Assembly: GCA_963663225.1 (NCBI GenBank)
Contig: OY760142.1
Coordinates: 1,632,001 to 1,696,000 of the forward strand
Direction: 5' to 3'
DNA: 64,000 nt
From: Nitrospirota bacterium
Lineage (GTDB): Bacteria; Nitrospirota; UBA9217
Of the stretch, positions 1-64,000 are shown one piece after another. The translations under genes were made by a program, and so were the position numbers. The notes below the pieces were generated by a model. It had not been told where the DNA came from. It ran no database searches and was given only the letters and a program-made list of their open reading frames with translations. How positions within the stretch are numbered: position 1 is the first letter of the stretch; the number at the start of each line of letters is the position of its first letter.

Positions 1-312
1 GCGGGCGAAGAGACCAAAGCGGGCATTGCGGTCGAGGGCGTGTCCGCCCTGGTCCGGGAAGCCGCCCGGCTTCAACATATTTCTATCAAGGGGTTGATGG
101 CCATTCCGCCCTTTCTCGACGATCCGGAGGAAGTGCGGCCGTATTTCCGCGCACTGCGCGAAACGGCGAAGAGCATAGAAGCGGAGCAGATTCCCGGCGT
201 GTCCATGCGCGAGCTTTCCATGGGCATGAGCGGCGATTTTGAGACAGCCGTAGAAGAAGGCGCGACCATGGTGCGGGTCGGCACGGCGATATTCGGAGAG
301 AGGCGGTACTGA
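1..312 (+). CDS. yggS: YggS/PLPBP pyridoxal-phosphate homeostasis protein, 5' end outside the window
   Basis: Frame open from base 1 (AGEETKAG...), with GLMAIPP and LSMGMSGDFE..VEEGATMVRVGTAIFG motifs; directly upstream of proC. Confidence 0.93.
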   Translation, partial: AGEETKAGIAVEGVSALVREAARLQHISIKGLMAIPPFLDDPEEVRPYFRALRETAKSIEAEQIPGVSMRELSMGMSGDFETAVEEGATMVRVGTAIFGERRY

Positions 313-334
313 CCGCCGCGGAGGTGGAGGGAGC

Positions 335-1147
335 ATGCTAGAGAACAAAAAAATTGCCTTTCTCGGCGGCGGAAACATGGCCGAAGCGCTGATCAAGGGG
401 CTGCTAGCCTCGGGAGCTGCGAATCCGGAACAGATTTTTGCAGCGGACGTTTCTCAGAGCCGCCTGGAGTATCTGAAAAAGACCTATGGTATTGCCGCAA
501 AAACGGTCCCCGACGCAGCACGGGAGTGCGGCGTCATTATTCTGAGCGTTAAACCACAGGTTATTGAAGGCGTGCTGAAAGAAATCGCGCCTGCGATCGA
601 CGGGAAAAAACTGGTCATTACCATTGTGGCGGGGATCACGCTTGCCAGAGTCGAAAAAGCGTTCAAAAGCAGTGCGCACGTTGTCCGCGTGATGCCGAAC
701 ACGCCGGCGCTCGTACTCGCGGGTGCGGCCGCCATTGCGGGAGGAGCGCACGCCGCAGAAGACGACCTGACGCTGACCCGGTACATCTTCAATGCCGTCG
801 GCAGGTCGTTTCTTGTTGAAGAAAAAATGATGGATGCGGTTACCGGCATATCAGGGTGCGGTCCCGCGTATATGTTCGTGATTCTGGACGCGTTGTCCGA
901 CGCGGGAGTGAAGGCAGGGCTTCCGCGCCAACTCGCGCTTGAACTTGCCGCGCAAACCATGTACGGTGCGGCAAAAATGGTGATGGACACGAAGGAGCAT
1001 CCCGGCAAGCTGAGGGACATGGTCACGTCGCCCGGCGGAACCACGATCGAAGGCCTGCACGTGCTCGAACAGGGGAAGCTGCGCGCCACGCTCATGAATG
1101 CAGTGGAGGCGGCAACAGAGAGAAGCAAGGAACTGGGGAAACAGTAG
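335..1147 (+). CDS. proC: Pyrroline-5-carboxylate reductase
   Basis: GGGNMA Rossmann start, RVMPNTP, SGCGPAY and VTSPGGTT motifs. Confidence 0.97.
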   Translation: MLENKKIAFLGGGNMAEALIKGLLASGAANPEQIFAADVSQSRLEYLKKTYGIAAKTVPDAARECGVIILSVKPQVIEGVLKEIAPAIDGKKLVITIVAGITLARVEKAFKSSAHVVRVMPNTPALVLAGAAAIAGGAHAAEDDLTLTRYIFNAVGRSFLVEEKMMDAVTGISGCGPAYMFVILDALSDAGVKAGLPRQLALELAAQTMYGAAKMVMDTKEHPGKLRDMVTSPGGTTIEGLHVLEQGKLRATLMNAVEAATERSKELGKQ

Positions 1148-1229
1148 CGTCCGGAAAAAGGCGCGGCGTCTGATTGTACCGGACGCCACGTTCAACAAAT
1201 TTTTTATCATTCATGGCGGGGGAAAGAAT

Positions 1230-1520
1230 ATGGACAATATTGTTGCCGGAATAGCAAGAGTTCTGGACATCATTCTGGAAGTATATATGTGGGTCATCAT
1301 TATCCGCGCGCTCGTTTCCTGGGTGAATCCGGACCCCTACAACCCGATCGTGCAGTTTCTGGGACGGGTGACCGAGCCGGTGCTCAGGCCTTTGCGCAAA
1401 CTGGTGCCGCCTCATAAAGTGGGCCTCGATCTGTCTCCGCTGATCGCGATCCTCGTGATCATTTTCCTGCAGTACGCGCTGATAAAAAATCTCTATCGTC
1501 TTGCATATTCGCTTGGATAA
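1230..1520 (+). CDS. yggT: YggT family membrane protein
   Basis: SWVNPDPYNPIVQFLGRVTEPVLRP...LDLSP motif; start moved to ATG 1230 (MDNIVAG). Confidence 0.93.
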   Translation: MDNIVAGIARVLDIILEVYMWVIIIRALVSWVNPDPYNPIVQFLGRVTEPVLRPLRKLVPPHKVGLDLSPLIAILVIIFLQYALIKNLYRLAYSLG

Positions 1521-1557
1521 GCACGGCGTGCAACACCCCCGCTAAGGAGGAACAGGC

Positions 1558-2061
1558 ATGGACACCGCCATCAAGGTTACACCGATCGACATTCAGCAAA
1601 AAAGGTTCCACGTTGGCTTCCGCGGATATGAACGGTCGGAAGTGGAAACGTTTCTGGACCAGGTGCGGGACCAGGTGGAAGAGCTCGTCCGGGAAGTGAC
1701 GGAGCTTCGCGAATTCCGCCAGGCCTACGATGAGCGCCTGCAAGCTCTTGTCGAGCGTGAAGAAGCAGTCAAAAACACGATGCTGATGACGCAAAAGCTG
1801 ATTGAAGAGGTGAAGGAGAATTCGCGCAAAGAGGCCGCCCTGATCATCAAGGACGCCGAGGTCCGCAATCAGCAGATGCTTGCGGATTCCCAGAAGCAGA
1901 AAATAAAGCTTGAAGCGGAGATCCAGGAACTCAAACACAGACGGTTCCATTTCCTGCAGGACGTCAAAAAAGTCATCCAGATGCATCTGGAGATGGTGAA
2001 TTACGAGGCGGGAACGGATGAACTCAAGGAAGAGCCGGCCAAACAACCAGCCGCCGGATGA
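1558..2061 (+). CDS. divIVA: DivIVA domain protein
   Basis: N-terminal TPIDIQQKRF..GFRGY...EVETFLD followed by coiled coil; AAGGAGG RBS. Confidence 0.92.
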   Translation: MDTAIKVTPIDIQQKRFHVGFRGYERSEVETFLDQVRDQVEELVREVTELREFRQAYDERLQALVEREEAVKNTMLMTQKLIEEVKENSRKEAALIIKDAEVRNQQMLADSQKQKIKLEAEIQELKHRRFHFLQDVKKVIQMHLEMVNYEAGTDELKEEPAKQPAAG

Positions 2062-2332
2062 TGTCGCCACGCTTTCCCTGCGCATCCAGCCGCGCTCCTC
2101 GAAAAACCAGATCGTCCTGATGGAAAACGGCGGATACAAGGTAAAGCTCACCGCTCCGCCGGTAGACGGTGCCGCGAACGATGCGCTTATCCGATTGCTT
2201 GCCGACACCTTCTCTCTGGCCAAGTCCCGGATCGAAATCGTGTCCGGCCATATCTCAAGGGACAAAATCGTACGGATTTCTGGAATCTGCCAGGCCGACG
2301 TGAAAAGGATCTTGAATACAAAAGACGAGTGA
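2018..2332 (+). CDS. DUF167/YggU family protein
   Basis: IQPRSS..., TAPPVDGAANDAL, SGHISRDK motifs; usual position after divIVA; start uncertain. Confidence 0.88.
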   Translation: MNSRKSRPNNQPPDDVATLSLRIQPRSSKNQIVLMENGGYKVKLTAPPVDGAANDALIRLLADTFSLAKSRIEIVSGHISRDKIVRISGICQADVKRILNTKDE

Positions 2333-2340
2333 GTTATTAT
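2312..2340 (+). promoter_or_regulatory. Putative sigma70 promoter for tmRNA
   Basis: TTGAAT-N17-TATTAT ending 34 nt before the tmRNA 5' end. Confidence 0.55.
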
Positions 2341-2373
2341 ATTACAATAATTCTCTTCATCATCTTATCAGAA

Positions 2374-2725
2374 GGGGGCGACAGGCTTCGACGGGGACAC
2401 AGAGACCGGGAGTTGCATGCCGAGGTGCCATGGGGCTCGTAAAACACATGGCAAACAACAACTGCCAATAATCAAGAACTGGCACTCGCTGCCTAATTAG
2501 GTAGCGCGTTCCGCGGCCGGCGCCTGAACTGCCGCAGGGACGTCAAAAACCAGGCTGGTCTTCCCGACACCGTCCGGGGCGGGAAGATGAGACAAACCGG
2601 GCTGGCTGATTCCGGAGCTTTCCCCAAGGCGCCGGATGAGGCGAGACTTAAACGCGGGGATAAGCATGTATGAGCTTTCGGTTGACGGTTTTCGGACGTG
2701 GGTTCGAATCCCACCGCCTCCACCA
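2374..2725 (+). ncRNA. ssrA: tmRNA; tag reading frame ANNQELALAA* at 2464-2496
   Basis: 5' GGGGGCGA...GGCTTCGAC, 3' GTGGGTTCGAATCCCACCGCCTCCACCA T-arm/acceptor, internal tag ending LAA-stop. Confidence 0.97.
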
Positions 2726-2766
2726 ATTAATATATCAATTATAATTACTCATGTAATATTTTTTTG

Positions 2767-2796
2767 AAGCTGATTCCAAACGGGGTCAGCTTTTTT
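2767..2796 (+). terminator. Intrinsic terminator after tmRNA
   Basis: AAGCTGATTCC-aaac-GGGGTCAGCTT stem (with G-U pairs) followed by a T run. Confidence 0.75.
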
Positions 2797-2968
2797 GTTG
2801 GAAATGAAATTGTGAGAGAGGATAATCTTCAGCAGGCGATCGGGAGGCGGTATTGAGGACATCAGTGCCGTTCATGGCCGTGATGTGGAAGGGAAGCCCA
2901 ATGGTGAGTATTGAAAGACGGACACCTTGGGCCTCCCTTTTGGAGTGATTCGACAATTCTGTCGTATC

Positions 2969-3991
2969 TCAGGCCTTGCCAGCGAGGCGTCTCGCCTCCT
3001 CGATGACTACGTCTTCCTGTGTAGCCACGACCTTGCGCTCCCCCAGACGAAGCACAAGTTTCCGCGGGTCGCACCCGTATTCCTGGGCGGCACGTTTTAT
3101 GGGCAGGACATACCCGCCGTAAACGCATGCATAGCCCATCATGATCGAATCGTTGTCGACAGTAGGCATGGGCACCTTCGCCAAATTGGGATATTTGTTC
3201 AATTCCGCTACAAGAGTTGCTGCGGCGTCCAAAATGCCGAAGAGGTCGACTTCCGTGGGAAATCCCCCCCTCTTGAGCGCGGCCACCAGCGTTTCGGTTT
3301 GGGCATTGCCGGCCCCGCCGCCGAATCCCTTCAGACTTCCATCCACATAGGCAGCCCCTGCCTCGACCGCCGCAAGCGAATTGCCGATCGCCAACCCCAG
3401 GTTATTGTGGGCATGGAATCCCACCGGTATTTTTACCGCCTGGCGTACCGCCGCGATGTATGCCTTGACCTGGTGGGGCACCAAATACCCTTGAGAGTCC
3501 GCCAAGTTGATATACTGTGCGCCGTAAGACTCCATCTTCCTCGCTTCCTCGGCGATACGTTCCGGAGAAGCCATGCCGAACGAGATCAGATAACCGACTG
3601 CGAGCATATTCAATTTTCTGGCGAGCTGGATGTGCTGTTCAGTTATGTCCGCCTCCGTGCAGTGGCACGCGACCCTTGCCACCGTGACGCCCAAATCATG
3701 GGCCTGTTGCAGGTCATCCATCGTTCCGAAACCGGGTATCAAGAATATTGCTACCTTCGCTTTCTTTACCGAGGAGACCACGGACTTGAGCAACTCCGCG
3801 TCGGGGGCGGCTGTCCTCCCAACGTGGATGGAACTTCCTCCCGATCCATCGCCGTGACCGACTTCGATCATGTCCACACCGGCGGCTTCGAGAGCCGTCG
3901 CCAGCTTGGACATCAACACGGGCGAGAACTGCTGACGGACGGTATGATTGCCATCGCGAAGCGTAACATCTACAACAGTAAGCTTATCCAT
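2969..3991 (-). CDS. dmpG: 4-hydroxy-2-oxovalerate aldolase (DmpG/MhpE family)
   Basis: DVTLRDGNH, IEVGHGDG, HCTEAD, GFHAHNNLGLA and C-terminal V..QED motifs. Confidence 0.92.
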   Translation of the reverse strand: MDKLTVVDVTLRDGNHTVRQQFSPVLMSKLATALEAAGVDMIEVGHGDGSGGSSIHVGRTAAPDAELLKSVVSSVKKAKVAIFLIPGFGTMDDLQQAHDLGVTVARVACHCTEADITEQHIQLARKLNMLAVGYLISFGMASPERIAEEARKMESYGAQYINLADSQGYLVPHQVKAYIAAVRQAVKIPVGFHAHNNLGLAIGNSLAAVEAGAAYVDGSLKGFGGGAGNAQTETLVAALKRGGFPTEVDLFGILDAAATLVAELNKYPNLAKVPMPTVDNDSIMMGYACVYGGYVLPIKRAAQEYGCDPRKLVLRLGERKVVATQEDVVIEEARRLAGKA

Positions 3992-4874
3992 TGTTTGTCT
4001 TCCTTTCCGTCAAGAGACTCTCCGCGTAGCGCTCAGCAACGTTAACAGCCGCAGCGGTAATGATATCGAGGTTTCCGGCATACGGGGCCAGATAGTCGCC
4101 CGCGCCGGTCACTTCGATGCAGGTCGTGAAATGATCGCCGTCCAGGAAAGGCTCGACCGTAATCTTGTATCCGGGAACATACGATTTGATCTTCTCAGCC
4201 ATGGCCATAACCGAGTCATGGATGTTCTTCTCGTCCGCCGGAAGATCAACCGTGACATAGACCGTGTTGCGCATGATGATGGGCGGATCAGCGGGATTGA
4301 GCACGATGATGCTTTTCGATTTTTTCGCACCGCCGATGTCGTGAACGCTCCTGGCCGTGGTGCGCGTAAACTCATCGATATTATGTCTGGTGCCTGGACC
4401 GGCGCTAAGGCTTGCGATAGTGGATACGGTTTCCGCATAGTGGACAGGGCTGACCTGGTTGATGGCAGCCACGATCGGCACTGTCGCTTGTGCACCGCAC
4501 GAAACGAGATTGACATTGGGCTTCGTTGAATGCTCTTGGAGATTCACGACAGGGATGACACCCGGACCTACGGCGGCTGGAGTCAAATCAACGGCGATAA
4601 TGCCCGCTGCCTTAAGGCGTGGTGCATGTGCGAGGTGAGACCGCGCCGAAGTCGCGTCGAACACCAATTTGATTTTCCCATTATTGTGGAGGATGCCCTC
4701 GATCCCGTCCACGCAGGTTTCATAACCAAACTTGCATGCACGCGCCAAGCCCTCCGAGGCGGGATCTATGCCCGCGACCATCTTCAGTTCGAGTAGCGCG
4801 CTTCGGCGTAACTTGTACATAAGGTCCGTACCGATATTTCCTGACCCCAGGACTGCAACAGGCAATTTTGCCAT
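3984..4874 (-). CDS. dmpF: Acetaldehyde dehydrogenase, CoA-acylating (DmpF/MhpF family)
   Basis: GSGNIGTDL, DLTPAA, NVNLVSCGAQAT (catalytic Cys), SAGPGTR.NIDEF, YAGNLDI; overlaps the dmpG start. Confidence 0.94.
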   Translation of the reverse strand: MAKLPVAVLGSGNIGTDLMYKLRRSALLELKMVAGIDPASEGLARACKFGYETCVDGIEGILHNNGKIKLVFDATSARSHLAHAPRLKAAGIIAVDLTPAAVGPGVIPVVNLQEHSTKPNVNLVSCGAQATVPIVAAINQVSPVHYAETVSTIASLSAGPGTRHNIDEFTRTTARSVHDIGGAKKSKSIIVLNPADPPIIMRNTVYVTVDLPADEKNIHDSVMAMAEKIKSYVPGYKITVEPFLDGDHFTTCIEVTGAGDYLAPYAGNLDIITAAAVNVAERYAESLLTERKTNNG

Positions 4875-5090
4875 ACAATTCCTCCCTTGTGCTATGTTAT
4901 GTCATCAAGCAGCGGCGAGAGCTTCGCGACACAAACACCCTTCGCTTTCGAATCATGTTTCTTTTGCATATGAAACCTATCGGTCAAGATTGAGATCGCT
5001 GGACGGTGGCCCATCCGGCGTGCGTCGCGCGATTTTTAAACCGATCAGGCACATTCACAATGATCAACGGTGCCACTATAATAAAACGAT

Positions 5091-6023
5091 TCAATCTCCC
5101 TCTGCGCATTTAGCCGCAACATAGTCTTTAAGCGATCGGACCTTTTCGTCACTGAGCTTTGCTTCTGCCATGCAATAATCCCGGCCAAGGAACTCGTACT
5201 TGGATTTGCCGATCCGGTGATACGGCAGGAGTTCGCAACTCACCTTCTTCATTCCTTTGATGAAGGAGAGAATTTCGCCGATTTCCTCTTCTGAATCGTT
5301 GAGGCCGGGAATCAGCGGTATTCTGGCGAGTATGTGAAGCTGGGGAAACGCAGCTCTCAGTTTCCTGAAATTTTTGAGAATCAGTTCATTCGAAACACCG
5401 GTAAAGTTCTTGTGCTTGGTGTCGTTCATGGTCTTGATATCAAAAAGAATAAAGTTAAGGTGGCGGCCGACTTCTTCAAGAACGCCCCAGTCCGCGAATC
5501 CGCATGTTTCAATCGTACAGTCAATATGCCGACGCCGTGCCTCACGAAGAAGCGCCAGGGTGAATTCCGGCTGCATCAGCGGCTCACCTCCGCTGATCGT
5601 CAGGCCCCCGCCGGAACGGGCATAAAAGGCGCTGTCCGCCTCCACGATCTTGAGCACCTCAGGAACCGACATGTGCGTACCAAAGATGTGCAGTGCCTGT
5701 GATGGGCAGATGTTCACGCAGGCAAAGCAGCTGCTGCAGATCTCGCGGTTAATCGTGATCGTTCCATTTTTTGAAAGCCCGATTGCTTTCTCGCCGCACA
5801 CCTCATTGCACATGAAGCATTCCTGGGCACCGATGCACTTATTGGGATTGTATGCGAGTTCAGGCGACAGGCGCTGTGATTCGGGATTGCAGCACCATTC
5901 ACAGCGAAGCGGACAGCCCTTCAAAAACACGATGGTACGTATACCGGGTCCGTCGTGCAATGAATAATGCTGTATATTGAATACGCAACCCTTTATTATG
6001 CTGTCGGGCTGGGTCAATGCCAT
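5091..6023 (-). CDS. Glycyl-radical enzyme activating enzyme (IslB-like) with ferredoxin insert
   Basis: HDGPGIRTIVFLKGCPLRCEWCCNPE radical SAM motif plus two Cys-rich ferredoxin motifs; GGGAGG RBS before ATG 6023. Confidence 0.93.
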   Translation of the reverse strand: MALTQPDSIIKGCVFNIQHYSLHDGPGIRTIVFLKGCPLRCEWCCNPESQRLSPELAYNPNKCIGAQECFMCNEVCGEKAIGLSKNGTITINREICSSCFACVNICPSQALHIFGTHMSVPEVLKIVEADSAFYARSGGGLTISGGEPLMQPEFTLALLREARRRHIDCTIETCGFADWGVLEEVGRHLNFILFDIKTMNDTKHKNFTGVSNELILKNFRKLRAAFPQLHILARIPLIPGLNDSEEEIGEILSFIKGMKKVSCELLPYHRIGKSKYEFLGRDYCMAEAKLSDEKVRSLKDYVAAKCAEGD

Positions 6024-6097
6024 CCGCATCCTCCCGTGCTGCAAGCCCTGCAGCCGCTGATGACGGCAGCAGGGTAATGTGAAGTTGAACATGAAGA

Positions 6098-8581
6098 TTA
6101 GATTATCGTATGTTCCGTCCTGGCGATCAGGTCGTCCTGAAGGTCCGGAGACAGGTCGGTAAAGTAAGCGCTGTAGCCGGCGATGCGGACGATCAGACTG
6201 CGGTACTTGTCAGGATCTTTTCTGGCAGCCAGCAGGGTCGCCTTGTTAATGACGTTGAACTGGACGTGCCAGAGTTTCAGATCGCACCAGGTCCTGATGA
6301 AAGCAACCAGTTTGCGCGTTCCCTCATCACCGGCCATGATTGAAGGTGTGAATTTAATATTGAGCAGGCGGGCAGCACGCTCCCGGTAATCGTAGTTTTT
6401 CGAATGGTAGTTTGAAAGCAGCACGGCAGTGGGCCCCTTCGCGTCGAATCCCTGGGAGGCCGACGATCCGTCTGACAGCGGTGTATACGCTTTCCGACCG
6501 CAGGGGGACGCGCTCACGACTTTGCCGAAGGGAACATGCGATGTGAAGGGGACATAACGCAGATCGAGGTGAATGCCGAGCTCTTTGGAATATTTCTTTG
6601 TATACTCAAGACAGACCCTGTCCAGGTCCTTTGCGATCGCATCAGCATATTCATTGTTGTTCCCGTACTTGGGCGCATTGGAGAGCATCCGGCGCACGGC
6701 CTCTTTCCCCTCGAAATTCGCCTTCATCGCCTCGATCAGTTCGTTCATCGTGAGCCGTTTGTCTTCAAAGACGAGTTTTTTGATCGCCGCGAGCGAATCG
6801 ACGACCGTTCCATATCCCATAAACTCGAAGTACCCGAGATCAATGCCGCCCGGAATATGAGGGTTGTGCAGATCCATGCACTCTCTCATGCAGATATCGT
6901 GCAGTGCGCTGCCTGTCGGCCACGCGAAGTGTTTGGCGCGCAGATTGTTAATGACGTGCTGCTGAATGAATGCGTGGCGGAGGAAATTCATGTGCTGCGC
7001 AAGATATGCGTTCCAGAACTCGTTCCACGACGGGAAGGCGGCCGGATCGCCCGTCGAGAGGCCGATTTGTTCATCGCCGTGCAGCAGCATTTTGCCGTTG
7101 TACATGGTCATTTCCAGGGCTGCGGCAAAATTGATGTACGCGCAGGGGCTCGTGTAGGTGTCAAGGTTCGGCATGCGGCATTCCGAGCAGCCTGAAACGG
7201 CATAGTCGTACGCATGGTCGAACGGCGCGCCCTTTGCGAGCAGCAGCGGTATGACCTCTTCATCATTGATGAGCTTGGGGAATCCTGATCCTTCCTTGAT
7301 CGTTTCGGCGACCTCATGCAGGAACCGTTCCGGCGCCCGCGTATGGATCCTTGCCGCCAGATCGGGATAGTGCAGTGGAAATTCGCGCTTGGATTTAAGG
7401 AAGAGATAGGACAGATCATTGGTCGCATCGCGCCCGTCACGGGTCTGTCCTCCGATGGTCACAGCCTCCCAGTGAGCATACCCTTCATTAAAGGCGCCGC
7501 CGGTCGGAGAAATATAGAGGTCGATGAACTGGGCCATGCCTACCCACATGCACTCAAGGAGCTCGAGCGTCTCAAGCTCAGTCAGCGTTCCTTCCTCCCT
7601 GTCTTTGCTGAAGTACGGATACAGATACTGGTCCATGCGGCCGTTGGAGATAATGGTCCCGGTTTTCTGCTCCATACGGGAGAATATCTGGGCAAACCAT
7701 TGAGACTGCATCGCTTCCCTGAACGTGCGCGCAGGGTGCTCCGGCACCCATTGGCATCGCGCAGCGATCTCAACGAGCTCCTTTTTTCGGATTGGATCGG
7801 TTTCGTTCTCCGCGAGCTTTGACGCAAGCAGCGCATGGCGCCTTGCCCAATGAATGATCGCATCGCAGGTAATGACGATCGCCTGGAGGTACGGCATTTT
7901 TTCCATGTTGTCCACGGGACTCATCGGATCGAGTGAGTCCAGCCGCCTCTGGGCGTCTTCCCTGATGCCGCCAAACCCGTGTGTGAGCACCTTCGCGTAA
8001 TCATGCACCCACTGGATGGAAGATCTGAACGAAGCGGTTTCATTGACGATGAAGCGCGACTTGAGGGGGTCGGCCGGATCGTAGGTGAGCTTCAGGGTTT
8101 CTTTTGGCAGTGACTTCGTCAGGTTCTCATGGAAGGTCTTCCCTTTCCAGTAGGGAGCGATATCCTCGACCACCGCTCGTGCATCCGCGGCGGAAATTTC
8201 AAAGGGAGACTCTACCCTGCTCGGCAGCTGTACAATCGCGAGGTCGAGAAAATCCCCGTCAAGTTCGGGATAGAGAATTCCATAACGTCCTTGGCAGCCC
8301 GCGCGGCCGGCAAGCAGCTGTTTTTCGTCTATGTACACGGTGATGTTTTCGGCTATGTGTTTCATGGCCTTGGCCCACCTGAGAATAAGTGGCTGGCCTT
8401 CGGTTTCCTTCATCGATTCCGTGAAATACTTTGCGCGTTCGATATCAATACGGGGCTTCACGGTCTGAATACTCTTCAGTATCTGGTACGCCCTCGGACG
8501 GCCGTGAAAGTTCTCTTTTCCCAGTCGTTCTTCTTGAATGCGCTGTTCTTGTGGTGAAAGTACTGTACAACAGTCTGTCAT
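6098..8581 (-). CDS. islA: Glycyl radical enzyme of the isethionate sulfite-lyase (IslA/IseG) clade of C-S lyases
   Basis: RIAGYS glycyl loop, SGCSEC Cys loop, and [59 protein letters not shown] segments that match IslA as recalled; sulfonate ABC and TauE nearby. Exact substrate not established. Confidence 0.85.
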
Positions 8582-8660
8582 GGTATTTTTACCCCCTTCT
8601 AGGCTTTCTTTTCCAAGCCTCCGCTATCTGAGCATGACTACTTCTCATTGTGTATATTAA

Positions 8661-8678
8661 AAGCAAGAGTCATGCCTG
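8661..8678 (-). promoter_or_regulatory. Sigma54 -24/-12 promoter for the GRE operon
   Basis: Minus strand CAGGCATGACTCTTGCTT = GG-N10-GC, 80 nt upstream of the GRE start. Confidence 0.8.
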
Positions 8679-8945
8679 AATTGAGATAAGTATGTCTCTG
8701 TGTGCGGGATTCTATTCCTGCGTCCGGATGAACAGGTGTTGGTGACGTAGTGATTGAACATTACTAAAATAGTAAGCAGCGCTATGACGCACCTGACGCG
8801 CAGGAGCCATCCCGCTAAAATATCCGGTAAATTCTCTTATTTTCTGGAGGATTGCTGAGCAATGATAGAGGATAATTGCAGAGGAATGGCGTTGACTTTA
8901 GGAATGCCACTCTTTCGAGAGATGGGAGGTAAAAAAACGATAACG

Positions 8946-10385
8946 CTATACGATCTCGCGGCCGTTTATCTTTGGTCGCACGAGGCTGTATTTCTTCAAT
9001 TTTTCATACAATGTAGCCCTCGATATGTCAAGAGCGCGGGCTGAACGAACCATGTTCCATTCCTCGCGGTTCAGCGTATCAAGAATCAGCTGGCGCTCAT
9101 TCAAATGGCGCATCGCAGAGAGAGGGTTATGTCCTGAACACGGCAGTTCCGGTTCCGCTGTGGCAATACTTACGATCTCGGACGGCAGATCTTTTATCTC
9201 GATGGTGTTGCCGAGGCAAAAACTTGCGGCGCGTTCTATGACATTTCTCAGTTCGCGGACATTCCCGGGCCAGTTATATCGCATGAGAATATCCATCGCG
9301 TCACTCGAAAAATTCAGATTGCCATTGAGCCGGTCAAGCATACTTCGGGCTATAATGGGGATGTCTTCGCGCCGCTCGCAGAGCGACGGTATCGTCACGG
9401 CCATTGCACTTAATCTGTAATAGAGATCTTCCCGAAATTTTCCTTCACGGATCATGGCCTTCAGATTGCGGTTTGTGGCGACCACGAGCCTGAAATCCAC
9501 TCTCACCGGGTGGGTGGAGCCGAGGCGAGATATCATTTTGTCTTCGAGTATTCTGAGCAGTTTCACCTGCGCAGAAAGCGGCATCTCTCCAACCTCGTCC
9601 AGAAAGAGCGTCCCTTTGTTGGCAAGCTCTATCTTGCCCATTTTCCCTTCTTTTCTTGCGCCGGTAAAGGCGCCGGTCGAATACCCGAAGAGTTCTGATT
9701 CAAACAGTTCATGAGGGATGGCACCGCAGTTGATGCAGACAAACGGGCCATCAGCGCGCGTGCTTGCGACATGGAGTGCATTGGCAAAGAGCTCTTTTCC
9801 GACGCCGGTAACGCCCTGAATCAGAATAGGAGGGTCGGTGCGAGCATACATCGCAATCAGCTCTTTCGCGCGTGTAATTGCCGCACTTTTTCCCAGGATG
9901 TCATCAAGCGAGTATCGTGCGGACAGAACGCTCTTGATCTGTTCCTTAAATAACTTTACTGTTCGTCCCAACTGCTCGATCTTTGCCGCTGTTGCCTTGA
10001 GTTCACTGGGATCACTAAAGAGCGCCTGCGAGATCATGCCGCATGCCACACCTTGATTTGTCATGACGGGAATCCTGTTGACGATGAGTGTTTTGCCATG
10101 ACCGTCTGTGCTGAGAGGACCGAGATCTCCAAGCTCCGCTTTGCCCGACTGTATGACGATTGGCGCCCTCGTCAAAGGTATAAAATCCTTCACAGGCCTT
10201 CCTATGGCGTCCTCGGGCGTAACGCCGAGATATTCAGCGTACGCTTTATTGATAAATCGTATTATGCAATTGGTGTCACAGAAATAGATTCCAGTCGGCA
10301 GCGCATTGAAGATCGTATAGAGCATCTCCGGTGGAAAGCATACTAATTCGTCACGTTCTGTCACTGATTGCCTCCGTTTTCCCAT
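8946..10385 (-). CDS. PAS-domain sigma54-dependent transcriptional activator (bEBP)
   Basis: N-terminal PAS, GVTGVGKE Walker A, ESELFGY..GAFTGA, WPGNVREL, C-terminal Fis-type HTH. Confidence 0.95.
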   Translation of the reverse strand: MGKRRQSVTERDELVCFPPEMLYTIFNALPTGIYFCDTNCIIRFINKAYAEYLGVTPEDAIGRPVKDFIPLTRAPIVIQSGKAELGDLGPLSTDGHGKTLIVNRIPVMTNQGVACGMISQALFSDPSELKATAAKIEQLGRTVKLFKEQIKSVLSARYSLDDILGKSAAITRAKELIAMYARTDPPILIQGVTGVGKELFANALHVASTRADGPFVCINCGAIPHELFESELFGYSTGAFTGARKEGKMGKIELANKGTLFLDEVGEMPLSAQVKLLRILEDKMISRLGSTHPVRVDFRLVVATNRNLKAMIREGKFREDLYYRLSAMAVTIPSLCERREDIPIIARSMLDRLNGNLNFSSDAMDILMRYNWPGNVRELRNVIERAASFCLGNTIEIKDLPSEIVSIATAEPELPCSGHNPLSAMRHLNERQLILDTLNREEWNMVRSARALDISRATLYEKLKKYSLVRPKINGREIV

Positions 10386-10456
10386 ATGTATTAATGGATA
10401 TGGATGCGTTCTGCGCAGAATTCTTAATCAAACCATTATACAATATTTCGAAAAAA

Positions 10457-10492
10457 TGTCCAGATGCCCTGACATGTCAAGAAATCCATACA
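10457..10492. promoter_or_regulatory. Candidate tandem bEBP binding sites
   Basis: TGTC-N10-GACA immediately followed by TGTC-N10-TACA in the divergent intergenic region. Confidence 0.45.
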
Positions 10493-10884
10493 GACATTCA
10501 GGACAATTAATTATTTGTTTTGGTACGTACTTGCCTACTATCTAAGCTTAAGAAGCCGCGACTATTCTTATCTTCAATGTTCCAAGATGGCGTGATGTAA
10601 GGTGTTTTTTGCGTACAACTAAATGTAGATATACGAAACTTGTAATTTTATTCATAGGTATTTGACGGATTAAGTTCTTGATCGCTGATTCCCTCTATTC
10701 CGGATATCTGTCTTGCTTTTTGTAAAATATGTACGGTTATGTCTGACTATGCAAAACGTTCACCATATTGCCAAAATGTTAAGGCCCGGTGTTCTCTTTA
10801 TTTATTATATTGAAATTAAAAGATTTATAGTCTCTCTGACCGTAATGGAAGGTCATGGCATCTCGAGACGAATCCATGATATTA

Positions 10885-10900
10885 TGGCATTCATCTTGCT
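10885..10900 (+). promoter_or_regulatory. Sigma54 -24/-12 promoter for the ABC operon
   Basis: TGGCATTCATCTTGCT = TGGC-N8-TGC (GG-N10-GC), about 180 nt upstream of the binding-protein gene. Confidence 0.82.
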
Positions 10901-11078
10901 CTATAGCTTTAAACGATGCCATTATTGGTACGCTCTGGCCACCACTAATCACTATGACCATGCCTTGTTTTTTATGAGAACCGACAGTCCTGGATGGTCA
11001 GCACGTCCAAGCTAAAAGCTGTGCTACGGTAGTTTTTATAATCAGCAATTTATATAAATAAAAAAGGAGGACGGGGGA

Positions 11079-12188
11079 ATGAAAAAAAGCAGATTGCTAT
11101 TCGTGTTGTTTGCTATTATGCTGTGTTTCATAAGTGTGCCGGGGGCCGTTTCGGCACTGGATAAGATTATCGTCGGATTTCAGCCCTACGATACCATCTC
11201 GTATCAGGTAGCAGTGAACCAGGAACTGGGCATATGGAAGAAATATTTCCCGAAGGGTGTTGAAGTCGAATTCCTGCCGGCGCTTCAGGGTTCAATCATC
11301 TCAAACAATCTGCTTGCTGGCAAGACTCATATCGGCTATATGAGCGTTATGCCAGCCACCTTGGCCGCCACGAAGCCGGAACAGGCAAAGATGAAGATGG
11401 TTGCGAGCTTGGGAATGTCCGATGGCATGCGCTGCTCGCTGCTCCTGGTCAGGAAGGACGCTCCTCAGTTCAAGAGCCAGGAAGAGGCCATCAGGTGGCT
11501 TGACGGCAAGATAGTCGCAGCGCCCAAGGGCAGCGCTGCTGATCAGTATTTGCTGATGCTCTTCGACAAGTACAAAATTAAGCCGAAAGAATATCTCAAC
11601 CAGTCGATAGAAGTCATCGGCAGTAACTTCCGCATTAAGAAGCTTGACGCTGCGGCAATGTGGGAACCGACCATTTCACGTGTCGGCGACCTGGTCGGCG
11701 AGGGGCTGGTCCGCATTGCGGCTACGGGCACTGCGGTAAAAAATCCGGACCTGGGGATACTTATTATGCGCGCTGATTTTGTCGAGCAGAACCCGGAACT
11801 TGCCGAGGCATGGATTAAGTCCGAACTTGAGGCCCAGCAATATCTTGTGGATCCAAAAAATTATTCCAAGGTCATCGATATGGTAGCCAAATACGCAACC
11901 GGCATGCCGAAACGTGCTCTTTGGTATTCTATCTATGGACAGATTCCCGCCGCCGTAGGAGGCACAAAGATGCGCGAATGGAAACCATTCATCTTTGACA
12001 ATAAGGTTCTAAAAAATATAAACGATGTCTATACATTCCTTTATAAGGAAAAAAGAACGACTATTGACAAACCGTTGGCCGGTTCGATAGATGATTCAAT
12101 CGCCAAGAAAATCCTCAAAGAAAAGAAGATTAAATCCCCGATCGGCGTAATTCACGGGCAGCCGCCTTCAGCAGATCCGTTTAAATAG
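11079..12188 (+). CDS. ABC transporter substrate-binding protein, NitT/TauT (sulfonate/nitrate) family
   Basis: Signal peptide, GKIVAAPKGS and DAAAMWEP motifs; AAGGAGG RBS. Confidence 0.88.
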   Translation: MKKSRLLFVLFAIMLCFISVPGAVSALDKIIVGFQPYDTISYQVAVNQELGIWKKYFPKGVEVEFLPALQGSIISNNLLAGKTHIGYMSVMPATLAATKPEQAKMKMVASLGMSDGMRCSLLLVRKDAPQFKSQEEAIRWLDGKIVAAPKGSAADQYLLMLFDKYKIKPKEYLNQSIEVIGSNFRIKKLDAAAMWEPTISRVGDLVGEGLVRIAATGTAVKNPDLGILIMRADFVEQNPELAEAWIKSELEAQQYLVDPKNYSKVIDMVAKYATGMPKRALWYSIYGQIPAAVGGTKMREWKPFIFDNKVLKNINDVYTFLYKEKRTTIDKPLAGSIDDSIAKKILKEKKIKSPIGVIHGQPPSADPFK

Positions 12189-12214
12189 GAAATTAAATAA
12201 GTATGGGGTGATTC

Positions 12215-13111
12215 ATGCAGACAAAAGAGATAGCATTACAGGAAAAAGAGGTCGCGGCTCAGGATATTCAGGACATTAAAGTATCCGCGATAAACATCTT
12301 CTTTTTCCGATTAAAGCTCTGGCTGAAAAGTCCCACACCGTATCTGATACTGCTGGGTCTTACCCTTTTGCTCGTTGCATGGTGGCTGGCAACCGAGGTC
12401 TGGCAGCTTCCCCGTTTTGACAAGCTGCCAGGCCCCGTTATTGTCGTCAAGGAATGGGTGTCCAGGGATCCGTCGTATGGAATATCTATCTATACGCCGG
12501 AATATTACGAGCACATCTGGAGGAGCGTCCTGCGTGTCCTTGAGGCCTTTGGACTTGCTACTCTCCTGGGCGTGCCGCTTGGCCTCTTTATGGGCTGGAA
12601 AAAAACCTTCAAGGATTATACGTTCCCGGTCATGGAGATACTGAGACCCATCCCGATGCTTGCCTGGGTACCGCTGGCAATTCTGATGTGGCCCGAGCGC
12701 GAAATGGCGATCATTTACCTCACGTTTCTTGCAGCGTTCTTTGCGACAACGCTCAACACACTGCTCGGCGTCGAATCCATTGACGAATCATATTTCAGGG
12801 CAGCACGATGCCTCGGGGCAAAAGCGCATCACATCTTTTTCCGGGTCGTTATTCCGGGTGCGCTGCCTTTTATTTTCACCGGTTTGCAGATTAGCATGGG
12901 AGTTTCATGGTTTTCTCTTGTTGCCGGTGAAATGCTTGCAGGTGAGTATGGTCTGGGCTATCTCATCTGGAACTCATTCATTCTCGTGCAATACCCCGTC
13001 ATCGTCATAGCAATGGTGACGCTCGGTGTCATCGGATGGACCAGCAGTGCGCTTATCCGTTTTGTGGGGACACTCCTCATGAAATGGCAGTCACGGGAAT
13101 CATCTTTGTGA
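12215..13111 (+). CDS. ABC permease, TauC/SsuC type
   Basis: LRPIPMLAWVP, EAA-loop-like AARCLGA, GLGYLI. Confidence 0.9.
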   Translation: MQTKEIALQEKEVAAQDIQDIKVSAINIFFFRLKLWLKSPTPYLILLGLTLLLVAWWLATEVWQLPRFDKLPGPVIVVKEWVSRDPSYGISIYTPEYYEHIWRSVLRVLEAFGLATLLGVPLGLFMGWKKTFKDYTFPVMEILRPIPMLAWVPLAILMWPEREMAIIYLTFLAAFFATTLNTLLGVESIDESYFRAARCLGAKAHHIFFRVVIPGALPFIFTGLQISMGVSWFSLVAGEMLAGEYGLGYLIWNSFILVQYPVIVIAMVTLGVIGWTSSALIRFVGTLLMKWQSRESSL

Positions 13112-13119
13112 GGTTTATT

Positions 13120-13998
13120 ATGACTAGTACACAACCTATATTATCGCCGGCCACTTCAGGGACAATCTCAGATGCGCGGGTCAGCGGACAAATAAGCATC
13201 AGAAACGTAACAAAGATCTATGATCCCGAAGGTGCCAATGTTCTTGCCCTCGATAATTGTTCGCTCGAAATTCAGGCCGGCGAGTTCTGCGTTGTCGTCG
13301 GCCCGTCCGGATGCGGAAAAACAACGCTTCTGAATGCTATTGCGGGCTTTCATGACATAACGTCCGGGCAGATCGATCTCGACGGTGAACTCCTCTGTTC
13401 CAAAGACAGACAGGCCGAGCCCGGAGCAGATCGTATTGTTGTTTTCCAGCAAGGTGCACTTTTCCCCTGGTATACGGTTCTCGAAAATGTACTGTACGGG
13501 CCTTCGGTACAGGGTAAAATGAAAGGGATGAAAGCCCGGAAGGCAGCAGAGGAGATTCTTGCGCAGATGGGCCTGAAAGGCATTCTGCACAGTTATCCGA
13601 GCGAAATATCGTCGGGCATGCGGCGGCGCGTCGAGATAGCGCGTGCTATGATGAACAATCCGAAAATATTGCTGATGGACGAACCATACCGTGCCATGGA
13701 TGCGCTCACCAAAACGATCATGCACAAAAATCTTCTTGATGTATACGATAGATCAAACAAAACTATTTTTTTCATTACGCATGACCTTGAAGAGGCCATC
13801 TTTCTCGGAACCAAAGTTGTTGTTATGACAACGCGGCCCGGCAAGATCAAGAAAGTCATCGATGTCGAACTCCCCAGGCCACGCGATTTTAGAATCCTCA
13901 CATCGGAGCGCTACCTCGAACTCAAACAGGAAGCAATTGAGTCGGTGCACGAAGAGGCGAAAAAGGCGTTCGAGGCAGGAGAGCGGGAGCTTGCATGA
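13120..13998 (+). CDS. ABC ATPase, TauB/SsuB type, with degenerate signature ISSGM
   Basis: GPSGCGKTT, LLMDEP, ITHDLEEA; ATG at 13120. Confidence 0.9.
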   Translation: MTSTQPILSPATSGTISDARVSGQISIRNVTKIYDPEGANVLALDNCSLEIQAGEFCVVVGPSGCGKTTLLNAIAGFHDITSGQIDLDGELLCSKDRQAEPGADRIVVFQQGALFPWYTVLENVLYGPSVQGKMKGMKARKAAEEILAQMGLKGILHSYPSEISSGMRRRVEIARAMMNNPKILLMDEPYRAMDALTKTIMHKNLLDVYDRSNKTIFFITHDLEEAIFLGTKVVVMTTRPGKIKKVIDVELPRPRDFRILTSERYLELKQEAIESVHEEAKKAFEAGERELA

Positions 13999-14026
13999 TG
14001 GCCGGCATGCCGTAGGAGGCAGAACA

Positions 14027-14842
14027 GTGACAACAAACAAGCCTGCAGTGTTCATGGGAATAAACCTTCGTAAACTACGCAAAAAAATATTCAGCAAAAC
14101 GACCCTTCGAGGTATTGTTGCGATAATAGTAACAGGTATTTTATGGGAAGTATGCGCGCGTCTCCAGGTTCCGATCATAGGCATGATCCCCGCACCAAGC
14201 TCAGTGTACGGTTCTCTGATAGAACAGATCCAGGACAAATCCTACTGGGAATGCTGGATAGTCAGTTACGACCGGGTCTTGACGGGCTTTGTCATAGCCA
14301 TGATAGTCGGAATCCCGCTTGGCCTGGTCATGGGACTGAGCCGCCATTTCAGGGACCTGACCTTTCCGACACTGGAGATCCTCAGGCCTATTCCACCCCT
14401 TGCGTGGGTGCCGACCGCGGTAATCTTCTGGCCAACGCCGGAAATGAGCATGATTTTTGTGACGTTTTTAGGTGCTTTTTTTACCATGGTACTGAATATC
14501 CTTGGCGGCGTAAAAAGTGTGGATATCCGCCATGTGCGCTCTGCCCAATCTCTGGGGTCGAGCAAAAAAGATATATTCTGGCGCATAGTCCTGCCTGCCA
14601 CGCTTCCAAGCCTTTTTACAGGCATGACCGTTGGAATGGGTATAACGTGGGCTGTTGTTGTGGCTGCTGAAATGATTGCAAGCCGTTCTGGCCTTGGTTT
14701 TTTAACCTGGAAATCCTATGTTGCCGGCGACTACCCGGTTATCGTGATAGGTATGATCAGCATAGGGATAGCCGGCTATATCTCGAGCGCAGTTATCCGT
14801 TTCTTGGGGGATCGTCTTACCCCTTGGCTCAAGATCATTTAG
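14027..14842 (+). CDS. Second ABC permease, TauC/SsuC type
   Basis: LRPIPPLAWVP, SAQSLGS, VVAAEMIA..GLG; GTG start after AGGAGG. Confidence 0.9.
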   Translation: MTTNKPAVFMGINLRKLRKKIFSKTTLRGIVAIIVTGILWEVCARLQVPIIGMIPAPSSVYGSLIEQIQDKSYWECWIVSYDRVLTGFVIAMIVGIPLGLVMGLSRHFRDLTFPTLEILRPIPPLAWVPTAVIFWPTPEMSMIFVTFLGAFFTMVLNILGGVKSVDIRHVRSAQSLGSSKKDIFWRIVLPATLPSLFTGMTVGMGITWAVVVAAEMIASRSGLGFLTWKSYVAGDYPVIVIGMISIGIAGYISSAVIRFLGDRLTPWLKII

Positions 14843-14872
14843 TAGCGTACTTTACGACGAGGTGGCACGTAT

Positions 14873-15742
14873 ATGAACGGACATCACGAACCGACCGCGC
14901 CGCAGAGCGGCAATATGCAGGTCAATGCGATATCGAAATCCTTCGGTATCGGACCACTGCGGCAACAGGTTATAGAGAACTGCACCTTTACGCTCGAAAA
15001 AGGGAAGTTGACAGTCCTTATCGGACCTTCCGGATGCGGCAAGACGACGCTCGTCAACCTGCTTGCCGGCTACGAAACACCTGATTCCGGAAGCATTACT
15101 GTTGACGACGTGCCCGTGAAGGGGCCCGGTAAGGACCGCCTCGTCGTCTTTCAGGAAACTGCGCTTTTCCCCTGGATGACGACGTTTCAAAATGTTGTGT
15201 ACGGTCCGATGGTCCGCGGCGAAAAGAATAAAAAAGAGCTCGAAGAAGAAACCATGCATCTGCTGCACAAAGTGGGGCTGGCTGATTTTCGGGACAAATA
15301 TCCGATTCAGCTGTCAGGAGGCATGCAGCGGCGCTGCGAGCTCGTGAGAGCGCTTATTAACAGGCCCAAGATTATGCTGATGGATGAGCCGTTCAGGGGT
15401 CTTGATGCCATGACCCGTGAACTCATGCAGGAATACTATGTACGGCTGTTTGAAGAGAACCACCTGACCAACCTTTTCATCACCTCGGAACTGGAGGAGG
15501 CGATTTTCCTTGCCGACAGGCTTATCATCCTTACCAACCGTCCCGCAAGCACGAGGACCGTGATGGAGATAGACCTGCCGAGACCGCGCGAGTTCAAGGT
15601 TCTCGCAACACGGGAATACCTGCACTATAAGCAGCAGGCGCTTGAGATTCTTCATGAAGAGGCGATGAAGGCGTTTTCAAGCGGAAGCAAAGCTGCAGTT
15701 TCAGATTTTCTTGAAGCATATTCTGAAGTCGAACCCCGATAA
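14873..15742 (+). CDS. Second ABC ATPase, H-loop His replaced (ITSE)
   Basis: GPSGCGKTT, LSGGM, MLMDEPF, ITSELEEA. Confidence 0.9.
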   Translation: MNGHHEPTAPQSGNMQVNAISKSFGIGPLRQQVIENCTFTLEKGKLTVLIGPSGCGKTTLVNLLAGYETPDSGSITVDDVPVKGPGKDRLVVFQETALFPWMTTFQNVVYGPMVRGEKNKKELEEETMHLLHKVGLADFRDKYPIQLSGGMQRRCELVRALINRPKIMLMDEPFRGLDAMTRELMQEYYVRLFEENHLTNLFITSELEEAIFLADRLIILTNRPASTRTVMEIDLPRPREFKVLATREYLHYKQQALEILHEEAMKAFSSGSKAAVSDFLEAYSEVEPR

Positions 15743-15760
15743 GGCTGCTGTGGTGACCAG

Positions 15761-15955
15761 ATGGATAAATCACATGCCGTGCTTCGCGCTATCATGATCA
15801 CGACGGCCGTATTGGCGGCTGTATTCTCCCTTCTTGCAAGCGTGGCCCGCGCCCGCGGAGCGCCGGGTAAAATTGTCACCATGCTTTATTACTCTGCGTA
15901 CGGCCTCATGTTTATCAGCATTATTCTCTTTATCCTTATCGGCATGAATGGATGA
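15761..15955 (+). CDS. Small two-helix membrane protein
   Basis: 64 aa with two hydrophobic segments, directly after the ATPase in the operon. Confidence 0.6.
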   Translation: MDKSHAVLRAIMITTAVLAAVFSLLASVARARGAPGKIVTMLYYSAYGLMFISIILFILIGMNG

Positions 15956-16088
15956 CTCCTTGCGTGAGACAGCCGGTGCGAGTCTTGAACATGGGTTGAG
16001 GCAGGCCGTACCGATTCCGTATGCTATCCTTCGCCGGTGAGAATGCCGCGCTTCCTACTTTTGCTGTTAAGAACTCGGAGAATGGTTT

Positions 16089-16901
16089 TTGAGTGACATT
16101 GTATATGCCAGCATAATCATCGCGATCGCTTCTTTTTCGCAGTCCATCGCAGGCGTCGGCTTCGTGATGGTTGCCACGCCGTTTCTGCTAGCCATCCTGG
16201 ATGTAAAAGACACGGTACTGATAACGTTTGCTCTCTCTGTCATATGTCAGATTCTGATTGTCTGCAGACACTGGCGCATGGTACATCCGCAAATGTTCCT
16301 GAATTTTGTGCTTGGAAGCATGTTCGGTGCGTTTCCCGGCCTTTGGCTCTTTTCGGTTGCAAGTCTCTCGACTCTGAAATTCATTATAGGCCTTACGCTT
16401 CTTTCAATTTCTTCTTTCACGCTCTATAAGCTGAAGTCCACATGGAATATGATCGAGAACACTACATCATACAGGAGAACACCCGAATCTCCGTTCGTAT
16501 GGAATATAAGGGCTCTCAGGCGAGGCATCACCGACCTTCAGGGACAGGCGCAACTCTTCGTCGGATGCGCGGCGGGTTTTTTCGGGCCAAGCATTGGAAT
16601 GCCGGGCATCCCCCTCACGGTATATTTTAGTGCAGTTAATATGGATAAGGACGTCGCGCGGAGCACGACCCTTTCCTTTTTTATTGTTATCTGCATGGTC
16701 ACGCTTCTGGCAAATTACAGCGCAGGCAATATCACCCCCACAGTCATCCGTGTTGCACCTCTTCTGGTACCGTCGGTCTTGGTTGGCATGGTGGTGGGAA
16801 ACTTGGTTTTTCCCAAAATATCGCAGCGATGGTTTCAGTTAATACTGAATCTGATTATACTGTATTCTGCATGCAAAATTCTGTTCGAATACTGGCAGTA
16901 G
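16089..16901 (+). CDS. TauE/SafE family sulfite exporter
   Basis: QSIAGVGF..VATPFL, GFFG...GMPG.P motifs and about 8 hydrophobic segments; TTG start after GGAG. Confidence 0.82.
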   Translation: MSDIVYASIIIAIASFSQSIAGVGFVMVATPFLLAILDVKDTVLITFALSVICQILIVCRHWRMVHPQMFLNFVLGSMFGAFPGLWLFSVASLSTLKFIIGLTLLSISSFTLYKLKSTWNMIENTTSYRRTPESPFVWNIRALRRGITDLQGQAQLFVGCAAGFFGPSIGMPGIPLTVYFSAVNMDKDVARSTTLSFFIVICMVTLLANYSAGNITPTVIRVAPLLVPSVLVGMVVGNLVFPKISQRWFQLILNLIILYSACKILFEYWQ

Positions 16902-17239
16902 CATCTTTCTAGCTCAGCTGTGTCATAAATTCTATTGAAAAAGCATGATGATTCCTGGCGATTGGACAACTATGAAATGGACACCGCCAATTAGTAGATG
17001 ATTTTACTTAGGAATACCTTCCCTATTCAGTACAGTAGCCGCGCACCCTTCTGATTCCGCTTCCGCATTCTCGTAAGCTTCATTTTGGTTTTTTACTACC
17101 CGATTGTTTACAAACCTTGTTGTTATTCATATAGTATGTTATATTTTTTTAGCAATGGTTTTTCTCTGTTCATCATTGCAGACAACAGGTATTATCGGAC
17201 GACCTGTTTTATCGACATTTGGAAAGGAGAAGGATCACG

Positions 17240-18358
17240 ATGATTAAAGAAAAGGGATTAAGGACAGACATGCCTATCGCGCAGTATATGGCTCTGGCAA
17301 TTCAGCCGGCCATGGTGGGAACATTCAAGAGAGACAACATCAAAACCAACATCGACCATATCACCGACATCATCCGGGCCGGGTACTGGCTTGGCGGCAT
17401 TGAAATGCCGGTCAAATTGGCCGCAATCCCGGAAGGGGCATTGCAGGGATTCAACGATGAATTGATGGATCGGGACCATGTAGACTTTGCCAGAAATATG
17501 GCAATAGAAATTCCCGGCCCGGAAACGGACATGCTGGGGAAAATCGCGAAGGAATTCGATCTGTATGTGATTGCGCAGGCAAAAGTGAAGCACCCGAAAA
17601 TAAAAGACCGGTTTTTCAATTCGGCATTTTTGATCAACCCCGAAGGAGACGTGGTCCTGCAAAGCCATAAAATGCAGGTGTTCTGCCGGGAGCATTCGAC
17701 GGTGCCGCACGATGTATGGGACACATGGATGGAATTGTACGGATATGAAATGGATTCCATCTATGCCGTCGCCGACACGAATATCGGAAGAATCGGGCTG
17801 ATCTTTTGTCAGGAGGGAGACTATCCGGAACCTGCCAGGGGACTTGCCATGAACGGGGCGGAAATCATTTATCGTGCGAGCGCCCCCGAACCGGCGGTAT
17901 CCAGGGGATGGTGGGAAATTCAAAACAGGGCCCGGGCACTCGACAACACCTGTTACGTTGTCGCTCCCAATGTCGCCTCATATTTAGTGCATCCGGAGGG
18001 GACGGGTCCGGTGGACAATTTCGGCGGACAGTCCATGATCGTCCATTATGATGGACGTATCCTGTCTTCCGTTACGGGCGGCGCAAGCATTTATGCGGGC
18101 GGCATCATCGATATCGAATCTCTGCGGGAATATCGCGAGAGGTCGCTTTTCGGGAATTGGATGAAGGATCTGCGCACGGAACAATACAAGCTCATATACG
18201 AAACGCCCGTGTTTGAGAAAAATCTTTGCATGAACAGACCGCCGCTGAAGCATGCGCCGACCGATGACATTTACCGGGAGAGCATCAAACGGCTGATCGA
18301 CCGGGATGTATGGGCTAAAAGTTATAAAACCAAAATGAAGGAAAAAGAGCAAAAATAA
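17240..18358 (+). CDS. Carbon-nitrogen hydrolase (nitrilase superfamily)
   Basis: Glu-Lys-Cys triad contexts IPEG, SHKMQ, IFCQEG; NRARALDN. Confidence 0.88.
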   Translation: MIKEKGLRTDMPIAQYMALAIQPAMVGTFKRDNIKTNIDHITDIIRAGYWLGGIEMPVKLAAIPEGALQGFNDELMDRDHVDFARNMAIEIPGPETDMLGKIAKEFDLYVIAQAKVKHPKIKDRFFNSAFLINPEGDVVLQSHKMQVFCREHSTVPHDVWDTWMELYGYEMDSIYAVADTNIGRIGLIFCQEGDYPEPARGLAMNGAEIIYRASAPEPAVSRGWWEIQNRARALDNTCYVVAPNVASYLVHPEGTGPVDNFGGQSMIVHYDGRILSSVTGGASIYAGGIIDIESLREYRERSLFGNWMKDLRTEQYKLIYETPVFEKNLCMNRPPLKHAPTDDIYRESIKRLIDRDVWAKSYKTKMKEKEQK

Positions 18359-18449
18359 GCGGACAATATGCACGATGTGATGGCAGCTCCCGGCTCCGTT
18401 TCGATACCAGCCTGTTCGATTGCCGCCTGCCGTGCAAAAAGGAATTGGC

Positions 18450-19127
18450 ATGAATATCTGCATTGCGGGCAATGGAAAATTGGCAAATGCACTCGTGAAC
18501 GATTTAAGCAAACAGTATAAAATTACGCGCTGGGATGATTTGAGAAAAACGGAAAAAGCCGGCGTGTACTTGATTCATGCCGGCAGCGGCAGGCAATTAC
18601 AGGAGTGCTTACGCTATTGTAATGAGACAGGTTCAATTTTAATCGAATTGTCCACGGGAACGCTCTGGCCCACTGTGGAAATAAAATGCCCGGTAATCAA
18701 TTGCCCGAATACTGCCATTCCAATAGTAAAGATGCTGGGTATTTTGCGGCAATACGGCAATGACTTTAAGAATTACAAAATAAGAATTATTGAATCTCAC
18801 CAGGCAAGCAAGAAGACGGCAGCCGGGACTGCGCTTGCTATGGCCGATTCCTTCAGTTTTCCGCCGGAGCAAATAGAATCAATACGCAACGCCGATGCTC
18901 AAAAACAAATCGGGATTCCGGAGGAATATTTAACTGCGCATGCGTACCACAAAATTATCATCGAAGATGAAGGCTGTGAAATCGCACTGGAATGTAAGGT
19001 CTTCGGCCATGCATCATACACGAAAGGAATAAAACATCTCATTGCTGCATTACGCAAGAAAAAATTGGAAAACCGTATATATCAGGTTGCCGAAATAATG
19101 GAAATGGAGCGTCGTGCAAAACAATAA
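18450..19127 (+). CDS. Divergent dihydrodipicolinate reductase (DapB)-like protein
   Basis: IAGNGKLA Rossmann start, ELSTG, IIESHQASK..AGTA variant of the EXHHXXKXDAPSGTA motif. Confidence 0.72.
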   Translation: MNICIAGNGKLANALVNDLSKQYKITRWDDLRKTEKAGVYLIHAGSGRQLQECLRYCNETGSILIELSTGTLWPTVEIKCPVINCPNTAIPIVKMLGILRQYGNDFKNYKIRIIESHQASKKTAAGTALAMADSFSFPPEQIESIRNADAQKQIGIPEEYLTAHAYHKIIIEDEGCEIALECKVFGHASYTKGIKHLIAALRKKKLENRIYQVAEIMEMERRAKQ

Positions 19128-19190
19128 GCTTGCGCGCTGCCGGCAGCCTGACGACTGCTTCAAAGGGAGCGCGAAGATTTACCATGCCGG

Positions 19191-19973
19191 TCAGCACATT
19201 ACCAGGCTCTGCGGCACCGCATCCGGTACAAACAGGTTTATTCCGAATTTTTTATAGTTGGCGATAATCGCCTGACCTTCCGGCGAAGTAACAAAGGCGA
19301 TGAATTCCATGGCTTCACAGTATCTAACGCCGGGAAACCGGGCCGGATTCACCGCGATGACGCTGTACAGGTTGGTAAGCAGTTCATCGCCTTCCACGAG
19401 AACTTTCAGCCCGATTCTGGATTCGTAGTTTTGGAACGTAGCGCGGTCCGACAGGATATAGGCTCCCGTACCATCTGCCATAAGCAGCGAATCCCCCATC
19501 GAGGCATGCGCTTCAATGTACCAGTCGTTTCCTTTCGGTTTGATGCCCGCTTCCTTCCAGAGCGCCAGCTCTTTTGCATGCGTGCCCGAGTCGTCACTGC
19601 GGGACACGAAGGCGGCATTCTTATCAGCGATCAATCCGAACGCTTTGACCGCACACGTCTGGGGTTTAATCCGCGCAGGATCTTTCTTCGGACCGAGAAC
19701 GACAAAGTCATTGTGCATGACCCGCCGCCGGTTTACACCAAAACCGTCCGCAACAAACTGCTCTTCCCGGAGCGGATCATGGACAAACAGAAGGTCGGCC
19801 CTGCCTTGCCTGGCAATTCGCATGGCCTGGCCCGTACCTACTGCGATAATTTCGACAGCTGCTCCGTAGCGGGTCATTTTTTCATAGGCGGGAATAAGAA
19901 TCTTGAAAAGGCCCGAGTTCATGGTGCTTGTCGTTGAGGCAATAACAAGTTTCCCCCCGGTTGTTTTCATCAT
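19191..19973 (-). CDS. TupA-like tungstate-binding protein lacking a signal peptide
   Basis: STTST.NSGL, AVGTGQA, MHNDFV..GP..DPA, FVSRSDDSGTH.KE, Y.LSDRAT motifs. Confidence 0.85.
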   Translation of the reverse strand: MMKTTGGKLVIASTTSTMNSGLFKILIPAYEKMTRYGAAVEIIAVGTGQAMRIARQGRADLLFVHDPLREEQFVADGFGVNRRRVMHNDFVVLGPKKDPARIKPQTCAVKAFGLIADKNAAFVSRSDDSGTHAKELALWKEAGIKPKGNDWYIEAHASMGDSLLMADGTGAYILSDRATFQNYESRIGLKVLVEGDELLTNLYSVIAVNPARFPGVRYCEAMEFIAFVTSPEGQAIIANYKKFGINLFVPDAVPQSLVMC

Positions 19974-20098
19974 GAATATCACCTTCTGCGGAATGAGCTA
20001 GACGTCATATGGAAATATACCACACATTCGGTTTTAATACAGCGTATTTAGAAGGCATTACCTGATTACCGTGCCGTTTTGGCGTCCGGAGTAAAAGC

Positions 20099-20126
20099 TT
20101 GCATTTTAAAGCAAACACAGTATAAT
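20099..20126 (+). promoter_or_regulatory. Putative sigma70 promoter for RRM-rpsU
   Basis: TTGCAT-N16-TATAAT about 240 nt upstream of the RRM start. Confidence 0.55.
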
Positions 20127-20365
20127 GTCCTATACCATCCACGGGCACGACGCTCTGTTTTCTGTTCAAGATGCCGTTCACGTCCAGCATTGACCACGAG
20201 ATTTCTCAGCTCTTTCTTTTCACCGGTAAAAAGAGTTAGCGCCTTCGGTCCATAGCGATATGGCTCAATAGTTTCACCCGTGGAATATACGTGCACTCAT
20301 TGTACGCAACCGTACGGTGCGGCAGCGACCGCCCGCGCGAACAATAAATCAAAGAAGGAGGCATT

Positions 20366-38724: not shown

Positions 38725-39753
38725 TCAATAGGCGTTTTCATTCTTGGCAATGTCGTCCGCGGTCACGCGGGCGCGAAAGACGCGGTAGACCCATATTTTA
38801 TACGCGATCACGATCGGGACGAATATGAACGCGACCACGGTCATGATTTTGAGCGTGTACACGCTGGAGGACGAATTGTAAATGGTCAGGCTGAACGCCG
38901 GATCGATGCTGGACGGAATCAGGTTCGGGAACAGTCCGGCCACGCCGGTGAAAACCACCATCAGGACCGTCACGCAGGACGCGGCAAAGGCATGAAACGG
39001 TTTCCCCTTGGCGATAAAAATTCTGACGCCGAGAAGCGCGGCGACCGCGATGAGCGGCACGATGAAGAGCACGGGTGTGTTTATATAATTATGGTACAGC
39101 TTCGTCGAGAACGCGGTCATGATCAGAAACAGAACCGCGACGGCCAGCAGCGCGTTCCAGATCTTGGCCGCGGCCACGGACGCTTTGGCGCTCAGGTCCC
39201 CCACGGTCTTGATGGAAACATACAGGCCGCCGTGCACGAGGAACAGCAGCACGAACAGGACCCCGGTCAACAAGCCGTAGGGGTTCAGCAGCGAGAAAAA
39301 CGAACCGGTATAGCCCGTTGCGTTCATCGGCAGACCGCTGAAGATATTTCCGAAGGCAACGCCGAACAGGAGCGCGGGCAGCGCATTGCCGACAAGAATG
39401 CCGATGTCCCACACGTTTTTCCATCCCTCGTTGTTGATCTTTCCCCGGAATTCGAAGGCGACCCCCCGGATGATGAGCGAAAACAGCAGAAGCAGCAGGG
39501 CCGTGTAAAGATAGCTGAACATCAGCGCGTAGGTCGTCGGAAATGCGGCAAAGGTTGCGCCGCCCGCGGTAACCAGCCAGACCTCATTGCCGTCCCAGAC
39601 GGGGCCGACGGTAGTAAAGAGGATTCTTTTGTCTTGGTCGGTCCGACCCAGATAGTGGTACAGCATTCCGGTGCCGAACACGAAACCGTCAAGCATGAAG
39701 TACACCGCCCATAAGACCCCCCAGAGCACGAACCAGATAATTTGGAATTCCAT
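38725..39753 (-). CDS. cydB: Cytochrome bd oxidase subunit II
   Basis: LDGF..G, GPVWDGNEVWL, FAAFP, RGVAFEFR. Confidence 0.96.
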   Translation of the reverse strand: MEFQIIWFVLWGVLWAVYFMLDGFVFGTGMLYHYLGRTDQDKRILFTTVGPVWDGNEVWLVTAGGATFAAFPTTYALMFSYLYTALLLLLFSLIIRGVAFEFRGKINNEGWKNVWDIGILVGNALPALLFGVAFGNIFSGLPMNATGYTGSFFSLLNPYGLLTGVLFVLLFLVHGGLYVSIKTVGDLSAKASVAAAKIWNALLAVAVLFLIMTAFSTKLYHNYINTPVLFIVPLIAVAALLGVRIFIAKGKPFHAFAASCVTVLMVVFTGVAGLFPNLIPSSIDPAFSLTIYNSSSSVYTLKIMTVVAFIFVPIVIAYKIWVYRVFRARVTADDIAKNENAY

Positions 39754-39754
39754 G

Positions 39755-41104
39755 TCAGGCCTCCTGCTTCGGCGTTTTTACCGGTGCCGAAAGGTCGTCG
39801 TCAGGACCTTTTTTCGCGTATTTTGTGAGCAGATAAACGTCAACAGCGCCCAGAATTCCGTACAGCGCGGTAAATCCGACCAGCGACAGGTATACCTGCG
39901 ATGTGCTGATGGAGCGCGACACCGCGTCCGAGGTCTTCAGCACTCCGTAGACGATCCACGGCTGCCTGCCGACTTCAGCCACGACCCATCCCAGCTGGCC
40001 GGCAATGTAGGGCAGAGGAATCGAAAACAGCATCAGTGTCAGAAACCAGGGGCGCAGCTCCAGGGTTCCCTGACGCGCAAAGAACACGGCCAGCAGCGAC
40101 AGCAGGATCATGGCAAAGCCCATGCCGACCATCAGCCGGAAGCTCCAGAACGTTGCGTGCACCGGCGGGCGCTCGTTCCTGGCAAAGGCCTTGAGGCCGG
40201 TAATTTCAGCATCGGCGTTGTGGAACGCGAGAAGGCTCACGAGGTTCGGAATACAGAGCCCTTCCACGAGATTTTTTTCTCCCTGCTGATCGGGAACAAG
40301 CAGAAGGCAGAAGGGCGCGTTTTTCTGAGTCACCCAGATCGACTCCATGGCGGCAAGTTTGGTCGGCTGTGTTTTCGCCACTTCCGCGGCATGAAAATCG
40401 CCGGTGCCTGCTACGAGAATCGCGGATGCAAGCCCGAAGGCTGCCGCTATTTTGAAGGAGCGTTTGAAAAACTCGGGATGGCTTTTCTTGAGCAGATGAT
40501 AGGCGGACACGCCCATGATGAAAAACGCGGCCACGACATATCCTGACGTGAGCGTGTGGGTGAATTTGAGCCAGCCGTAGGGGTTCGTCAGCATCGCGCC
40601 GAAATCAACCATTTCGGCGCGGTTGTTGCGGAGGACGTATCCCACCGGGTGCTGCATCCAGCCGTTTGCCAGCAGGATCCAGAGGGCCGAAAGATTCGTG
40701 GCCAGCGCGACAAGCCAGATCGAAGTCGCATGCATCTTCTTCGACACCTTGTCCCATCCGAAGATCCAGACGCCGATGAAAACCGATTCGAGAAAGAACG
40801 CCACCGTGGCTTCGATGGCGAGCGGCGCTCCAAAAATATCACCCACGTATTTGGAGTATTCAGCCCAGTTCATGCCGAATTGAAACTCCAGCGTGATGCC
40901 GGTGACGATTCCGAGCGCGAAGTTGATCAGAAAAAGCTTTCCCCAGAACTTCGTCATCTTCAGATACAGGGTGTTGCCTGTCGAGACGTAGCGTGTTTCC
41001 ATGTACGCCGTCAGAATGGAAAGGCCCAGCGTAAGGGGAACGAAAATCCAGTGGAACATGCTGGTAAGAGCGAACTGCAGCCTGCTTAACGCAATAGTGT
41101 CCAT
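39755..41104 (-). CDS. cydA: Cytochrome bd oxidase subunit I
   Basis: LSRLQFA...HWIFVP, EFQFGMNW, QPTKLAAME, EVGRQPW; ATG 41104. Confidence 0.96.
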   Translation of the reverse strand: MDTIALSRLQFALTSMFHWIFVPLTLGLSILTAYMETRYVSTGNTLYLKMTKFWGKLFLINFALGIVTGITLEFQFGMNWAEYSKYVGDIFGAPLAIEATVAFFLESVFIGVWIFGWDKVSKKMHATSIWLVALATNLSALWILLANGWMQHPVGYVLRNNRAEMVDFGAMLTNPYGWLKFTHTLTSGYVVAAFFIMGVSAYHLLKKSHPEFFKRSFKIAAAFGLASAILVAGTGDFHAAEVAKTQPTKLAAMESIWVTQKNAPFCLLLVPDQQGEKNLVEGLCIPNLVSLLAFHNADAEITGLKAFARNERPPVHATFWSFRLMVGMGFAMILLSLLAVFFARQGTLELRPWFLTLMLFSIPLPYIAGQLGWVVAEVGRQPWIVYGVLKTSDAVSRSISTSQVYLSLVGFTALYGILGAVDVYLLTKYAKKGPDDDLSAPVKTPKQEA

Positions 41105-41188
41105 TATGGTATGACTCCCTTCGTAGAATTCAGCACTGCGCAGACCGGACGGCCTCACAGCGGATTTGCATTGCAGGGCTCGCTGATG

Positions 41189-41581
41189 CTACAGCAGGCC
41201 TGCTATGGTTTGTTTTTGCAGCTGCTTTTCAATATCCTTGCGCATTTCCACCCAGACCGGATGGACCGTGCACGACGCGCTCAGCGCGCATTTGTTTTCC
41301 TGGATTGCGCACACATTGATGCAGGTCGGCCCCTGGACAGCCTCCATGACCGAGAGCAGGGATATTGCCGAGGGCTTCCGGGCGAGTTGAAAACCGCCGG
41401 CGGCGCCCCGCGTTGAAATGAGCAGCTGGCTGCGGACCAGACGCTGCAGAATCTTTGCGAGAAAACTTTTGGGAATATGCATCGCCCGGGCTATTTCCGC
41501 GGCGCTCGCGGGCCGTTCCCGCTCCCGCGCAAGATAGAGCACCGTTCGGATGGCATAATCTGTTTCACGGGTGATCAGCAT
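41189..41581 (-). CDS. Rrf2 family regulator with three Cys (Fe-S type)
   Basis: TDYAIR, RGAAGGF.L, C-x5-C-x5-C..H. Confidence 0.92.
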   Translation of the reverse strand: MLITRETDYAIRTVLYLARERERPASAAEIARAMHIPKSFLAKILQRLVRSQLLISTRGAAGGFQLARKPSAISLLSVMEAVQGPTCINVCAIQENKCALSASCTVHPVWVEMRKDIEKQLQKQTIAGLL

Positions 41582-41625
41582 ATTTATTTTCGGTATACGC
41601 CTCGAATCTGTTCGCTCGCCCCATA

Positions 41626-41644
41626 TAGGACATAGTACGTCCTA
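41626..41644. promoter_or_regulatory. Putative Rrf2 operator
   Basis: Palindrome TAGGAC-N7-GTCCTA just downstream of a minus-strand TTGACA-N16-TACAGT promoter. Confidence 0.6.
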
Positions 41645-41807
41645 ATTATGAATTTAACTGTAGCAAAGAATATTGTGTTGTCAAGCTTTGCTCCGGAACT
41701 TTTCCGTGGGGGTTTTCCTGCACGATACTGCATGTGTTTGCATAAAAAATATTCAGGCCGCTAAAAAAATGCAGTTTTTTATTGTAAAAATAATATGTTA
41801 TAGATTA

Positions 41808-41834
41808 TTAGCACTCTACTTGACAGAGTGCTAA
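41808..41834. promoter_or_regulatory. CIRCE element 1, overlapping a TTGACA-N17-TATAGT promoter
   Basis: Perfect TTAGCACTC-N9-GAGTGCTAA. Confidence 0.95.
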
Positions 41835-42137
41835 TCGAGTGCTATAGTATTGCCTAGTTGCTGAAGGATTTGCATCGGCAGCTCTAAACCAGGAAAGCAG
41901 CATCAAGCAAGATTTAAAAAGCACTACGTTTTGCCTGTTCTTCCTTAGTATACGCTTTCGTTTGCGTTGCCGACAGGAAAGCTTCTTGAGGCAAGTACAA
42001 TCAACTTTACGGAATATGGTTGCACTTTTTTCTGTAATATTAATCGTTGCTGAATGAAAAAGACCGAGACCGGTTTATGAAAGCATGAGCGCGTAAAAAT
42101 AACCACTTGACACAAAAGAGCCCCTTGTGTTAGATTA

Positions 42138-42164
42138 TTAGCACTCTATGCGCATGAGTGCTAA
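42138..42164. promoter_or_regulatory. CIRCE element 2, directly before hrcA
   Basis: Perfect TTAGCACTC-N9-GAGTGCTAA downstream of TTGACA (42107). Confidence 0.95.
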
Positions 42165-42174
42165 GAGGGTTATT

Positions 42175-43221
42175 ATGGAGTTGGAAGAAAGAAATAAAAG
42201 AGTTCTTCAGGCCGTCATAGACAGTTATATTGCGAGTGGCGCCCCAATCGGGTCTTCTGTTTTGGTGAAGCGGTTTGATTTCGGAGTAAGCTCGGCCACC
42301 CTCCGGAACATCATGGCGGAACTGGAGGAACTGGGGTATCTTACCCATCCGCACACGTCGGCAGGCAGGATTCCGACGGACCGCGGATACCGGTATTATA
42401 TCGACAGCCTGATCAGCGTGGAAAACGATGCGGATGAGTTCGGCGACCAGCTTCGCCAGGCACCGCCGCTTCACGGCGACGATATTAATGACCTCATGGA
42501 AGAGGCAAGCCGGTTTCTTGCGACGCTTTCGCACTGCGCAGGCGTGGTGGTGGCGCCGTCCGAGCCTGAGGTGAACTATCGCCACATCGAGTTCGTGCGG
42601 CTGCGGGGAAGACAGGTCCTTATCATTTTCGTTACGGATGGCGGGACCGTGCAGAACAAGCTGATTGAGCTTGACGAAAGCGTCCGCCAGCATGATTTGA
42701 ATGTGTTCAGCTCCTATCTCGACGAGGAGCTTGAGCACTGGTCCCTGCCTGAAATCAGGCAGCGGGTGCTGGAAAGGCTGGCGGAGGAAAAACGCCTCTT
42801 TGTGAAGCTGATGGAGGAAACGTACCAGGCCAGCCAGCAGGTCCGGGAGCGTGAAAGCGAAAAAGTCTACATCGGCGGCGCATCACAGATGCTGGAGAGC
42901 CCGGAATTTGCCACGGTCGAGAGAATGAAGGCCCTCCTGAAGGCCTTTGAAGACAAGTATAAACTGCTCAAGCTCCTGGACCGGAGCGTGGCCGCGCAGG
43001 GCATTAAAGTTTTTATCGGGTCCGAAAACCCCAACTTCGAGATGCAGGGCTGCAGCATGATCGTGAGCAGCTACAAGGCGGGAACGAACATTGTCGGCAC
43101 GCTCGGGGTGATCGGCCCCACGAGGATGCAGTATAAGCAGGTGATCCAGGTCGTGGATTATACATCGAAGTTGCTTTCAAAACTACTGGAAGAGCGGTTT
43201 CAGCGGGGAATAGAACGATGA
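42175..43221 (+). CDS. hrcA: Heat-inducible transcription repressor
   Basis: SSATLRN.MA.LE, PHTSAGRIPT, GVIGPTRM; CIRCE upstream. Confidence 0.97.
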   Translation: MELEERNKRVLQAVIDSYIASGAPIGSSVLVKRFDFGVSSATLRNIMAELEELGYLTHPHTSAGRIPTDRGYRYYIDSLISVENDADEFGDQLRQAPPLHGDDINDLMEEASRFLATLSHCAGVVVAPSEPEVNYRHIEFVRLRGRQVLIIFVTDGGTVQNKLIELDESVRQHDLNVFSSYLDEELEHWSLPEIRQRVLERLAEEKRLFVKLMEETYQASQQVRERESEKVYIGGASQMLESPEFATVERMKALLKAFEDKYKLLKLLDRSVAAQGIKVFIGSENPNFEMQGCSMIVSSYKAGTNIVGTLGVIGPTRMQYKQVIQVVDYTSKLLSKLLEERFQRGIER

Positions 43222-43883
43222 CCAGAAAGCACAGCCATAGCCATCATAAGGATCGGAACGAAGAAGCACCAGTCCACCCGGAGATGCAGGAGGAGCAGAC
43301 GGTGGAAACCGTTGCTGCGCAGCCTCCGGAAGTTGAACACCTTGCCGCGGCGCTGGAGCAGAAAACGAAAGAGGCCGCGGAAGCGAACGAGAAATATCTC
43401 AGGACGTATGCCGATTTTGAAAATTACCGCAAGCGCATGCAGCGCGACCTTGCGGAATTCCGCAAATACGCGAATGAACAGCTTGCCCTGGAGCTGTTGA
43501 GCGTTCTGGACCACCTGGGGCTTGCGTGCAAACATGCGGGCGACCCGAACGGGACGGTCCAGGCGCTGCAGGAAGGCGTGGAACTGGTGTACAAGCAGTT
43601 TCGCGACGTGCTCGAGAAGTTCGGCGTCAAGTCATTTGCCGCCGAAGGAGAGCCGTTCGATCCGGTCCGCCACGACGCGCTGATGCAGGTCGTGAAGGAA
43701 GACGTGCCGGAGAACACCGTCGTTCAGGTGCTGCAGGACGGCTATCAGTACTACGACAAGGTGCTGCGCCACGCGAAAGTGGGCGTGTCGAAACATCCAC
43801 CCAAAGCGGAGGCCGCGGACCCGGAGCCTTCGCCGCAGGAAGGGACCGGCGGGGAATACGGAAACAGGGAGTACGGCAACTAA
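43218..43883 (+). CDS. grpE: Nucleotide exchange factor GrpE
   Basis: ADFENYRKR, FDP..HDA, GY...KVLR.AKV.V. Confidence 0.96.
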   Translation: MTRKHSHSHHKDRNEEAPVHPEMQEEQTVETVAAQPPEVEHLAAALEQKTKEAAEANEKYLRTYADFENYRKRMQRDLAEFRKYANEQLALELLSVLDHLGLACKHAGDPNGTVQALQEGVELVYKQFRDVLEKFGVKSFAAEGEPFDPVRHDALMQVVKEDVPENTVVQVLQDGYQYYDKVLRHAKVGVSKHPPKAEAADPEPSPQEGTGGEYGNREYGN

Positions 43884-43958
43884 CAGAAGAAATCAGGAAA
43901 CGAAAACAACATTCCGCATTTATCATACGGGTGAAAACAACGAGTCAAGGAGGACAGT

Positions 43959-45881
43959 ATGGCAAAAGTTATCGGCATTGATCTGGGTACAACCAACTCT
44001 TGCGTGGCGATCATGGAGCATGGCGAGCCCGTCGTTATTCCGAATTCAGAGGGAAGCCGCACCACGCCGTCCGTGGTGGCCATTACCGAGAGCGGAGAAC
44101 GGCTGGTCGGTCAGATCGCGAAACGGCAGGCAATCACCAACCCGGACAACACAATATTTTCGATCAAGCGTCTTATCGGCAGAAAGTACGATTCTGTGGA
44201 AGTTACCGAGGCAAAGAAGCATCTTCCGTATAAAATCGTAAAGGCCGCAAACAACGACGCGCATGTGGATATCCGCGGCAAGGTATACAGCCCCGCGGAA
44301 ATTTCAGCCATGATTCTGCAGAAAATGAAGCAGACGGCGGAAGACTATCTCGGCGAGAAAGTGACCGACGCCGTCATCACCGTGCCGGCGTATTTCAACG
44401 ACAGCCAGCGGCAGGCCACGAAAGACGCGGGCCTGATCTCCGGACTGAATGTGCTCCGCATCATCAACGAACCCACGGCTGCATCGCTGGCGTACGGCCT
44501 CGATAAGAAGAAGGACGAGACCATCGCCGTGTATGACCTGGGCGGCGGCACGTTCGACATTTCCATTCTGGAGCTGGGCGAGGGCGTGTTTGAAGTCAAG
44601 TCGACAAACGGCGACACGTTCCTGGGCGGCGATGATTTCGACGACCGCATCATCAAGTGGCTGGTCGATGAGTTCAAGAAGGACCAGGGCATTGATCTCA
44701 GCAAAGACAAGATGGCCCTCCAACGGCTGAAAGAGGGCGCGGAGAAGGCGAAGTGCGAGCTCTCCACGGTCATGGAGACCGAGATCAATCTGCCGTTCAT
44801 TACGGCGGACGCGAGCGGTCCCAAGCATCTGCTGTACAAGCTGTCGCGGGCGAAATTCGAACAGATCGTGGGCGACCTTGTCTCCCGCAGCATCGAGCCG
44901 CTCAAGAAGGCCCTGGCGGACGCCAACAAGACCGTTGACCAGATCAACGAGGCGGTCATGGTCGGCGGCCAGACGCGCACGCCCCGGGTGATCGCGGCCG
45001 TGAAGGAATTTTTCAAGAAAGACCCGCACCGGGGAGTGAACCCTGATGAAGTGGTCGCCATCGGCGCGGCGATCCAGGGGGCTGTTCTTACCGGGCAGGT
45101 GAAAGACGTGCTGCTGCTCGACGTGACGCCGCTATCGCTCGGCATCGAAACGCTGGGCGGAGTATCCACCAAACTCATCGAGCGGAACACCACCATTCCG
45201 TCGAAGAAAAGCCAGATATTCTCCACCGCGTCGGACAACCAGACCGCGGTCTCCATCCATGTTGTCCAGGGAGAGCGCGAAATGGCGGGGGACAATAAAA
45301 CGCTGGGCCGGTTCGAACTCGTCGGCATCCCGCCCGCGCCGCGCGGCATTCCGCAGGTTGAAGTGACGTTCGACATTGATGCGAACGGCATTGTGCATGT
45401 GATGGCAAAGGACCTCGGCACCGGCAGGGAGCAGTCAATCAAGATCACCGCCTCTTCCGGACTCTCGAAGGATGAGATCGATCGCGCCGTGAAGGAAGCG
45501 GAGGCGCACACCGCCGACGATAAAAAGAAACGCGAGTCTGCAGAAGCGCGGAACGAGGCGGACACGCTCATTTACTCGGTCGAGAAATCCGTCGCCGATT
45601 ATGGTTCAAAACTGTCCGACACGGAGCGGTCGGACATCCAGAAGGCGCTGGACCAGGCAAAGAGCGTAAAGGACGGCAACGACGTGGAAGCCATCAAGAA
45701 AGCCACGGCGGAGCTTGCCAAGGCATCGCACAAGCTCGCCGAAGAGGTCTATACGAAGATGAGCAAAGACCAGGCCGGCGGAGCGGGCGCGGCCGCGGGC
45801 GCTGCAGGCGGAGACGGAAAGAAGCCTGACGAGAAAGTCGTGGACGCCGAATTCGAGGAAGTGGACAAGGACAAGAAGTAA
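43959..45881 (+). CDS. dnaK: Chaperone DnaK
   Basis: [34 protein letters not shown]. Confidence 0.99.
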
Positions 45882-45899
45882 CCGTGAGCATGAACGATC

Positions 45900-45952
45900 A
45901 AGAGGATAGCAGGAGGAGGGGGAAGACCCCGGTGCCTGCTATCCTCTTTTTG
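45900..45952 (+). terminator. Stem-loop/terminator between dnaK and dnaJ
   Basis: AAGAGGATAGCAGG...CCTGCTATCCTCTT followed by Ts. Confidence 0.75.
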
Positions 45953-46050
45953 TTGTTTCAGCAGACACAGAAAAGATAAGTGCTTCCGTCTGCTGGGCGG
46001 TAGACAGTTTCGCCGCTCCGCAGGCAATCATTGTTACCACGAAGGGCTTT

Positions 46051-47157
46051 ATGGCAAAAGACTATTATGAACTGCTCGGCGTCCACCGGAACGCCGGTGA
46101 AGCAGAGCTCAAGCGCGCGTATCGGCGGCTTGCGCTCGAATATCATCCCGACAAAAATCCGGGGAACAAAGCCGCAGAAGAAAAATTCAAGGAAATCAAC
46201 GAAGCGTATGCAGTGCTGTCGGATGCCCAGAAGCGGGCCTACTATGACCAGTACGGGGTGGCCCCGGGAGCGCAGGGGGCCGGACCGGGATTCGGCGCCG
46301 ATATGGGAGATATCTTCGGAAATATTTTCGAAGAGTTTTTCGGCGGTGGCCGCGGCAGGTCCCGGGCGGCTGCGGGCGAAGACCTGCGGTACAATCTCAA
46401 AATAAGTTTCGAAGATGCGGCGTCGGGAACGGCGACCAAAATCCGCGTCCCCCGCTGGGAGGACTGCCCGGAATGCGACGGCACCGGCGCCAGATCCAGA
46501 GACAGCATTACGACCTGCACCACGTGCCGGGGCACCGGCCAGATGCGGATACAGCAGGGCTTTTTTACCATGACGCGCACGTGCTCGCGCTGCGGCGGAT
46601 CGGGGAAGGTCATTACCGATCCGTGCAAAGCATGCGGCGGCAGGAGGCGGGTGGAGAGTGAACGGACGCTCTCGGTGAAAATTCCGGCAGGCGTTGAAAC
46701 GGGCAACATGATCCGCCTGACCGGAGAGGGAGAGCTTGGATCGTATGGCGGGCCTCCCGGCGATCTGTATGTGTATCTGACGGTTGATGAACATCCGCTG
46801 TTCAAACGGGAAGGACAGGACATCGTTTGTGACGTGCCGATCACCTTTACGCAGGCTGCGCTCGGGACCGAACTGGACGTCCCGACGCTGTCCGGAAGCT
46901 CCAGCCTTAAAATTCCGCCGGGAACGCAGCCGGGCCATACCTTCCGGCTGCGCGGAAAAGGTTTTCCCCATCTGCGGGGGTCGGGCACCGGCGATCAGCT
47001 CTGCCGGATCATCGTGGAAGTCCCGGTCAAGCTTTCCTCGAAACAAAAAGAACTGCTGCAGCAGTTCGAACAATTGAGCGGCGACAATGCGACGCCGATT
47101 ACCAGGGGATTTTTCGACAAAGTCAAAGAGGTTTTTGGAGACAAGGCGAAGAAGTGA
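46051..47157 (+). CDS. dnaJ: Chaperone DnaJ
   Basis: HPD J-domain, G/F region, four CxxCxGxG-type repeats. Confidence 0.98.
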
Positions 47158-47777
47158 TCAATGAACTGCACGTTCTGGTCAAAGGGCTTCTGATCGGTTT
47201 TCTGATTGCGGTGCCGGTTGGTCCGATAGGCATCCTGTGCGCGCGCCGTACGCTGATGTACGGACGGAGGGCCGGTTTTTTCTCCGGCATGGGAGCGGCC
47301 ACCGCCGACGTAATTTACGGGTTCATTGCCGCCTTCGGCCTGACCATGATATCGAATTTTCTGGTCGGCCGGCAGTTCTGGCTCAGGCTTCTCGGAGGAG
47401 CAATCCTCTGTTTCATAGGAATCAAAACGCTTCTCGCTGAGCCGGAGAAAAAAAACGACATGCAGTTCTCCGCAAAACACTATGCGGGCATGTATACGTC
47501 CACCTTCCTTCTCACGCTCACCAATCCGATGACGATCTTTTCCTTTGCTGCCATCTTTGCCAGCGTCGGCCTCGCCGGCGCCAAAGGAAGCGCTGCCTTT
47601 GCAGGAGAACTGGTGCTGGGCGTATTTCTCGGCTCCGGATTATGGTGGCTGTTTCTGGTGGGAGTATTCACGCTGTTCAAAAAACGGTTCAAGCACCACG
47701 AACTGCAATGGCTGAACCGTTTTGCCGGCGTCATGATAGCCGGCTCCGGCGTCATCGCCATTCTCAGTTTGCTATAA
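47154..47777 (+). CDS. LysE family translocator
   Basis: AVPVGP.G, G.G.ATAD, LTLTNP motifs. Confidence 0.88.
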
Positions 47778-48013
47778 CCTTGCCGCGTCTGCGGCGCTGC
47801 TCTTTCTGTCCGGAAAAAATTGCAACCGGGTCTCCGGCGTACTCTCCTTCAATAAATGATTATTCACGCAATCACGCCTTCCTTGACTTTTCAGCAAGTG
47901 TGCTATACTTACACCAGAAATCGCTTTCTGAGGAATCCAAGAATAATTATGCCCGCAGGGAACAACCCGGAGACCAATAACCATCTGAACGTTCAGACAA
48001 GGAGGAGCACTCT

Positions 48014-48511
48014 ATGGATGCACTTGAAATGGCATTAAAAATGGAAACAGACGCCGTCCAGTTTTATACCGAAGCTTCGGAAAAGACGAAGTATCCGGCC
48101 GGAAAAAAAATGTTTTTGGCCATTGCAGAGGACGAGAAAAGACACATCGAAATAATTTCCCAGATTATCAAAGGGCTCCAAATGACGCCCCGCGACGTGA
48201 CGCCGCTTACAAACGTCAAAACTATTTTCGAAAGCATGAAGAGTGAAATGATGAAAAAAGTCGCGGCTTCCCCCGATGACATGGAGGCCTTCAAAATCGC
48301 CATGAAGATGGAGCAGGAAGGCGTGGATTTCTACAAGAACACGCTTGCCAAGGCGACGAAGGACAAGGAAAAGGCCCTGCTTGAACGGCTTATCAGCGAA
48401 GAGAAGCAGCATTACGCCATGTTTGCGAACACCTACGAGTACCTGGAAAAAACAGGCCAATGGTTCCTTTGGGAAGAGAGTCCGATCCGCTCCATGATCG
48501 AAGGCGGCTGA
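48014..48511 (+). CDS. Ferritin-like/rubrerythrin-domain protein
   Basis: Two ALKME..FY / ExxH di-iron repeats (DEKRH, EEKQH). Confidence 0.88.
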   Translation: MDALEMALKMETDAVQFYTEASEKTKYPAGKKMFLAIAEDEKRHIEIISQIIKGLQMTPRDVTPLTNVKTIFESMKSEMMKKVAASPDDMEAFKIAMKMEQEGVDFYKNTLAKATKDKEKALLERLISEEKQHYAMFANTYEYLEKTGQWFLWEESPIRSMIEGG

Positions 48512-48532
48512 TTCGGAGCATTCGGAAGAGAG

Positions 48533-48567
48533 AAAAAAAAGAGCCCGGCAAAAAGCCGGGCTCTTTT
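48533..48567. terminator. Bidirectional intrinsic terminator
   Basis: AAAAGAGCCCGGC-N5-GCCGGGCTCTTTT; T8 tail on the minus strand, T4 on the plus strand. Confidence 0.88.
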
Positions 48568-48588
48568 AATGCCGATCGTCAGAGCCTG

Positions 48589-48651
48589 CTAGCAGGAGCT
48601 CTTGCATTTACAGGTCAATGCAGCCTTTTTCGTCACCTTTTTGATTGTCAT
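48589..48651 (-). CDS. 20-aa Cys-rich peptide MTIKKVTKKAALTCKCKSSC, putative RiPP precursor
   Basis: AAAGGAGG RBS 7 nt before the ATG; 70 nt downstream of the radical SAM/SPASM gene and just before the terminator; below the ORF-track size cutoff. Confidence 0.75.
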   Translation of the reverse strand: MTIKKVTKKAALTCKCKSSC

Positions 48652-48721
48652 GCCGACTCCTCCTTTCTGAATTACGCTTGCGATAATTACGGTTAAATAC
48701 AAAAGGGTTCATCCGCGTTTT

Positions 48722-49852
48722 TCATAGTATACCATAAAACATGCAGCGGTACGGGTCCTTGCCTCCCGGGCCTTCCAGGAGTTCGGCCCGGTATCTGCAG
48801 CCTCCCCGGCATATTTCCAGATACTGGCAATTGCAGCTGAGATTGCTCAGGCGGACCGGCCGTATCCGCTTCCATGCCGCGCGCAGTCCGTCTGCGATAG
48901 TGCCGACTGCTTTGTCCGTGTAAAAGGTGCACTTTGCGATCCGGCCGTCAGCCAGAACCGACAGGAGATGGAGCCCGCATCCGTAGCCCTGCCCGTAGGA
49001 ATGGAGACCGCCGCCGAAACCGTATCCCAGATATTTCGCGCCCTGCTCGGGGGTTACTTGAAGATCTGCATTTTCCCTGAGCCGGCCGGCAATGCAGGGG
49101 ATGTCCACGGTCCAGTCTTTAATGTCCAGGTCTTTGAATATTTTTTCCATCTGGTCGAAATCGGAAAGGTTGCCCTGATGCACCATGGTAGAAATGGAAA
49201 CCGCAAACCCGGCATCAAGCGCACGATGAACGGCTTCCATGGCACGATGATACGACCCGGCCCCCCTGACTTTGTCATGGGCCTGTTCGAGGCCGTCGAT
49301 GCTCACCTGGATTTCGTGGACTTTGAGCGTCTTCAGTTTTTCCTTTGTCAGAAGCAGGCCGTTGGTGAACAGGACGCAGCGCAGTGAAAAGCCGGGCAGC
49401 ATTTCGTTGATGAGCGAAAACCGGGTGTGCAGCAGCGGTTCTCCGCCGGTGATGAGCACCCGCAGACCCTGCATCGCTTCAAATTCGGACAGGACGGATT
49501 TGATCTGGTCCGGTGCAAGTTCGTTCACGGGGCCCGGGTTGAGGTAGCAGTGCCTGCAGTGCAGGTTGCACGCGTCGGTAATCTGGAGTTCGAGATACCG
49601 GAGCGACGGCATCGGGGCAGGTGCGAGGAGCGGCCGCGGCAACGGCAAGCGAGTCGTCGTCAATAGCCGCTCTTCGATGCAGTAGTCTATAAAGGCGCCA
49701 TCCTGCGAATCGCAGCCCTTGTCCGACGCGCACTCTTTCAGAAAGCGAAAAGATTCGTGGTCGAGTTCATATAATTCATCCCGCGCAATCTGATATACGG
49801 AAGGAGTTTCGAGCATTTTGAGCGCTACGCCGCGCGCAAGGTAGTAACGCAT
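48722..49852 (-). CDS. Radical SAM/SPASM protein with RRE/PqqD-like N-terminal domain (putative peptide maturase)
   Basis: CNLHCRHC, TGGEP, SIDG..HD.VRG; C-terminal C..C and CNC-x5-C-x3-C..C SPASM-type Cys; about 80-aa N-terminal extension. Confidence 0.88.
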   Translation of the reverse strand: MRYYLARGVALKMLETPSVYQIARDELYELDHESFRFLKECASDKGCDSQDGAFIDYCIEERLLTTTRLPLPRPLLAPAPMPSLRYLELQITDACNLHCRHCYLNPGPVNELAPDQIKSVLSEFEAMQGLRVLITGGEPLLHTRFSLINEMLPGFSLRCVLFTNGLLLTKEKLKTLKVHEIQVSIDGLEQAHDKVRGAGSYHRAMEAVHRALDAGFAVSISTMVHQGNLSDFDQMEKIFKDLDIKDWTVDIPCIAGRLRENADLQVTPEQGAKYLGYGFGGGLHSYGQGYGCGLHLLSVLADGRIAKCTFYTDKAVGTIADGLRAAWKRIRPVRLSNLSCNCQYLEICRGGCRYRAELLEGPGGKDPYRCMFYGIL

Positions 49853-49858
49853 GCAGTT

Positions 49859-49891
49859 ATTATAGCACCGCGATTTTGATTCTGCTATAAT
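49859..49891. promoter_or_regulatory. Back-to-back extended -10 promoters (TGCTATAAT on each strand), leaderless
   Basis: ATTATAGCA-N15-TGCTATAAT; each TATAAT lies 6-7 nt from an ATG (49852 minus, 49899 plus). Confidence 0.65.
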
Positions 49892-49898
49892 CTGTACC

Positions 49899-50249
49899 AT
49901 GTGCAAGGAGTTTTCCCTGAAGCAGATGGTTTGCCTTCCGTTGTGCGCGTACTACAAGCCTGACAAGAATGAAGACCTCATCTGCAAGGGCTATCAGGTG
50001 GTGAAGCAGCTGCAGCAGCAGGGCAGAACGCTCACCGTGGAAGCATCCTGCTCTGCTGCTGACCATGCGACAAGGGAAATGCTTGTGCAGAAGCTGTGCA
50101 TGACCTGCGACTTCCATGAACAGGATTGCGATTTCATGATTGACCGCGCAGCCAAACCGTGCGGAGGTTTCATACTTTTGGCACAGCTTCTCGCTGCGCA
50201 GCGCATATCACTTGCTGATATTGAGTTGCTGCCGAACAACGGAAGGTAA
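49899..50249 (+). CDS. Cys-rich hypothetical protein (probably metal or Fe-S binding)
   Basis: C-x3-C..YYK, CxG, CxxCxF...DCDF and PCGG motifs. Confidence 0.72.
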   Translation: MCKEFSLKQMVCLPLCAYYKPDKNEDLICKGYQVVKQLQQQGRTLTVEASCSAADHATREMLVQKLCMTCDFHEQDCDFMIDRAAKPCGGFILLAQLLAAQRISLADIELLPNNGR

Positions 50250-50324
50250 ACAGAACACGCAGTTTTTATTGCAGGCATTTTTTCCGCACAGCCGCACGGC
50301 GTATGACAGAGAAGGAGAACGAGT

Positions 50325-52055
50325 ATGGACTATTCTATTAAAATCGGAGGTGCCGCCGGGCAGGGCATCCAAACCATCGGGGACACTCTGGCGCGGGTAT
50401 TTGCGCGAAGCGGTTTTCATGTTTTCAGCCACCAGGATTATGAGTCCCGCATCCGCGGCGGACACAACTTTTATCAGCTCCGGATTTCCGACAAGCCGGT
50501 TGCCTCTTCGCTGACCCGCATCGATATTATCGTTGCGCTGGACACGGAAAGCATCGTGCGCTATGAGAAGGAGCTTACCGATCAAGGCCGCATCATCTAT
50601 GATTCCGCCGTGCACAAAAAGAAATACACCGGTGCGGCGTTCCTCGACATCCCTTTTGAAAAGCTGGCGCAGGATCAGGGCGGCAGCAAGATCATGTCGA
50701 ATACGGTCGCAACCGGGGCAGTGCTCGGCATGCTCGGGCTGGACCTCGCGCCGCTCCTGACTATCATAACGACCACCTTTGCCGGAAAAGGCAAAGAGGT
50801 CATTGCGGGCAATACGAAGGCCGCGCGCGCCGGGTATGACCACGCCGCGCAGAACTGCGGCGGCTGCACGTTTTCCCTGCCGGGCAAAAGCGCGCCGAAG
50901 CCGAAGTTCCTGATCGGAGGGACCGAATCGCTGGCGCTCGGCGCCATTGCGTCCGGCTGCAAGTTCTATTCTGCATACCCTATGACTCCTTCGACGGGCC
51001 TCATGAACTACCTGGCGACCAAGGAAAAGGAATACGGCATTGTTGTGGAGCAGGCAGAGGACGAGATTGCTGCCATAAATATGGTGATCGGCGCGTCCTT
51101 CGCCGGAGTGCGCTCAATGACCGGCACATCGGGCGGCGGTTTTTCGCTCATGGCGGAAGGGCTTTCCCTGGCCGGCATGACCGAAACGCCGATTGTGATC
51201 GCCATGGGACAGCGGCCCGGTCCGGCCACGGGATTCCCGACACGGACGGAGCAGGGGGACCTGCAGTGGATTCTGTATGCGGGCCACGGTGAATTTCCGC
51301 GCGTTGTCTTTGCGCCCGGCACACCGAAGCAGGCGTTCTCTCTTGTGAACAAGGCCTTCGATCTGGCGGAGAAATATCAGATACCCGCATTTGTTCTTTT
51401 TGATACATATCTCGCGGACTCCCAGTGGACGTTCGACGGATTCGATACGGCCGGACTGCGGTACCAGGACTACCGGCTGAGAGGGGACGCCTTCAGCCGG
51501 CTTCCCGAATATAAGCGCCACGCGTTCACGCCGAACGGAGTCTCTCCCTTCGGAGTACCGGGAGATGCGAAGCATACCGTGGTCACGGACAGCGACGAAC
51601 ACGATGAAGAAGGGCACATCGTCGAGGACGCGCCGACCAGAATCAGGATGGTGGAGAAGCGGCTTTTCAAAAAACTCGCGCGCATCCGGGAGGAGATTGC
51701 TCCGCCGTTTCTTTACGGCGACCACGCGCCGCAGGTTGTCCTGACGGGGTGGGGTTCGACCTACGGCGTGATGAAGGAGACCGTCGACAAGCTGTCGGCA
51801 TCCGTCCGGATCGCCATGCTGCACTTCAGCGAAGTATATCCCCTGCCCGGGAGAGAACGCTTCGACTACCTCAGGCTTCTTGCATCGGCGAAGCTCAGCG
51901 TCTGCCTGGAGAACAACGCATCGGGACAGTTCGCGCGACTTTTGCGCGCCGAGACCGGTTATGCATTCAATGCGCACATACATAAATTCGACGGCAGACC
52001 GTTTCATGTCGAGAACGTGATAGGAGAGATCAATGGTCACCTTAGATCAATATAA
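50325..52055 (+). CDS. 2-oxoacid:ferredoxin oxidoreductase alpha subunit (gamma-alpha fusion)
   Basis: GGAAGQGI, SRIRGGHN, YPMTPST, QAEDEIAA, QRPGPATG.PT. Confidence 0.94.
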   Translation: MDYSIKIGGAAGQGIQTIGDTLARVFARSGFHVFSHQDYESRIRGGHNFYQLRISDKPVASSLTRIDIIVALDTESIVRYEKELTDQGRIIYDSAVHKKKYTGAAFLDIPFEKLAQDQGGSKIMSNTVATGAVLGMLGLDLAPLLTIITTTFAGKGKEVIAGNTKAARAGYDHAAQNCGGCTFSLPGKSAPKPKFLIGGTESLALGAIASGCKFYSAYPMTPSTGLMNYLATKEKEYGIVVEQAEDEIAAINMVIGASFAGVRSMTGTSGGGFSLMAEGLSLAGMTETPIVIAMGQRPGPATGFPTRTEQGDLQWILYAGHGEFPRVVFAPGTPKQAFSLVNKAFDLAEKYQIPAFVLFDTYLADSQWTFDGFDTAGLRYQDYRLRGDAFSRLPEYKRHAFTPNGVSPFGVPGDAKHTVVTDSDEHDEEGHIVEDAPTRIRMVEKRLFKKLARIREEIAPPFLYGDHAPQVVLTGWGSTYGVMKETVDKLSASVRIAMLHFSEVYPLPGRERFDYLRLLASAKLSVCLENNASGQFARLLRAETGYAFNAHIHKFDGRPFHVENVIGEINGHLRSI

Positions 52056-52884
52056 AGGCCAGGCTCCTTCCTGGTGCCCCGGGTGCGGCAATTTTCTGAT
52101 TCTGAAAACATTCAAGGACGCGATGATCGAACTCGGCATCGAACCTCACCGCCTCACCGTGGTGTCGGGCATCGGACAGGCGGCCAAGCTTCCGCATTAC
52201 ACCAACTGCAACACGTTCAACGGACTGCACGGCCGGTCGCTCCCGGTCGCGACAGGCATCCGGCTGGCAAACCCCGAGATGCTGGTGGTCGCCGTGTCCG
52301 GCGACGGCGACTGCTACGGCGAAGGCGGCAACCATTTGATGGCCGGCATGCGGCGGAACATCAACGTCAAGTATTTTGTGCATGACAACCAGGTGTATGG
52401 CCTCACCAAGGGCCAGCCGTCTCCGACGACCAAACAGGGAACGGTGGCCAAGAACATGCCGTTCAGCGTGATTTCCGAACAGCTGCAGCCGCTCGCGCTT
52501 GCAGTGGCGATGAACTGCAGCTTTGCGGCGCGCAGCTTTGCCGGGGACCAGGAGCATCTGAAAACCGTCATGAAAGAAGCGATTCTCCATAAAGGTTTTG
52601 CTCTGGTCGACATTCTCCAGCCCTGCGTCAGTTTCAACAAAGTGAACACGTATGACTGGTACCGCCAGCGGGTCTATCATATTGAGCCGGGTTACAACCC
52701 CGAAGACAGGATGGCGGCGTTCGCCCGGGCGCTCGAATGGGGAGACAGAATCCCCCTCGGCGTCATTTATCGCAACAACCGGCCCACGTTCGAGGAGACG
52801 CTTCCGATCGTCGCCGGAACGCCGCTGGTGAAGCAGAAGTTCGACGTTCGGAAAATAAACGAGACACTCAAGGAGTTTCTGTGA
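52033..52884 (+). CDS. 2-oxoacid:ferredoxin oxidoreductase beta subunit
   Basis: WCPGCG, LHGR, GDGD TPP motif, YGLTKGQ.SPT. Confidence 0.94.
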   Translation: MVTLDQYKGQAPSWCPGCGNFLILKTFKDAMIELGIEPHRLTVVSGIGQAAKLPHYTNCNTFNGLHGRSLPVATGIRLANPEMLVVAVSGDGDCYGEGGNHLMAGMRRNINVKYFVHDNQVYGLTKGQPSPTTKQGTVAKNMPFSVISEQLQPLALAVAMNCSFAARSFAGDQEHLKTVMKEAILHKGFALVDILQPCVSFNKVNTYDWYRQRVYHIEPGYNPEDRMAAFARALEWGDRIPLGVIYRNNRPTFEETLPIVAGTPLVKQKFDVRKINETLKEFL

Positions 52885-52893
52885 GGACGACAC

Positions 52894-53958
52894 GTGCGAC
52901 AGTTCAGTAAAAAACGCTCCCGGAAAGTCGGCCTTCCGTCCGAATCGCTGGTGTACACCGGGGACAGGAAAAACGGAACCGTTACCCTGCATATCCTTGA
53001 CTATGATGAGGCGCAGGTGCAGGAAGCGGAGGTTACCGGCATCGAGGCCTGCATTCCGTACAAAAAAAAGCCGACGGTCACCTGGATCGACGTCGACGGC
53101 GTCCATGATGTTCCGATGCTCGAAAAACTCGGCGACTGCTTCGGGCTCCACCGGCTGGTGATGGAAGACATCCTGAACACGGACCAGCGCCCGAAGATAG
53201 AGGATTACGGAGACTACCTTTATATTGTGCTCAAGATGCTCTCCCAGGGCAAGGGAGGAGAGATTACTACCGAGCAGGTCAGCCTTATTCTGGGCGAGAA
53301 CTTTGTTTTGTCGTTTCAGGAAGGACTAGCGGGTGATGTCTTCACCCCGGTCCGGGATTATCTCCGGAGAGGCAAGGGGCGCATCCGGAAGATGGGAGCG
53401 GACTATCTTGCCTACTCGCTGCTTGACGCGGTGGTGGACAACTATTTTGTCATTCTCGAAAAGCTCGGCGAGAGGATCGAACTGCTCGAGGCCGAGCTGC
53501 TGGAGAACCTCACCCAAAAGACCGTGCGGAAAATCTATCAGGTAAAACGCGACCTGATATTCCTGCACAACGCCATCTGGCCCCTGCGGGAAGTCGTGAG
53601 CGTGCTGGGCAAGCATGAATCAACGCTCATCCGGGAATCCACGGTCCCCTACCTTCGCGATGTGTACGACCACGTCATCCACGTCGTCGACAACGTCGGC
53701 ATTTACCGGGAAATGCTTTCGGGAATGCTTGACATGTATCTGTCCACCGTGAGCAACAGACTGAACGAGGTCATGAAGGTCCTGACGATCATCGCCACGA
53801 TTTTCATGCCGCTCACGTTTCTGGCCGGCCTGTACGGGATGAACTTCAAAAACATGCCGGAGCTTGAGTGGCACTACGGCTATCCGCTCCTGCTCTGTGT
53901 TATGGCGGGTGTTGCCGTCTTTATGATTTTCTATTTTAAACGCAAAAAATGGCTGTGA
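52894..53958 (+). CDS. corA: Mg/Co transporter CorA
   Basis: QRPK, YGMNF..MPEL.W signature, KRKKWL end. Confidence 0.95.
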   Translation: MRQFSKKRSRKVGLPSESLVYTGDRKNGTVTLHILDYDEAQVQEAEVTGIEACIPYKKKPTVTWIDVDGVHDVPMLEKLGDCFGLHRLVMEDILNTDQRPKIEDYGDYLYIVLKMLSQGKGGEITTEQVSLILGENFVLSFQEGLAGDVFTPVRDYLRRGKGRIRKMGADYLAYSLLDAVVDNYFVILEKLGERIELLEAELLENLTQKTVRKIYQVKRDLIFLHNAIWPLREVVSVLGKHESTLIRESTVPYLRDVYDHVIHVVDNVGIYREMLSGMLDMYLSTVSNRLNEVMKVLTIIATIFMPLTFLAGLYGMNFKNMPELEWHYGYPLLLCVMAGVAVFMIFYFKRKKWL

Positions 53959-54050
53959 AGAAGAAAGCGGGTTATACAGCCGGAGAAAAGAAGGCAGCGG
54001 TCCCGGACATAACGAGACCGCTGCAATACGTTTTGAACAGAATGCCGCGC

Positions 54051-55511
54051 TTAATACCGCATCCGTACCCGGTAGGTGAGTTTCACTTCCTGGTCCTTCG
54101 GCACGGGAACGTTGAATTCCGCGGTAAACGCCTCGGCCTTTACGAATTCATGCGAGGAGTTCAGCATTTTCCAGTCGCCCGGGACCGGCTCCACGACTTT
54201 TACGACAATGTCTTCCTTCTTGTGGTTTCTGAGTGATATTTCGAACGCGGCCTCATACGTATCGTAAGCGATTTTTTTCCAGTCGGTCTGCTTTCTGCCG
54301 CCGACCACGTCAAACGCGTCGCCCAGCTTGATCCTGATTTTTTCGTCTTTCGGCGTATGGTCGATTGCGTCTTCGCCGACGAACTGAAGACTGCCTTCCT
54401 TGTCCTGCTTGTACACCCGGACCGTTCCCTTGGGCAGCGGAATGCCGAGGTTGTTTTCCTTTTTGTTTTTGATCTCCACGAAAACCCCGATTTTCTGTTT
54501 GGAAAGAGCTTCCTCATAGCGGCTGTAGTAATAATAATTCGCCCCGCGGAAAAGGAACTCCTTTTTGACCGGAATATTGTCCGACGTCACCAGGCTGATC
54601 TGCTTGGTCTGGTTGTCCTTGACCGTTGCGGAGCGCTGGAGGGTGTAGATGTGATATTCGAAGAACGCGTCCTCCTTGAACTGGGGCGCGGGAGCGGATT
54701 TCGCTGCCGCTTCCGCCAGCATTCTCATTTTTCCCTGGTAAGCAGATTCGTCTTTCACCCGGTTCACGTCGCCCGCGACGAGTTTGAGTTTGGCGTTCCT
54801 GTACGTTGCGCCGCTGTGGTTGTCGATGGTCACCCAGCCCGCAAGGTCTGCCTTGTCGTCCTTGTCGTTCAGCGTCACGACATAGTCGGAACGCCAGTTG
54901 ATGCCGTTGGTAAGGTATGACGCTTCGATTTTCTGCGCAGAATGCAGGCTGTTTTCGAGCATCCAGACGAGGGTCGGCTTCGCGTTCAGGTCCGCGGGCA
55001 CGCCGGGAAACACGATCCGGCCCGGATGTCCGAAGGTGATTGCGTCTCCGATCTTGAATATGGGCTGTCCGTTATTGGAAAGGAGCGTGGCGCTGACGAG
55101 TTCTTCGCGCTCGGTATACGGGTTCCTGGTATACAGCTGAACGTCCTTGCCGACGTATTTGTCGAGGAGTTTCTGGGGGCTTAAGAGATCATATTCGTAA
55201 TTCTGTTCGAGAATCCGGAGGCTGTCCGGGCTGACGAGCGATTTTATATGCACGCTCGCGGGGATGATCTGCGACGCAACATCCATAAACCGCAGATCAC
55301 CGGTGCCGTCAAACAGCTTGATCTGGCGCTGGTCTTTTACGAGGCCAAGGTTAACATTATAGATAGTGAGGGCGACACCGGTCTGGTCATCCTGAGTGCT
55401 GGTGGCCGCACCTGCCTTTCCACTGTTCCTGTCTTCCGGAAAAACCGGACTGTATGCAACTCCTATCAGAAGCAAAACAGCCAGAATGGTGATTCCATGC
55501 CTGAGTTTCAT
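54051..55511 (-). CDS. DUF4139-domain exported protein
   Basis: Signal peptide, LTIYN.NL.LV.D.R, QNYEYDL, W..DY, I.HTP motifs. Confidence 0.82.
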   Translation of the reverse strand: MKLRHGITILAVLLLIGVAYSPVFPEDRNSGKAGAATSTQDDQTGVALTIYNVNLGLVKDQRQIKLFDGTGDLRFMDVASQIIPASVHIKSLVSPDSLRILEQNYEYDLLSPQKLLDKYVGKDVQLYTRNPYTEREELVSATLLSNNGQPIFKIGDAITFGHPGRIVFPGVPADLNAKPTLVWMLENSLHSAQKIEASYLTNGINWRSDYVVTLNDKDDKADLAGWVTIDNHSGATYRNAKLKLVAGDVNRVKDESAYQGKMRMLAEAAAKSAPAPQFKEDAFFEYHIYTLQRSATVKDNQTKQISLVTSDNIPVKKEFLFRGANYYYYSRYEEALSKQKIGVFVEIKNKKENNLGIPLPKGTVRVYKQDKEGSLQFVGEDAIDHTPKDEKIRIKLGDAFDVVGGRKQTDWKKIAYDTYEAAFEISLRNHKKEDIVVKVVEPVPGDWKMLNSSHEFVKAEAFTAEFNVPVPKDQEVKLTYRVRMRY

Positions 55512-55792
55512 GAAAACCTCCTCAAAAAGAATTGTGAACCGATTTTACACCATTGGACAAAAGAAGTGTGGGAAAAGTTCCTGCCTGTAAACAGTTCTTT
55601 CTTTTGGAATGTTGTTTTCAACGACTGGATATTTTTTAGCAGGGCCGTTGTTGACGCATCAAGAAGCCTGTGCTAAAGTTTTTTCATGTTATGTTAGGGT
55701 GGATAGGTTATCCGAGGCGTTTGTATTCAAAAAACATCAGACTTTTTTCAGAGAGAGACCGTGCGGTTGTCTTGCCACAGAAGGAGGAAACG

Positions 55793-57316
55793 ATGAAAAG
55801 CGGGACTTGGTTTTTCATGCTGGGAATACTTTTGGCAGCAGCGGCACTGAATGCCGATGCCCAGCCGGGAGCGGATGCGAATGCTGCTCTGAGCGATGAT
55901 TCAAAAGCGTGCCTGGAGTGCCACAGCGGCCTGAATCCGGGGCTGGTGGGAGACTGGAAACGCAGCCGCCATGCTGTTGTGAGTCCTGGTGAAGCGCTGA
56001 GAAAATCCTTGTCAGAACGGAGAATCTCGAATGAAAATATTCCCGCTTCGTTGAAATCCGTTGCCGTGGGGTGCGCCGAGTGCCATACGATGAACGCCGA
56101 CAAGCATAAAGACAGCTTTGATCATAATGGCTACCGGATCCACACTGTGGTCAGCCCAACAGACTGTGCCGCCTGCCATCCGGTTGAAGCCGATCAGTAC
56201 GGGCGGAACCTGATGTCCCATGCCTACGGCAATCTGCAGAACAACATGGTGTACCGGGACCTTATGAACAAGGTGAACGGCACCGAGTTTTTTGCAGGAA
56301 AGAGAACGGATCATGTGCCTCCCCGTGCCGAGGATGACGCTGATTCCTGTCTCTATTGTCATGGCACGGAGGTGCAAGCCGGAGATGTCAGAAAGCGGGA
56401 CACGTCCATGGGAGAGATGGAATTTCCTGTTCTGAGCGGCTGGCCCAACCAGGGAGTGGGCAGGATCAACCCTGACGGCAGCAAGGGCGCCTGCACGGCA
56501 TGCCACGCGCGGCACCAGTTTTCGATCGAATTGGCACGGAACCCGCACACCTGCTCCGAGTGCCACAAAGGGCCGGATGTTCCCGCATTCAGCGTGTATG
56601 AGGTAAGCAAGCATGGAAATATTTTTTCTTCGGCAGGGAAAACATGGAACCTATCGTCCGTTCCGTGGAAGGTCGGCCGGGATTTTACCGCACCGACCTG
56701 CGCTGCCTGCCACGTGAGCCTTCTTACGGATGCAGGTGCGGGCGGGGTCATTGCCGAGAGGACCCATCAAATGAATGACCGGCTTGCCTGGAGGCTCATG
56801 GGGCTCGTGTATGCTCATCCTCATCCAAAGTCTCCTGACACGTCTCTAATCCGGAACAAGGCCGGACTTCCGCTTGCCACGGAACTCACGGGGGAACCCG
56901 CGCTGGATTTTCTGATCGACAGCGTGGAGCAGGACAAAAGAAAGAAGACGCTGCAAAAAGTCTGCCTCTCATGCCATACTGATCAATGGGTGCAGGGTCA
57001 TTTCAACCGGTTCGAGCGTACGATCACAATGACCAATGCCATGACGCTGACTGCCACCAGAATTCTCCAAACGGCGTGGGAAAAAGGCTACGCAAAGGGC
57101 CTCGTCCAGCAAGACAGCATTTTCAACGAAGCCATCGAGAAGAAATGGGTAGAGCAGTGGCTTTTCTACGGAAATTCCACGCGCTTCTCTTCCGCCATGG
57201 CCGGAGCAGACTACGGCGTTTTTGCGAACGGGCGATGGCAGATGCACAGAAACATTCAGGAAATGCTGGATTGGCTCGACATCAGGCAGAGCGCCGCAAA
57301 GAAAGGAAAAAAATAA
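55793..57316 (+). CDS. Octaheme cytochrome c, hydroxylamine oxidoreductase (HAO) family
   Basis: Signal peptide; eight CxxCH motifs; G.GRINPDGS.G.C..CH.RH.FS, SKHG, APTCA.CH. Confidence 0.9.
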   Translation: MKSGTWFFMLGILLAAAALNADAQPGADANAALSDDSKACLECHSGLNPGLVGDWKRSRHAVVSPGEALRKSLSERRISNENIPASLKSVAVGCAECHTMNADKHKDSFDHNGYRIHTVVSPTDCAACHPVEADQYGRNLMSHAYGNLQNNMVYRDLMNKVNGTEFFAGKRTDHVPPRAEDDADSCLYCHGTEVQAGDVRKRDTSMGEMEFPVLSGWPNQGVGRINPDGSKGACTACHARHQFSIELARNPHTCSECHKGPDVPAFSVYEVSKHGNIFSSAGKTWNLSSVPWKVGRDFTAPTCAACHVSLLTDAGAGGVIAERTHQMNDRLAWRLMGLVYAHPHPKSPDTSLIRNKAGLPLATELTGEPALDFLIDSVEQDKRKKTLQKVCLSCHTDQWVQGHFNRFERTITMTNAMTLTATRILQTAWEKGYAKGLVQQDSIFNEAIEKKWVEQWLFYGNSTRFSSAMAGADYGVFANGRWQMHRNIQEMLDWLDIRQSAAKKGKK

Positions 57317-57362
57317 GAACAGGCCGGATTTTTTCAGATGTTTTACAAAAAAGAGTCAGGCA

Positions 57363-58418
57363 TTAATTTCTGAGCCAGAACCAGTCGTAGTCAGATGCCC
57401 CGGTTTTTTTCACTCCGTCCGGACCGTACTCCCGGTACCACGCAAGACGGTTCTTTTCATACTGCGCTTCTGTTTTGATCCCTCCGGACGGATAATATTC
57501 CTTCTGGATCCCCTCACGCTCGCCGTCGGCATTAAAACGCTCTTCGGCGCGTTTGCGCATCTGCGAGTCGATCATTGCATAGGTAATAACGAGCCGCGGT
57601 TTGCCGTTTGCGTGTCGTTCAACAACATCTCTCACAAAACCGGCCGCCGGTTTTTCTGCTTGTATGGATTTCTTTTCCTGAGAAGAGGCGCTGTATTCGT
57701 CCCGGGCTTTGGCGCGCTGCGGCGCTCCTGCCGCCGGGGAAAATTGCTTCGAAGCTTCCGCTGCGTCCAATGACGACGGAGCAGCCTGCTGCTTCTCCAT
57801 CAGGATTTCTCTTTTTTCAAGAGCCGGCCGGTCGGCCTGTTTTGATGGTGCAGGGGCGGCTGACGCCGGTCGCTCTTGAAGGGCGCGAAGCTCAGCGGGA
57901 CCGTTCACAGCGGCTTCGTCCATGGTGTTAGAGCCAGGAGCTTTCAGCTTTTTTGACGGGGTCGCGGGAGAGGCTGCGATGTCCGATTCCCGATTGACAG
58001 CGGAGGTTGGTGAGCTCCCTTGTTCCGCGGACTTCCCGGTTGCTATCATGGGCGCTTCAGAAAACGGCGCCATAGGCTGCACACCCCGGTACATATACAC
58101 CACGGTTATCGTCAGAAAAACGACTGCGACAGCCTGGATCGGCAGTTTGATGGAGAGCGGGAAAAACAGCCGCTGCAGAAAGCTCTTTTTTCCGGCAGTT
58201 TCTGCACGCACCGTTGCCATGATCTTTTGGGCCATCCAGTCCGGAGGCTGCACTTCTTCGATGTTTTTAACAAGCTCGATAGTCTTTTGCAGCTCAAGAA
58301 GCGCCTGGTCACATTCCGTGCATGTTTTGAGGTGCTCTTCTATGAGGGCCTTTTCCTGTGCTGAAACAGACCCGTCCAAATAGTCCGAAAGTTTATGGCG
58401 GATATCAATGTGTTCCAT
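57363..58418 (-). CDS. Zn-finger (zf-HC2) transmembrane anti-sigma factor
   Basis: LSDYLDG...HLKTCTEC, one TM helix, low-complexity linker, C-terminal YYPSG-type repeats. Confidence 0.85.
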   Translation of the reverse strand: MEHIDIRHKLSDYLDGSVSAQEKALIEEHLKTCTECDQALLELQKTIELVKNIEEVQPPDWMAQKIMATVRAETAGKKSFLQRLFFPLSIKLPIQAVAVVFLTITVVYMYRGVQPMAPFSEAPMIATGKSAEQGSSPTSAVNRESDIAASPATPSKKLKAPGSNTMDEAAVNGPAELRALQERPASAAPAPSKQADRPALEKREILMEKQQAAPSSLDAAEASKQFSPAAGAPQRAKARDEYSASSQEKKSIQAEKPAAGFVRDVVERHANGKPRLVITYAMIDSQMRKRAEERFNADGEREGIQKEYYPSGGIKTEAQYEKNRLAWYREYGPDGVKKTGASDYDWFWLRN

Positions 58419-59062
58419 CAAAGTTCTCCCGCGGCGCGCTTCAGACACGTTTTTACCATTTCGCGCGCCCTGAACAGCCTCGATTTCACCGTGCCCTCGC
58501 GCACCTTCAGAATCCGTCCTATTTCCTTGTAGGAAAAATCCTGCATGTCGCGGAGGACCAGCACCTCACGAAAAAGACCTTCGAGTTTCTTTATGCATTC
58601 CTGGACAACGGCCCGCAGATCGCGCTTCATCATTTCATCCAGAACAGACGGATTCGGGGAAGGGGGATCCACGGTCATTGTTCCGTCTTCGGTCCGGATT
58701 GGATCGTCCAGAGAAAACGCCATGCGGCTCCGGCGCGCTTTTATCTGCTTCAGCCGGTTTTTGGAAAGGTTCACGGTTATGGTTGTGAGCCAAGTCGTGA
58801 ATTTTGCATCGCCGCGAAACGTCCCGATATTCCTATAGGCGGAAAGGAAAGCATCCTGCACAACTTCGCAGGCATCGTTGTAGTCTCCGGTCAGCCGGAA
58901 GGCTATATTCAGCATGCGTTTTTGGTGCCTGGTGACGAGCAGTTCAAAAGCATCCAGTTCGCCGTTCCGGGAAGCCAGAACCAGCGCCGCATCCTCGTCC
59001 GGTGCGCTTCTGCTTTCATCCGTATTGGACAACGTTATTGAAGGATTTGTTTCAGGCTTCAT
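58418..59062 (-). CDS. ECF sigma factor
   Basis: AFELLV.RH, VQDAFL, F.TWL..I..N, GTVKSRLFRAR; abuts the anti-sigma gene. Confidence 0.93.
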   Translation of the reverse strand: MKPETNPSITLSNTDESRSAPDEDAALVLASRNGELDAFELLVTRHQKRMLNIAFRLTGDYNDACEVVQDAFLSAYRNIGTFRGDAKFTTWLTTITVNLSKNRLKQIKARRSRMAFSLDDPIRTEDGTMTVDPPSPNPSVLDEMMKRDLRAVVQECIKKLEGLFREVLVLRDMQDFSYKEIGRILKVREGTVKSRLFRAREMVKTCLKRAAGEL

Positions 59063-59174
59063 GCTGCTCAGATTGTATCGCAAAAAAACGGCTTTTGCAC
59101 CCGTAAAATGCTAGTATAATATTATAGTAGTCTGTACGATAAAAACCAAATTGGGTACTGTATTGAGGTGGCCT

Positions 59175-60833
59175 ATGGCGCAGGAAGTCCTTCCGGATGA
59201 CGCAAAAAAAGTCATCAAAGAGACTTTTTTAAAAGGATTAAAGGAAGATGTCGCAATAGAGGTATTCACCAAGGCCGGCGCGAACGACCAGTTTAACGAG
59301 ACCGCGGTCTCGCTGGTCAAGGCATTTGCCGAACTTTCCGACAAACTGAAACCCTCGTTTTATACACTCGACGATGCACAGGCCGCAAAGAGGAATGTTG
59401 TGCGGTCTCCAACATTGTTGATTGCCCCCGACAAGTACCGCATCCGCTACACGGGGGCCCCGCTGGGAGAAGAAGGCCGTTCATTCCTGGTGGCGCTGCT
59501 CATGGCTTCCGGCAACGCCGGTATTTTTACGGAAACGGCGGCTGCCAAAATCGTGGATCAACTCAACGAGAAGCGCGACATCCAGGTGTTTGTCAGCCCC
59601 ACCTGTCCGTACTGTCCGCAGCAGGTGCTTTCCGCCTTTTCAGCGGCGGTTGCCAGGCCTGATCTGGTGTCTGCCGAGGCGATAGAAATCTATGAAAACC
59701 AGGACCTCGCGGAATCTCTCGGCTCGCTGGCAGTGCCGCAGACGTTCATAAACGGAACATTTACGGGAGCGGGCCTCCAGCCGGAGCCTCTGTTCGTCGA
59801 AGCGCTGCTGTCGCTCAAGGAACCCCAGATTGCCTCCGCTCAGATGTCCGGCGAGCCGGTGGAGAAAGATCTGGTGATAATCGGCGGAGGACCGGCCGGC
59901 CTTACCGCGGCAATCTACGCGGAGCGCGCGGGGCTGAGCAGCGTTGTGATCGAGAAGGGGAACCTCGGCGGACAGGTGGCGATAACTCCGGTCGTTGAGA
60001 ACTACCCAGGATTCATGCGCATCGGCGGGAAAAGCCTTATTGATCTGATCGCGCAGCAGGCGGCGCAGTATGCCGAGATCCATATCGGCGAGTTTGCATC
60101 TGAAATAGACAAAACTAGGCCGGACAAGAGAATCACGGTCAAGACGAACTACGGCATCTATATCACCAAGGGGCTGCTCCTTGCGACGGGCGTGGTGAAC
60201 CGTGCCCTGGAAGCGCCGGGCGCCCAGAAATTTTACGGCAGGGGCGTGAGCTACTGCGCTACCTGCGACGGATATTTTTTCAAGGACGGGAAGCGTGTGA
60301 TTGTGGTCGGCGGCGGAAACACGGCGGTCACCGACGCCCTGTATCTGCACAACATCGGAGCGGCGGTGACGCTGGTGCACCGGCGGGACACTCTGACGTG
60401 CGAAGCGCGGCTTAAGGAAACCTTGAAGCAAATGCAGATTCCCGTCCTGTGGGACAGCGAGGTGCAGGAAATTCTCGGCGACAAGATTGTGCGGTCCGTC
60501 AAGATCAGGGACAGAAAGACCGGCGGTACGAACGAGATGGCCATCGACGGTGTGTTTGTCGGCATCGGATATGTGCCGAGCAATGAAATCGCAAAGAAAC
60601 TCGGCGTTGACCTTGACGACCAGGGATATATTAAGATCGATCTGATGACCATGCGGACGTCAGCTCCGAATGTGTACGCGGCAGGCGACATTACCGGCGC
60701 CCCGAAGCAGATTGTGGTCGCCGTTGCGCATGGATCGGTTGCTGCAATGTCTGCGTTCGAGGATTTGTCAAGTGTCAGGTGGGAGGAGATTGAAAAGTAC
60801 GGGGAGGCGGCAAAAGCCGCAGAACGCCGCTGA
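59175..60833 (+). CDS. Thioredoxin reductase with N-terminal thioredoxin-like (AhpF/PDO-type) domains
   Basis: CPYC, GGGPAG, SYCATCDG, GGGNTA, AAGD. Confidence 0.92.
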   Translation: MAQEVLPDDAKKVIKETFLKGLKEDVAIEVFTKAGANDQFNETAVSLVKAFAELSDKLKPSFYTLDDAQAAKRNVVRSPTLLIAPDKYRIRYTGAPLGEEGRSFLVALLMASGNAGIFTETAAAKIVDQLNEKRDIQVFVSPTCPYCPQQVLSAFSAAVARPDLVSAEAIEIYENQDLAESLGSLAVPQTFINGTFTGAGLQPEPLFVEALLSLKEPQIASAQMSGEPVEKDLVIIGGGPAGLTAAIYAERAGLSSVVIEKGNLGGQVAITPVVENYPGFMRIGGKSLIDLIAQQAAQYAEIHIGEFASEIDKTRPDKRITVKTNYGIYITKGLLLATGVVNRALEAPGAQKFYGRGVSYCATCDGYFFKDGKRVIVVGGGNTAVTDALYLHNIGAAVTLVHRRDTLTCEARLKETLKQMQIPVLWDSEVQEILGDKIVRSVKIRDRKTGGTNEMAIDGVFVGIGYVPSNEIAKKLGVDLDDQGYIKIDLMTMRTSAPNVYAAGDITGAPKQIVVAVAHGSVAAMSAFEDLSSVRWEEIEKYGEAAKAAERR

Positions 60834-60897
60834 TGCAGGACCCCGGCATTCTGCCCGGATCCTGCATCATGGGCACACGCACGCTTAAAAAGCGGCA

Positions 60898-61476
60898 TCA
60901 GTCAAACTTTACTTTCGGCACAGCCTTCTCCGCCTGTGGAACTTCATAGTATTGCGCCTCGCCGACTTTGGCAAGAGAAGCAAAGAACCCGCCAAAGACG
61001 GTGCGCCGGTAGGTATTGAGCTCCTTTACATTGTCGTTGTAGCGCTTGCGCTCCACGGCAATCCTGTTTTCTGTGCCTTCAAGGCTGTCCTGAAATTTCA
61101 GAAAATTTTCATTCGCCTTGAGCTGGGGGAAAGCTTCCTGCAGCATCAGGAGCCGAGACAGAAATCCTTCAAGCTGCTGGGACGACTGGATTTTGTCTTT
61201 TACCGTGTTTGCCTGGAAGTATTTTGTGCGTGCATTGGCTATGTTTTCGAACAGCGTCTTTTCGTGTTTGGCATATCCTTTTACCGTCTCCATGAGATTG
61301 GGAATCAGATCATAGCGCCGTTTGAGCTGGTTCTCCACCTGCGCCCACTGGGACTTCACCTGTTCATCCATGGCCACGACCTTGTTGTACTGGCCGATGC
61401 CCCACATGATCCCCACGCCCGCGATCACGACGACCGCGGCAATAAGAACGAGCACTATTTTTAATCCATTATTCAT
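60898..61476 (-). CDS. lemA: LemA family protein
   Basis: N-terminal TM helix, QLKRRYDLIPNL, TENRIAVERKRYN. Confidence 0.93.
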   Translation of the reverse strand: MNNGLKIVLVLIAAVVVIAGVGIMWGIGQYNKVVAMDEQVKSQWAQVENQLKRRYDLIPNLMETVKGYAKHEKTLFENIANARTKYFQANTVKDKIQSSQQLEGFLSRLLMLQEAFPQLKANENFLKFQDSLEGTENRIAVERKRYNDNVKELNTYRRTVFGGFFASLAKVGEAQYYEVPQAEKAVPKVKFD

Positions 61477-61577
61477 CGCCACCTCCTGAGTTTCTTGCTG
61501 AAGTTTTTAGAAATCGAATATCTATCACTTCTGGTATATAAGCACAGTTATTGCCGTGGAAAAAGACAATCAAAAAA

Positions 61578-62378
61578 CTACCAGCCTCCGGATGCGCCGC
61601 CCCCGCCTCCGCTGCCACCACCACCGCCGCCAAAGCTTCCTCCATCAAAGCCGCCGAATCCACCGCCGCCAAAACCTCCGAATCCACCATAGCTGTTGCC
61701 GTAGTATCCGCCGCTTCCCCACGGGCCGCCCGAGTATCTTCGCTTTCCCTGCTTTGCACGCATCAGACTCAGAAAACCTGCCAGCATGGGACCGAAGAGA
61801 AAGAGCGCCAGCAGGATTGTATTCAGCGGAATGCCCTGTTCTTTTTCCGCCCGGCGCGCTGCGCTGCCCGGCATCTCCGTCAGCTGCACTCCTTCATGTT
61901 TTGCAATGGTCCGCATTATCGCTGTTGTCGCTGCCGCGATTCCGGCGCTGTAATCACCCTGCCTGAAATAGGGAATGAGATGTTCCCTGCCGATCGAACC
62001 GAGCAGGCTGTCGGGAAGAATGTTTTCCAGCCCGTAGCCTGTTTCGAACCGGTACTTCCGGTCTTGCACGGCCACGACGATCAGCATGCCGTTGTCTTTG
62101 CGCTTCTGGCCGAGCCTCCATTTTTCCTTGGTGTTGAAAGAAAATTCCTCGATGCTCTGGCCGTCGAGGCTCTGGACCGTAAGGACCAGCACCTGTGCGG
62201 ACGTTTTTCGCTCAAGCTCCTGCAGGGAGGCGTTCAGGCGGCTTTTTACATCGCCTCTGACAATTCCGGCAAGGTCCGTTACATAGTCCCGCGGGACTGC
62301 CGGCGGCTGCGGGGTTGATGCAAATGCGTTGAATGCAGCAGCAAGAACAATTGCCTGTATGATGATTTTTTTAAGCAT
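61578..62378 (-). CDS. TPM-domain (DUF477) membrane protein with Gly-rich tail
   Basis: VTDLAG, DNG.L..VA..DR, ETGYGLE..LPD, GGFGGG...GGW tail. Confidence 0.9.
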   Translation of the reverse strand: MLKKIIIQAIVLAAAFNAFASTPQPPAVPRDYVTDLAGIVRGDVKSRLNASLQELERKTSAQVLVLTVQSLDGQSIEEFSFNTKEKWRLGQKRKDNGMLIVVAVQDRKYRFETGYGLENILPDSLLGSIGREHLIPYFRQGDYSAGIAAATTAIMRTIAKHEGVQLTEMPGSAARRAEKEQGIPLNTILLALFLFGPMLAGFLSLMRAKQGKRRYSGGPWGSGGYYGNSYGGFGGFGGGGFGGFDGGSFGGGGGGSGGGGGASGGW

Positions 62379-63117
62379 GCAGGTCGTCAAGGGTCTTTTC
62401 CAGGGACTCGAGCGCGCTGTAATACTGGCGGAACAGGTCATTCAACTCCTGCCCAGACGGTTTTATGGCCCCTGTCTTGAGCGAAAGGAGCTCTTCGAAG
62501 ACAGTCGTTTTCGTGCCGGCCGTATCGCAGAATATTTTTACCACCTCGGTCCTTAAGATTGGCGGTTCCTTGCCGAAAAGATAAACGATGGATCTAAAAA
62601 GGGCGATCGAGCCGGTAATGGACCGTCTCAGCACGGCGGCAAGTGCATCTTTTTCTCCGGCCGAAGCAAGATAACCCTGCCGGAGTCCTATAAGCTTTAC
62701 CTTGACCTCGCGTTCGCATTGAAGACGAAGCGGAGCGGATTCAACGGCAAGGTCCTTGAAAATATCAATTCCATAAACGGTTTTATGCAGCAGCTTCAAA
62801 TCCAGAAATTCTACCGGAAAAGCGTCGAGGGATTTGGAGATATATTCCGGCGTCATGACAAGCGGCGCGGCAATCCTTTTTTCCCCATAGTTCCTTCCGA
62901 GCGGCGCAAGAAAGGAAATGAACTCCAGGTCCATGTCATGCAGCACTACCACGGAATTGATGTCGGATAGTTTCTCGTTGTAGTCCGGCATGACCGCGCT
63001 GCCGGTAATGTGCAGGGAATGAATGTTCCGGTCATGCCGGTCTATGATCTCACGGAGCATGGGGCCGATTTTTTCGGCGATGGACGGGGCGAGGCCGGTC
63101 AGAGTCAGGTTATTCAT
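62371..63117 (-). CDS. Nucleotidyltransferase-fold protein
   Basis: GSA...SDIN motif, FPVEFL, LRLQCERE; heads the TPM-LemA operon. Confidence 0.72.
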   Translation of the reverse strand: MNNLTLTGLAPSIAEKIGPMLREIIDRHDRNIHSLHITGSAVMPDYNEKLSDINSVVVLHDMDLEFISFLAPLGRNYGEKRIAAPLVMTPEYISKSLDAFPVEFLDLKLLHKTVYGIDIFKDLAVESAPLRLQCEREVKVKLIGLRQGYLASAGEKDALAAVLRRSITGSIALFRSIVYLFGKEPPILRTEVVKIFCDTAGTKTTVFEELLSLKTGAIKPSGQELNDLFRQYYSALESLEKTLDDLHA

Positions 63118-63254
63118 GGCGAAATTATTATAGCACACCGGGATGCTCATCTCAATCGACGGTGGGGCATATACAGGAAATAAAAAAAACAGTCCGCCAG
63201 AAGCGTAAGAACATGGTATAATGCGGACCGGAAATTATCGATCTTTTCAGGAGG

Positions 63255-63578
63255 ATGTCGATGCAGACGATTCCTTTCTCTCTTGCGGCTCCGGGCATGG
63301 AACTCGCCAGGGAGATTAAAAATCCGGAAAGCCCTGACGGCCCGCCCATGTGCGGCAAGGGTATGGTGTTGACCGAAGCGCTGATCGCACGTCTGGGGCA
63401 GAAAAACGTGCAGGCCATAACCGTCGTGGGGAGACCGGTCAAAATGGCGGGTGAAAAGACCCTTGATGAAATGCTGCACCAGCTTGACCTCCGCTTCAGG
63501 CGGGTGGCCAAGGACCCGCTTATGATGAAGCTCAAGGAATTGTACCGGGACTATCTTATCAGGTCCCAGGGAGAATGA
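63255..63578 (+). CDS. Hypothetical protein preceding the HDOD gene
   Basis: PGMELA...GMVLTE..I.RL motif of the kind seen in HD-associated N-domains; AGGAGG RBS. Confidence 0.75.
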   Translation: MSMQTIPFSLAAPGMELAREIKNPESPDGPPMCGKGMVLTEALIARLGQKNVQAITVVGRPVKMAGEKTLDEMLHQLDLRFRRVAKDPLMMKLKELYRDYLIRSQGE

Positions 63579-63579
63579 C

Positions 63580-64000
63580 ATGGAAGACAAACGGGCAGAA
63601 CTGCAGCGGGCAATCAAGGATACCAAATCCATACCGACGCTGCCTGGGATCATTGCGAAACTGAGCACCCTGGCGGCAAACGACAAAGTCTCGGCCAATG
63701 AGATGGCGCGAGTCGTGTCTGCGGACCAGGTTTTGTCCGCAAAAGTGTTGCGCCTCGTGAATTCGCCGTTTTACGGTTTCTCCGGCCGGGTATCAACCGT
63801 TTCAAACGCGCTTATTCTTCTCGGTGTGAATGTGGTGAAGAGCCTGGCCGTAACGAGCTCCATTTTTGAAATGATGGAAAAGCACGTCGTCGGGCTCTGG
63901 GAGCACTCCATGGGCGTGGCCACGGCGGCGCAGATCATCGCACGCCAGCTCAAGCTTCCCGATCCCGAAGAAATATCCACTGCCGCGCTGCTGCACGATA
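63580..64000 (+). CDS. HDOD domain protein, 3' end outside the window
   Basis: IPTLP, DQVLSAKVLRLVNSPFYG, LWEHS, AALLHD; frame open to the window end. Confidence 0.92.
   Translation, partial: MEDKRAELQRAIKDTKSIPTLPGIIAKLSTLAANDKVSANEMARVVSADQVLSAKVLRLVNSPFYGFSGRVSTVSNALILLGVNVVKSLAVTSSIFEMMEKHVVGLWEHSMGVATAAQIIARQLKLPDPEEISTAALLHD

Follow-up and report, generated by a model that had tools for sequence, protein, structure and literature searches.

Radical desulfonation of isethionate by a glycyl radical enzyme (GRE) and its activase is known from Bilophila wadsworthia and Desulfovibrio (IslAB/IseGH; 7KQ3, 5YMR). Excerpts of the account of the Bilophila cluster place together an AdhE of the aldehyde dehydrogenase superfamily, Pta, a PduS homologue, EutQ, shell proteins, and an amidohydrolase (PMC8667426), and excerpts of a second report describe Desulfovibrio strains with TRAP transport and dehydrogenases encoded elsewhere (PMC6386719). 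DmpF and DmpG are known from aromatic and steroid meta-cleavage (DmpFG, BphIJ, MhpEF, and HsaFG; 1NVM, 4JN6, 4LRS, 8IH7). Here, we analyzed a 64,000-nucleotide stretch of a Nitrospirota bacterium genome (the window), in which an earlier note had pointed to an IslA-type C-S lyase cluster joined to DmpF and DmpG. The locus probably serves sigma-54-controlled respiration of isethionate, a C2 sulfonate, with DmpF taking acetaldehyde to acetyl-CoA in replacement of a microcompartment module. The pathway would be a known one, and what would be new is DmpFG as its acetaldehyde step; no paper in the literature searched describes the IslA-DmpFG pairing, so the note's word "undescribed" holds for the papers that were searchable.

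Gene content and regulation

The locus spans positions 2969 to 16901 of the window, limits that are the exact ends of dmpG and tauE in the open reading frame list and in Pfam and NCBIfam scans. Genes for the GRE, its activase, DmpF, and DmpG are co-oriented on the minus strand, and a sulfonate-type ABC importer followed by TauE runs divergently on the plus strand, which confirms the gene content first proposed. Also as proposed, the scans detected no AdhE/EutE, BMC, or TRAP genes in 2969-16901 and no meta-cleavage genes within the locus. The features are as follows.

2969-3991, minus strand: class II pyruvate aldolase of the DmpG type, 340 aa, from a divergent subfamily linked to sulfonate loci (TIGR03217, 391.4 bits, cut-off 286; PF07836 DmpG_comm, 71.5)
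3984-4874, minus strand: DmpF-type CoA-acylating acetaldehyde dehydrogenase, 296 aa (TIGR03215, 413 bits, cut-off 282)
4875-5090, minus strand: 216-bp spacer between the activase gene and dmpF, with a Shine-Dalgarno-like GGGAGG before the dmpF ATG
5091-6092, minus strand: IslB-like GRE-activating radical SAM enzyme, 333 aa (TIGR02494, 360.4 bits; PF04055 and ferredoxin-type cluster domains)
6098-8581, minus strand: IslA/IseG-like isethionate sulfite-lyase-type GRE, 827 aa (PF02901, 622.4 bits; PF01228, 95.9)
8663-8677, minus strand: sigma-54-type promoter-like site aGGCATgactcTTGC, ~80 bp upstream of the GRE start (pattern search, 2 mismatches)
8946-10385, minus strand: sigma-54-dependent activator, PAS domain at the N terminus, receiver domain absent (PF00158, 223.1 bits; PAS families; HTH_8)
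10885-10899, plus strand: sigma-54-type promoter-like site TGGCATtcatcTTGC, ~180 bp upstream of the binding-protein gene (pattern search, 1 mismatch)
11079-15742, plus strand: ABC importer, five genes in all (one binding protein, two permeases, two ATPases)
11079-12188, plus strand: NMT1/SsuA/TauA-superfamily binding protein (Pfam/NCBIfam)
12215-13111 and 13862-14842, plus strand: two permeases (Pfam/NCBIfam)
13036-13998 and 14873-15742, plus strand: two ATPases (Pfam/NCBIfam)
16089-16901, plus strand: TauE/SafE-family anion permease (PF01925, 112.1 bits)

The activator gene, absent from the earlier list, lies between the two divergent operons and upstream of the GRE gene, and its product is the probable sensor and regulator of both. 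Copies occupy the same position in two related loci, L005 (79% identical) and L017 (73%), and the host genome contains rpoN (447.5 bits). Sigma-54-type pattern matches showed no excess across the whole window (49 found versus 69.9 expected), and the candidate site at 8663-8677 is marked out by its position only.

Identity of the glycyl radical enzyme

Compared with solved structures, the window GRE scores highest on IseG (5YMR, 1356.8 bits), then on IslA (7KQ3, 1257.5) and HpsG (6LON, 1199.5). In the alignment, the IslA residues R189, Q193, T312, W374, C468, E470, R678, V680, F682, and G805 are all kept, as are the motifs RYVPF and RIAGYSAYF; excerpts of PMC8473560 and PMC13450708 assign these IslA residues roles in sulfonate binding and catalysis. 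The Cys loop departs from characterized IslA at one Arg, which most other alignment rows retain. Judged by its pocket residues and best solved matches, the enzyme is of the IslA/IseG type, and its predicted substrate is isethionate.

Family models would allow another assignment, in which the GRE is HpsG, the DHPS sulfolyase, or acts on some other C3 sulfonate, and DmpFG would process the C3-derived product: the "HpsG" model NF048011 gives 1549.6 bits (cut-off 1000) and the HpsH activase model gives 463.5 bits for the window activase (cut-off 430). However, NF048011 does not discriminate, since all eight of eight IslA-clade GREs reach 1536 to 1580 bits on it, including one (L009) that matches solved IseG 5YMR at 1651.9 bits. 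At two named positions, where HpsG 6LON has Ile (RYVPI) and KASA, the window GRE has the Phe (RYVPF) and KTGT of IslA, and hydroxyacetone has no evident way into DmpFG. Relatives of the locus that bear dmpFG also hold genes that would feed isethionate: a SarD-like Fe-ADH is encoded in both L089 and L023 (its best NCBIfam match is SarD, at 448 and 428 bits, short of the 700-bit cut-off), and L089 also holds a Tpa-like aminotransferase. We consider a C3 substrate quite unlikely. The retention of every IslA pocket residue and the SarD-like and Tpa-like genes equally disfavor one option in the earlier note, a larger sulfonate needing an aldol step.

Importer and anion permease

The importer probably takes up isethionate or another C2 sulfonate, to go by its family and its neighbors. 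The same five-gene importer (binding protein 55-88% identical) adjoins IslA in 9 of the 80 genome loci compared (the best 80 of 426 matches) and is also found in L088 and L095. "TauT-type," as it had been called, is right as to a sulfonate-type ABC importer and loose as a label, with the binding protein at 53-61 bits on TauA/SsuA models (cut-offs 163-304) and 40 bits on solved TauA. TauE copies stand in the same place in L005 (73% identical) and L017 (69%), and in L095 the gene adjoins that of the GRE. With dsrAB in the genome, it is doubtful that sulfite is disposed of mainly by export through TauE, as once suggested.

Recurrence of the IslA-DmpFG pairing

Among the IslA loci from genomes (the best 80 of 426 matches), dmpF-dmpG lies behind the activase gene in two, L005 and L023, and 78 are without DmpFG. 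In metagenomes, 8 of the 12 loci whose DmpF is at least 77% identical have dmpFG immediately after an IslA activase gene, versus a GRE of any kind in 0 of 68 loci with more distant DmpF (0 of 38 among those that extend at least 4 kb upstream or at least 5 kb downstream). The pairing of DmpFG with IslA, by these counts, is not due to chance, and the co-occurrence on which the earlier note had staked its proposal is found in genomes and metagenomes alike. A Nitrospirota-like host is consistent with how the two nearest loci are labeled.

DmpFG-linked GREs fall at three places on the GRE tree, and between the window and L023, dS is 0.53-0.58 for dmpFG and 3.3 (saturated) for the GRE. The dmpFG genes have joined IslA-type GREs independently, and the module is mobile, with low dS across phyla. 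It can also exist apart from islAB, as three informative close-DmpFG loci without a nearby GRE indicate: in L085 it adjoins dsrABC, in L087 a transposase lies near it, and L088 is a taurine-type cluster with the same importer.

This mobility, the transposase, the loci without a GRE, and the 216-bp spacer ahead of dmpF would also suit a reading in which adjacency has no functional meaning and DmpFG, expressed alone, is either an ordinary 4-hydroxy-2-oxovalerate module or a mobile cassette that arrived recently. The contrast between close and distant metagenome relatives and the three tree placements speak against it, as do the lack of a hydratase or other 4-hydroxy-2-oxovalerate source in any annotated locus and the fact that the only other acylating aldehyde dehydrogenase in the genome is a second DmpF; we hold such a bystander role to be very improbable. 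We found no terminator-like or promoter-like sites on the transcribed strand of 4875-5090, and the activase-dmpF gap is 69 bp in L005, while the genes abut or overlap in L089 and L095. We infer that the GRE and activase genes are co-transcribed with dmpFG.

Proposed replacement of a microcompartment module

The sister locus L017 shares its regulator, importer, TauE, GRE, and activase with the window. Past the activase, where the window has dmpFG, it encodes Amidohydro_2, PduS-like, EutQ, BMC shell, Aldedh, and PTAC (PduL) proteins, a gene set that bears out the claim that DmpFG stands instead of the usual aldehyde dehydrogenase and microcompartment. The window and L005 GREs are nested in a clade in which 7 of 12 rows are BMC linked, and four other loci (L089, L090, L093, and L097) retain between activase and dmpF a remnant of the amidohydrolase gene, only the first 106 of 309 residues. 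The best reading is that DmpFG holds the place, in locus and function, of the module of shell, PduP/EutE-type dehydrogenase, PduL, PduS, EutQ, and amidohydrolase in related loci.

The host genome contains no homologues of the L017 Aldedh, PTAC, BMC, EutQ, or PduS proteins, and the sole PF00171 match genome-wide is weak (52.9 bits, C1:2751192). No acylating aldehyde dehydrogenase was found beyond the two DmpF copies, the second of which, with its own DmpG, flanks a diol-dehydratase-like second GRE. As to meta-cleavage genes, the genome has only two FAA_hydrolase-family matches (C1:115337 and C1:1168595), both far from either dmpFG copy.

DmpF, DmpG, and the proposed pathway

DmpF is conventional, with only five clade-specific changes, 285-351 bits against solved relatives, and a Cys126 and GSGNIG motif that are (near-)invariant among 81 aligned DmpF sequences. 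The two genes overlap by 8 bp, dmpG beginning before dmpF ends, and a DmpF-DmpG heterodimer is predicted in this host; the deposition of the best solved DmpF relative, 7Z3S, as a single chain counts against it. DmpG is, from its alignment and tree, a divergent, strongly conserved subfamily with its catalytic residues kept: all 65 of 65 sequences have R12, D13, H16, H193, H195, Y287, and Y291, and its dN/dS of 0.055-0.176 (about 0.1) is as low as that of dmpF. The clade forms a long branch of its own (stem 0.76) and is set apart by 28 substitutions, each at a position on which at least 80% of 50 other DmpG sequences agree. They include the stretch that immediately follows the conserved Tyr (SSF.H changed to GGY.P) and a Leu-rich strand preceding the PG motif. 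That branch, and a sister (L118) that is again at a sulfonate-transporter locus, with a Rieske oxygenase and a sulfonate-type transporter, do not bear out the suggested co-option of DmpFG from aromatic catabolism.

In the pathway we propose, isethionate would be taken up by the divergent ABC importer and its C-S bond split by the activated GRE into sulfite and acetaldehyde. Sulfite would be reduced by DsrAB, which the genome encodes, and DmpF, as a heterodimer with DmpG, would convert acetaldehyde to acetyl-CoA and NADH. Acetyl-CoA would then yield acetate and ATP via Pta-AckA, or enter a CODH/ACS route; pta adjoins ackA in the genome, and CdhC is present. Flux along this route is predicted from gene content, and DmpF(G) as acetaldehyde sink, the first of the earlier note's alternatives, is the best-supported reading.

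A simple sink leaves the constraint on DmpG and its 28 substitutions unexplained, since DmpG would be dispensable if DmpF alone were needed. DmpG could instead be a working catalyst, performing a reversible aldol reaction of free acetaldehyde with pyruvate and passing acetaldehyde through the tunnel to DmpF as a shell-free substitute for a microcompartment, or acting on a sulfonated aldehyde such as sulfoacetaldehyde. Its invariant catalytic and metal residues, low dN/dS, greater divergence than DmpF, and presence in the taurine-type cluster L088 and, as a sister form, in L118 would fit this. Yet the pathway balances without an aldol step, no pyruvate-linked gene is conserved across loci, the pocket-lining status of the substituted positions comes from the BphI/DmpG literature rather than a model, and purifying selection is equally expected for an obligate structural partner of DmpF. 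A catalytic DmpG is a possibility that we rate well below the sink. In either case DmpG is intact and selected, and it may stabilize DmpF, supply a tunnel, or trap acetaldehyde by aldol addition.

Comparison with known systems

The locus shares with IslAB/IseGH the GRE and activase with all named sulfonate-pocket and catalytic residues, an adjoining PAS-domain regulator, a sulfite-respiring host with dsrAB, and the requirement that acetaldehyde become acetyl-CoA. Unlike those systems, it lacks the Bilophila and Desulfovibrio parts named above, in place of which it encodes DmpF/DmpG, an ABC importer, and TauE. HpsG belongs to the same GRE clade and has the same Arg/Gln/Arg sulfonate anchor, but differs in the Ile and KASA positions, and the window GRE scores lower on its structure than on those of IslA and IseG.

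With DmpFG, BphIJ, MhpEF, and HsaFG, the locus has in common the same two families, above NCBIfam equivalog cut-offs, the overlapping dmpF-dmpG order, the communication domain, the DmpF catalytic Cys, and the DmpG catalytic and metal residues. It differs in having no hydratase or ring-cleavage genes, in its anaerobic host, in its position behind a glycyl radical C-S lyase, and in the substituted, long-branched aldolase; furthermore, acetaldehyde here would come from outside the complex and not from the aldolase.

GRE-associated microcompartments (GRM), including the IslA-linked "GRMguf," differ from the locus in their shell, for which a BMC-domain search of the host genome gave 0 matches. They resemble it in the task of keeping acetaldehyde from a GRE eliminase out of the cytoplasm and making acetyl-CoA, and L017 performs it with a microcompartment in an otherwise matching gene set. 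Any containment of toxic acetaldehyde in this host would rely on a protein tunnel in place of a shell, in a pairing that recurs in other uncultured anaerobes.

Gene content and layout of the locus

An ORF list, together with Pfam and NCBIfam scans, bore out the gene content and coordinates that an earlier note on this DNA had proposed. Every gene it named is present; its list lacked one member, the sigma-54 activator.

Features of the locus and of the region beyond tauE (window coordinates)
3991-2969, minus: dmpG, its start overlapping the dmpF stop by 8 bp
4874-3984, minus: dmpF, separated from the activase by a 216-bp spacer
6092-5091, minus: radical-SAM activase of the glycyl radical enzyme (GRE)
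8581-6098, minus: GRE, 827 aa
8677-8663, minus: sigma-54-type promoter-like site, ~80 bp upstream of the GRE
10385-8946, minus: sigma-54 activator with an N-terminal PAS domain
10885-10899, plus: sigma-54-type promoter-like site, ~180 bp upstream of the binding-protein gene
11079-15742, plus (divergent): importer, comprising an NMT1/SsuA/TauA superfamily binding protein, two permeases, and two ATPases
16089-16901, plus: TauE
17219-18358, plus: CN-hydrolase, 379 aa, beyond tauE
18420-19127, plus: protein with the DapB C-terminal domain only (DapB-like), 235 aa, beyond tauE

Sigma-54-like matches are not in excess across the window, so it is position that singles out the two promoter-like sites; rpoN was found in the host genome. 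On the transcribed strand, a crude scan of the activase-dmpF spacer found no terminator-like or promoter-like site. The description of the importer as TauT-type was loose: its binding protein falls short of the TauA equivalog level (TIGR01729, 53.1 bits against a cut-off of 304.25), scores 40.3 bits against solved TauA, and is, on these scores, a TauA relative at the superfamily level only. The CN-hydrolase and DapB-like genes were ruled out as parts of the locus, as they are missing beyond tauE in the syntenic locus L005.

G+C is 0.46 to 0.52 over the regulator, importer, and tauE (window 8000-20000), compared with 0.53 to 0.56 in the GRE, dmpFG, and the flanks. A search of 63 further genomes from this family detected no IslA-type GRE (E up to 1e-250), and one of 300 other sampled genomes of the phylum detected no DmpG of the sulfonate-locus clade described below (E up to 1e-120). 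The locus is accessory, and its low G+C, combined with its absence from the 63 same-family genomes, suggests an acquired island of mixed origin.

The GRE is predicted to be an isethionate sulfite-lyase

The GRE carries a glycyl radical domain (PF01228, 95.9 bits) with the RVxG[FWY] motif, and its Cys loop, GCSE in alignments, fits CxE. Its best solved matches are IseG (5YMR, 1356.8 bits) and IslA (7KQ3, 1257.5 bits), followed by HpsG (6LON, 1199.5 bits); the next solved GRE reaches 528 bits. Aligned with 7KQ3 and 5YMR, it retains Arg189, Gln193, Arg678, Val680, Phe682, Trp374, Thr312, Cys468, Glu470, and Gly805 (B. wadsworthia numbering), to which excerpts of PMC8473560 and of a 2026 GRE review (PMC13450708) assign sulfonate-binding or catalytic roles in IslA. 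The sulfonate anchor, according to the PMC8473560 excerpt, consists of Arg189, Gln193, and Arg678, plus Val680, Phe682, Trp374, and Thr312.

HpsG residues were taken from the 6LON alignment and the review excerpt. HpsG has RYVPI and KASA, whereas IslA and the window GRE have RYVPF and KTGT; the latter thus lacks the HpsG-type pocket, enlarged to take an additional CH2OH group, in which Ile occupies the position of Phe682 and KASA replaces KTGT. Judged from the alignment, these two positions may set IslA versus HpsG specificity. RxVPF, like the other anchor motifs and KTGT, occurs in 76 of 77 related locus GREs (motif table plus the window), the genome locus L059 being the exception, with the HpsG-like Ile. 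The IslA-type assignment made by the earlier note thus stands, with IseG and IslA as best solved matches and every named pocket residue present, and we predict from sequence that this IslA/IseG-type enzyme would release sulfite and acetaldehyde from isethionate.

A different name is offered by NCBIfam, in which the top match is the HpsG-named NF048011 (1549.6 bits against a cut-off of 1000). In a calibration, all eight GREs tested from related loci scored 1536 to 1580 on this model; one of the eight, the GRE of a Nitratidesulfovibrio genome (L009), has 1651.9 bits against IseG 5YMR and 1579.8 on NF048011. A model that scores this IseG relative and other locus GREs equally high does not separate IslA from HpsG, and the label "HpsG / (2S)-3-sulfopropanediol dehydratase" was dropped after the calibration. 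Since the matches listed for the window GRE include no IslA-named model, isethionate lyases would be misnamed by automatic annotation; a gene mislabeled as a DHPS enzyme would in turn distort sulfur-cycle inferences from metagenomes. Both NF048011 and NF048010, the HpsG- and HpsH-named equivalog models, score IslA/IseG-type enzymes far above cut-off.

Separately, the MPNRD motif that follows the Cys loop (GRE residues ~466-477, window 7150-7180) keeps its Arg in most relatives, Desulfovibrionaceae loci included. At this position the window and L005 have Leu, and the genome loci L017 and L032 have Val.

DmpFG recurs behind IslA-type GREs and probably takes the place of the microcompartment

The note had proposed a search of other neighborhoods for IslA-DmpFG pairs, and such pairs do recur. 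From a scan of species-representative genomes with the window GRE, the best 80 of 426 relatives were used, and the window proteins were searched against these 80 loci by tblastn; gene calls in the fetched loci came from a longest-ORF script rather than a gene finder. Among these 80, bacterial microcompartment (BMC) shell genes occur in 21, an ALDH-family dehydrogenase of the L017 type in 16, PduL in 7, and dmpF plus dmpG behind the activase in 2. One of the two, L005, from a metagenome-assembled genome (MAG) labeled Nitrospiraceae, is syntenic with the window over the whole locus (GRE 85% and DmpG 84% identical); the other, L023, is from a MAG labeled Syntrophobacter (GRE 73%, DmpF 87%, DmpG 92%).

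A metagenome scan with the window DmpF gave at least 506 relatives; the best 80 loci were used, and 12 of these have a DmpF 77 to 92% identical to the window's (next best, ≤62%). In 8 of the 12 (L089 to L095 and L097), an IslA-type GRE and activase lie directly upstream; no GRE was found in the 68 other loci, of which 38 extend at least 4 kb upstream or at least 5 kb downstream. Four close-DmpF loci lack a GRE, of which L086 is too short to judge. L085 (2379-10919) has dmpFG 92 to 96% identical to the window's, followed by DUF6955, a TPR protein, dsrA, dsrB, a CobB/CobQ-like gene, and DsrC, with no GRE in the 2.4 kb available upstream of dmpFG. L087 has dmpFG with a divergent sigma-54/PAS regulator and a transposase, and no GRE was found there. 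L088, in which no GRE was found within 10 kb, encodes the five-gene importer of the window (76 to 80% identical), two class-III aminotransferases, an alanine racemase, a Glu-dehydrogenase-like gene, and ackA. Its taurine-type cluster of aminotransferases, alanine racemase, dmpFG, and importer is headed by a 1049-aa ORF (L088:3881-7030, plus) with no match in Pfam, NCBIfam, or PDB; in the Atlas, it falls only in unnamed clusters of ~1000-aa proteins, commonest in Thermodesulfobacteriota.

A comparison is offered by L017, from another MAG labeled Nitrospiraceae, which shares with the window the GRE (79%), activase, regulator (73%), importer (80 to 88%), and TauE (69%). Downstream, this locus has an Amidohydro_2 protein, a PduS-like flavoprotein, EutQ, a BMC shell protein, the ALDH-family dehydrogenase, and PduL. 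No homologues of its shell, dehydrogenase, PduL, EutQ, or PduS genes were found in the window's genome, a single contig of 3.26 Mb that is 99% complete. Genome-wide, there is no BMC domain (0 PF00936 matches), so a GRE-linked BMC is absent, and PF00171 has a single weak match. A TPP enzyme of L017 was considered as Xsc and rejected, its homologue in the window's genome being an acetolactate synthase beside ilvD.

In a FastTree phylogeny of 86 GREs, the window and L005 lie within a clade of 12 rows (support, 98), seven of them BMC-linked, and their sister is L017 plus L032. Further DmpFG-linked GREs occur at two other places, L089 to L097 together in a clade of eight rows and L023 beside a pair of unlinked loci. 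DmpFG linkage requires three changes on this tree, or two if well-supported branches alone count. The Amidohydro_2 protein (~300 aa) accompanies IslAB in 53 of the 80 genome loci by tblastn (e.g., L017:12786-13715 and the L009:5945-6265 region), and an excerpt of PMC8667426 includes a hypothetical amidohydrolase in the Bilophila cluster. In L089, L090, L093, and L097, the first 106 of 309 amidohydrolase residues remain between the activase and dmpF, a stub resembling a replacement scar. No such remnant was found in the window's activase-dmpF spacer, and the companion is missing from its genome.

The same genome has a second dmpF-dmpG pair (C1:461685-467154, on its single contig; cluster L083, 9047-16682). 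This cluster encodes an MFS transporter, dmpF', dmpG', an 811-aa GRE, an activase, an isochorismatase-family protein, two MtmB-family proteins, a corrinoid protein, and a GntR regulator. The best solved relatives of the 811-aa GRE are B12-independent glycerol dehydratase (731.8 bits) and propanediol dehydratase (687.4 bits); hence, both aldehyde-forming GREs of this shell-less genome adjoin a DmpFG pair. A comparable trio in Desulfitobacterium hafniense DCB-2 comprises acetaldehyde dehydrogenase (Dhaf_1244), aldolase (Dhaf_1245), and a PFL-like protein (Dhaf_1246), as given in an excerpt of PMC3306737.

A distinct and mobile DmpG lineage

Both proteins look intact. DmpF reaches the equivalog level for an acetylating acetaldehyde dehydrogenase (EC 1.2.1.10; TIGR03215, 413 bits against a cut-off of 282.25), and its catalytic Cys, C126, is invariant or nearly so in 81 sequences, as are G10, G12, and N13 of the N-terminal NAD-binding glycine motif. 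DmpG, with an HMGL-like barrel, scores 391.4 bits against 286 on TIGR03217 and has the communication domain (PF07836 DmpG_comm, 71.5 bits). All 65 DmpG sequences share R12, D13, H16, H193, H195, Y287, and Y291, which correspond to the catalytic Arg/His/Tyr and the Asp/His/His metal ligands of DmpG/BphI. The note's observation that the genes that normally supply DmpG are missing was upheld: no 2-oxopent-4-enoate hydratase or meta-cleavage gene was found in the window locus, L005, L023, L089, or L095, and the genome's two FAA_hydrolase matches are far from dmpFG.

A tree of 65 DmpG sequences groups the 13 sulfonate-locus proteins in a single clade (SH-aLRT, 92), which with those of the loci L118 and L160 makes a 15-row clade (support, 100) on a stem of 0.76 changes per site from the other 50, the genome's second copy among them. 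In DmpG, 28 columns with at least 80% conservation among the other 50 have a different residue in 12 to 13 of the 13 clade members, compared with only five such columns in DmpF. Between the window and eight relatives, dN/dS is 0.055 to 0.176 for dmpG and 0.083 to 0.178 for dmpF, so DmpG is not decaying. Between the window and L023, dS is 0.53 to 0.58 for dmpFG and 3.3 (saturated) for the GRE; this contrast, together with the reversed order of the GRE and DmpG identities to L023 and L005, indicates that the dmpFG cassette moved between islAB loci and, by record labels, between phyla.

DmpG may be an obligate partner or provide the tunnel, or it may actively trap acetaldehyde; the data agree with either role. 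The long stem, many substitutions, and tight conservation of DmpG are unexplained by a simple reading in which DmpF is the acetaldehyde sink. L118 (30-11059), in the sister branch, encodes IclR, dmpF, dmpG, Rieske oxygenase alpha and beta subunits, a Fer2/NAD-binding reductase, and a TauABC-like transporter, the permease of which is fused to a cNMP-binding domain; we take this layout to resemble oxygenolytic desulfonation of the methanesulfonate-monooxygenase type. This single locus hints that the wider DmpG clade serves desulfonation in general. An extended reading, which we consider unlikely, is that DmpFG of the sulfonate-linked clade substitutes for the BMC as a mobile module that needs no shell, with a derived DmpG in a new catalytic job, trapping acetaldehyde from desulfonating enzymes or acting on sulfoacetaldehyde and feeding DmpF by the inter-subunit tunnel. 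On this doubtful extension, the cassette could be plugged in behind varied desulfonation enzymes, namely those of three IslA lineages, of a GRE-less taurine-type cluster, and, in the sister branch, a Rieske oxygenase.

Proposed pathway in the host

Gene content, residue conservation, and comparative context point to the following route. Isethionate would enter via the ABC system, and IslA, once activated by IslB, would eliminate sulfite and leave acetaldehyde. DmpF would convert acetaldehyde, CoA, and NAD+ to acetyl-CoA and NADH. Sulfite would be reduced by DsrAB; dsrA and dsrB, for which the note had advised a check, are both encoded. Acetyl-CoA could yield ATP via Pta-AckA, or its acetyl group could be oxidized by CODH/ACS; pta adjoins ackA, and a CdhC-type acetyl-CoA synthase is also encoded. 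TauE, conserved in L005, L017, and L095, had been read as suggesting sulfite export; given a cytoplasmic Dsr, such export would be no more than a safety valve. A search of the host genome turned up no close Tpa or SarD (best, 36% and 33% identity), which speaks against taurine as a direct substrate here and makes isethionate the likely one.

Comparison with known systems

Full-text searches found no paper linking isethionate or IslA with DmpFG/MhpEF, in keeping with the earlier description of the arrangement as undescribed; supplementary neighborhood tables could hold such a link. Neither founding paper mentions an aldolase in its main text. We therefore rate this as a known isethionate pathway with a DmpFG variant that is, as far as searched, previously unreported.

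Isethionate and taurine respiration have been worked out in gut Desulfovibrionaceae. DmpFG would represent a second, recurrent solution for acetaldehyde, present in uncultured anaerobes that, going by their labels, belong to at least two phyla; a distinct DmpG subfamily is also defined here. The window and L017, near-matching loci with differing solutions, offer a natural experiment in compartment versus channel. In gut Desulfovibrionaceae, acetaldehyde passes to ALDH-type enzymes, often inside microcompartments, whereas the locus described here has a DmpF-type dehydrogenase locked to an aldolase.
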